Below the pieces are notes generated by a model that saw only the letters and a program-made list of their open reading frames with translations, searched no databases and had not been told where the DNA came from. A stretch of 32,317 nucleotides of DNA, taken from Caulobacteraceae bacterium. GTDB lineage: Bacteria > Pseudomonadota > Alphaproteobacteria > Caulobacterales > Caulobacteraceae. Position numbers and translations under genes: made by a program. Positions 1 to 32,317 of the stretch are shown here, in pieces. Location of the stretch: positions 1 to 32,317 of the forward strand of contig CANGEH010000001.1 of the NCBI GenBank assembly GCA_947452665.1. The letters are read 5' to 3'. Within the stretch, counting starts at the first letter, position 1. Each line of letters starts with the position of its first letter.

Positions 1-533
1 ATAAACCGGCCGGTCAGCATCAGTTCAGACGCTACCGACACCCCAACCAGTCTTGGCAAGAAATAGGACACGCCAATATCGCAGGCCGATAGGCCAATAC
101 GGATAAAGGCGGCATTCATGCGCGCGCTTTCACCGGCAATGCGAATGTCAGACGCCAGCGCAATCGCAAAGCCGCCGCCGCAGGCTGGGCCATGCACCAA
201 AGAGATAATGGCCTGCTGACAACGGCGCATCCGCATGACGATCTCGGAAATGCGCCTTTGGCTTAAAAGCCCGGCTGAGGGTCCGCGTTTGGCATTGTCG
301 CCAGGCTGGGCGGTCTGGTTTTCCTTAATATCGAGACCGGCGCAAAACGCCCGGCCCGCGCCCTTTAAGACGACAATCCGCGTGGTGCGGTCAAAATAGA
401 GCCCGCCGAAATAGTCGAGCAGATCGTCGACCATCTGATTATTCAGCGTATTGAGGGCGTCTGGCCGGTTGAAGGTGACGTGATCAACCGCCCCGTCTTT
501 TTCGATCAGCAGGGTCTTATAGGGCGCGGGCAT
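1..533 (-). CDS. enoyl-CoA hydratase/isomerase (crotonase) family protein, 3' end cut by window edge
   Basis: It is absent from the ORF track because it runs off the window. My reverse-complement translation from the ATG at 533 reads MPAPYKTLLIEKDGAVDHVTFNRPDALNTL...VLKGAGRAFCAGLDIK...LVHGPACGGGFAIALASDIRIA, which are typical crotonase-fold motifs. It starts 15 nt after the upstream ACAD stop. Confidence 0.85.
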   Translation of the reverse strand, partial: MPAPYKTLLIEKDGAVDHVTFNRPDALNTLNNQMVDDLLDYFGGLYFDRTTRIVVLKGAGRAFCAGLDIKENQTAQPGDNAKRGPSAGLLSQRRISEIVMRMRRCQQAIISLVHGPACGGGFAIALASDIRIAGESARMNAAFIRIGLSACDIGVSYFLPRLVGVSVASELMLTGRF

Positions 534-548
534 GAGCGGTTTTGTCCT

Positions 549-1790
549 TTAAGCGGTCGGGATCTTGTTAAAGGGAAGACCCTTATCGGCGCGCATGTCT
601 TCGGGCAGGCCCAGGACGCGTTCGCCGATAATGTTGCGCAAGATCTCGTCTGTGCCGCCCTCAACCCGGGTGGCGGGCGAGCGCATCAGCTGGGCCTGGA
701 ACTTGGCGCCCATGGCCGCCAGCTTTGGATCAGCAATCACGCCGGCCTGACCCTGAAGGTCCAGCGCAAACATGGCAATCTCCTGCAGGCTGGAACCCGC
801 GACCAGCTTGCCGATCGAGTTTTCAGGCCCGGGCGTCTCACCGCGCGAAAGGGCCGAAATGGCCCGCATGCCGGTATATTTCAGCCCGCTTTGACGGCAG
901 GCCCAGTCGGCCAGCTTGGCGCGCACGCCGCGATCATTGATGGCTAGGCTGCCGTCGCTCAGTTCCAGTTCCTTGCAGAACTCGAAAATGTCGGGAAAGC
1001 CCGCGCTCATGCCTGAGCCAATCGATAGGCGCTCATTCATCAAGGTGGTTAGCGACACCTTCCAGCCGTCATTGACCGCGCCAAGGCGCTGGCTGTCGGG
1101 CAGGCGGACATTGTCGAAATAGACCTCGTTAAAGCCAGACTGGCCATTGGCCTGCTTGATCGGGACAATGCGCACGCCGGGTGTATCCATGCGCAGATAG
1201 AACATGGTCAGGCCCTTATGCTTGGGCGCGTCTGGGTCGGTGCGGGTAATGACAATGCCATATTGCGAATAATGCGCGCCGCTGGTCCAGATCTTCTGGC
1301 CATTGATCACCCAGTCATCGCCGTCCTTTTCCGCCTTGGTGCGCAGACCCGCCAGGTCCGAGCCACCGGCGGGCTCAGAAAACAGCTGGCACCAGATTTC
1401 TTCGCCGGAGGCAAGCGGCGGCAGGCGCTTGGTCTTGGTCTCTTCGTCGGCCCAATCCATGACGGTGGGGCCGCACATGCCGTGGCCAATGATGAAGGTG
1501 CCTGACAGCGCGCCATAGGGGCCTTCTTCCTGACCCCAGATCACCCGCTCGATCGGGGTTGCGCCGCGGCCGCCATAGGCTTTTGGCCAATGCAGACAGG
1601 CCCAGCCGGCCTCATACTTCTTTTTTTGCCAAGCCTTGGCCTCTTGCATGGGATCAAGGCCGTCCAGCTCTATGCCGCCAAACCCGGCTTTTTCCAGGTG
1701 GGGCAAAAGATGACGCGGACCATTGGCGCTGATCCAGGCCCGGGCCTCGGCGCGAAAGGCGGCTTCTTGTGGTGTGTCGTCGAAATTCAT
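549..1790 (-). CDS. acyl-CoA dehydrogenase (catalytic-Glu-bearing subunit)
   Basis: 413-aa ORF. The ACAD fold is recognisable (GLTMFYL, INGQKIWTSGA). The C-terminal VEGGTDEILRNII matches the YEGT.EI catalytic-base motif. AAGGA sits upstream of the ATG at 1790. Confidence 0.9.
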   Translation of the reverse strand: MNFDDTPQEAAFRAEARAWISANGPRHLLPHLEKAGFGGIELDGLDPMQEAKAWQKKKYEAGWACLHWPKAYGGRGATPIERVIWGQEEGPYGALSGTFIIGHGMCGPTVMDWADEETKTKRLPPLASGEEIWCQLFSEPAGGSDLAGLRTKAEKDGDDWVINGQKIWTSGAHYSQYGIVITRTDPDAPKHKGLTMFYLRMDTPGVRIVPIKQANGQSGFNEVYFDNVRLPDSQRLGAVNDGWKVSLTTLMNERLSIGSGMSAGFPDIFEFCKELELSDGSLAINDRGVRAKLADWACRQSGLKYTGMRAISALSRGETPGPENSIGKLVAGSSLQEIAMFALDLQGQAGVIADPKLAAMGAKFQAQLMRSPATRVEGGTDEILRNIIGERVLGLPEDMRADKGLPFNKIPTA

Positions 1791-1818
1791 GATCTGGGTC
1801 CTTGTCTCAATGGTCCGG

Positions 1819-2946
1819 TTAGGCAGCGTTCTTGGCGCGCAGCCGGTCGATTAGCTTGTCTTCCCACTCATTTTGGCCGCCAAGCGTCAGGGCCAAAAGA
1901 TTGGAGCGGCGGTAAAACAGGTGGCAGTCCATGGCCCAGGTAAAGCCCATGCCGCCATGCACCTGGATATTGTTCTTGGCACAGTGCTGGAACGCCTTGG
2001 TGGCGCTGACCCGCACGGTAGCGGCGGCTTCGCCCAGATCGGCTGAGCCGGTCGAGAGGGCATAGGCACCAAAATAGCCATTGGAGCGGGCTAGGGTGGC
2101 CGAGACATACATGTCAGCCAGCATATGCTTGATGGCCTGGAAGGACCCGATCGCCCGGCCAAAGGCAAAGCGTTGCAGGGCATAGTCCCTGGCCATTTCC
2201 AGAGCCCGATCCGCGCCGCCAATCTGCTCAAACCCGGTCAAGATCGCCGCCCGGTCGAGCGCCGCTTCATAAAGCCGCCAGCCTTCGCCTTCTGCGCCAA
2301 TCCGCTCGGCCTTGGCGCCCTTAAAGGACAGGCTGGCCTGGCTGCGCGAGGGATCAATGGTCTCTAGCACTGTGCGCTCAATGCCGGGGCCATACAGGTC
2401 CACCAGATAGAGCGACAGACCCGCCTCATCGCGTCCGGGCGCATGACGGGCCAGGACGACGGCGAGATTGGCAATATCGCCGTCCAGCACAGGCGACTTA
2501 TCCCCGGTCAAGAGGCCGCCGCTGACCTGGGTCTTGAGGGTCGAGGGCCGCCCGCCGCCCATGCCTTCAATCGCCGCTAGGGTCCCTATCACCTCGCCTG
2601 AGGCGAGCCTGGGCAACCAGGCCTTTTTTTGCGCCTCGCTTCCTGCCGCCTTGAGGATTTCAGCAACCAAAAAGATTGAGGAGGAAACGGGGACCGGCGC
2701 AATCGCCCGGCCAAGCTCTTCGGCAATGACACAAAGCTCTAGATAGCCAAGCCCAAGCCCGCCGTATTCTTCGGGGATGGCTGCGCCCAAAAAGCCCATC
2801 TCGGCCAGGCCTGCCCATAGGGCCTTATCATAGGACCCAGCGCCCTCCAGCACAGCGCGCGGCACGGTGGTGGGGCACTTGTCGGCCAGATAACGCCGCG
2901 CCTCATTGCGCAATTGCAGCTGTTCTGCAGAAAATTCAAAATCCAT
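1819..2946 (-). CDS. acyl-CoA dehydrogenase family protein (catalytic Glu position substituted)
   Basis: 375-aa ORF with ACAD motifs (EEYGGLGLGYLE, FGRAIGSFQAIKHMLADM, VHGGMGFTWA). The position equivalent to the catalytic Glu reads LTLGGQNEW. Confidence 0.88.
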   Translation of the reverse strand: MDFEFSAEQLQLRNEARRYLADKCPTTVPRAVLEGAGSYDKALWAGLAEMGFLGAAIPEEYGGLGLGYLELCVIAEELGRAIAPVPVSSSIFLVAEILKAAGSEAQKKAWLPRLASGEVIGTLAAIEGMGGGRPSTLKTQVSGGLLTGDKSPVLDGDIANLAVVLARHAPGRDEAGLSLYLVDLYGPGIERTVLETIDPSRSQASLSFKGAKAERIGAEGEGWRLYEAALDRAAILTGFEQIGGADRALEMARDYALQRFAFGRAIGSFQAIKHMLADMYVSATLARSNGYFGAYALSTGSADLGEAAATVRVSATKAFQHCAKNNIQVHGGMGFTWAMDCHLFYRRSNLLALTLGGQNEWEDKLIDRLRAKNAA

Positions 2947-3005
2947 GGCGAGGCCTTAAGCTATAGAGAAACTTGGTCATTAAAGGCCGGAGCTGGCCTA
3001 GCGGT

Positions 3006-4745
3006 TTATTCAGCAGCAAGCGCGGTGGTGGGCGCAGCTTGCGGCCCACGGATCAGACGGCCAGGCATTTGGCCGGTTTCTTGCCCGTTTTCAAAGGTCA
3101 CCACGCCGCTGACAATAGTGGCGCGATAGCCGTCGGCGCGCTGGACCATACGACGCCCATCGGCGGGCAGGTCAAACACCATTTCGGGCGGCAGGATTTT
3201 CAGCTTGTCAAAATCGATCAGATTGACATCGGCCTTCATGCCGGGCGCCAAGACGCCGCGATCATTGAGGCCATAAAGCCTGGCCGTATCTTGGGTCTGC
3301 ATCTTGACCACTTGTTCCAGCGGCAAGGTCTTGCCCCGCGAGCGGTCGCGGACCCAGTGGGTCAGCATATAGGTCGGGAAGCTGGCATCGCAGATAATGC
3401 CGCAATGCGCGCCGCCATCGGACAGGCTGAGCACCGTGGCTGGATGCTGCATCATTTCGTAAATATGGTCGAAATTGAAATGGGTGTAGTTGAGCAGGGG
3501 CAGATAGACAAAGCCGCGCCCATTTTTTTCCATCATCATGTCATAGACGATCTCGGACGGGGCACGGCCTGAGCGGGCGGCAAGCGCCGCAACGCTGTCT
3601 TCAGGCGCGGGCTCATATTCAAGCCCGTTTTCGCGCTCCAGCCGGAACATACGGTCAAAGCCTTGGGTCAGGATCATGGCCAGCACATTCAGCTCGCGCG
3701 GCTTGGAGGCCAGAATTTCCGCCTTCACCGCGGGATCACGCAGCTTTTCCAGCCGCTGCTCAAACGGCAGGCCCGCCAAGGCCTGATAGGCCTCATTGGC
3801 GATAAAGGGATGCACCGTGCTTTGCCAGCCCAGAACCATGCCGGTTGGCCGGCAAGCGATCTGGGCCGTGACATTAGCGCCTTCCTTGCGGGCCTGATCG
3901 GTCAGGTCCAGCATGTGCCGCCACTTATCGGCCTCGATCGGCGATTGCAGCAGGGCATAGGTCACCGGCAGGCCGGTCTCAGCCGACAGGTCCTTCATCC
4001 AGTTAAATTCGTCTTCGGCGGGTGTCATGTCCGAGGCCATTTCGAACACGCCGTGCCCTGCCTCGCCCAGGGCCCGGCCAATACCCATCAGTTCGGCCCG
4101 ATTGGCAAAGGTGCCGGGCACAGGCTCGCCGTCCTTGGCCAGGTGCAGCATGGTGCGCGAGGTGGAAAAGCCAAGGGCGCCGGCCTCGACGCCCTCACGG
4201 ACAATCTTGGCCATGGCGGCAATATCATCATCATTGGCTGCCTCATTTCGCGCCCCGCGCTCGCCCATCACATAGGCCCGGACCGAACCATGCGGCACCT
4301 GGGTGGCGACATCTAGAACCCGGGTCTGGCGCTCCAGGCTGTCCATATATTCAGGGAAGGTTTCCCAGTCCCACTTGATGCCTTCAGCCAGGGCAGAGCC
4401 TGGAATGTCTTCCACCCCCTCCATCAGGGCGATCAGCCAGTCATGGCTATCTGGCCGGGCCGGGGCAAAGCCGACGCCGCAATTGCCCATGATCACGGTG
4501 GTGACCCCGTGCCAACATGAGGGTGACAACAGCTTGTCCCAGGTCACCTGGCCATCATAATGGGTATGGATATCGACCCAGCCGGGCGTGACCAGCAGGC
4601 CCCCCGCATCAATCTCGCGCTTGCCAGACTGGGTGACTGTGCCGACCAATGTGACCAGCCCGCCATCAATGGCAATATCAGCGAGGCGCGGCACAGAGCC
4701 CGTGCCATCGACCACGGTCCCGCCGCGGATCACCAGATCATGCAT
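3006..4745 (-). CDS. amidohydrolase, N-acyl-D-amino-acid deacylase (D-aminoacylase) family
   Basis: N-terminus MHDLVIRGGTVVDGTG...IDAGGLLVTPGWVDIHTHYDGQ is the metal-binding HxH signature of this family. GGAGG lies 9 nt before the ATG at 4745. The ORF track starts 2 codons earlier, at 4751. Confidence 0.85.
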   Translation of the reverse strand: MHDLVIRGGTVVDGTGSVPRLADIAIDGGLVTLVGTVTQSGKREIDAGGLLVTPGWVDIHTHYDGQVTWDKLLSPSCWHGVTTVIMGNCGVGFAPARPDSHDWLIALMEGVEDIPGSALAEGIKWDWETFPEYMDSLERQTRVLDVATQVPHGSVRAYVMGERGARNEAANDDDIAAMAKIVREGVEAGALGFSTSRTMLHLAKDGEPVPGTFANRAELMGIGRALGEAGHGVFEMASDMTPAEDEFNWMKDLSAETGLPVTYALLQSPIEADKWRHMLDLTDQARKEGANVTAQIACRPTGMVLGWQSTVHPFIANEAYQALAGLPFEQRLEKLRDPAVKAEILASKPRELNVLAMILTQGFDRMFRLERENGLEYEPAPEDSVAALAARSGRAPSEIVYDMMMEKNGRGFVYLPLLNYTHFNFDHIYEMMQHPATVLSLSDGGAHCGIICDASFPTYMLTHWVRDRSRGKTLPLEQVVKMQTQDTARLYGLNDRGVLAPGMKADVNLIDFDKLKILPPEMVFDLPADGRRMVQRADGYRATIVSGVVTFENGQETGQMPGRLIRGPQAAPTTALAAE

Positions 4746-4899
4746 GCCCATATCCTCCCAAGGTCTTATATTTTCTTAGATGATAGGCGCGCTGCGCGCT
4801 CTGGCAATAGGAATATTGCCATTGATAACCTAGCCCTTACGTCACGCCCGGGCACGATCTTGCGCGTGTGCCCGGGTTTGGACCTTGAGGCTTATGGCC

Positions 4900-6195
4900 T
4901 TACGCAGCGGCCAATAGGGCCTGGTCCAGATCGGCTAGGATGTCGTCAATATGCTCGATCCCGATCGATAGGCGCACATAGCCGGGCGAAACGCCGCTGG
5001 CCAATTGCTCTTCAGCCGATAATTGCGAGTGGGTGGTGGTGGCGGGGTGAATGGCCAGGCTGCGCGCATCGCCAATATTGGCGACATGATAGAACAGCTT
5101 GAGGCTATCAATAAACCGCCGCCCGGCCTCGCGCCCACCGGCCAATTCAAACCCAACCAGGCCGCCATAGCCGCCCTTGAGATAGCGGTCTGCCCGTTCG
5201 CGCTGCAGGCCGGTCTGAAGGGAGGGGTGAATGACCTTGGAGACTTCTGGCCGCTTGGCCAAAAACTGCGCTACGGCCGCGGCATTCTTGCAGTGCTGGG
5301 CCATGCGCAGGGGCAGGGTCTCGAGGCCTTGCAAGATCTGGAAGGCATTAAACGGCGACAGGGCCGAGCCCAGATCGCGCAGCATCACCACCCGCGCCCG
5401 GATAATATAGGCAATCGGACCCATGGGCTTGACCGCCTCGGTCCAGACCGCGCCGTGATAGCTGCGGTCCGGCGTATTGAGCAGGGGCTGGCGCTCTGGC
5501 TTGGCCGCCCAGTCTAGATTGCCGCCATCGACAATCATGCCGCCAATCGAGGTGCCATGACCGCCAATATATTTGGTCGTCGAATAGACCACGACCGCGG
5601 CTCCATGATCGAGCGGGCGGCACAAGAGCGGCGCGGCGGTGTTATCGACAATCAGGGGAATGCCGTATTCGCGACCAATCGCGGCCACCTCGGCAATCGG
5701 GAACACGCTGAGCTTGGGGTTTGGCAGGGTCTCGGCATAATAGGCGCGGGTGCGGTCATCCGTGGCCTTGCGAAAGGCTTCTGGATCGGTCGGATCGACA
5801 AACCGCACCTCGATGCCAAAATCGCGCAAGGTATTGGCAAACAGGTTCCAGGTGCCGCCATAAAGGTCGGTCGAGCTGACAATATTATCGCCGCTGCGCG
5901 CTAAGTTCTGGATCGCCAGCGCCGTTGCCGCCTGACCCGAAGACACGGCCAGGGCCGCAACCCCGCCCTCTAGCGCGGCAATGCGCTGTTCCAATATGTC
6001 GGTGGTGGGATTGCCAAGCCGGGTATAGATATTGCCGAGCTCCGTCAGGGAAAACAGATTGGCCGCATGCTCGGAATCGCGGAACTGATAAGACGTGGTC
6101 TGATAGATGGGCGGCGCAACCGACCCCGTCGCCGGATCGGCCCGCCAGCCCGCATGCAGGGCCAAGGTCTCAGGATGCAATTTGCGCTCAGTCAT
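4900..6195 (-). CDS. metY: O-acetylhomoserine sulfhydrylase (PLP-dependent Cys/Met metabolism family)
   Basis: 431 aa. TLALHAGWRADPATGSVAPPIYQTTSYQF and YSTTKYIGGHGTSIGG (the PLP lysine region) are typical of MetY/OAH sulfhydrylase. GGAG lies upstream of the ATG. Confidence 0.85.
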   Translation of the reverse strand: MTERKLHPETLALHAGWRADPATGSVAPPIYQTTSYQFRDSEHAANLFSLTELGNIYTRLGNPTTDILEQRIAALEGGVAALAVSSGQAATALAIQNLARSGDNIVSSTDLYGGTWNLFANTLRDFGIEVRFVDPTDPEAFRKATDDRTRAYYAETLPNPKLSVFPIAEVAAIGREYGIPLIVDNTAAPLLCRPLDHGAAVVVYSTTKYIGGHGTSIGGMIVDGGNLDWAAKPERQPLLNTPDRSYHGAVWTEAVKPMGPIAYIIRARVVMLRDLGSALSPFNAFQILQGLETLPLRMAQHCKNAAAVAQFLAKRPEVSKVIHPSLQTGLQRERADRYLKGGYGGLVGFELAGGREAGRRFIDSLKLFYHVANIGDARSLAIHPATTTHSQLSAEEQLASGVSPGYVRLSIGIEHIDDILADLDQALLAAA

Positions 6196-6346
6196 GACGT
6201 GTCACTCCGCGTAAGGCTGGGGCCGCCCAGGGGCGACAAGATCGATCACCCATTAAATCGCTGTTGAGCGGAAAGGCTAGGGCTAACTGGCTGAGTGCCC
6301 GTGGCCCAGACCAATCACCCTCACGCATTCGGCCCAAAAGTCCCAT

Positions 6347-6781
6347 TCACATCATCCGCCACAACTTGACGGCTGTATAATAGAGCGCGGCCGAGCCGAT
6401 GATGATCAGAAGCAAGATGGAGGCATTCACCTCGGGGGCGTGGCCCATCTCGGCCAAGAAGACCCATGGCGCACCAATGGCGAAACCGACATGCAGGCCG
6501 ACCGTGTTGGCCCAGAGGTTGTCCTTGACCTCGACCTCATCGACCCATCGGTAGAACCAGGCCGAAAAGACCGCAATCAGCAGGGCGGCGAGTGCGGCCA
6601 GTGACCAAGCCGTCACGGGCATGAACTTCAATGCGCCCCCCTTAGACATGACCATGCCAACACCCACGGCCGAACCCAAAAGCAGGCTGAGCACAATGAT
6701 GGTATAGATGATCCGGCGCCGATTAGGCGCGCGGACATCTTTACCAGACTCAAGGCGCGAAGAAGGATCGATATCAGTCAT
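6347..6781 (-). CDS. small integral membrane protein (about 4 TM segments), partner of the XRE regulator
   Basis: Hydrophobic segments IIYTIIVLSLLLGSAVGVGMV, AWSLAALAALLIAVFSAWF, VGLHVGFAIGAPWVFL and ILLLIIIGSAALYYT. GGAG precedes the ATG at 6781. The ORF track's start at 6802 would overlap the regulator stop as TGATG. Confidence 0.7.
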   Translation of the reverse strand: MTDIDPSSRLESGKDVRAPNRRRIIYTIIVLSLLLGSAVGVGMVMSKGGALKFMPVTAWSLAALAALLIAVFSAWFYRWVDEVEVKDNLWANTVGLHVGFAIGAPWVFLAEMGHAPEVNASILLLIIIGSAALYYTAVKLWRMM

Positions 6782-6801
6782 GGCTCTTTCTCCAAGGGGC
6801 A

Positions 6802-7002
6802 TCAGTCCCGGGGTTGGTCGGTGAAAACTTGTTCGACCGAGAGGTCGAAGAGGCGCGCAATTAGAAAGGCAAGGCTGAGTGAGGGGTCGTGCTTACCGGT
6901 CTCGATGGCATTGACCGCTTGGCGTGAGACGTTGAGGCGATAAGCCAGTTCCGCCTGGGTCCAGCCCCGCTCCGCCCTTAGGAGTCTCAATCGGTTGTGC
7001 AT
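6802..7002 (-). CDS. XRE-family helix-turn-helix transcriptional regulator (66 aa)
   Basis: RLRLLRAERGWTQAELAYRLNVSRQAVNAIETGKHDPSLSLAFLIARLF is a classic Cro/C1-type HTH. Confidence 0.9.
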   Translation of the reverse strand: MHNRLRLLRAERGWTQAELAYRLNVSRQAVNAIETGKHDPSLSLAFLIARLFDLSVEQVFTDQPRD

Positions 7003-7014
7003 GCTGCGCCGCCT

Positions 7015-7080
7015 AATGTCAGGTTATACTGACAAAATGTCAGGCAAGAAAGACAATGTCAAGTCAGCCTGACATTGTCA
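7015..7080. promoter_or_regulatory. candidate operator array: nested inverted repeats built on TGTCA/TGACA
   Basis: TGTCAG-N6-CTGACA at 7017-7034. ATGTCAGGC (7037-7045) pairs with GCCTGACAT (7067-7075). GACAATGTCA (7052-7061) pairs with TGACATTGTC (7070-7079). The array starts 13 nt upstream of the XRE start codon. Confidence 0.5.
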
Positions 7081-7362
7081 TAGGATCGCGCAGCTAAGGC
7101 CCCCGAATTCACCTCCGCCCATCCGGCCCAAACGCCGCATAAATCTGGGGCAGGCGCGATCAAGGTGGTGATTCACTCACGCCAGGGTGTGTTAGGCGAC
7201 CGCCCGACGACCATGCCTTCGGCAGGTCAATTGCGTCCGGTTGTCACATCCGCAAGCGAAGCCGCTCCCTTTCACGTCGAAATACGCTAAGGGCTGAGTC
7301 TATCAAGGTCGTCATCCAAATCTTTCGCTAGTTCGTCTGGCGCTAGACACCGGCCCCCAGCC

Positions 7363-8952
7363 TCACCTGCGGACGAGCCAGCCATTGGGGTTATAGGTGG
7401 CATTATGGCCGTAAAAGTCGCACAGATCGGTATCGAGCTTATAATCCCCGCCTTCGCGGGCTAGGAAATCGCTAACCGCGCGGTTGGGCCCATTATCATA
7501 GGTGTCATAATGGCTATCGCTCAGGTGCAAGACGACGCCGTCCTCGACCACCATGTGATCGCCCGGCTGCAGTCTTGTGTGGAAAAACTCCAAAACGGCG
7601 CAGGTGTGTTGGTAAAGGTGGCTTGAATCCTCCACAACCAACCAGGGGCGCGGGCAGGCTTCAAGAAGCTCTGGTGTCAGGACGGCGCCGAGATCGGCCG
7701 CATCTCCGGTTAGCACCCTAATGCGCGCGTCGCTATAGTCCACCTCCGGTGCAATATCGACGGTCAGAACGCGCGGGTCTGGGTGGCCGTGAGCGGTCAT
7801 CATGTCCGCAAACCATAAGGCCGACCCACCAAACCGGCAGCCAATCTCAATCACTGTTCCAGGGCATTGATTTGAAAACAGCTGCAGATAAAGCCCGACA
7901 TCAAACGGACTTTTGAGAAATTTTACACCGCGATAATGCGAGTTCAGCACCCCTTTTTGCACGGCATTGACCACCTTGCTTGGCAATATGGTCGAGAAAT
8001 CGCGCGGCCCGCCAACACTTTCGACCGGTGCGGCTGGGGTGTGGTGGCGCACCGGCCCTTCGCCCCGCGCGCGCTCAAGGGCGGTTTGCAGCGAGGGCAA
8101 AATCTTGGCGTGCGGACGACCAAACAGGGTGGGCATGAGGCTCGGCGGCGCAAATGGCTGGCCGCGAATGGCGACATATTCATCGTGAAACGCCTCCCAG
8201 GGCGATTGTTTGGCATTGGTGGCGACACCGCCATGCACCTGATGAAAGGTCGCCTCGCCAAGCAATAGGACCACCTCATTGCGCGTGTCTTCGCAAAGCC
8301 TGCGCCAAAGATCGAGATTGGCCAGGCCGCCGCCCGGGCACTGGAATCTTGGCTCAAACCCGCCAAGCTCGCGCCAGTGGCCCCGGCTTAGGAAAAGGGC
8401 ATTGGTTTCAGCCGGCGTCATCAGCCAGCCATTTTCAGAAGAGCCCGCAAAGACGGAAATATCAAACAGGCGATAGGGGTCTTCTTCCCAGCGCACATCC
8501 GCAAGGAGTCTATCCTCGACGACTTGATTATAACCGGTCTGGATACTGCGGGCCTGCAGATCTGGCCCAATGTGAAAGGCCATGGACCCCACGACCGCTC
8601 TTGGATGTATTTTGGCGGCCTTGAGGGCAGCGGCCAAAAGTCCAGGCGAGGCCATGCGCGCGCCGTCAATCAGCACCCCAACAAGATCGCCCCGCGCCTC
8701 GGTAAGGGCTTGATTAATCGCGCCCACCGGCGACACTTGCGGATTATCCGAATGCATAAGCCGGGCATTGGGCGACCAGGAAATGACCTCTTCTGGCGTG
8801 GGCGGTCGGCCCGACCCATTATCCACGACCAGGATTTCGAAATCCTCGGCGCTAATGCCCTGTTGCAGGCTTGGCGACAGGCTCTTAATCGTTCGCGGTA
8901 ATTCGCGGGCCATTTCATAGCCGATAACAATCACGCTTAGCGGCAGGCTCAT
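7363..8952 (-). CDS. bifunctional glycosyltransferase family 2 / CmcI-type (cephalosporin hydroxylase family) methyltransferase
   Basis: N-terminus LSVIVIGYEMARELPRTIKSL...FEILVVDNGS is GT2-like. The C-terminal HYRGVKFLKSPFDVGLYLQLF...VIEIGCRFGGSALWFADM...VVEDSSH...VVEDG matches CmcI/rhamnosyl O-methyltransferase motifs. An ATGA overlap links it to the upstream gene. Confidence 0.8.
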   Translation of the reverse strand: MSLPLSVIVIGYEMARELPRTIKSLSPSLQQGISAEDFEILVVDNGSGRPPTPEEVISWSPNARLMHSDNPQVSPVGAINQALTEARGDLVGVLIDGARMASPGLLAAALKAAKIHPRAVVGSMAFHIGPDLQARSIQTGYNQVVEDRLLADVRWEEDPYRLFDISVFAGSSENGWLMTPAETNALFLSRGHWRELGGFEPRFQCPGGGLANLDLWRRLCEDTRNEVVLLLGEATFHQVHGGVATNAKQSPWEAFHDEYVAIRGQPFAPPSLMPTLFGRPHAKILPSLQTALERARGEGPVRHHTPAAPVESVGGPRDFSTILPSKVVNAVQKGVLNSHYRGVKFLKSPFDVGLYLQLFSNQCPGTVIEIGCRFGGSALWFADMMTAHGHPDPRVLTVDIAPEVDYSDARIRVLTGDAADLGAVLTPELLEACPRPWLVVEDSSHLYQHTCAVLEFFHTRLQPGDHMVVEDGVVLHLSDSHYDTYDNGPNRAVSDFLAREGGDYKLDTDLCDFYGHNATYNPNGWLVRR

Positions 8953-10280
8953 ACGGGGGCGCCAGGGGCTGAGGCAGCCAGCCGCCTTAAGGCCCCAATC
9001 AGCGTGTCTCGGTCATTGGGTACAGCGCCGATCTCGTCACAAAACGACTGCCAGGCCATGCCAAGAGGCGAGACCGCGCCAAGCCTCGCAACCAGGTCTG
9101 CCGGAGGGTCAATCGCCGCCACCAGTTCGCGTACGAGCGGATTATACTGGTCCCAAAGTACGCGATTGGACGGGTCAAGCCCCCCTATGAGCAAAAGGCC
9201 AGACGGTGCCGTGTCGAGCACCACCAGGCTGAGATCAGGGCGCAAGCGTCGTAGCAGCGGCACCAACTTCCAGACATCGCCGGTCCAGACGCATGTGCGG
9301 CGATCGCGCTCGGCCTGGATGGGGTGGTTTGGCAAGATATCGTCAATCACAACAAGGCCGGCTGGCGATGCCCGCCGCTCGATATTCATGAAGTCGCGCA
9401 GGGCCGCCTCGCAATGGTGCAGGCCATCAATAAAGATCAGGTCGGGTGGCGAAACGGGCGCTTTGACTGGCGCTGCAAAATAGGCGTCACTGGTTTGTAC
9501 AACCACTGTGGTTTGCGCACCCAAGGTCGCTGTAATGTCGGGCGCAGGATCGACGCCAAGGGCGGGGCCTTTTGCGAGGGCTAGGCTCGCGCCATGGCGC
9601 ACCCCGATCTCAAAATAGCTCTGTGGCCTAACCGCCGTATGGAGCTGGGCAAGGATGTCAAGATAGGGCGCTGCGCCATTGACCGCCTCTTCTTCTGCGG
9701 TTCCAGGCTGGATATCGATGGGGGCAATCCGCGCGCGGCGGTCAACCGGTCCGGCAAAGCTTGGCTGATCATGCCGGGCAAAGACACCGACGAGGTCGCG
9801 CCAGGGCCCGCGCTCATCCAGCCAGATGTCCACGACCGCGCAATTGGCATAGCGGGCAAGTGCGCGATAGGCATCGGGATAGAACCGGTAGCAATCGACC
9901 GGATAACGATGTTCTGGCCCCGATGACGGCGCGATGAGAAAAATAAATCCCCCCGGCCGCAGCACCCGGACCATTTCGCCAAAGGCCAGCCAAAAGAACT
10001 CACAGTGTTCAAGCATTTGGCCGGAAATGACAATGTCTACCGAGCGATCGTCTAGGGGCAGACGATAAGGGTCTTGAATGACCAGATGGACACCGGGCCC
10101 GTCCGTAATATCCGCCGCCGTATAAGCATAGCGCGGGTCAGCAAACACTTCGCGATAGCTGCCATTATAGTCCGAGCCGCCAACATCGAGTACGCGCACC
10201 TGACCTTGCTGATCGAGCGCGCTGCCGACAATAAAGCGTTCAAAGCATAGATACATATTTTCGAGCGAAGACGCGTGCAT
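8949..10280 (-). CDS. tandem class I SAM-dependent methyltransferase (two MTase domains)
   Basis: N-terminal domain: VLDVGGSDYNG...ISGQMLEHC...LRPGGFIFLIAPS. C-terminal domain: YFEIGVRHGASLALA...LIFIDGLHHCEAALRDF...LVVIDDILP (Methyltransf_24-like). Confidence 0.8.
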   Translation of the reverse strand: MHASSLENMYLCFERFIVGSALDQQGQVRVLDVGGSDYNGSYREVFADPRYAYTAADITDGPGVHLVIQDPYRLPLDDRSVDIVISGQMLEHCEFFWLAFGEMVRVLRPGGFIFLIAPSSGPEHRYPVDCYRFYPDAYRALARYANCAVVDIWLDERGPWRDLVGVFARHDQPSFAGPVDRRARIAPIDIQPGTAEEEAVNGAAPYLDILAQLHTAVRPQSYFEIGVRHGASLALAKGPALGVDPAPDITATLGAQTTVVVQTSDAYFAAPVKAPVSPPDLIFIDGLHHCEAALRDFMNIERRASPAGLVVIDDILPNHPIQAERDRRTCVWTGDVWKLVPLLRRLRPDLSLVVLDTAPSGLLLIGGLDPSNRVLWDQYNPLVRELVAAIDPPADLVARLGAVSPLGMAWQSFCDEIGAVPNDRDTLIGALRRLAASAPGAPV

Positions 10281-10622
10281 GTTACCCTATTCGTCCATTG
10301 TGGATTTATAGATCTGGTTTCAACCTAAATATAGCGAATAAATCGGACCACACTCAAGTCGCATAGCGTTATGATTTTGCAACAGACATAGCGCGCCGAG
10401 GCTCATGCGCCGAGCTTCGATTTAAGAATGTTTCAGTTCGCGGCTTGAGTCCATGAAAAATTCGCATGGCCGCATAGGGGCACAATCTAGCCCCTGACCC
10501 CGAGGTTGGTCGGTCTGCTCGGCCAGAAGCCCGAGGGGCGGGAGGCGACGCTCATCGCGATTAAGCAGCCCCTTGGTGCCGAGGCCTGGCAGGGCGTCCG
10601 CTTTGGCGACACGGCGCCGGGA

Positions 10623-11414
10623 CTAGTCCAGATAACCGAGCAGTGGGCGTAGGCCCGGCGCGTGGAAGTCAAGGGTCTTCTTTTGCTGCTCAGGCAAGAC
10701 CCTTGGAACCTCGGGGCCCGTATAGGTTAGGTTTTCGCTAGCGGTTCTGCTTTCGCGCCTATCGGCGCCGGCCTCGACCTTGTCGCGCCAGTCTGCCGGT
10801 AGGTCTATGCCGCATTTGGCGAGCAGTTCTGCGAAAAACGTTTCGGCGCGACTGGAGCCAATATCCTGCACGTTTTCTACAATATCCTCATATCGGACTA
10901 GGGTGGTCCGGTCGTTCATCCAGGCCACGGCATTGAAGGTGTAAATGTCCAGCAAGCTGGGAACGCGGCCGTGAACGCCCAAAATCATCATGTTTAAAAT
11001 ATCGCTCAAGGGGGCCGCCCCGCCCTTGATATGGTTTAGATTGCCCTGAAACTCGTCGGACAAATAAAAGCGCGCACGCGCGAGCACCCATGAATAGGGG
11101 TCGCGGACCAGCACAATATGGCGCACGTCGCGTAGGGCCACACTGGCCTCGTCGGAAAACAAAAGATGGCCCCAGCTTATGTGGGGACTTGTTTGTGAAA
11201 AGGCGGGCAAGCTTTGGCGCAATATGGCGTGTTGAATAAATTCGCCGGGCCAATGCTGGGATTGATCGACAAACATCCGCATAATGTTGCGGATCAGGTG
11301 GGTGCCAGACTTGGGGATGGCGTTTAGGAGCACAGGCTGTTGCAAACGCGCGCGCGCGAACTGTTTGCCAATAGCGTCAAGATTATCAGGCTTGCCGAGG
11401 ATTTTTGCGGTCAC
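10623..11414 (-). CDS. sulfotransferase family protein
   Basis: NAIPKSGTHLIRNIM resembles the PAPS 5'-phosphosulfate-binding loop, and IVLVRDPYSWVLARARF the 3'-phosphate-binding motif. It has a GTG start, with AAGGAG 8 nt upstream. Confidence 0.8.
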   Translation of the reverse strand: MTAKILGKPDNLDAIGKQFARARLQQPVLLNAIPKSGTHLIRNIMRMFVDQSQHWPGEFIQHAILRQSLPAFSQTSPHISWGHLLFSDEASVALRDVRHIVLVRDPYSWVLARARFYLSDEFQGNLNHIKGGAAPLSDILNMMILGVHGRVPSLLDIYTFNAVAWMNDRTTLVRYEDIVENVQDIGSSRAETFFAELLAKCGIDLPADWRDKVEAGADRRESRTASENLTYTGPEVPRVLPEQQKKTLDFHAPGLRPLLGYLD

Positions 11415-11464
11415 AGGGGCGCTCCTTAGGGATGGCGCTGGGTGTCTAAAGTCTAAAGACGTAC

Positions 11465-11487
11465 GGCGGCTGGTTTCACCAGCCGCC
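11465..11487 (-). terminator. hairpin downstream of the TonB-dependent receptor gene
   Basis: GGCGGCTGG-TTTCA-CCAGCCGCC forms a perfect 9-bp stem 58 nt after the stop. The trailing sequence on the minus strand is only moderately U-rich (GUACGUCUUUAG). Confidence 0.45.
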
Positions 11488-11544
11488 GCTTAAGTTTCAA
11501 GGCCAAGCTCAAGATTAGAAAGCCCGGACTGGGCTGTTCTTAGC

Positions 11545-14500
11545 CTAGAAGCGCTTGGTTATGTTCACAAAGCCTCGCCGACCAAAATAGTCATATTGTG
11601 AGGCCAGGACCGAGACGCCGATATTGCTGAATTGACCGAGCCCTTGGCTAACCGCGGGCGGGGCGTCGTCGAACACATTGGCTATGCCGACCAGCACGGT
11701 CCAGCTGTCCATTTTTTTACGGATTGAGAGGCTGTGATAGGCCGTGAACTCAGTATTCACCTTGTACCGGGTTAGACCAGAAGAGCTGGTATCGCCGATG
11801 TCGCCGGCCGCCGAGGCCTTGCCAATCATGTCAACACTCCAAAATCCGGTCCAATCTCCGCGATCAAACCGGGCATTAAAGGTGCTGGTCCAATCGGGAT
11901 TGCCGACATCACCATTAGAGTCGACCGAATTGTCGGCAAATAGCTCTATGGTGTCTTTTGTCTGCCAGGTGGATTGAAGATTCAGGCCAAGACTTCCGGA
12001 AAGAAAATCGCGGCTGTAATCTATCGTCAGATCAATCCCCTCATTGGTTTGCTTAGCCACATTGAGGAAGCTGTCATTCACCGTCGAAATGACATGGGTG
12101 CCGTCTTGACGCGCAAACTGAGCGCAGAGGCCGTCTGTGGGGAAGCTTTCCGAATTATAGCAGCCCGATACAATGTTTGCCGCACCCAATTGGGTGACTT
12201 CGTCGCTGACCTCAATTGAGAAATATTCCACCGCCACGCGCAGATCGGCAAACTTTGGCGACCAGATGAGGCCCAAGGTTGTTGCATCGGAGGTTTCTGC
12301 CCTCAGGACACCGGCGCCGCCGCCGGTAATGACCGTCGCACTGGCACCACTACCCGAATGGTCATCAGGAATGCCGGCTGCGGCGCAATTGTCCGCTATG
12401 CGTTGAGGCAGGTTGCCGGCGAGCAGTTCATTGCCCCAATTGATGCAAGGATCTATCGAGCGCTGCGAGGCAAAAGAGGTTTGGTCCGCCAGATAAAGCT
12501 CGAACAGGGCGGGTGCGCGGAATGATGTGCCCTTTGTGGCGCGTAGACGCACCGAAGGGATCACCTGCCAGTTCAAACCAATCTTATAGGTATTGTTTGA
12601 GCCATAACTGTCCACATCCGTATAGCGGCCCGATAGGGATAGGTCGAGCATCTGGACGGCAGGCACGTCCTTTAAGAGTGGAATTTGCAGTTCACCGAAC
12701 AGTTCCTTGGTGGTGTCCTTGCCCTTGGTAATGCCCGCGCTGGAAAGACCCCAACTGTTTCCGGCTAGGGTTACAGCGCCGGGCGTATCGTTTATTTCAT
12801 CCTTGCGAATTTGAAAGCCGAATGCGCCGCCGACGGGACCCGACGGTAGGGTGAAGACATCCCCGGTCATGGTGCCTTCAATGACAAACTGATCATAGAT
12901 GGTCTTGCCGGTTTCGCGGTCAAACAAGAAGCCGGCCTCTGCTGCGGTATACTTACCGGCAAGGAAATCAGGCGAGACCCAGGAGACATCAATACAGGGC
13001 CGTTTAGAGATTGGCGTCAAATAGCCAACGCAGGACGCCGTATCGCGTTGGATCGAGTTTTCGTTAAACAGGCCAGTTGTGCCATAGTCGCTGCGGCCAT
13101 CCGATGAATAGACAGCATCTGCTAAGATGACATCTTGGGTGTATTCGCCGTCAGAGCGGCTGAATTGGCCATAGATGTCCCAGTCCCAGCCTTTTAGGGT
13201 TTCGCCAAAATTGCCCTTCAGACCAAGGAGCGCGCGCCCATAATCGACGACCTGACTGGAGCGGTAACGGTCTGTGACCGGGGTTGGGCTAAGAATAAAG
13301 GGTCCGTTAAAACCGGCTGAGAACGGGTCGCCATAGTCATAAGTATAAAGATAGGTCCAAAATTGGCGCACATCATTGGACCGGGATTCGCGGCGATTGA
13401 GCAAGACCTCGCCATACAATTCCATGCCCTTTGACAGGTCATAGCCGCCCTGAGCATAGACGGTTGTGGTCTTGACCTCGGGGATCAAGGTTGCGTTCTG
13501 GGCCAGTGGGCTATTGGCATCGACCACGGCCTCGCCGGCGGTTCCTGTATCGCCGACCACAAAAAACCCGGTCGGCGAGACCGGATAATCGCGCCCTTGT
13601 GTGTCCGTATAACTGCCGGGAATAAAGGTCGGGATATGGGCGGCTAGACTGCCATTATAGTCGTATTGCAACTTGCCGCGGCGCGCGCGGCCCCCGAAAT
13701 CATAGAGCCAGACCTGATCATAGAGTGTGCCACGACAGGCAAATGATCCGGTCCGGGGGTCAATCAGATCGGAACGAGCGCCTGAAGCGGCGTTAAAGCG
13801 GTATTGTTCCGGGCAATTTGTATAGTCGCGGTCGCCAATTTTTTGTTCAGCCTGCTTGTAGAAATCGCCACTAATCGTGAAATAACCCTTGCTGAAGGTT
13901 TTGCCCCAAGAACCGCTGGCTCGATATTGTTCACCGCCGGATTCGAACGGGCCGGTGCCATGCACCTCGAACTCACCGCCATCGAGATTGCGCTTGGTGA
14001 TGATATTGACCACCCCAGCCACCGCGTCCGAACCATAGACCGAAGAGGCGCCATCCTTCAGGATCTCAATCCGGTCTATGGAGGTTTCGGGCAAAACATT
14101 AAGGTCAAATGCGGATACGCCGCCGCGCGTACCGGCCGGTCCGGCGCGGCGCCCGTTCAGCAAAACGAGTGTGCGGTTGGCGCCAAGGCCCCGGAGCGAA
14201 ATGGTCTGGGCGCCCGGGCCGCCATCAGTAACAAAAGCGGTTGAGATGGTCGCGTTCACCTGGGGCGAGCCGGACGCAATGGTCGAGCCTTGTAGCATCT
14301 GCGCAGTTGTGACCACGCCCTTAAGCTCAGACGTCTCAGAGCGGATCACTTGAATTGGCGTGGAACTGGTGAACTCGTTGCGCTTAATGCGCGAACCGGT
14401 GACGACCAATTCCTCTACATCATCCTGCGCTTTTGGCGCGGCTGAAGCCTCCGTTGCCGTTTGAGACCAGGCTGTACTGGGGAGGCCAAGGCCCGCTAGA

Positions 14501-14550
14501 GTAAGTCCGGCAATGAATGTAGAATTCAATAGATGATTACGAGTCAACAT
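11545..14550 (-). CDS. TonB-dependent outer-membrane receptor
   Basis: 1001 aa with a signal peptide ending STAWSQT, a TonB-box-like VEELVVTGSRI, plug motifs (IEILKDGASSVYGSDAVAGVVNIITK) and a C-terminal beta-barrel ending ...VNITKRF. GGGGGA precedes the ATG. Confidence 0.95.
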   Translation of the reverse strand: MLTRNHLLNSTFIAGLTLAGLGLPSTAWSQTATEASAAPKAQDDVEELVVTGSRIKRNEFTSSTPIQVIRSETSELKGVVTTAQMLQGSTIASGSPQVNATISTAFVTDGGPGAQTISLRGLGANRTLVLLNGRRAGPAGTRGGVSAFDLNVLPETSIDRIEILKDGASSVYGSDAVAGVVNIITKRNLDGGEFEVHGTGPFESGGEQYRASGSWGKTFSKGYFTISGDFYKQAEQKIGDRDYTNCPEQYRFNAASGARSDLIDPRTGSFACRGTLYDQVWLYDFGGRARRGKLQYDYNGSLAAHIPTFIPGSYTDTQGRDYPVSPTGFFVVGDTGTAGEAVVDANSPLAQNATLIPEVKTTTVYAQGGYDLSKGMELYGEVLLNRRESRSNDVRQFWTYLYTYDYGDPFSAGFNGPFILSPTPVTDRYRSSQVVDYGRALLGLKGNFGETLKGWDWDIYGQFSRSDGEYTQDVILADAVYSSDGRSDYGTTGLFNENSIQRDTASCVGYLTPISKRPCIDVSWVSPDFLAGKYTAAEAGFLFDRETGKTIYDQFVIEGTMTGDVFTLPSGPVGGAFGFQIRKDEINDTPGAVTLAGNSWGLSSAGITKGKDTTKELFGELQIPLLKDVPAVQMLDLSLSGRYTDVDSYGSNNTYKIGLNWQVIPSVRLRATKGTSFRAPALFELYLADQTSFASQRSIDPCINWGNELLAGNLPQRIADNCAAAGIPDDHSGSGASATVITGGGAGVLRAETSDATTLGLIWSPKFADLRVAVEYFSIEVSDEVTQLGAANIVSGCYNSESFPTDGLCAQFARQDGTHVISTVNDSFLNVAKQTNEGIDLTIDYSRDFLSGSLGLNLQSTWQTKDTIELFADNSVDSNGDVGNPDWTSTFNARFDRGDWTGFWSVDMIGKASAAGDIGDTSSSGLTRYKVNTEFTAYHSLSIRKKMDSWTVLVGIANVFDDAPPAVSQGLGQFSNIGVSVLASQYDYFGRRGFVNITKRF

Positions 14551-14681
14551 GTATTCCCCCAGTTCACAAAGATGTCTATGATCACAAAAAATGCTAAACT
14601 GTGAATTTGAAAGCGGTTAAAGACATGTGTGAGCCGCATTACTATTCTGGGTAATCGGCCGTGCCACATTTGTTGAATTTG

Positions 14682-14757
14682 TTGCAAATATGACGCAATC
14701 CCCACCCTTCTTGGCGAGGGGGATTCAATATGGTCTGAGGTTGCAAAATATGCGCAA
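14682..14757. promoter_or_regulatory. two copies of a 17-nt motif in the divergent TBDR/peptidase control region
   Basis: TTGCAAATATGACGCAA (14682-14698) and TTGCAAAATATGCGCAA (14741-14757). Each is an imperfect TTGC..GCAA palindrome, set in a 302-bp AT-rich spacer. Confidence 0.3.
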
Positions 14758-14852
14758 ATATTTAACCTTATACGTGTAATGCGCGCACTTGTTAATAATC
14801 CGCTGCACTTTTCGTTGAGGCCCAGACCATATCCGAGCATTAGGGGAAGACT

Positions 14853-16901
14853 ATGTTGCCAACAAAAACGATGCGGTTTTGCTGCTCGGTTATTGCCACA
14901 CTATGTGCCTTTGCGCCCCAGATTAGTCAGGCCGCGGATGCGACCATTCCCACCGCAATGGATTTTGCGCGCAAGCCGGCTATTTCTGAGGTCTCGATTT
15001 CTAGGGACGGCGCCCATATCGCTGCACTAACCTCTGCGGACGGGGTTAAGGCGACCGTATCGATTTGGAAAACGAGCAATCTGACGGCGGGTGGCGATCC
15101 TTTTGTAATCGCCTTGGACAAGGTTGATATTCTGGGGGTCAATTTCATCAAGAATGACCGCCTGGTGATCACGACAATCCAGCCATTTACCTATGGCGCA
15201 AGCAAGGTTCACCTGATCAAGGTCTGGATTACCGATCTTGAAGGCAAGAATTTCCGCCCCCTTTTACCTGAAGGACGTGGACGCGCCGAAACGGAGCGGT
15301 TTCAAGATGCGCTAAGTTCAGCGGGCATTATCTCGACCCTGCCCCTCGACCCACAAAACGTCTTAATGGTCGATACGCGTCTTGCCACCCGCGGTGATGT
15401 CCTAAAGGTCAATGTCTATTCCGGGGCTATCGCGCGGGTCGAGCGCGGGTCTGACCGCTTTGGCGAATTGCAGTCGGATCTAAATGGCGAGGTACGTGCC
15501 CGCCAGGAGATTGGTTTCGACAAGGGGGCGGTTTATCTTGCCCAATGGATTCGCCACCCAGACACCAAGGTCTGGGAAGAACATTTCCGCTGGTACGCAA
15601 AGGATCGCGAACCGATCTCGATTGTTGGTTTTACGCCCGATCCCAATATCATCTATATCCAGTCGACTAGGGGGCACGACAAGTCGGGGCTTTATGTTTA
15701 CGATATAAAGCAGCGGAAAACCCTTGAGCCCCTGTTTGAGCACAAGGTTTTTGATGCGCTTCGTCCGCTCTTGTCGACAGACAGGGCCGATTATGGCGAG
15801 CCGCTTGGTTTTGCCTATGCCGGGTCCGGCTTAGAAGTCTATTGGACAGACCCTCGCCTTGCAGCGGTCAATAAGGCCGTGCAGATCGCTTTGAAATCGG
15901 TTCCCACCGCCGTAAACTGGACCGATCCGGCAAGCAATGAGACTAATCGGCTGTCTATTTTTGCCGATGCGCGGGTAGACATTATCGGATGGTCTGAAGA
16001 CCGTAAGGCCCTGATTGTTGAGCGGGCAGGACCCAGTGCGCCGTCTGAATACTATTTATTCAGCAGTTCCGGAACATTGAGCTTGTTAGGGCGGGCGCGT
16101 CCCCAAATCGATCCAGCCGGCTTGGGCACAGCGCGGCTCATACAATATGCCGCCCGCGACGGTCTGATGGTGCCCGCAATCTTGACGACACCGCCTAAAT
16201 CCTTGTTTGGCGCCGGGCCCTATCCGACCCTGATCGAGCCTCATGGCGGACCCTGGGCGCGCGACTATCTCGAATGGGACCCCGCCGGTTGGGTGCAATA
16301 TTTTGCCAGCCGCGGCTATGCAGTCTTGCAGCCTCAGTTTCGGGGGTCCGAAGGCTGGGGCCAGAGGCTCTGGCGGGCAGGCGATGGCGAATGGGGCCTC
16401 AAAATGCAAGATGACAAGGATGACGGCGTAAAATGGCTTATTGATCAAAAGATCGCCGCGCCTGACCGGGTTGCCATGTTTGGCTATTCTTACGGCGGCT
16501 ATGCCGCGCTTACAGCCGCCATCCGACCAAATGGGCTCTACCAATGTGCCATCTCCGGCGCCGGGGCCGCAGACCTAGCCAAGATTAAGCAAGAGACCTA
16601 TTCAAATCGGTTCGGCCGGGAGTTTCAAAACCCAACCATTCAAGGCCTAGACCCCTTGGCTAGGGCCACAGAGGCCGCCATACCCTTATTGATCTATCAT
16701 GGCGACCGCGACACAATAGTCGATATTGGCCAGTCTCGGCGGTTTGTCGAAAAACTAAAGGCCGCCGGCAAGCCGCATCGCTATCTCGAAATCAAGGATG
16801 CCGGCCACCAGCTCATCACCATGACCCCGACCATGCTTGAGATGCAACTTGTTGAAATCGAAACCTATTTAAAAACCGATTGCGGTCCCGGCGGATTATA
16901 G
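14853..16901 (+). CDS. S9 family serine peptidase (prolyl oligopeptidase / dipeptidyl peptidase type), secreted
   Basis: 682 aa with a signal peptide ...APQISQAADA and an N-terminal propeller-like region. The C-terminal alpha/beta hydrolase domain carries GYSYGGY (Ser), GDRDTIVD (Asp) and DAGHQL (His). AGGGGAAG precedes the ATG. Confidence 0.9.
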   Translation: MLPTKTMRFCCSVIATLCAFAPQISQAADATIPTAMDFARKPAISEVSISRDGAHIAALTSADGVKATVSIWKTSNLTAGGDPFVIALDKVDILGVNFIKNDRLVITTIQPFTYGASKVHLIKVWITDLEGKNFRPLLPEGRGRAETERFQDALSSAGIISTLPLDPQNVLMVDTRLATRGDVLKVNVYSGAIARVERGSDRFGELQSDLNGEVRARQEIGFDKGAVYLAQWIRHPDTKVWEEHFRWYAKDREPISIVGFTPDPNIIYIQSTRGHDKSGLYVYDIKQRKTLEPLFEHKVFDALRPLLSTDRADYGEPLGFAYAGSGLEVYWTDPRLAAVNKAVQIALKSVPTAVNWTDPASNETNRLSIFADARVDIIGWSEDRKALIVERAGPSAPSEYYLFSSSGTLSLLGRARPQIDPAGLGTARLIQYAARDGLMVPAILTTPPKSLFGAGPYPTLIEPHGGPWARDYLEWDPAGWVQYFASRGYAVLQPQFRGSEGWGQRLWRAGDGEWGLKMQDDKDDGVKWLIDQKIAAPDRVAMFGYSYGGYAALTAAIRPNGLYQCAISGAGAADLAKIKQETYSNRFGREFQNPTIQGLDPLARATEAAIPLLIYHGDRDTIVDIGQSRRFVEKLKAAGKPHRYLEIKDAGHQLITMTPTMLEMQLVEIETYLKTDCGPGGL

Positions 16902-16915
16902 TGGGGCAGTCGCCA

Positions 16916-17509
16916 TCAGCGAGCGCTCAGTAGGGCCGTGCCGAGCGCTGCGCAATCTGATTGGTGCGCTAGAAACCAAGCCCAGGCCCATTGTCCAACA
17001 AACACCGCGCCAGACATACAAAGTCCGAAAAAGAACACCTGATAGGCCTGGCCTAGGTGCTTGTACTTTTTCACGGCCAGAACCCGGCCCAATTGGTAAA
17101 TGTCTCGGATCATGGCCCGGTTTAACCGATCCTCATCGGACAGAAGTTCGAGCATCTGGGTTTCGAACTCGCTTTCCGGCATTTGCGCAAAAGCCCCAAA
17201 AAACAGCAGATTTGGGTGGGGGTTTTTGCCTTTTGTGGTGACCGGCAACATCACCATAAGCACTAGGAAGGCGGCAATAAACACGGTCAATATGATCATG
17301 ATCAGTGCGGCCGACACCTTGCCGTCATGCACCTCTTTCAGCGCTGCGGTAAGGATGATGAAGGATGCGCCCAAGAGCACATTGGCCTTAAAATCCGCCA
17401 TGGACGACAATTGGATATGATGTTGTTGAACAACACGCAAAAACTCGACGGTTTGATTGGAGCGTACGGGATTTGTCACAGCCAGCCTATTCCCCATTGA
17501 TCGGCCCAT
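16916..17509 (-). CDS. DUF5706 / Pycsar-effector (PycTM)-family membrane protein
   Basis: HIQLSSMADFKANVLLGASFII, then NLLFFGAFAQMPESEFETQMLELLSDEDRLNRAMIRDIYQLGRVLAVKKYKHLGQAYQVFFFG. From memory, this matches the conserved core of DUF5706 proteins (..LSQMADNKANI.., NLLFFGNF..M..EY..M..D.DFL...MI.DIYFLGKVLAKKY). There are three hydrophobic helices. Confidence 0.8.
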   Translation of the reverse strand: MGRSMGNRLAVTNPVRSNQTVEFLRVVQQHHIQLSSMADFKANVLLGASFIILTAALKEVHDGKVSAALIMIILTVFIAAFLVLMVMLPVTTKGKNPHPNLLFFGAFAQMPESEFETQMLELLSDEDRLNRAMIRDIYQLGRVLAVKKYKHLGQAYQVFFFGLCMSGAVFVGQWAWAWFLAHQSDCAALGTALLSAR

Positions 17510-17909
17510 ACATCTAGCGCGCCAATACTAAGGCATATACTCGCGCCTGTGCCCATGTGAGCGATGATGCGCGTGTTACCACGGACATAATAAGCGGCCC
17601 GAAATTGGAAACAGGGTGGGCGCACCCTAGGAAAACACCAAAAACAAACCACTAAGCAATCTGCTATATACGATAATCTCGAATACGCCACTACATCAAG
17701 TATAAAAACGATTATCTAGACTATAGAGGCGCGCCTGCTCAAATAAATACATTAAGACTGTTTCGTGACGTTACCCAAAATAATTTGTGAAATTATGCCG
17801 CCGTGGGTCTGAGGGGCCGCCCTTGCGGCCCGGTTTGCTCCGACCCGGCAATAGAGGGCCTCGCCGCCCATCTTCGGGCCTATGGGCTTGTGGGTCTAGC
17901 CTAAGGATT

Positions 17910-17933
17910 GGCGGTCCCATCCGAGGGACCGCC
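17910..17933 (-). terminator. GC-rich hairpin just after the cyclase stop
   Basis: GGCGGTCCC-ATCCGA-GGGACCGCC forms a perfect 9-bp stem 17 nt after the stop codon at 17951-17953. There is no clear U-tract on the minus strand. T-richer sequence (TTGCCTGTTT) follows on the plus strand. Confidence 0.4.
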
Positions 17934-17950
17934 TTGCCTGTTTCAGATGG

Positions 17951-20017
17951 CTATTTGGTTTTGGCGACATAGACGCCGTCCCAAGTTTGGGGGGGATTGG
18001 CCTTCAGATCATTGATCCGTTCCACCATGATCTCGTAATAGGCTTTCAGGGCGCCGGCGAAAGCGGGCGCGTCTGGGTCTGCCAGCAATTGGGTTGCGGC
18101 TTCCAAGGCAAGCTCCCAGTTGCCAAGCCTGTACTGGGTGAGCAGGTTGTTGTGTCGGTCGCGCGAGGCCTCGTCGGTCTGGGCGACATGGGTATAGATT
18201 TTACACGGCTCGGACTTGCCCTTGACGGCGATGATATCGAGCTCGATCAGATTGTCCTGCAGGGTGGTGCAGGCCCTTGCCGTTTCCTCACCCATAATCA
18301 GGGTGACACCATAGCTTTTGGATTGGCCCTCAAGCCGCGAGGCGAGATTTACCGCATCGCCGAGCACCGTATAGTCAAACCTTTGATTGCTGCCCATATT
18401 GCCGACAACGCAATCGCCCGAATTAATGCCAATGCCGATATTGATCGAGGCTAGGCCCCTTGCATTCAGCGTCTCGTTCAACACCACAAGCCGTTCGGAC
18501 ATGGTAATGGCCGTTAGAACCGCTTTTTCTTCGTGATTTTCAACGTCGAGCGGGGCATTCCAAAACGCCATAATACAGTCGCCCATATATTTATCGACCG
18601 CGCCTTCCCGGGTCATGATGGTATTGGTCATTGGCGTCAGAAAGTCATTAATAAGGGCAGACAAGCCCTGAGGATCAGACTTGAACTGTTCCGAAATGGG
18701 CGTGAATCCCCGAATATCCGAGAACATAAAGGTCATGCGCCGGGTTTCACCGCCAAGCACCAGCAGGTTCGGGTTTCTTTGCAGCCTTTTGACCATCTCG
18801 GGCGCGAGATAGGTTTCGAACTGCTTTTTGATCATCTCTTTTTCGAGATATTCACTGATAAATTTCGCGGTATAGAGGTGAATATAAATCACCATTGCGG
18901 CCAAGAAATTGAACGTAATATCAACCAGCACATGATTATTCTGGAACATATAGACGGGAAGATAGGCATAGGCCGCCAATAAACCGGCAATATAAACAAT
19001 CGAGAACCTCAGCCGCGACGCTAGGATTATCAATCCAACCAGAACGATTAGGGACGCATAGTCAAAAATCGGCATCCAGTTTGGAATGGCAATGGAGTCG
19101 CCATTCATCAAGGTCTGAAGAATGTTTGCCTGAACCTCTTGGGCAAACCGTGCGCCCTGGGGGGTTGGAACGGGATTGGCTATGCCGGCGGCCGTAACGC
19201 CAAATATGACGATCTTGCCCGCTAGGTTTGGGGTCGGCGCGCCGACGTCAAATTGTTGAAACCGGTAGTTCCAATTGATGAAGATCCGCGAAAACGGGTC
19301 CGTCTTGATGGTCGGAAACTGAGGGATGCGCACGGCCTCAACGCCAGATGCGTTAATCTTGACCTGATAAGACGGGTCGCCCGCCGCAACGCGCAAAATC
19401 TCTAGCGCAAAGGCGGGATAGAATTCGCCTTTTGACATGGCCAACAGCGGCGCGCGCCGGACCACGCCATCGGGCTCTGGCAGGGTCGAGGCAATCCCAA
19501 TACCGGCCGCATTGGCCTGCAGGTCAGCCACATTATCCAGCACGCAAGCATAGCCTGGCAGGAAGAGTGATGGATCGCCGTCCCCGACCACGGCCACCCC
19601 GGTGCGTTTCAGCGCCTGATTGGACCGGCGGCACCCGCCAACAGTCTGCGACAAGACGGTTGGATAGACGGCCAAGGCCTGGGCAAGGGCGGGGTCGCCG
19701 CCGAACCGGTCAGGCTCTGGGAACATGATACTGCTCGCAACAATGCCCGCGCCGTGGTCATAATAGTCCTTAATCAGGGCGGCATAGGTGTCGCGCGAAA
19801 AAGGATATTGGCCAAATTTTTCAAGGGTTTGCTCAGAAATATTGGCAATGACGATCTCATCGGACGGCACCGGCTTGCCGATCATCAGATAGTCGTAAAA
19901 CTTCAGGCGCACAGCCTCGACCATAAACGGGTCGGCCAGCTTGACCCCGCCTAGCAGGACAAGCGTGATGATTGCCAGCCAGGGCGATAGCAGGGCTTTT
20001 TTAATCTTGGGTGACAT
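17951..20017 (-). CDS. CHASE2 sensor-domain class III adenylate/guanylate cyclase (predicted adenylate cyclase)
   Basis: 688 aa. Order: N-terminal TM, a periplasmic CHASE2-like region, a TM cluster (aa ~320-385), then the cyclase domain (MTFMFSDIRGFTPISE, VDKYMGDCIMAFWNAP, RFDYTVLGDAVNLASRLEG) and a helical C-terminal tail of about 75 aa. Confidence 0.9.
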   Translation of the reverse strand: MSPKIKKALLSPWLAIITLVLLGGVKLADPFMVEAVRLKFYDYLMIGKPVPSDEIVIANISEQTLEKFGQYPFSRDTYAALIKDYYDHGAGIVASSIMFPEPDRFGGDPALAQALAVYPTVLSQTVGGCRRSNQALKRTGVAVVGDGDPSLFLPGYACVLDNVADLQANAAGIGIASTLPEPDGVVRRAPLLAMSKGEFYPAFALEILRVAAGDPSYQVKINASGVEAVRIPQFPTIKTDPFSRIFINWNYRFQQFDVGAPTPNLAGKIVIFGVTAAGIANPVPTPQGARFAQEVQANILQTLMNGDSIAIPNWMPIFDYASLIVLVGLIILASRLRFSIVYIAGLLAAYAYLPVYMFQNNHVLVDITFNFLAAMVIYIHLYTAKFISEYLEKEMIKKQFETYLAPEMVKRLQRNPNLLVLGGETRRMTFMFSDIRGFTPISEQFKSDPQGLSALINDFLTPMTNTIMTREGAVDKYMGDCIMAFWNAPLDVENHEEKAVLTAITMSERLVVLNETLNARGLASINIGIGINSGDCVVGNMGSNQRFDYTVLGDAVNLASRLEGQSKSYGVTLIMGEETARACTTLQDNLIELDIIAVKGKSEPCKIYTHVAQTDEASRDRHNNLLTQYRLGNWELALEAATQLLADPDAPAFAGALKAYYEIMVERINDLKANPPQTWDGVYVAKTK

Positions 20018-21077
20018 TGATTACGGTTCCCCCGCCATTGACGGACACGTCTTGTGGATCGTTTTTTGTGTTGAATATGATGGTGGTCGGTTGGTTGCTT
20101 TTGAGCTTGATCGCAATCTCAGCATCCTTGGTCTGGCCAAGGCTTAGCTTCTCGCCCTCAAGGGCGACCTTCAATCCGGACGCGGCATTATCGCCAAACC
20201 GCGCACCCTCAATCTTTACACCGTCCTTGGTGTCCTTGACCTGGGTTGGGTCGGCGAGTTCGTCGGCCAAAAATTCTTCGTCGAGTGGGTTTGTATCGAG
20301 CACAACAAGATCGATGGCATTATTGTCTAGGCTGGTATTTTTCAGATAGTCCATATCAAGCGCATCGAGATCGAGAATATTGGCGCGGCTATCGGCCCCC
20401 TCTTGCTCAGTCCCGTCATCGTTTTCCGGCGGGGAAACAATCATCATATTATTGATGGCCGTTAGGTCGAGCCGCAGAATGGTTGGATCGCTGGGGGCGG
20501 TGTCTGCTGTTGATACAAATGTGGCCTGAAAGGCCTGATTAATCACGACGAAACCGGCGGCATTACTGACCGTGATCTCGCCGACCCGGCCGTCTTCTTC
20601 CGGTAAAAGCACGATGAGACTTTTGCCAAAATCGTCCACGGTCGCAGCAAAGTCTGTGCCGCGCACAGCAATGGTTGCGGTTGGCGTTCTTAGGTCAATA
20701 TTCTTCTTGTTGATCTTGCCCAGCTGCCCGGTCGCAAACCGCACTGTGCCCGAGGCAAATTGCAACTTAAACTTCGAATTGGTCGGGTTGCCGTCATAAA
20801 CAAAGCTGTCGATAACCAGTTTGGAATGCTCGGTAACCTTGACCTTGGAATTGTCGACAAAGGTTATCTCAACCCGGCCATTTCCGGTTTGGACGCGGTC
20901 AAGCGCCTCGATGGGCAACTGCACATTGCCTGGAAGCTTGGCTGTATTGCGTACGACCTCGCTAGACCCTTTAAGGTCCGTGATTTTTCCAATGCTGGAC
21001 GCATGCGCCGGGTATGCCGACAATAGGGCGACCAGGCTGACCACAGATGGCACGAGAAATTTTACTGTGGTGGCCAT
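20001..21077 (-). CDS. FecR-domain periplasmic protein with an acidic C-terminal extension
   Basis: Signal peptide ...LSAYPAHASS. The FecR-like core is GKITDLKGSSEVVR...LDRVQTGNGRVEITFVDNSKVKVTEHSKLVID...GTVRFATG...TPTATIAVRGTDFAATVD. Its 3' end overlaps the cyclase start by 17 nt. Confidence 0.85.
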   Translation of the reverse strand: MATTVKFLVPSVVSLVALLSAYPAHASSIGKITDLKGSSEVVRNTAKLPGNVQLPIEALDRVQTGNGRVEITFVDNSKVKVTEHSKLVIDSFVYDGNPTNSKFKLQFASGTVRFATGQLGKINKKNIDLRTPTATIAVRGTDFAATVDDFGKSLIVLLPEEDGRVGEITVSNAAGFVVINQAFQATFVSTADTAPSDPTILRLDLTAINNMMIVSPPENDDGTEQEGADSRANILDLDALDMDYLKNTSLDNNAIDLVVLDTNPLDEEFLADELADPTQVKDTKDGVKIEGARFGDNAASGLKVALEGEKLSLGQTKDAEIAIKLKSNQPTTIIFNTKNDPQDVSVNGGGTVINVTQD

Positions 21078-21129
21078 TTGCTGAGTTAATTATCTCGTTC
21101 TGAGTTTTCACTATAGCTATTCGATAGCG

Positions 21130-21855
21130 TCACTGCGTGATCGTAATATTATGGTCTGAGCCGGTTATATTGACATCGATCTTGTTATAAGAAGACGCGC
21201 TGGACAGGGTCTCTGTGCCCTGTTGATTAATTTCAATCACATTTCGATATGAATTGGTCATGTCTAATTTCAGATAGCGGTAATCTGAGCCTTCTTGATT
21301 GAGGCTCACCGCGTTTAAATCTCCACCAATCGATATTCTATTGGTTACATTGTTTGCATTTAATTTCGCCGTAAAGATATTGGAATCCCCATCAATCACG
21401 ATCACCTGGTCGGCATAGGTCGAGGCCGTTACCTTGCCTTGCACCATATCCACCTGATTGCTGGATCCGGCTATGGATAGGCTGAGCTCGGAATTTGAAA
21501 TTGCGCCAATCGTGCCATGATCGAGGCTGACCGTGTTATCCGCGCCAACCATGGAGACGCTATAGGCCGTAGAGTCTGCCCCGAGGGTCGATCCGGTCAG
21601 GCTATTGGTTGTGCCTTCTTGCGTGATCGACAAGACCTGATTGGAGCCCTCGGCGATGAAGTCGGTGTCCGAACTGCCGATCGCATTGGCCGTGCCGGTC
21701 TGGACGATGGTCACGGTTGAGGATGCGCCAGACTGGTCCAGATAGGTCGAATTGTCCCCAGCCTCGGCCCAGCCCGCTAGGCCAAGGGCAAGCAAAAGCG
21801 TAAGGCCCAGCCCCGCCGGATTTAGGATTGATCGGCCTTTAAACACCAATTTCAT
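21130..21855 (-). CDS. curlin-repeat secreted protein (CsgA/CsgB-like)
   Basis: Signal peptide MKLVFKGRSILNPAGLGLTLLLALGLAGWAEA, then imperfect units such as NSTYLDQSGASSTVTIVQTGTANAIG, VLSITQEGTTNSLTG, AVSLNQEGSD and VIEINQQGTETL, ending NITITQ. The ATG at 21855 is preferred. The ORF track starts at 21891. Confidence 0.75.
   Translation of the reverse strand: MKLVFKGRSILNPAGLGLTLLLALGLAGWAEAGDNSTYLDQSGASSTVTIVQTGTANAIGSSDTDFIAEGSNQVLSITQEGTTNSLTGSTLGADSTAYSVSMVGADNTVSLDHGTIGAISNSELSLSIAGSSNQVDMVQGKVTASTYADQVIVIDGDSNIFTAKLNANNVTNRISIGGDLNAVSLNQEGSDYRYLKLDMTNSYRNVIEINQQGTETLSSASSYNKIDVNITGSDHNITITQ
21133..21756 (-). repeat. degenerate curlin-type repeat region (coding)
   Basis: Recurring x-(I/L)-x-Q-x-G-x-x-N-x units, read directly from the translated ORF. 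Confidence 0.55.
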
Positions 21856-21954
21856 TCCCAAGATATGGCCAAGCGAATAGGGCCTGGCCATAACAAGATG
21901 GCCAAGGCCCCTGACGCGCGCACTAGGTTACGCGCGCCGGGGTCCGGAGGCGAT

Positions 21955-22635
21955 TTAGCAAGCGCCGCTTGTAAATGTTGAACACTGGTTGATGATGAGG
22001 GTCTGGCCGGTTCCGGACTGGGTTATGTCCAGGGTCGCGTTCGCCGAGGTTTGATCCATCGTTATGGTGTTTGAGGTGCCGCTCATATTGATGGTGTTGG
22101 TGACCCCAATTGCGTCCAGATTGCTGGTGTAGGTGTTGCTTGTCCCGGCAACGGTGATGTCCTGGATTGAGTCGGTCGCGATGGCATACTTGCCTTGAAT
22201 AATCTCTACTGTATTGAGCGTGCCCGAAACGTCCAAGGTGAGGCTTGAATCCGACACCACATAACCGCTACCAAGCGTCAGAACAATTGCGTTGTATGTA
22301 CCATATTGCGTGATGTCGGTGGTGGTGCCGTCCGCTAGGGCTATGTCAAAATTCAATGAATTGCCTGAGCCGGATTGATCAATTGTAAGGGTTTCGTCAT
22401 CACTTGATGCGACCACATCACCGTACACCAGTATAGCTGAAGCTGCACCAATCGAATTGTTATCGCCGGCCTGATTGATCGTAATCGTGCCGCCGGTACC
22501 CGACTGATCAAGATAGATCGAGTTATCCCCATAGTCGGCTGCAGCGACGACCGATATGCCAAGTCCAAAGGCCATGGTACCGGCCAAGAGGGTCTTGATC
22601 AGGAAGTGGCTGGTTTTTGTGTTCAGATTTTTCAT
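21955..22635 (-). CDS. curlin-repeat secreted protein (CsgA/CsgB-like)
   Basis: Signal peptide ...GISVVAAA. Units include NSIYLDQSGTGGTITINQAGDNNSIG, TLTIDQSGSGNSLNF (compare E. coli CsgA IDLTQRGFGNSATL), DITQYGTYNAI, ITMDQTSANATLDITQSGTGQTLIINQ. AGGGGA lies upstream of the ATG, and the start is 12 nt after the csgG stop. Confidence 0.75.
   Translation of the reverse strand: MKNLNTKTSHFLIKTLLAGTMAFGLGISVVAAADYGDNSIYLDQSGTGGTITINQAGDNNSIGAASAILVYGDVVASSDDETLTIDQSGSGNSLNFDIALADGTTTDITQYGTYNAIVLTLGSGYVVSDSSLTLDVSGTLNTVEIIQGKYAIATDSIQDITVAGTSNTYTSNLDAIGVTNTINMSGTSNTITMDQTSANATLDITQSGTGQTLIINQCSTFTSGAC
21958..22527 (-). repeat. degenerate curlin-type repeat region (coding)
   Basis: Eight to ten imperfect Q-x-G-containing units, read from the translation. 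Confidence 0.55.
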
Positions 22636-22647
22636 TACAGTTTTCCC

Positions 22648-23520
22648 CTAGTAAAGTTGAATCGGTTTGGTTGTAGATTTGGTCGATTTCTGTTTTCCGG
22701 AATTTGCAATCTGTGGCGGGGGTGTTTTAAGCACCCACAAGCCCCGCTCCGCGCCGCGCATGACGAGCTCAACAACAGCCCCCTCAATTGCGGTCTTGAC
22801 GGCACGCGTATTGGCCTCATTTTGAGACGTGCCAGCTTCTGTCTCCAGCGTCCTTGTCGCACTGTCGAAGAATTTGAACATGGTCAGGTCAGACCCGGTC
22901 GAGAGCACGGTTTTTGTGACCTGAACATTGAGGAGGACCTCGCCGGTCGCGGTCGATACGGCCCGCAATGATACGGTCACCTGATCCTTGCGATACTCGG
23001 TCGAGGCGCCGATCCCCAGATAGCGTGCGCCAGCGCCGCCGGTCGAAACATTGCTGTCATAGCCAATAATGCCGCCCTGCAAGATCAGGCCGGCAAACAG
23101 CATGGGGTCGAGTTTGTTCGACTTTTCACCATCATATTCATCGCGCGTCTGGCGAACGATTTGACGTTCCTTGGCTAGGTCGTCGATACGGTTACGTTCA
23201 ACCACGCGAAAATTGCGGCCATGCCCGGCGTTTTTCAGCGCATCGATCAAGAGGGCCGTGCCGCCCTGGGTCACTGCGTTTGAAAAGCTCGCTGCCCCGT
23301 CCCGGTCCTTGCGCTGCCCGGTAAGGTCTGGAAAGTCATAGACAGCCACAATCGGCTGGCGCTCCATTTCCGGCAGATTGACCAGACTATCGAGCACGGG
23401 TCGGTCAACCACGGGCCGGTTCTTGGCGGTTAATTCCAGGGGCGGCGGCGGCGCAGAACTGCATCCCGCCACAAGCACCAGGCCCAAAATTGCGATTAAT
23501 GTCTTGGGGCCGGACGACAT
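22648..23520 (-). CDS. csgG: curli production assembly/transport outer-membrane lipoprotein CsgG
   Basis: Lipobox LVLVAGC. IVAVYDFPDLTGQ, QGGIIGYDSNVSTGGAGARYLGIGASTEYRKDQVTVSLRAVSTATGEVL and AERGLW align closely with E. coli CsgG (VEGSIIGYESNVKSGGVGARYFGIGADTQYQLDQIAVNLRVVNVSTGEIL). The ATG at 23520 shares one base with the csgF stop (TGATG). Confidence 0.92.
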   Translation of the reverse strand: MSSGPKTLIAILGLVLVAGCSSAPPPPLELTAKNRPVVDRPVLDSLVNLPEMERQPIVAVYDFPDLTGQRKDRDGAASFSNAVTQGGTALLIDALKNAGHGRNFRVVERNRIDDLAKERQIVRQTRDEYDGEKSNKLDPMLFAGLILQGGIIGYDSNVSTGGAGARYLGIGASTEYRKDQVTVSLRAVSTATGEVLLNVQVTKTVLSTGSDLTMFKFFDSATRTLETEAGTSQNEANTRAVKTAIEGAVVELVMRGAERGLWVLKTPPPQIANSGKQKSTKSTTKPIQLY

Positions 23521-23969
23521 CAAAACTTAAACGCCGCTACGGGTATAATGATTTCGGTTAGTCCGCCGGCGCCATCATCAATCGACAGCTTAATTTGATC
23601 GATGTTTTTCTCATAAGAAATCGTATTTCCGTCTAACTCAAAGGTTCCGCTATCTGAATCGCCCGAAAACAGGTTTTCGGTTAACTGCTGAGCCAGTTGG
23701 GAATATATTCTTGACTGCAAATTTGTCGTAAATTTATTAAGTATCGAGTTTTTTTCTTCTAGCGCCTTAGCCTTGAGATCCGATTCCAGCTTTGTTTGAA
23801 TTTCTTTTTTTCTGGTCATTTGGGCCGAGTGGAGCGCTAACCAATAACCGCCAGCGCCTTCTTTGCTGAAGGACGGGCTAGCAAATCTGTGCACAATGTC
23901 CGATGCAGACGCTAGGGGGGCGTATGCAATAAAACCGGACACCAGAAAAAATTTAAATATAGATTTCAT
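23520..23969 (-). CDS. csgF: curli assembly protein CsgF
   Basis: Signal peptide [22 protein letters not shown]. The mature [24 protein letters not shown] parallels E. coli CsgF [39 protein letters not shown] and the C-terminal beta segment also align. The ORF track's start at 24008 is a TTG, so the ATG at 23969 is preferred. Confidence 0.85.
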   Translation of the reverse strand: [149 protein letters not shown]

Positions 23970-24144
23970 GATCAATCTGGTTCCAGAACCTGCATTGTTG
24001 TTAACCAAATTTCAGTATTTGAAACAAGTGTCTATTCTGGGAAAAATTTGATCTTGGGGCATTTAAGTTTAGTCGCCTGCGCCTAGCCATAAGCTTGGGC
24101 GCGCCCTGTCGGTCCCAATCTGCCAGGCTTTCAACCCTTTGGGT

Positions 24145-26652
24145 TCAAGGCGCGGGCTCAGCCTGCAGCAATCGGGCGGCAGCCTCGGCCACAGTCCGGC
24201 TCAGTATACCCGGCACTGGACCGCGATAGTTGGCCGCCGCTGCCCGCAGGGCCGCCAGCCGTTCCGGCGCTGTTATGAGACCAAGGATTTCATCTTCCCA
24301 GGCCGCCAGATCGTCTGGGTCGATCATCGGCATCAGCCCTTCGGACGCTTCGCGCAGCGCCGGGTGGGTACCGGTAACGACCGGCGTGCCACAGGCCAGG
24401 CTCTCGGCCACCGGCATGCCAAAGCCTTCCGCAAAGGAGGGGAATACAGTGAAAAGTGCCCGGCGATAGAGCAGGGCTAGGGTATCGTCCGCCACCCCCT
24501 CGAGCACAAGCAGGTGCGGTGCCAGTCGCCAGTCTCGCCGCAGCCAGATCCGCACCGGCTCCACCCCCCAGCCCCAGCGGCCGACAAACACCAGTCGCGG
24601 GAGTTCGGCCTCCGGCAGCTTGCGCCTTAGCCGGTCCCAGACCCGCAGCAGCAGCAAATGGTTCTTGCGCACCTCGATGGTGGAGCAGAACAAGATAAAG
24701 GGCCGCCCGTCCGCCAGCCCCGGGGGTAGGGCCGCATGACCACTGCCGCCGCGAAGGCTCGGCGCCAAGCCTGGATGGGCTATGCTGATATGGGCGGGAT
24801 CAACGGGATCGGCTATGCCACAAAAGTCTGTATCGGCAGCCGCCGCCCCATAGGAGGCGGCACTATGGGCCGAATTGGCCACCAGATGGTTGGCCTGGGC
24901 CAGGATGGCTAGCGCCTGGGAGACGAAGCCCTTGACCTCGCGGCCATCGGTCAGTTGCGGCACTTCCCATGCCACCATGTCATGCACGACCATAACCGCG
25001 CTACGGCCGCTCGCCCGCCACGCTTTAAAGATACTGGGCGCGGCATAGTCCCAGGGATTGGAAACTGAGACCAATACCCGTCCCTCGGGCAGGGGGGCTG
25101 CCAGCCGATGCCCTGCCGGCGGCGGGGATGAGGCCGGTCGCACCGGCAAGGCCCGGCGCCACCACCTTGCCACCCGCCAGCCCAGCGCCATGGCCTGCCA
25201 AAGCCGCCGCGGCATGGCGAAGAAGGCCAGCCCCGCTAGGCCGCGCAGGCGCAGCCGATCGGGCGCGGGAAGCCCTGGGCCTGGTGGTATGGGCAGGCTA
25301 ACCTCAAAGCGCTGGTTCACCCATTCGGTCTCGGCGCGGTCCAAGGATCGATAGCCACCGCTTGCGGGGTCATGGCGCACGAGGCCTAGGCGCAAATCGG
25401 GCCGCGCATAAAGCGCCTCGAAGACTTCCGCCTCCACCCGGCTCATTCCCATAGGGGTCTGCCAGCCATGCTCCAATGTCCGGGTCAGGTCCAGCAGGAC
25501 GCCAGGTTCGGTGGCGGGCACAGGCACGACCGCGGTTTCCCCGGCAAGCACGGTCACCAGGCGTGGCACGACCACTCCCGCGGCGAACTCGGCGCGGGCG
25601 CGGGCAAGGCCGGCCTGAGCTAGACGCGCGCAGAGGGCGTCATCGGTCGCTAGGCGATGCAGGGCGCCAGCCAGGGCTGACGCGTCGCCCTCAGGTACCA
25701 GCAGGCCGTCCTGCTCATGATTGATCAATCTTGCCGGCGCACCTGCGGCCACGGCAATCACCGGCCGGGCATGGGCCCAGGCCTCGATAATGGCGCGGCC
25801 AAAAGTTTCGGGCCCGCCCCCGCTTGTCTCCGAAGACACGACGACCCCGCGGCAGGCCTCCAGGTCCGGCCCTGGGTCGGGCACATAAGGCTCCAGCCTA
25901 AACAGGCCTTGTAAATCGGCCGCCGAAACCTGTTGTTCCAGCGCCGCATAGAGCGCCGCATCGGCCCTATAGCCGATGGAGCGAATTTGCACGGGCGTTC
26001 CGGCAGCGCGCAATATCGCCGCCGCACGGATCAGTGCGGCATGACCCTTCCAGCCATTGACGGTGGCCAGATGCAGCAATGGCCCCGCTATTGGCGGCAG
26101 GCTAGCGTCCTGTGTCGGCAGTTCCACCATGTCGGGCACGACCAAGGCGCGCAGTGGGCCGCGTGGGGCGATGAAGGGCTCTAGATAGTCTGGGCGGTCT
26201 AGAACCACCTGGTGCGGAACTAAAATCGTGGCGCCGACCAGGGGCTGCAACACCTGGCCAAGGTCCGACCAGAGAAAATCGCGCACATAGACAAAGCTGC
26301 GCGCACCCAGACCAGGCAACCAACGCGTCGCGGCCGCGAGGATGCGGGCCGAGCCATGGGTATTGGCCAGCACGACTGCCGGGCGCAGGCGCAGATAAAG
26401 CGCGATGAAACGCTGCACTGCCCGGTCGAAATCTGCATCATCTGCGCTGGCAACCGCGGTGATATGCAGGTTTGGCCGGGCAAGTTGGTGCAAGGCCTGC
26501 AGATGCAGCGGGCTCTCGGCAATCACCGCGGCCCGCTGGCCCGGCGGCAGATGGCGCAGTATGATCTCCAGACTGCGTTCGGCCCCGCCATAGCCGGGAC
26601 TGACAGAAACCACCAATAGCGGGCCGGCGGGCATGCCCGCGTTCTGGTTCAT
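24145..26652 (-). CDS. tandem glycosyltransferase (two GT4/GT-B type domains)
   Basis: N-terminal half: LLVVSVSPGYGGAERS...SSETSGGGPETFGRAIIEAWAHARPVIA. C-terminal half: ILFCSTIEVRKNHLLL...FTVFPSFAEGFGMPVAESLACGTPVV (E-x7-E region). The ATG at 26652 is 8 nt after the upstream stop. Alternative starts are at 26685 (ATG) and 26691 (TTG). Confidence 0.8.
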   Translation of the reverse strand: MNQNAGMPAGPLLVVSVSPGYGGAERSLEIILRHLPPGQRAAVIAESPLHLQALHQLARPNLHITAVASADDADFDRAVQRFIALYLRLRPAVVLANTHGSARILAAATRWLPGLGARSFVYVRDFLWSDLGQVLQPLVGATILVPHQVVLDRPDYLEPFIAPRGPLRALVVPDMVELPTQDASLPPIAGPLLHLATVNGWKGHAALIRAAAILRAAGTPVQIRSIGYRADAALYAALEQQVSAADLQGLFRLEPYVPDPGPDLEACRGVVVSSETSGGGPETFGRAIIEAWAHARPVIAVAAGAPARLINHEQDGLLVPEGDASALAGALHRLATDDALCARLAQAGLARARAEFAAGVVVPRLVTVLAGETAVVPVPATEPGVLLDLTRTLEHGWQTPMGMSRVEAEVFEALYARPDLRLGLVRHDPASGGYRSLDRAETEWVNQRFEVSLPIPPGPGLPAPDRLRLRGLAGLAFFAMPRRLWQAMALGWRVARWWRRALPVRPASSPPPAGHRLAAPLPEGRVLVSVSNPWDYAAPSIFKAWRASGRSAVMVVHDMVAWEVPQLTDGREVKGFVSQALAILAQANHLVANSAHSAASYGAAAADTDFCGIADPVDPAHISIAHPGLAPSLRGGSGHAALPPGLADGRPFILFCSTIEVRKNHLLLLRVWDRLRRKLPEAELPRLVFVGRWGWGVEPVRIWLRRDWRLAPHLLVLEGVADDTLALLYRRALFTVFPSFAEGFGMPVAESLACGTPVVTGTHPALREASEGLMPMIDPDDLAAWEDEILGLITAPERLAALRAAAANYRGPVPGILSRTVAEAAARLLQAEPAP

Positions 26653-26659
26653 GGCCTGA

Positions 26660-27637
26660 TCACAATCCGACCTCGGCCGAGGCATAGGCAAGCACGCGCT
26701 GCGGCAGCGCCGCCTGCTGCCGCAGAGTCATCTCTCCGCGGTCGAGCCGGTCCAGCAGGCCGCGAATGGTCAAGCCCTGCAATGGCGGGTCTATGCCAAG
26801 CCCGGCCTGAATCGCTGGGGCGATTTCTAGGCTGGCACGGCGCCGTTCGATTTCTTCGGCATAGCGGCGCCAAATGGCCATTCTTGGCGCATCGATACTC
26901 AGCCGCAGCGGCACGGTATTACTGCCATCGTCCTTGTACCGATACTCGCCGATAATGTTGTCCAGGGCGTGATAGGAGAACGGATAGCGCGTGCCCAGCC
27001 TTAGGTGCCATTCATAGTCTTCGAACAATTCCAGGCTGTCATCGGCCCACAAATCCGCCTTGGCGATGCGGCTGCGGTCTAGCAACATGCCATGGAAAGG
27101 GCAAAACCCGTCGCGAAATGTATCCACCAAGGTCTGGCCTGGCAGTCTGCCCAGCCGGGCAAATCCGATGCCGAAAGGCACAGCGGTCGAGGCGGCCAAG
27201 CTCTTCAGCGCAATACCGCCAAAAGCTACAGCGCCTCCGCTGGCCGACAAGGCGTTCACTAGCACCGTATAGGCTTCAGGATAGAGCACATCGTCATAGT
27301 CGAGAACCGCGAGGTATCGGCCGCGGGCCTCGGCAATCCCCGCGTTCAAAAGGGCGGAGCGGGCATCGGCCAAGCCATCCTCACGGGTATAGCGCACCAC
27401 ATCCAAGCTTACCGACGGATCAATCGCGCGAAACGGGGCGAGCCTTGCCTCCAGCGCTTGCGACTGCGCGTCAGTGAAGCGCTGGGTTACCAAGAGCACA
27501 CGCAGCGGCCGCCAAGACTGAGCAATCAGGCTCAGCAGAGCGCCGCTCAACTCTTCGAACAGGGCCGGATTATGGAACCGGACAATCACCTCGACGGCAT
27601 CGCTTAAATCGTCATGCATTAGACCGGGTCCTACCAT
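26660..27637 (-). CDS. glycosyltransferase family 2
   Basis: VEVIVRFHNPALFEEL...SLIAQS...RYLAVLDYDDVLYPEAY is a GT-A fold with a D-x-D region. The start is ambiguous: the ATG at 27637 overlaps the upstream stop as ATGGTAG, and other candidates are the ATG at 27619 and the TTG at 27670. Confidence 0.72.
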   Translation of the reverse strand: MVGPGLMHDDLSDAVEVIVRFHNPALFEELSGALLSLIAQSWRPLRVLLVTQRFTDAQSQALEARLAPFRAIDPSVSLDVVRYTREDGLADARSALLNAGIAEARGRYLAVLDYDDVLYPEAYTVLVNALSASGGAVAFGGIALKSLAASTAVPFGIGFARLGRLPGQTLVDTFRDGFCPFHGMLLDRSRIAKADLWADDSLELFEDYEWHLRLGTRYPFSYHALDNIIGEYRYKDDGSNTVPLRLSIDAPRMAIWRRYAEEIERRRASLEIAPAIQAGLGIDPPLQGLTIRGLLDRLDRGEMTLRQQAALPQRVLAYASAEVGL

Positions 27638-29076
27638 CGCGATGGGGCGAAACAAAAGCCGTTCGACCAATCGGCAAGATCAGGATTGCGGCTCAACGGG
27701 TCGGGACCGGGTTCTTCTGGCATGCCGCCATGGCGCCGGATTTCGGTACCGATCGCTGCGGCCACCGGCTCACATCCCCAAAGCCGCGCCAGGCGATAGC
27801 CGTCGAGTAGGTGTTCAGGCGCGACCCAGTCGCTGGTGCCCGGCGCGGCCTGGCTGGTAATGTAACGCGCATTGGGGCAGGCCAGTATCCGCAGCCCAGC
27901 CTGGCGTGCCCGCCAGGACAGGTCCACGGCCGCGAGCGTGTCCAATGCCGGTTCCAGGCCGCCGAGCGCGAGCACTGGGCCGATCGGCAATAGCAGGCAA
28001 GCGCCCCCGGCCCAGGCCGTCTCGAAGCTCACTGGATCGACATGGCGCGGATGCTCGTTGGGAAAGTCCGCCGCGCCAATCAAGGCCATATTGTCTGCCG
28101 CAGCGGACATGCGCAGCAAGGCTTCTAGGCAATCGGGCGCGAAGAACCCTTCGGCATCGGCGGCGATGTACAAGGTCGCCCCGCGCGCGGCCGCTTGGCG
28201 CAGCATCTGGTCATGCGCGGCGCTGGCATGGCGCATATCGTCTGGCAGGTCTAGGGCCGTTGTGCCCGGCGGCGCCTCGGCGGCGGGGCCGGGCCAGAGC
28301 AGCATGCAGTCCTCAAGCCCAGCCTGCTGCGCAGAGATGGCCGCGCTGCGGGCGGCGCGCGTGGCCGTTGCCAGACGGGTGCTAGGCCCAAGGCCAATGG
28401 CAAGGCGCGGCCTAGGCGGCGGAAGATCTAGGCCGAGGGCCTGCCGCCGGGCGGCTTCAGCCGAGGCCTTGGCCAGGGCGCTGATCGCCCGCAAACTGTG
28501 GCGACCGATCCGCAAATAGTGCAGCAACGGGTTTTCAGTCCCGATATCGGGGTTTTCGGTCCTGTACCAGGCGGTATCAAAAGCCGGGCTGGGATCGGTG
28601 ACGGTAAGCCTATCGGACGCTTTGTGGCCACGGCTCGGCACCTGCCGCAGATAGTGTGCCGCCGCATCCAAAGGCGCCCGAGGTGCATCGGGATTTCGGG
28701 CCGTGTACCAGTCAGGGTCAAACAGGCCAGATTGCAAGATCAGGCTAGCCTCGGGTGGGGGCGGCGCTGGTGCGCGCGCGCCAGCCCCTGCAGCCAGTAA
28801 CCCGCGTAGCAAACCATGCAGCCAAGGCCTTACGCTCACCGACCGCTGGATGCGTTTCACCAGCCGCCAGAGTCGGCTGTTTGTGTCGGTTTCCAACTTT
28901 TTTAGGGCGGCATTTGCGCTTGCCAAAGCCGCCTCGCGCGCCGCCAGATCCTTCTCGCGCGCCGCTAAGGCCGCATGAAGCCGCGAAAGGTCCAGCCGCG
29001 CCAAGGCCAAGGGGCTGTGGTCGACTGGCGCGCGCTCAGCCTGCGCCAGGCGAGGGCTAGGGGGGTTAATTGTCAT
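27631..29076 (-). CDS. coiled-coil protein with tandem FD..WY...NPD motifs and a GT2-like C-terminal domain
   Basis: aa 25-80 form a heptad-like Ala/Leu/Lys-rich helix. LFDPDWYTARNPD...AAAHYL and FDTAWYRTENPD...LLHYLRIG follow. The C-terminus has LYIAADAEGFFAPDCLEAL and AVDLSWRARQAGLRI, which resemble GT2 rhamnosyltransferase-type motifs. The domain assignment is tentative. Confidence 0.55.
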   Translation of the reverse strand: MTINPPSPRLAQAERAPVDHSPLALARLDLSRLHAALAAREKDLAAREAALASANAALKKLETDTNSRLWRLVKRIQRSVSVRPWLHGLLRGLLAAGAGARAPAPPPPEASLILQSGLFDPDWYTARNPDAPRAPLDAAAHYLRQVPSRGHKASDRLTVTDPSPAFDTAWYRTENPDIGTENPLLHYLRIGRHSLRAISALAKASAEAARRQALGLDLPPPRPRLAIGLGPSTRLATATRAARSAAISAQQAGLEDCMLLWPGPAAEAPPGTTALDLPDDMRHASAAHDQMLRQAAARGATLYIAADAEGFFAPDCLEALLRMSAAADNMALIGAADFPNEHPRHVDPVSFETAWAGGACLLLPIGPVLALGGLEPALDTLAAVDLSWRARQAGLRILACPNARYITSQAAPGTSDWVAPEHLLDGYRLARLWGCEPVAAAIGTEIRRHGGMPEEPGPDPLSRNPDLADWSNGFCFAPSRW

Positions 29077-30229
29077 CGTTGAAAGGCAAGCCAGAGGTTG
29101 GGAGCAAGAAGCCGTCCGTCAATAGGGCCCGAGCCCTGGTAACGAGCAACGCGGCAAGGCGTGTATCCGCCAGCAGGCGCGCGCAGGCCTTGGCTAGGCC
29201 TGTGGCGCTGTCTGCCATTAAAAGCTGGTTGCCCGAGACAGCGCCAAGCCCGCGGCAGGCATGCGAGGTCGCCACCACAGGCCGGCCATGCAGCCAGGCT
29301 TCCAGCACCTTAAATTTTGTCCCGCCGCCGCCGCGCAGGGGGGCAATGGCAAGGCTGGCCCTGGCATAGGCGGCGCTGAACCCAGCTTCGGCACCGAGAT
29401 AGACAAGGCCAGCGCGCTCAAGCTGGACGATCAGGTCTGGCGAGGCCGCGCCCGCCACAGCCACCTCCACCCCCGGCACCAGCCGCCGCAATCGTGGGGC
29501 AATCGATTTTGCCAGCCAAAGGGCGGCGTCTTGATTGGGCAGATAGCCCAACGAACCGACAAACAGAACCCTCGGCGGCCCGGCCTCGACAGGCATTGGC
29601 GTGGGTAGCGGTCCGGCTATGCGGTTGGCCGCAACGCTCACCTTTGCCTGCGCTTGCATCCTCTGGCCGCGCCGGCCAAGCATGTCTGCATCCTCAGCCG
29701 CTGCGACATGCACGCGCGCAAACTGCTGCAGCGCGCGGTTCTCGGCGGCGCGATAGGCGCGCGCGCCGCGGATGTGCGCCCAGGCCTGGCTTGGCTGCTC
29801 ATGGCGCAGCGCCAACCAAGCCAAGCTGTTGCGGGTGCGCGATTCTAGATCGTCGCAATCCAGTTCGATCCGCGCCTGCCACTCGGCAGGCAGGTGCTGG
29901 GCCAGATCCATCAAATAGAGGCGAAACACCACCACACGCGCGGGCGGCTCGTCCGGCAGTGCCGCCTTTAGCTGGGCCAACAAATCATCATCCACGCCAA
30001 GCCAGTCCTGTGGCGCGCCGGCCTGACGGGCCTGCAGCACCCGTAATTGGCCCGGCACCGGGCAGGCGCCCTCTGCCGCCGCGGCATAGGTGGCAAAGAC
30101 AATGGTAAGCAGGCGGTGTTCAGCGGCCAGGGCCATGGCCCACATCCAGGCCCGGCGCGCCAGCCCGACGCCCTGAGCATCCGGCCGAACCGGGGAAAGC
30201 AGCACCGCGAGTGGCCGGGAATCCGCCAT
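29066..30229 (-). CDS. glycosyltransferase family 4 (GT-B)
   Basis: VLFVGSLGYLPNQDAALWL...LAIAPLRGGGGTKFKVLEAWLHGRPVVAT is the typical GT4 C-terminal nucleotide-sugar-binding region. The ATG at 30229 is the second codon of the track ORF, whose first codon is TTG. The 3' end overlaps the next gene by 11 nt. Confidence 0.8.
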   Translation of the reverse strand: MADSRPLAVLLSPVRPDAQGVGLARRAWMWAMALAAEHRLLTIVFATYAAAAEGACPVPGQLRVLQARQAGAPQDWLGVDDDLLAQLKAALPDEPPARVVVFRLYLMDLAQHLPAEWQARIELDCDDLESRTRNSLAWLALRHEQPSQAWAHIRGARAYRAAENRALQQFARVHVAAAEDADMLGRRGQRMQAQAKVSVAANRIAGPLPTPMPVEAGPPRVLFVGSLGYLPNQDAALWLAKSIAPRLRRLVPGVEVAVAGAASPDLIVQLERAGLVYLGAEAGFSAAYARASLAIAPLRGGGGTKFKVLEAWLHGRPVVATSHACRGLGAVSGNQLLMADSATGLAKACARLLADTRLAALLVTRARALLTDGFLLPTSGLPFNDDN

Positions 30230-30512
30230 CAATAGGGGGTCCCAAGCGATTGCGGCCCAGCCTGCCTAAGCCCGGGCCCTAAGAAGCTTTGGCGCACGCT
30301 TAAGAATAGTTCAAGCAACAGGTCGGACGGCAGTGAGTAAATTTGGTGCAAGGCGCTAAACCACAAAGAAACAATTTTGTCCCTCTAGCTTATTCCACGA
30401 AACGGCTCAACCCGATGCAAGTCTGCGACGGCGCTCGCAGGCCTGGCGGCGGATCGCGTTTAAACTGAACTCGCTATAAGCGCGTATCGAGAACCGATGA
30501 CGGGATACCCGC

Positions 30513-30541
30513 AGAGAAAAAGGCCCGGCGTTTAGCCGAGC
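30513..30541 (-). terminator. rho-independent terminator of the outer-membrane protein gene
   Basis: The minus-strand RNA reads GGCUCGGC-UAAAC-GCCGGGCC-UUUUUCUCU. This is an 8-bp stem with one G-U pair followed by a U-tract, 26 nt after the stop at 30567. Confidence 0.65.
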
Positions 30542-30566
30542 CCTTACCTATGATATCAGTATTGTA

Positions 30567-31325
30567 TTAGAAACGGTAGTTTACGCCCACCAAAACCGAA
30601 TCGAGATGGTGTTTGTACTCATACTTCCAAGATGTCGAATCCCACCAAATGCCCGTACCGGTATAGTTCAGACTTGTGGTCTTTTTGCCAAAATCTAGGT
30701 GATTATACTCTGCTAAAATAGACATATGTGCATTTAGTTCGTATTCAAAACCTGCGCCGATGGTAAAGCCACTTTGTGTATTGGTGCTCTCGCCATAAAA
30801 CGGATCGACATCTACTTGATAGTTATCGGTATGTTTTACTTTCGCAAAGGCTAATCCGCCTTTGGCATAAAGCAAAAGTTCTGGCTCATATAAATACCCC
30901 ACCCGCCCCGTAAGCGTACCGACCGACTTAAGAGTGGAATTCAAGTGTTCATCAGGAAAATCAGGGTATTGCGTAGGCGTGTCGATATTGGACAAATCAA
31001 GCATGGCTTGAACGCCCAAAACATATTTGCCAAATTGCTTGTCATAGCCAGCCTGAAAGCCGCCGATAAGGTCTGTCGCCGTGCCCGAGTCAATATTGAT
31101 GGCATCGATAGCCGTTGAGCCTTGATACTGGTCAGGCCCGAACTGGTCCGTATTCATCCGCCCAGAACCGATATTGGCGCCAATATAGACGCCAGTCCAA
31201 TTGTAGGCTGACGTATTCGCAACTGAATTTGCTGAGACATTAACCTTGGAAGACGGATCAGCAGCTTGCACGGTCAATGGCGACAAGAAGAGCGCGGCAG
31301 CAAGTATAATTTTTATATGTTTCAT
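30567..31325 (-). CDS. outer-membrane beta-barrel protein (OMP_b-brl / Omp25-Omp31-like porin family)
   Basis: Signal peptide MKHIKIILAAALFLSPLTVQA, alternating beta-strand pattern, YNWTGVYIGANIG and a C-terminal ...VLVGVNYRF. The ATG at 31325 is preferred over the track start at 31478, which would add 51 non-signal residues. Confidence 0.85.
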   Translation of the reverse strand: MKHIKIILAAALFLSPLTVQAADPSSKVNVSANSVANTSAYNWTGVYIGANIGSGRMNTDQFGPDQYQGSTAIDAINIDSGTATDLIGGFQAGYDKQFGKYVLGVQAMLDLSNIDTPTQYPDFPDEHLNSTLKSVGTLTGRVGYLYEPELLLYAKGGLAFAKVKHTDNYQVDVDPFYGESTNTQSGFTIGAGFEYELNAHMSILAEYNHLDFGKKTTSLNYTGTGIWWDSTSWKYEYKHHLDSVLVGVNYRF

Positions 31326-31895
31326 TTGGAGGCCTTTGGTTATGGGTGGTCGACCAATAACACGGTTACGTAAACTCGAAAGCGCGAATTCAATACTCAT
31401 CAACAATGCCACGCGCGAATGCTCTAAATTTGGCGCTTGCTGGTAAATTTGCCACATTCCGCTTCTTGGCCCCGGCATGAGCCGGTGCCCCGCGCGTAAG
31501 ACCCCTAAAGCGGCAAGTCCTTAAACCTTGGAGCAGACGTCAAACCAATGGCGCCGTTGAGGTGCACGCCTAGGGGTCATGGCGCTAACGGGGCTGGCGG
31601 TGGTGTCAGTCTAACGCGAACTTGTCTCTATTAGAGGGCGGTTTGGCTGGGGGGCGAGGCCTGTGCGGCGAGCGCCTTTCACTCAGCCGGGGCGGCTCCG
31701 ATTGAAAGGGTTGCGGAATGCGTCTTGGTTGGGGTCGACCATCGGCAGCGTCTTTATCTGGCGGAGCCCCTGGGATCAAAAAGCCCTCTAGTATCGTCAT
31801 TGGGGTGTCATCCATCAAGACTCCCCGTTTGGCCCCTTCCTAGGGGCCTTTAAAACCATTGTCGGGCCGCCGGTCAGCGGTGACCGGCGCGGGCA

Positions 31896-32317
31896 TCAAA
31901 AATCAAAAGCCAGTTGCTTGTCCGTTGCAGGCCTTGGTTTCGTCTGTTGCTTGCGGCGGGTCACGAATGGCCCTGCCTTGCGACTGGCGTGTTTGGCGAC
32001 AATGTCATCGGCCGCTTGCCTGTGGTCGGAGCCTTTGCGGATGGCATAGAGCGCCGCTCGCGCGAATTTTGCCGCGCCGACATTGTCAACCATGGGGGGC
32101 GGGTAGGGCAAAGACTGGGCCTGGGGCCAGAGCCATGGCTCATGGATAAACGGATCGGGCAGGGCGTCTAGTTCGGGCACGAATGCGCGCACAAAGCGAC
32201 CCGCCGGGTCCTGATCTAGGCCCTGCTTCACCGGGTTGTAGATCCTCATCGTATTGATCCCGGTCGTCCCTGATTGCATCTGCACCTGGGGCCAATGAAT
32301 GCCGGGTTCATAATCGA
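31896..32317 (-). CDS. photolyase/cryptochrome-family protein, C-terminal FAD-binding part (5' end outside window)
   Basis: The reading frame is open to the window edge. ...HWPQVQMQSGTTGINTMRIYNPVKQGLDQDPAGRFVRAFVPEL parallels the W.W..G....PYFRIFNP..Q...FDP.G.FIR.W.PEL block of the FAD_binding_7 domain. Confidence 0.75.
   Translation of the reverse strand, partial: DYEPGIHWPQVQMQSGTTGINTMRIYNPVKQGLDQDPAGRFVRAFVPELDALPDPFIHEPWLWPQAQSLPYPPPMVDNVGAAKFARAALYAIRKGSDHRQAADDIVAKHASRKAGPFVTRRKQQTKPRPATDKQLAFDF

Follow-up and report, generated by a model that had tools for sequence, protein, structure and literature searches.

A PycTM-family membrane protein gene beside a curli/FecR/CHASE2 adenylate cyclase cassette in a Caulobacteraceae bacterium: probably two independent units

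The window analyzed here, the whole stretch of 32,317 nucleotides from a Caulobacteraceae genome (contig CANGEH010000001.1 of assembly GCA_947452665.1), encodes a class III nucleotide cyclase followed on the same strand by a small protein of the Pycsar effector (PycTM) family. A preliminary description of this DNA placed the two genes at 20017->17951 and 17509->16916, and offered two readings: chance adjacency of two widespread families, or a receptor-gated relative of Pycsar in which an envelope signal is passed through a cyclic nucleotide (cNMP) to a membrane effector. Both open reading frames lie at these coordinates, among the following features.

14853..16901, plus strand: S9 prolyl-oligopeptidase-family gene (Pfam Peptidase_S9, 4.7e-33), convergent on the PycTM-like gene
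16916..17509, minus strand: PycTM-like gene, 197 aa, PF18967 (PycTM / DUF5706; pJV1-SpdB3 3TM) family, stand-alone
17510..17950, minus strand: intergenic spacer of 441 bp, with an AT-rich segment (17510..17795) and a GC-rich hairpin segment (17796..17950)
17697..17794, minus strand: AT-rich block whose ends, AATTTCACAAATTATT (17779..17794) and TTTTTATACTTG (17697..17708), are kept in the L103/L104 spacer
17910..17933, minus strand: perfect 9-bp G+C-rich hairpin (17910-17918 / 17925-17933) with a 6-nt loop, 18 nt past the cyclase stop
17951..20017, minus strand: class III adenylate cyclase of 688 aa with a CHASE2 sensor, the gene that closes the cassette
20001..21077, minus strand: FecR-domain protein, 358 aa (Pfam FecR, 6.6e-12)
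21130..21891 (253 aa) and 21955..22635 (226 aa), minus strand: two curlin-repeat-like secreted proteins, with a Curlin_rpt match in the 226-aa protein
22648..23523, minus strand: CsgG (Pfam, 5.5e-52), curli (type VIII) outer-membrane pore component
23520..24008, minus strand: CsgF (Pfam, 5.9e-18), curli (type VIII) outer-membrane pore component, start of the cassette

The proposed assignment of the 197-aa protein to the Pycsar effector family was borne out by an HMM search: it matches Pfam PF18967 with an E-value of 8.8e-25 and 87.6 bits, above the curated cutoff of 27.2, over profile positions 8-107 of 107, and is also matched by the PADLOC PycTM models (9.6e-18, 5e-10, and 1.6e-08). Hydrophobic stretches read by eye from the sequence lie at residues ~42-58, ~66-89, and ~155-180, and a strict hydropathy cut-off marks 60-94 only. 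The AlphaFold2 model (pLDDT 83) is all-helical, with helices at 15-61, 67-87, 106-124, and 126-196 and no beta-rich nucleotide-binding domain, and Foldseek comparison of the model with the PDB gave nothing at an E-value below 0.6, its matches being BAR domains and helical bundles of a generic kind, a result that is neutral on nucleotide binding. This PF18967 member is thus predicted to be a small, all-helical membrane protein with three transmembrane (TM) helices. Its N-terminal cytoplasmic helix carries a motif, EFLRVVQQHHIQLSSMADFKAN, that is nearly invariant among PycTM proteins only 36-50% identical overall, suggesting a conserved interaction surface. The last ~20 codons form a lineage-specific tail: homology to two related loci, L001 and L104, ends at 16976, and the C-terminal tail is longer than that of any homologue. 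In the protein collection the gene is called shorter, as a protein of 161 aa starting at M37 (P0002). The PF18967 family is also named after SpdB3, a protein of the Streptomyces plasmid pJV1; SpdB3 is a plasmid-spread protein, so family membership would not by itself imply cNMP gating.

The PycTM-like and S9 peptidase genes converge, with 14 nt (16902..16915) between their stops, as had been described. The same description saw no terminator there; a weak terminator-like minus-strand hairpin (16892..16875) falls just inside the peptidase gene, at its 3' end. We considered a conserved PycTM-peptidase pair, since another PycTM locus (L083) also has a convergent peptidase, and rejected it: the peptidases, S9 in the window and S15/PepX in L083, are unrelated (BLASTP E 0.03), so the shared layout is a coincidence. 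Among metatranscriptomes, one run only contained related sequence, in three short contigs at 93-97% identity that fall in the PycTM-like gene, the end of the S9 gene, and a curlin-like gene, with none in the spacer or cyclase; the PycTM-like mRNA of a relative may therefore occur in this lake metatranscriptome, with DNA carry-over a possible source of the contigs.

The 688-aa cyclase matches Pfam CHASE2 (7e-38) and Guanylate_cyc (1.3e-19). Hydropathy analysis shows a hydrophobic segment at ~5-33 and a hydrophobic block at ~313-382, which we read as three TM helices; these segments bracket the CHASE2 domain, which fits the extracytoplasmic sensor and membrane-receptor topology proposed earlier. 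Among solved structures, the best relatives are two adenylate cyclases, P. aeruginosa CyaB (3r5g, 1.3e-32) and Spirulina CyaC (1wc0/1wc1), and the motifs DKYMGD and DYTVLGDAVNLASRLE align with the corresponding motifs in 3r5g and 1wc1. This alignment identifies the metal-binding pair D434 and D480, the substrate-specificity pair K476 and T550, and the transition-state residues N557 and R561, the residue set of a class III adenylate cyclase. By this comparison the K476/T550 pair is of the adenylate cyclase (ATP) type, in agreement with the purine-type specificity first suggested; Lys plus Thr is the class IIIb signature. Full-length homologues number in the thousands at ~55-60% identity. Alphaproteobacterial CHASE2 adenylate cyclases include Sinorhizobium meliloti CyaD1 and CyaD2, which share this architecture of an N-terminal TM helix, a periplasmic CHASE2 domain, TM helices, and a class III cyclase domain, and whose known output is the Crp-like regulator Clr rather than a membrane effector.

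The cyclase is the last gene of a minus-strand cassette (24008 -> 17951) with the order CsgF-CsgG-curlin-curlin-FecR-cyclase. The two curlin-like proteins are paralogues (36% identical, E 6e-28), and the end of the FecR gene and the start of the cyclase gene share 17 nt, an overlap that points to translational coupling of the two. The cassette is conserved in a Caulobacteraceae metagenome-assembled genome and in the T4-like phages HTVC008M and Melnitz and large freshwater phage contigs, and the order CsgF-CsgG-curlin-FecR-cyclase is common to loci L004 and L093-L097, HTVC008M, and Melnitz. The cyclase is 56-59% identical to its counterparts in the large freshwater T4-like phage contigs and 36-41% identical to those of the two phage isolates. 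FecR lies immediately before the cyclase in two of the three freshwater phage contig sets and in the bacterial loci L004 and L005; in the third set, HTVC008M, and Melnitz, another gene sits between them. The genes downstream of the cyclase in the phage cassettes are unrelated. A phage type VIII secretion system (T8SS) cassette including FecR and cyclase has already been described (PMC9599517), and the gene order here is the same as in the pelagiphage cassettes of HTVC008M, Melnitz, and their relatives (PMC9599517, PMC7029224, PMC9004378). The cassette in the window differs from these in lying on a bacterial chromosome, with glycosyltransferase, TonB-receptor, and peptidase genes on its flanks, in having both curlin-like genes before FecR, and in having no histidine kinase gene directly upstream.

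The spacer between the cyclase and the PycTM-like gene had been called AT-rich and structured. Its 441-bp length, hairpins, and fold hold up (z = -2.5 for the whole spacer, with 0 of 100 shuffles folding as well), but it is not AT-rich throughout and falls into two parts: G+C is 67% in the 150 nt beside the cyclase and 44% in the other 291 nt. The hairpin at 17910..17933 is a candidate terminator or 3'-end stabilizer without a U-run, and it escaped the terminator scan because it has no T-run; it is not present in L104 or L004. The GC-rich segment as a repeated element (REP/MITE) has no second copy in the window or any fetched locus. No Rfam family matched any part of the window at gathering thresholds, which means that the spacer does not correspond to a known riboswitch or sRNA. 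The L104 spacer is 660 bp, of which only ~130 nt could be matched, in short blocks, to the window; this comparison used short-word blastn, as global MAFFT alignment misplaced the shared blocks. The two ends of the AT-rich block, AATTTCACAAATTATT, which holds the inverted repeat AATTT-CAC-AAATT, and TTTTTATACTTG, are kept at an equal ~85-nt spacing in both genomes (blastn-short), making 17697..17794 a candidate operator or promoter element. A sigma-70 consensus scan, uninformative for this organism, yielded no promoter-like site in this region, and the spacer ORFs include no small ORF common to the window and L104 and no cyclase fragment. The spacer is likely the end of the cyclase operon plus the promoter region of the PycTM-like gene.

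In the close relatives outside one clade, each of the two genes occurs without the other nearby. The most similar cyclase (L004, 93% aa identity) lies in a locus that is 87% identical in nucleotide sequence over 17952..23906; synteny covers the whole cassette and ends exactly at the cyclase stop codon (17952), beyond which lies a TetR-family gene, with no PF18967 gene within 8 kb. The most similar PycTM protein (L001, 87% aa identity) is encoded between HicAB and a Stealth-family gene, in a locus that shares only this gene with the window (16976..17534). The adjacency recurs in one related population, represented by L103 and L104 (99.9% identical where they overlap), whose cyclase and PycTM are 91% and 86% identical to those of the window in amino acid sequence, with 81-89% nucleotide identity. 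L104 lacks at this place ~6.6 kb of the window (10358..16975, including the S9 peptidase gene), and positions 2023..2138 of L104, directly after its PycTM gene, match window positions 10242..10357. The adjacency has thus survived 11-19% nucleotide divergence although both flanks were rearranged, a point against two independent units; the recurrence itself, with a largely different spacer, is what shared descent predicts. The junction is not an assembly chimera, since 8163-bp contigs from two independent lake metagenomes cover 14500..18392 with zero differences.

We then asked how often the two families meet elsewhere. No PF18967 gene was found within 8 kb of cyclase relatives in any of 79 loci, even at E <= 10, with a profile that picks up distant Bacteroidota members at 1e-25 to 1e-31 as a positive control, nor in any of seven phage loci with the orthologous cassette. 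The first downstream neighbors of the cyclase relatives (n=73) include two recurrent Pfam families, OEP and cNMP_binding, with 11 cases each. Conversely, an adjacent cyclase was found in none of the ten contexts of PycTM relatives (30-87% identity) other than the window and L103/L104, and neither cyclase nor cNMP-binding genes are consistently linked to PycTM in these ten contexts; the cyclase-domain search recovered a divergent cyclase in its positive control. A single class III cyclase came up in the surroundings of these genes, 5 kb away on the opposite strand. PycTM relatives with 30-70% identity have unrelated surroundings, among which MarC-PycTM-DUF1674-RsmB-PurH was found twice, and one relative (P0019) lies near PIN/PSK_trans_fac and a TIR_2 protein. 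A metagenome contig scan with the PycTM alignment yielded five loci only, mostly short. The expected association between DUF5706 genes and CHASE2 cyclases is therefore absent from the sampled loci, a sample of tens of loci rather than a genome-wide enrichment test, and the absence counts against the receptor-gated reading on the terms that the preliminary description had itself set; the partners of the cyclase are instead FecR and the curli/T8SS genes. Chance adjacency is the reading that our data support, in the form of an adjacency inherited in a narrow clade and absent elsewhere among the loci sampled.

The locus resembles Pycsar in that a class III-fold cyclase gene is followed, on its own strand, by a bona fide PycTM member. 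Pycsar cyclases, however, are stand-alone or AGS-C-fused cytosolic enzymes that make the pyrimidine nucleotides cCMP or cUMP, whereas this one is a CHASE2-TM-cyclase receptor with a Lys/Thr pair suggestive of ATP; the PADLOC PycC models match it (9e-29) over the shared class III catalytic domain only. Pycsar is also a two-gene unit conserved across genomes, whereas the pair here, 441 bp apart, is found in the window and L103/L104 only, its cyclase belongs to another conserved cassette, and there is no consistent defense-island context. Pucsar-TM systems combine a purine cyclase with a 3TM effector of the pJV1-SpdB3 family; Pucsar cyclases make cGMP and are the sister branch to Pycsar-1 cyclases, most of which are stand-alone, and the effector EcPucTM is described as bearing a beta-sheet appendage in its cytosolic region (bioRxiv 10.64898/2026.08.12.744502). 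The imagined logic of a purine cyclic mononucleotide acting with a 3TM effector does exist there. The cyclase in the window differs in being sensor-linked rather than stand-alone, an architecture unlike the one described for Pucsar cyclases, and in having apparent ATP-type residues rather than a guanine pocket, and the 197-aa protein differs from EcPucTM in its all-helical model.

Could the pair nonetheless be a lineage-specific module, in which the CHASE2 cyclase recruited the 3TM protein as its output and an envelope signal would act through cAMP to gate an oligomeric membrane protein, as a receptor-gated analogue of Pycsar or Pucsar-TM? The strand and order are those of cyclase-then-effector systems, the pair is kept in two populations while both outer flanks changed, and purine-cyclase systems with 3TM effectors exist (Pucsar, cGMP; 10.64898/2026.08.12.744502). 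An HD-PycTM fusion gene also lies beside a cyclase in the Bacteroidota plasmid Fulvitalea pFA2. We nevertheless consider such a module improbable: the sampled loci show no co-occurrence outside the clade in either direction, L004 and L001 are close relatives that each have one gene without the other nearby, the 441-660 bp spacer is mostly unconserved, and the cyclase has its place in a different conserved cassette and, as a CHASE2 membrane receptor with the K476/T550 pair, differs from the stand-alone enzymes described for the immunity clades. The predicted structure of the 197-aa protein likewise offers no recognizable cyclic-nucleotide-binding domain. In a related scenario, a small freshwater Caulobacteraceae-like lineage would have acquired a normally stand-alone 3TM protein behind a phage-type curli/FecR/CHASE2 cassette, whose cAMP would gate it, so that a signal at the envelope or cell surface would lead to opening or assembly of the membrane effector; such a purine-based, receptor-gated cousin of Pycsar and Pucsar appears to us very unlikely.

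Incidental adjacency would still allow the two proteins to communicate if the stand-alone 3TM clade responded in trans to cNMPs from whichever class III cyclase is active. That PF18967 contains the effectors of cNMP-based systems, the near-invariance of the N-terminal helix motif, and the possible mRNA of a relative in a lake metatranscriptome are consistent with this idea. Ligand binding by the 197-aa protein is conjectural, however, the ten contexts show no conserved cyclase or cNMP-binding linkage, and the family shares the name of the plasmid-spread protein SpdB3, and we regard a response in trans as unlikely. For PF18967 in general a nucleotide-gated role is plausible, given that Pycsar and Pucsar systems link its domains to class III cyclases and given the HD-PycTM gene beside a cyclase in a Bacteroidota plasmid. 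A decayed defense system, with the 3TM gene as the surviving effector of a Pycsar or Pucsar pair whose dedicated cyclase was lost, and with the CHASE2 cyclase merely the next gene after a deletion, is extremely improbable. Toxin-antitoxin genes neighbor some close relatives (HicAB in L001, and PIN/PSK_trans_fac with TIR_2 near P0019) and the surrounding region is prone to rearrangement, but the stand-alone state is the rule throughout the clade down to 30% identity, the repeated housekeeping context and strong sequence conservation are unlike a decaying remnant, and the spacer ORFs hold no trace of a cyclase.

Overall, we judge it likely that two independent units lie side by side, brought together by lineage-specific rearrangement, and that they do not form a cyclase-effector signaling pair. 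One unit would be the minus-strand cassette of csgF, csgG, two curlin-like genes, fecR, and the CHASE2 adenylate cyclase, in which, judging from domains and conserved gene order, the CHASE2 sensor, together with a periplasmic partner resembling FecR, most likely regulates cAMP production in connection with curli-type (type VIII) secretion. Its transcript would end at the GC-rich hairpins. The other would be a stand-alone PF18967 gene, belonging to an alphaproteobacterial clade normally found amid unrelated housekeeping or variable genes without a dedicated cyclase; a promoter of its own, within the AT-rich half of the spacer, most likely drives its transcription. The adjacency would have arisen, and then been inherited, in one freshwater Caulobacteraceae-like lineage, within a variable stretch of the genome. 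Given the cassette membership of the cyclase, the stand-alone nature of PycTM, and the restriction of the adjacency to a single lineage, this is most likely not a new defense system.

Had the receptor-gated reading been true, it would have extended cyclase-plus-membrane-effector immunity to gating by extracytoplasmic receptors. Our data instead indicate that PF18967 ("Pycsar effector") annotations include a sizeable alphaproteobacterial stand-alone clade without a cyclase partner, so that a PycTM label beside any class III cyclase is insufficient to call a defense system; the PADLOC PycC models call for similar caution, as they also match ordinary class III cyclase domains, as with the 9e-29 match here. 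A curli/FecR/adenylate cyclase cassette described as a peculiarity of pelagiphages is carried here by a bacterial chromosome, and the 56-59% identity of its cyclase to those of freshwater T4-like phage contigs bears on the origin of the phage module.

Adjacency of a PycTM-family (PF18967) gene and an upstream CHASE2 class III cyclase gene had led the preliminary description to propose a receptor-gated relative of Pycsar, running from an envelope signal through a cyclic nucleotide to a membrane effector, or else chance adjacency. Our ORF list and Pfam profiles agree on this gene order and on the 14-nt gap between the PycTM-like and peptidase stops.

Genes at the cyclase-PycTM junction
14853..16901, plus strand: Peptidase_S9 gene, 682 aa, convergent on the 197-aa ORF (14 nt stop to stop)
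16916..17509, minus strand: PycTM-like gene, 197 aa; Pfam PF18967 PycTM, E 8.8e-25, 87.6 bits (cutoff 27.2)
17951..20017, minus strand: cyclase gene, 688 aa; Pfam CHASE2 (7e-38) and Guanylate_cyc (1.3e-19)
20001..21077, minus strand: FecR gene, 358 aa; Pfam FecR; overlaps the cyclase ORF start by 17 nt
upstream of the FecR gene, minus strand: CsgF, CsgG and a curlin-repeat protein (226 aa), by Pfam

Between the genes for the curlin-repeat protein and FecR, a 253-aa protein is encoded that Pfam does not match; it is paralogous to the 226-aa protein (36% identity, E 6e-28). The 197-aa protein also matches the PADLOC PycTM model (9.6e-18), and PADLOC PycC models match the cyclase (9e-29) within the shared class III catalytic domain only. 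No terminator had been seen at the convergent stops; a consensus scan picks out a single weak terminator-like hairpin on the minus strand, at 16892..16875, just beyond the stop of the 197-aa gene.

A hydrophobic segment (residues ~5-33) and a hydrophobic block (~313-382) bracket the CHASE2 domain in hydropathy analysis and therefore place the sensor outside the cytoplasm, in line with the earlier view of the cyclase as a membrane receptor. The closest solved relatives of the catalytic domain are adenylate cyclases: Pseudomonas aeruginosa CyaB (3r5g, 1.3e-32), a bacteriophytochrome-cyclase fusion (6fht) and Spirulina CyaC (1wc0/1wc1). The motifs DKYMGD and DYTVLGDAVNLASRLE align with their equivalents in solved cyclases, and this alignment predicts D434 and D480 as metal-binding residues, K476 and T550 as substrate residues, and N557/R561. 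A Lys and Thr pair is the class IIIb adenylate cyclase signature; with adenylate cyclases as the best solved relatives, K476/T550 support the purine (ATP) specificity that had been suggested. Among the cyclase genes of the window and two related lineages (L103 and L004), nucleotide identity is 88-96% over most of the length but only 71-78% in the last ~400 nt (window 17951..18360); the C-terminal tail past the catalytic domain evolves much faster, or has been exchanged.

Among proteins of the collection, the cyclases nearest to ours (56-59% identity; thousands lie near 55%) are encoded on freshwater contigs of 76-352 kb, which we identify as T4-like phage genomes by their genes for a T4-type DNA polymerase, PhoH, an exonuclease and an endolysin, together with long same-strand runs of small genes. 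Each contig has the genes for CsgF, CsgG, a curlin-like protein, FecR, in part of the contigs one more gene, and the cyclase, in the order seen in the window; the ORFs of 165-187 aa downstream of the cyclase are unrelated and lie outside PF18967. Copies of the cassette lie at 17951..24008 in the window, at 4128..10066 in the Caulobacteraceae MAG locus L004, and in loci L093-L097, L101 and L102; the cultured phages HTVC008M and Melnitz carry it. Because the same cassette recurs on phage contigs and in these two phages, we take the curli/FecR/cyclase cassette to be the functional unit that holds the cyclase. In the window, its G+C content is 52.7%, compared with 66% to its right (24009..30300), 60% in the window's first 10 kb and 41-43% in the phage contigs. 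Together, the identity between window and phage cyclases and the cassette's lower G+C suggest that the module as a whole was exchanged between bacterium and phage. The cassette is flanked at 24145..30232 and 7363..10280 by genes for glycosyltransferases and methyltransferases (GT1, GT2, RMNT_CmcI-type), and these flanks look typical of a surface-polysaccharide region. Such regions frequently vary from strain to strain.

A scan of one genome per species yielded 79 loci with cyclase relatives. None of the 79 has a PF18967 gene within 8 kb of the cyclase, even at E <= 10, with a profile built from the PycTM alignment; the sensitivity of this profile is adequate, since it recovers Bacteroidota HD-PycTM proteins at 1e-25 to 1e-31. 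Recurrent Pfam families among first downstream neighbours (n=73) are OEP (11) and cNMP_binding (11), and also TPR and trypsin/PDZ; upstream (n=68), HlyD, ABC transporters and cNMP_binding recur, with FecR in 5. The wider cyclase set adjoins type I secretion genes (HlyD, ABC transporter, OEP). At eleven loci (L007, L011, L012, L015, L017-L019, L021, L029, L036 and L071), mostly from uncultured alphaproteobacterial and 'Rickettsiales' MAGs and SAGs, the gene for a CHASE2 cyclase 33-35% identical to ours has a ~145-aa ORF 2-133 nt downstream. These ORFs are probably the 11 cNMP_binding downstream neighbours of the 73, a tally pooled across loci, and together with the cyclases they look like another kind of conserved arrangement, leading from cyclase to cNMP receptor. 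The most similar cyclase of all (93% aa identity) is that of L004, where 87% nucleotide identity to the window extends over 17952..23906, from CsgF through the cyclase, and ends exactly at the stop codon; a TetR-family gene lies downstream.

Approaching the question from the PycTM side, we collected 42 homologues of the 197-aa protein, all of ~140-200 aa with PF18967 as sole domain; two have named sources, a Caulobacteraceae MAG and Thermaurantiacus.

Contexts of PycTM relatives, with identity to the 197-aa protein
P0003 (L001), 87%: between HicAB / a small lipoprotein-like gene and a Stealth-family gene
P0019, 69%: preceded by a 1341-aa peptidase-like gene and followed by a PIN/antitoxin pair, with a GAF-PAS cyclase 5 kb off on the other strand
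P0006 (L002, L003), 67%: MarC - PycTM - DUF1674 - (TetR) - RsmB - PurH
P0026, 66%: as P0006, lacking the TetR gene
P0011 (L092), 64%: acyl-CoA dehydrogenase and APH
metagenome contig (L083), 62%: DNA-alkylation-repair gene and S15 peptidase
P0040 (L088, L089), 50%: between acyl-carrier-protein and epimerase genes
P0042 (L090, L091), 39%: Planctomycetota; DUF3604 and an unknown gene
IMG/VR contigs (L098, L099), 30%: solute-binding protein and phosphoribosyltransferase
IMG/VR contig (L100), 29%: unknown gene and lipase

An adjacent cyclase is found in 0/10 of these contexts, and querying the PycTM-relative loci with the cyclase domain of the window (phmmer) likewise returned none; as a positive control, the same search picks up a divergent 402-aa cyclase. 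The N-terminal motif EFLRVVQQHHIQLSSMADFKAN is near-invariant in the PycTM clade, including proteins only 36-50% identical overall, as expected if a stand-alone protein is under purifying selection. An AlphaFold2 model of the 197-aa protein is all-helical (pLDDT 83); it lacks a beta-rich nucleotide-binding domain and has no significant neighbour in the PDB.

The junction itself is real, because an 8163-bp contig in each of two lake metagenomes from different studies matches 14500..18392 with zero differences, and the peptidase and PycTM-like genes, the spacer and the cyclase gene's 3' end all lie inside this stretch. In another lake metagenome (run X5), a contig agrees with the window on the right-hand side of 17738 and runs on to the left into unrelated AT-rich sequence, probably reflecting a co-occurring strain with a variant junction inside the spacer. 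Lake metatranscriptome X24 contains short contigs 93-97% identical to 17155..17405, 16748..16902 and 21987..22137, which fall in the PycTM-like gene, at the end of the S9 gene and in a curlin-like gene, respectively; close relatives of these three genes may therefore be expressed in situ. No X24 contig maps to the spacer or the cyclase.

The spacer had been described as a 441-bp AT-rich structured element with hairpins. Its length and hairpins hold up, and it is more stably folded than shuffled controls (z = -2.5), but it is bipartite rather than uniformly AT-rich: G+C is 67% in the 150 nt that follow the cyclase stop, where a perfect 9-bp hairpin (17910..17933) and a second G+C-rich stem lie, and 44% in the remaining 291 nt. 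No Rfam family matches anywhere in the window, and a consensus scan found no sigma-70-like promoter in the spacer.

A second occurrence of the pair lies on the 2138-bp contig L104, which carries the last 188 cyclase codons (80% aa identity to the window), a 660-bp spacer and a PycTM gene (86%). L104 overlaps L103 at 99.9% identity, and L103 encodes a full cyclase 91% identical to the window's, so one related population also has the pair. The L104 spacer lacks the window's G+C-rich hairpin segment and has only three stretches in common with it: AATTTCRCAAATTATT, TTTTTATACTTG and 23 nt at the PycTM ORF start. The first two of these are motifs ~85 nt apart in both populations, in the window at 17779..17794 (AATTTCACAAATTATT, which contains the inverted repeat AATTT-CAC-AAATT) and 17697..17708 (TTTTTATACTTG); they may serve as a promoter element or bind a regulator. 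Past its PycTM gene, L104 matches window 10242..10357; relative to L104 (1732..2138), the window thus has ~6.6 kb extra (10358..16975) right after the PycTM-like gene, encoding a 263-aa ORF, a 1001-aa TonB-dependent receptor and the S9 peptidase. The PycTM genes are homologous as far as 16976, 60 nt before the stop, indicating that the window-specific C-terminal tail (~20 codons) and the 14-nt stop gap are products of a junction. Judged by nucleotide identity of their cyclase genes (87-89%), the window, L103/L104 and L004 lie about equally far apart, and the pair is present in two of these three lineages; L001 has its PycTM gene elsewhere. From these comparisons, we read the pair as synteny by descent in a rearrangement-prone region, not as a recurrent association.

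The logic imagined for the pair, from a purine cyclic nucleotide to a 3TM effector, does exist: Pucsar systems comprise cGMP-producing cyclases adjoining CNBD-TIR or pJV1-SpdB3-family 3TM effectors, these cyclases branch as sister to those of Pycsar-1, which are mainly stand-alone, and rapidly evolving "immunity" cyclase clades are set apart from physiological cyclases (preprint 10.64898/2026.08.12.744502). Unlike those of Pucsar, the window's cyclase is a sensor-linked CHASE2 adenylate cyclase inside a T8SS cassette. PF18967-HD fusions, one adjoining a cyclase (on a Fulvitalea plasmid) and one without, show that the family is broader than Pycsar. On the Fulvitalea axinellae plasmid pFA2 (L105, 4326..7016), a 406-aa HD and PF18967 fusion is followed after 262 nt by a 402-aa class III cyclase-domain protein, a possible non-Pycsar link of the family to nucleotide signalling; in Chondrinema (L106), a comparable PF18967 protein of 387 aa shows neither an HD match nor a nearby cyclase.

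A receptor-gated defence system is not supported, since PF18967 genes and these cyclases show no association across the genomes of any sample drawn (79 cyclase loci, 10 PycTM-relative contexts), one of the outcomes that the preliminary description had named as refuting it. We consider it likely that cyclase and PycTM-like protein belong to two independent units brought side by side by lineage-specific rearrangement. Functional coupling confined to this lineage, to which the pair in the second population might be referred, strikes us as improbable, and scenarios of action in trans or of a remnant take up the modest share left. The adjacency is in itself of low interest. A pelagiphage cassette including FecR and an adenylate cyclase has been described, with the statement that FecR and cyclase do not occur within bacterial T8SS operons (PMC9599517), and two earlier papers discuss the curli genes alone (PMC7029224, PMC9004378). 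The more noteworthy by-product of this analysis is a bacterial-chromosome copy of a cassette described as a pelagiphage module.

Follow-up and report, generated by a model that had tools for sequence, protein, structure and literature searches.

A putative phage-type type VIII secretion module with a FecR-domain protein and a CHASE2 adenylate cyclase in the chromosome of a Caulobacteraceae relative

In an uncultured relative of the Caulobacteraceae, a freshwater-type alphaproteobacterium, genes for curli-type (type VIII) secretion lead directly into genes for a FecR-domain protein and a CHASE2 adenylate cyclase. Where does this combination come from, and what could it be used for? An earlier note on the sequence had read it as an ordinary bacterial curli operon with a signalling pair attached. 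The best overall explanation, to which we assign a probability of about 0.6, is a phage-type module that resides in a cell, was captured from a phage, and includes a relay from the FecR-domain protein to the CHASE2 domain.

The six-gene cassette and its products

The window, i.e., the whole stretch of 32,317 nt that was analysed, is chromosomal DNA. Its genes code for acyl-CoA dehydrogenases, MetY, a TonB-dependent receptor, an S9 peptidase, and glycosyltransferases; a Caulobacteraceae MAG encodes a protein with 88% identity to this MetY, and two contigs from other samples match the window at 99.94-99.96% identity across both boundaries of the cassette. Therefore, the window is cellular and not phage DNA, and the cassette is not an assembly chimera. 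The six open reading frames and all junction distances of the earlier note were recovered on the minus strand. The stop codon of csgF and the ATG of csgG overlap as TGATG, gaps of 12, 63, and 52 nt separate csgG from curlin 1, curlin 1 from curlin 2, and curlin 2 from the FecR-like gene, and the latter overlaps the cyclase gene by 17 nt. The features discussed below are, in the direction of transcription:

23520..23969 (-), csgF, type VIII secretion adaptor with signal peptide (Pfam CsgF 5.9e-18; phrog_35372, full-length, 1.2e-28; 149-aa gene call)
22648..23520 (-), csgG, outer-membrane lipoprotein secretion channel with lipobox LVAGC (Pfam CsgG 5.5e-52; phrog_20175 4.1e-69)
21955..22635 (-), curlin-repeat subunit 1 with signal peptide (Pfam Curlin_rpt 1.3e-5; NCBIfam CsgA 1.3e-8)
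21906..21945 (-), GC-rich stem-loop in the spacer between the curlin genes (fold of -39 kcal/mol per 76 nt, z = -4.0, 0/200 shuffles as stable)
21130..21891 (-), curlin-repeat subunit 2, paralogue of curlin 1 (BLASTP 36% identity, E 2e-26; weak NCBIfam CsgA match, 8.8e-4)
20001..21077 (-), secreted FecR-domain protein (Pfam FecR 6.6e-12; phrog_37870, full-length, 1.5e-69)
17951..20017 (-), CHASE2 class IIIb adenylate cyclase (Pfam CHASE2 7e-38, Guanylate_cyc 1.3e-19; phrog_35576, full-length, 6.8e-206)
17910..17933 (-), 9-bp GC stem-loop, 18 nt past the cyclase stop codon (fold z = -3.0)
16916..17509 (-), PycTM-family gene (Pfam 8.8e-25; PADLOC PDLC02364 9.6e-18; full-length match)

Profile searches thus bear out the assignments of CsgF, CsgG, and curlin 1 by Pfam, while curlin 2 is without a Pfam match and is recognised by NCBIfam and by its paralogy. 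The csgF gene itself stands, but not its start at TTG 24008, where the maximal reading frame begins; the ATG at 23969, which opens the signal peptide (MKSIF...), is likelier and is also chosen by independent gene calls. A comparison of homologue N-termini revealed that the mature N-terminus of CsgF (12 residues) matches the plug motif FQFKNPSF of phage CsgF, and it also matches the motif of E. coli CsgF. The CsgG protein matches E. coli CsgG structures (1.5e-45). Curlin 1 contains about 9-12 repeats of the IxIxQxG type and a C-terminal NQC...C motif common to phage curlins, to which it is 32-36% identical; the respective values for curlin 2 are 34-37%, and its signal peptide would be more typical if translation began at Met13 instead. 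Judged from homology, the outer-membrane export pore for both curlin paralogues is formed by CsgG and CsgF.

The FecR-like protein consists of a signal peptide, a conserved N-terminal region (residues 60-210), a variable acidic linker with a net charge of -17, and a beta-rich C-terminal region, which is variable except for a conserved IxVxQ end in the conservation profile. Neither an anti-sigma domain nor a transmembrane helix was found in its sequence, and the mean pLDDT of the predicted structure is only 34. The cyclase begins with a transmembrane helix, followed by the periplasmic CHASE2 domain (about residues 26-315), three more transmembrane helices, the cytoplasmic cyclase domain (about 420-610), and a C-terminal helical domain (616-673, AF2 secondary structure). 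The residues for metal binding (D434, D480) and adenine recognition (K476, T550) as well as N557 and R561 are conserved in the homologue alignment, and the motifs align with those of the best solved relative, CyaB of P. aeruginosa (3r5g, 7e-32). With this full catalytic set the enzyme is predicted to make cAMP.

The comparison with viral loci described below supports a single conserved unit of six genes. However, the earlier description of an operon that runs without a break had overlooked a strong stem-loop: it saw no stem plus U-tract at any internal junction and placed the first strong hairpin behind the cyclase, whereas the stem-loop between the curlin genes is the stronger of the two (z of -4.0 versus -3.0). 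As a candidate for attenuation or mRNA stabilisation, it may favour the first subunit over the products of the downstream genes. A second, small hairpin (21885-21904) pairs the annotated AUG of curlin 2. The stem-loop behind the cyclase gene is the probable 3' end of the six-gene unit; neither of the two strong stem-loops is followed by a clean U-tract.

Linkage in phages and the direction of transfer

The same linkage recurs in viruses. Of 53 viral contigs whose flank upstream of the cyclase orthologue extends over 5 kb or more, 50 have csgF, csgG, and the FecR-like gene in that flank and on the strand of the cyclase; a curlin is detectable in 46 of these 50 complete cassettes. Six phage-like metagenome loci were looked up, and each has the order csgF-csgG-(curlin)-FecR-cyclase, along with genes for DNA polymerase B, ribonucleotide reductase, PhoH, and T4 RNA ligase; the order is also annotated in the cultured Pelagibacter phage HTVC008M (gp014-gp019). 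The earlier note had not recognised the attachment of FecR and cyclase genes to type VIII secretion genes as described, but, apart from HTVC008M, the viral module had been treated by Zaragoza-Solas et al. (2020; PMC7029224), and the phage cluster of type VIII secretion system, FecR, and adenylate cyclase has been explicitly analysed by Wittmers et al. (2022; PMC9599517). The reading as an ordinary bacterial operon is not supported; the proteins are of the phage type, with full-length PHROG matches and positions nested in phage clades. Very likely, the cassette represents the "viral type VIII secretion" module of T4-like pelagiphages and methylophages, in a copy that resides on a bacterial chromosome.

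The cassette proteins are 50-67% identical to the phage versions; for one subgroup of the viral sequences, termed subgroup A, the values are 63-67% for CsgG and 50-57% for the FecR-like protein, which is 37% identical to gp017 of HTVC008M. In the trees of CsgG, CsgF, and FecR the window groups with subgroup A with 100% support each, and other viral groups branch outside this pair. In the cyclase tree the cellular sequences split from the rest with 100% bootstrap support, and the window and the other phages form a group to the exclusion of a confirmed T4-like phage lineage (98%); the position of the window is supported by 74% versus 26%. When eight cellular outgroups were included in the CsgG tree, a split of cellular sequences plus window from the viral sequences had 0% support, and the split of cellular from viral sequences plus window only 59.5%; all trees are neighbour-joining trees with simple distance corrections, and their deep nodes are weak. 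Between 91% and 61% identity to the window cyclase, no protein clusters occur. A scan of 185,579 species-representative genomes gave 32-38% identity to it for the best cellular cyclases, and csg genes are near none of 80 cellular cyclase loci. These 80 are the best of at least 599 candidates, with one genome per species, and rarer cellular copies could exist. Likewise, neither the FecR-like gene nor the cyclase is near any of seven cellular type VIII secretion loci, and the cassette is missing from each of 80 loci related to the adjacent TonB receptor/S9 peptidase locus.

As the proteins nest in phage clades and no close cellular cyclase was found, capture from a phage akin to subgroup A, with the cassette kept intact since, is the direction that we favour, with some reservation. 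A sister relation to subgroup A does not by itself fix the direction, and subgroup A without the window indeed has 88.5% support in the CsgG tree, so that the window is its sister rather than clearly inside. The opposite transfer, with the window lineage or close cellular kin as the alphaproteobacterial source and the bacterial copy as the ancestral one, would agree with the alphaproteobacterial origin of the viral module inferred by Wittmers et al. (PMC9599517), with the position of the window near the base of the cyclase clade, and with a largely host-adapted composition. GC3 is 0.61-0.66 in the cassette (0.45 in csgF) versus 0.72-0.74 in core genes, thus only modestly lower, and similar values occur in the neighbouring genes for the TonB receptor and the S9 peptidase, both conserved among cellular relatives. 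However, given the phage lineages that branch outside the window in all four trees, this scenario requires that unsampled cells passed genes to phages several times independently, and the lack of a close cyclase in the genome scan and of the cassette at related flanking loci also speaks against it. We regard it as the less probable direction, though one to be taken seriously.

Possible functions of the module

The earlier note had pictured a FecR/CHASE2 pair bolted onto curli genes, yet the evolutionary units are different. The distances of the FecR-like protein correlate with those of CsgF and CsgG (0.89-0.93), but far less with those of the CHASE2 domain (0.44-0.47), and one locus (L148) combines the secretion/FecR block of subgroup A with a cyclase of a different group. 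By these sequence comparisons, the FecR-like protein is co-inherited with CsgF and CsgG and only loosely tied to CHASE2. It probably acts in the periplasm as an adaptor associated with the secretion system and may pass a signal on to the cyclase. By analogy to the docking of FecR onto FecA, it might bind the periplasmic face of the pore or the cargo and relay the state of the pore to the CHASE2 domain, which would set the cAMP output. The relay is a tentative proposal, and a tighter mutual co-evolution with CHASE2 might be expected of it than is seen. The belief expressed earlier that FecR/CHASE2 pairing recurs elsewhere proved right: a FecR-domain reading frame is present within 10 kb at 27 of 61 cellular CHASE2-cyclase loci, directly upstream in 8, an operon of a LysM-FecR protein and a CHASE2 kinase has been published for Burkholderia (PMC5192318), and the FecR-domain protein SMc02177 of S. 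meliloti is a Clr target in a CHASE2-cyclase/Clr cAMP pathway (PMC5498481). The cAMP may then act via a CRP/Clr-type regulator encoded elsewhere; the window itself contains no cAMP receptor gene. Domains of CsgD/LuxR, GGDEF, and EAL type are also absent from the 21 non-nested window reading frames of at least 120 aa, in agreement with the earlier note.

A different function would be that of a regulated outer-membrane pore rather than an amyloid exporter, in which gated CsgG/CsgF serves uptake, release, or lysis timing, the curlin-like proteins are otherwise employed, and cAMP controls gating or expression. The constriction loop of CsgG reads ASF in the alignment instead of SNF as in E. coli, and CsgE, CsgC, and CsgH are absent. 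A pinholin- or secretin-like role has been proposed for CsgGF of phage Melnitz (Buchholz et al., PMC9004378), and the uptake of larger molecules has been raised as well (Zaragoza-Solas et al., 2020). However, alphaproteobacterial curli systems normally do without some of these accessory proteins anyway (PMC3521004), the CsgF plug motif is conserved, two intact curlin paralogues with signal peptides are encoded between csgG and the FecR-like gene, and nearly all complete viral cassettes retain a curlin, which makes a pure gating function rather improbable.

It is still less probable that the FecR-like protein is an iron-responsive regulator, which would tie curli to iron or ferric citrate via FecA/FecI-like signalling. 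The Pfam domain, an iron link discussed by Wittmers et al. (PMC9599517), and the TonB-dependent receptor gene 3.4 kb away are in favour of it. However, the protein has a cleavable signal peptide and neither a cytoplasmic anti-sigma domain nor a transmembrane helix, the window is devoid of an ECF sigma factor gene, and the receptor consists of Plug and barrel only, without a signalling (STN) domain. Together with the S9 peptidase, the receptor makes up a conserved pair, which 75 of 80 relatives have while lacking the cassette. In addition, FecR-domain proteins paired with CHASE2 bear LysM or cadherin modules, which are unrelated to iron (PMC5192318).

The PycTM neighbour and comparison with known systems

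The PycTM-family gene, which the earlier note had missed, lies 440 nt downstream of the cyclase gene on the same strand. This is the usual gene order of Pycsar systems, in which PycTM follows a class III cyclase. The two genes could thus be an anti-phage pair, with a cyclic nucleotide that activates a membrane-disrupting effector and with the curli genes as incidental neighbours. The cyclase domain indeed matches PycC models (best 9e-29), but this is expected of any class III cyclase domain. The adenylate-type Lys/Thr pair, the match to CyaB, and the gap, which contains a hairpin and an AT-rich stretch, disfavour a pair, and so do the PycTM homologues at 87%, 67%, and 69% identity, which are solitary without an adjoining cyclase. 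A PycTM match is present at none of 86 viral loci and none of the 80 cellular cyclase loci (the best 80 of at least 599), and we give this reading hardly any credence. Chance adjacency of an ordinary curli operon and an unrelated signalling pair, for which nothing speaks except that cellular genomes in general also have FecR/CHASE2 pairs with no csg genes, is refuted by the order conserved in the viral contigs, HTVC008M, and the metagenome loci, as well as by the co-inheritance of the FecR-like protein with CsgF/CsgG and the tight junctions.

Alphaproteobacterial curli systems normally lack CsgC, CsgD, and CsgE (PMC3521004). The linkage of secretion, FecR, and cyclase genes is already known from T4-like marine phages, and what is new is its presence in a cell.

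The csg cassette and its junctions

From the sequence alone, an earlier note had described a tight row of six genes on one strand, and six minus-strand ORFs are indeed present:

23520-23969 (-), csgF
22648-23520 (-), csgG
21955-22635 (-), curlin 1
21130-21891 (-), curlin 2
20001-21077 (-), FecR-like gene
17951-20017 (-), CHASE2 adenylate cyclase gene

The junctions also proved to be as described. The csgF stop codon and the csgG ATG overlap in TGATG, the gaps between csgG and curlin 1, curlin 1 and curlin 2, and curlin 2 and the FecR-like gene are 12 nt, 63 nt and 52 nt, respectively, and the FecR-like gene overlaps the cyclase gene by 17 nt; these junctions are too tight to hold additional genes. 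The csgF boundary, which had been placed at 24008, has to be moved, as the ATG at 23969 is the most likely start.

The gene identities were checked with HMMs, and Pfam backs five of the six assignments. CsgG, the channel and an outer-membrane lipoprotein (Pfam, 5.5e-52; lipobox LVAGC), aligns with the structures of E. coli CsgG over residues 8-266 (1.5e-45). The mature N-terminus of the adaptor CsgF (Pfam CsgF, 5.9e-18) aligns with the phage sequence EIVFQFKNPSF, and we liken it to the N-terminal motif of E. coli CsgF, which presumably inserts into CsgG as a plug. Curlin 1 matches Pfam Curlin_rpt (1.3e-5) and NCBIfam CsgA (1.3e-8), the match of curlin 2 to NCBIfam CsgA is weak (8.8e-4), and curlin 2 is a paralogue of curlin 1 (36% identity, E 2e-26) that has IxIxQxG-type repeats in common with it. 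Judged by sequence, the hallmarks of type VIII (curli) secretion thus appear to be assembled here, namely a CsgG channel, a CsgF adaptor and secreted curlin-repeat subunits.

The FecR domain of the FecR-like protein (Pfam FecR, 6.6e-12) comprises residues 60-153, behind a signal peptide. The conserved N-terminal region extends over residues 60-210 and is followed by a variable acidic linker and a C-terminal region that is likewise variable, with a conserved IxVxQ at its end. The cyclase combines a CHASE2 domain (Pfam, 7e-38, residues 20-326) with a Guanylate_cyc domain (1.3e-19), and its best solved relative is P. aeruginosa CyaB (3r5g, 7e-32). Alignment with CyaB located residues D434, D480, K476, T550, N557 and R561, whose conservation in 17 homologues is complete or at least 90%. 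We take D434 and D480 to bind metal, K476 and T550 to recognize adenine, and N557 and R561 to act on the transition state; as predicted from the alignment, this is the signature of a class IIIb adenylate cyclase. An AlphaFold2 model built with the 17 homologues (mean pLDDT 56, CHASE2 domain below 50) contains helices at residues 12-28, 315-336, 340-361 and 368-400, which would place a periplasmic CHASE2 domain between TM1 and a three-helix transmembrane bundle.

The claim that the window lacks a CsgD-type regulator, GGDEF and EAL genes stands: the 21 scanned ORFs, i.e., every non-nested window ORF of at least 120 aa, contain no domains of CsgD, CsgE, CsgC or c-di-GMP enzymes. A scan of the window against Rfam yielded no matches.

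A different picture emerged for RNA structure. No internal stem had been seen, and the first strong hairpin had been placed after the cyclase gene. However, a GC stem-loop in the spacer between curlin 1 and curlin 2 (21906-21945 (-), z = -4.0) exceeds in stability the one that follows the cyclase gene (17910-17933, z = -3.0), and, therefore, the operon is not free of internal structure. A second, 7-bp hairpin (UGGCCAU/AUGGCCA) within 21885-21945 (-) sequesters the annotated AUG of curlin 2. Either of the two hairpins could tune the ratio of the curlin subunits; alternatively, curlin 2 may in fact start at Met13. Consensus scans found 10 promoter-like and 5 terminator-like sites, not far from the 6.4 +/- 2.4 and 8.9 +/- 3.3 sites, respectively, in shuffled sequence. 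The palindrome TTTCAGTATTTGAAA (24010-24024, a perfect 5-5-5 arrangement), which precedes the csgF ATG by about 40-55 nt, was considered as a conserved operator and discarded, being not above chance: two matches with at most one mismatch occur in the window versus 0.76 expected, 20 of 100 shuffles reach two or more, and the palindrome is not conserved upstream of phage csgF.

The phage type VIII module and the origin of the cassette

A protein search with the cyclase retrieved thousands of full-length homologues, with one cluster at 91% identity and the others at 61% or less. Three of them were looked up; their contigs carry T4-like phage genes (DNA polymerase B, ribonucleotide reductase, PhoH, T4 RNA ligase, and dCMP deaminase), and the order CsgF, CsgG, curlin, FecR, CHASE2 cyclase is common to all three. 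A scan of IMG/VR revealed at least 560 viral contigs with a cyclase relative at 43-59% identity. Linkage was counted in the 3 non-redundant phage-like metagenome loci and the best 80 IMG/VR loci, 53 of which have at least 5 kb of upstream sequence. The csgF, csgG and FecR-like genes are present on the same strand upstream of the cyclase gene in 50 of these 53 loci, accompanied by a detectable curlin in 46 of the 50; one of the remaining three contains the set inverted downstream, and two are devoid of it. The linkage also recurs in the cultured Pelagibacter phage HTVC008M, in which the cluster comprises gp014-gp019, with gp017 as the FecR-like protein (37% identity to that of the window, E 2e-58) and gp019 as the cyclase (41%). 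Four of the window's proteins have full-length PHROG matches (cyclase 6.8e-206, FecR-like 1.5e-69, CsgG 4.1e-69, CsgF 1.2e-28). The observed linkage is real and functional in an evolutionary sense, and the system is the known phage module of type VIII secretion, FecR and adenylate cyclase.

The earlier note had regarded the attachment of FecR and cyclase to a type VIII secretion operon as undescribed. This belief is incorrect, because such clusters have already been published for phages (Wittmers et al., 2022, PMC9599517). CsgF/CsgG clusters have been reported in pelagimyophages (Zaragoza-Solas et al., 2020, PMC7029224), and the OM43 phage Melnitz carries CsgF/CsgG, for which a role in lysis timing has been proposed (Buchholz et al., 2022, PMC9004378). 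Wittmers et al. (2022) described the full cluster including FecR and adenylate cyclase, showed its global distribution and expression, inferred an alphaproteobacterial origin followed by transfer among phage families, and stated that FecR and cyclase are absent from type VIII secretion operons in bacteria. The window corrects this last statement.

The cassette is flanked by cellular genes for housekeeping, envelope and polysaccharide functions. They encode two acyl-CoA dehydrogenases, an amidohydrolase, an O-acetylhomoserine sulfhydrylase, a photolyase fragment, a TonB-dependent receptor, an S9 peptidase and an outer-membrane beta-barrel protein, and they comprise a polysaccharide glycosyltransferase/methyltransferase cluster. 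Identity of the sulfhydrylase reaches 88% with a protein of a Caulobacteraceae MAG and 84% with proteins of Caulobacter. Outside the four cassette proteins no PHROG matches were obtained in the window, and no remnants of phage genes were found in the flanking intergenic DNA. An assembly chimera could be ruled out, as two independent contigs from other samples are 99.94-99.96% identical across both cassette boundaries. Several full-length variants of at least 90% identity are present in other assemblies, and, therefore, the genes are maintained in a natural population.

Cellular relatives are distant. Among 185,579 species, each represented by one genome, the best cyclase relatives are only 32-38% identical, and none of the best 80 loci has csgF, csgG or curlin within 10 kb of the cyclase gene. 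The best cellular CsgG proteins, from a plasmid collection, are 43-50% identical. Seven cellular csgG loci were examined (Sphingobium, Indioceanicola, Azospirillum, Bosea, Rhizobium, Sulfitobacter, and Salinibacter); within 6-7 kb, all of them are devoid of FecR-like and cyclase genes, and several carry csgH instead.

All trees were calculated by neighbour-joining, and cellular sampling comprised the best 80 loci per scan. In the cyclase tree the cellular CHASE2 cyclases split off with 100% bootstrap support. In each of the CsgG, CsgF and FecR-like trees the window groups at 100% with one viral subgroup, here termed subgroup A. With eight cellular outgroups in the CsgG tree, the window plus subgroup A received 100%, subgroup A alone 88.5%, and the split between cellular sequences and viral sequences plus window 59.5%. 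The window proteins are thus, as far as trees can tell, orthologous to the phage versions and not cellular paralogues, and the new element is a module that resides on a bacterial chromosome and is nested within phage diversity. The GC3 of the cassette is 0.61-0.66 (csgF 0.45) versus 0.72-0.74 for core genes, and the phage contigs have 34-47% GC overall. A single phage-to-cell capture of the cassette appears to be the most parsimonious explanation. The opposite direction, a cellular origin of subgroup A, would fit the alphaproteobacterial origin of the viral module inferred by Wittmers et al. (PMC9599517). However, a split uniting the window with the cellular sequences received 0% in the CsgG tree, and a viral lineage of two loci (L153/L165) falls outside the window and all other viral sequences in the cyclase tree with 98%; one of the two contigs, L153, carries CobS/CobT, gp32 and gp59 and is confirmed as T4-like phage DNA. 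We therefore regard a cell-to-phage transfer as less likely.

Several features of the surroundings were observed in addition. A stretch of lower GC content (about 10300-24100, GC3 about 0.60-0.66) contains a 263-aa gene of unknown function, the TonB receptor, the S9 peptidase, a PycTM-family gene and the cassette, and it splits the glycosyltransferase/methyltransferase cluster into two parts (7363-10280 and 24145-30232) with a GC3 of 0.63-0.74, and of 0.70-0.74 on the 24-30 kb side. Neither tRNA or integrase genes nor Rfam elements were detected in the window. The genes for the TonB-dependent receptor (1001 aa) and the peptidase of the S9 prolyl-oligopeptidase family lie in divergent orientation at 11545-16901. 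A metagenome scan seeded with the peptidase yielded 80 relatives of 42-68% identity; the receptor/peptidase pair is kept in 75 of the 80, mostly in direct adjacency, and neither the cassette nor PycTM is near any of them. This suggests that the pair is a unit for peptide uptake and degradation. The outer-membrane beta-barrel gene (30567-31478 (-), OMP_b-brl/OmpA-like) has a strikingly low GC content of 0.46 and a GC3 of 0.48 in surroundings of 0.60-0.67. In 13 viral loci, small OMP beta-barrel genes are located near the cassette, in 5 of them immediately after the cyclase gene, and their products show a weak similarity to that of the window gene (25-29% identity, best E 7e-7). The window gene, too, may be phage-derived.

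The FecR-like protein and the cyclase output

In 49 loci the pairwise distances of the FecR-like protein correlate strongly with those of CsgF and CsgG (0.89-0.93), and only at 0.44-0.47 with those of the CHASE2 domain. Recombinant viral loci such as L148 combine a secretion/FecR block of subgroup A with a cyclase from another group. Therefore, the evolutionary units are CsgF, CsgG, curlin and the FecR-like protein on the one hand, and the CHASE2 cyclase on the other, which is sequence-based evidence that the FecR-like protein probably belongs with the secretion genes, a second new element. More generally, the viral loci (L089-L168, e.g., L148, L111 and L105) are mosaic, the phylogenies of the secretion/FecR block and the cyclase being incongruent. 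This incongruence, together with the extra genes of 1.5-2.4 kb in many phages, places a breakpoint between the FecR-like gene and the cyclase gene.

The C-terminus of the FecR-like protein and that of curlin look alike (DVSVNGGGTVINVTQ against DVNITGSDHNITITQ), and the C-terminal region was therefore considered as a possible curlin repeat. BLASTP gave an E of 0.62, and the profile-profile comparison gave a P of 0.01 and a probability of 4%, which does not surpass a CsgF control. A single-sequence AlphaFold2 model of the FecR-like protein has a mean pLDDT of 34.

By homology, CsgG and CsgF would export the curlins and the cyclase would make cAMP. As a tentative proposal, the FecR-like protein might belong to the secretion apparatus in the periplasm and inform the CHASE2 domain of the state of the apparatus, a relay that would parallel the reading of FecA by FecR. 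The cAMP could act via a regulator encoded elsewhere, and the stem-loop that follows curlin 1 may determine how much of the first subunit is made relative to the products of the downstream genes. The full reading is that a complete six-gene phage module was domesticated after passing from a lytic T4-like phage to the chromosome of a free-living alphaproteobacterium, its first cellular home, with the FecR-like protein as a new secretion component that would signal from the CsgG pore to the CHASE2 cyclase, a cAMP counterpart of FecA-FecR. We assign it a probability of about 0.3.

The role of the widespread phage module is debated, and 'sibling capture' fibres, an uptake pore and lysis timing have been put forward. 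A function as a pore without fibres we consider unlikely for the window. Regulation of the iron/FecI type by the FecR-like protein is highly improbable: the protein has neither the N-terminal cytoplasmic anti-sigma domain nor the TM helix of anti-sigma FecR proteins, the window contains no ECF sigma factor, and its TonB receptor has Plug and barrel domains only and no signalling domain.

Not mentioned in the earlier note is a PycTM-family gene that follows the cyclase gene on the same strand after 440 nt. It encodes a full-length member of the family (16916-17509 (-), former DUF5706, Pfam 8.8e-25, PADLOC PDLC02364 9.6e-18), and a Pycsar-like cyclase-PycTM pair was thus considered. It was rejected as barely credible, because PycTM homologues are solitary and phage cassettes are devoid of PycTM: three homologues (67-87% identity) in related bacteria have no adjacent cyclase, and none of 166 loci with cyclase homologues has PycTM. 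In addition, a structured gap of 440 nt parts the two genes, and the cyclase residues are predicted to be of the adenylate type. The adjacency therefore looks incidental. Orphan PycTM genes are conserved in Caulobacteraceae-like bacteria. A chance adjacency of a curli operon and a FecR/CHASE2 pair can be dismissed in view of the linkage in 50/53 viral or phage-like loci and in HTVC008M.

The expectation that FecR/CHASE2 pairs recur elsewhere was borne out, as 27 of 61 cellular cyclase loci have a FecR-domain gene within 10 kb, and cases have been published for Burkholderia and S. meliloti. The Burkholderia 'BiofilmReg' operon combines LysM-FecR with a CHASE2 histidine kinase (PMC5192318), and the S. 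meliloti FecR-domain protein SMc02177 is a Clr target in the CyaD1/CyaD2/CyaK CHASE2-cyclase pathway (PMC5498481). In Bradyrhizobium sp. ORS 111 (cellular locus L025, 5676-9821), a CHASE2 adenylate cyclase gene is directly preceded by the gene for a secreted 1381-aa protein that combines a FecR domain at its N-terminus with cadherin-like/Ig domains, and large FecR-domain ORFs of a similar kind precede the cyclase gene in seven more loci, mostly of Bradyrhizobium and one of Methylobacterium. Possibly, the FecR domain serves generally as an adaptor between varied extracytoplasmic modules and CHASE2 sensors.

The known phage hosts, SAR11 and OM43, are devoid of the system and hard to manipulate. 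All six genes are intact on a bacterial chromosome, which implies that the module can work outside the infection cycle, and the full-length variants in several metagenome assemblies offer a cellular context for testing it. The cassette exemplifies the probable flow of a multigene auxiliary cassette from phage to host, and cAMP together with a FecR-domain adaptor is a candidate regulatory route for curli-like systems without control by CsgD and c-di-GMP.

Comparison with known systems

The closest known system is the viral type VIII module, which has the same gene set and order on one strand (csgF-csgG-curlin-FecR-like-...-CHASE2 cyclase) and likewise lacks CsgC, CsgD and CsgE. The window proteins are 50-67% identical to those of subgroup A, in which the FecR-like gene also abuts or overlaps the cyclase gene, and 36-45% identical to those of HTVC008M. 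However, the window copy is on a bacterial chromosome, has a GC content of 51-57% versus 34-47% in phage contigs, and is devoid of the small upstream ORFs termed histidine kinases in the phage literature. HTVC008M has one curlin gene before and one after the FecR-like gene, in contrast to the two adjacent paralogues before it in the window, and in many phages the FecR-like gene is separated from the cyclase gene by 1.5-2.4 kb of additional genes.

Like the window, the FecR/CHASE2 pairs have the gene for a secreted FecR-domain protein immediately before that of a membrane sensor whose CHASE2 domain is periplasmic, and their cyclase outputs, where present, are of class III. They contain a LysM or cadherin/Ig module where the window protein has an acidic linker and a small beta-rich domain, and the cellular cyclases are only 32-38% identical to that of the window, none being linked to csg genes. 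The likeness to FecA-FecR-FecI would be conceptual, in that the condition of an outer-membrane protein is sensed by a FecR domain in the periplasm and relayed to an output located in the inner membrane or the cytoplasm; the window lacks the anti-sigma domain, the TM helix, the ECF sigma factor and any TonB-dependent transducer that has a signalling domain, and its output is a cyclase.

Cellular alphaproteobacterial curli systems (Dueholm et al., 2012, PMC3521004; plasmid loci of Rhizobium, Bosea, Azospirillum, Sphingobium and Sulfitobacter) have the csgF-csgG adjacency and curlin-repeat subunits and also lack CsgC, CsgD and CsgE, but their CsgG proteins are only 43-50% identical, and several have csgH, which is missing in the window. 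Enterobacterial csgBAC/csgDEFG shares CsgG, CsgF with its N-terminal plug motif and the curlin repeats, whereas CsgD, CsgE, CsgC, the divergent two-operon layout and nearby GGDEF/EAL genes are not found in the window. Enterobacterial curli are regulated by CsgD and c-di-GMP, in contrast to the window, in which the attached enzyme is predicted to make cAMP.
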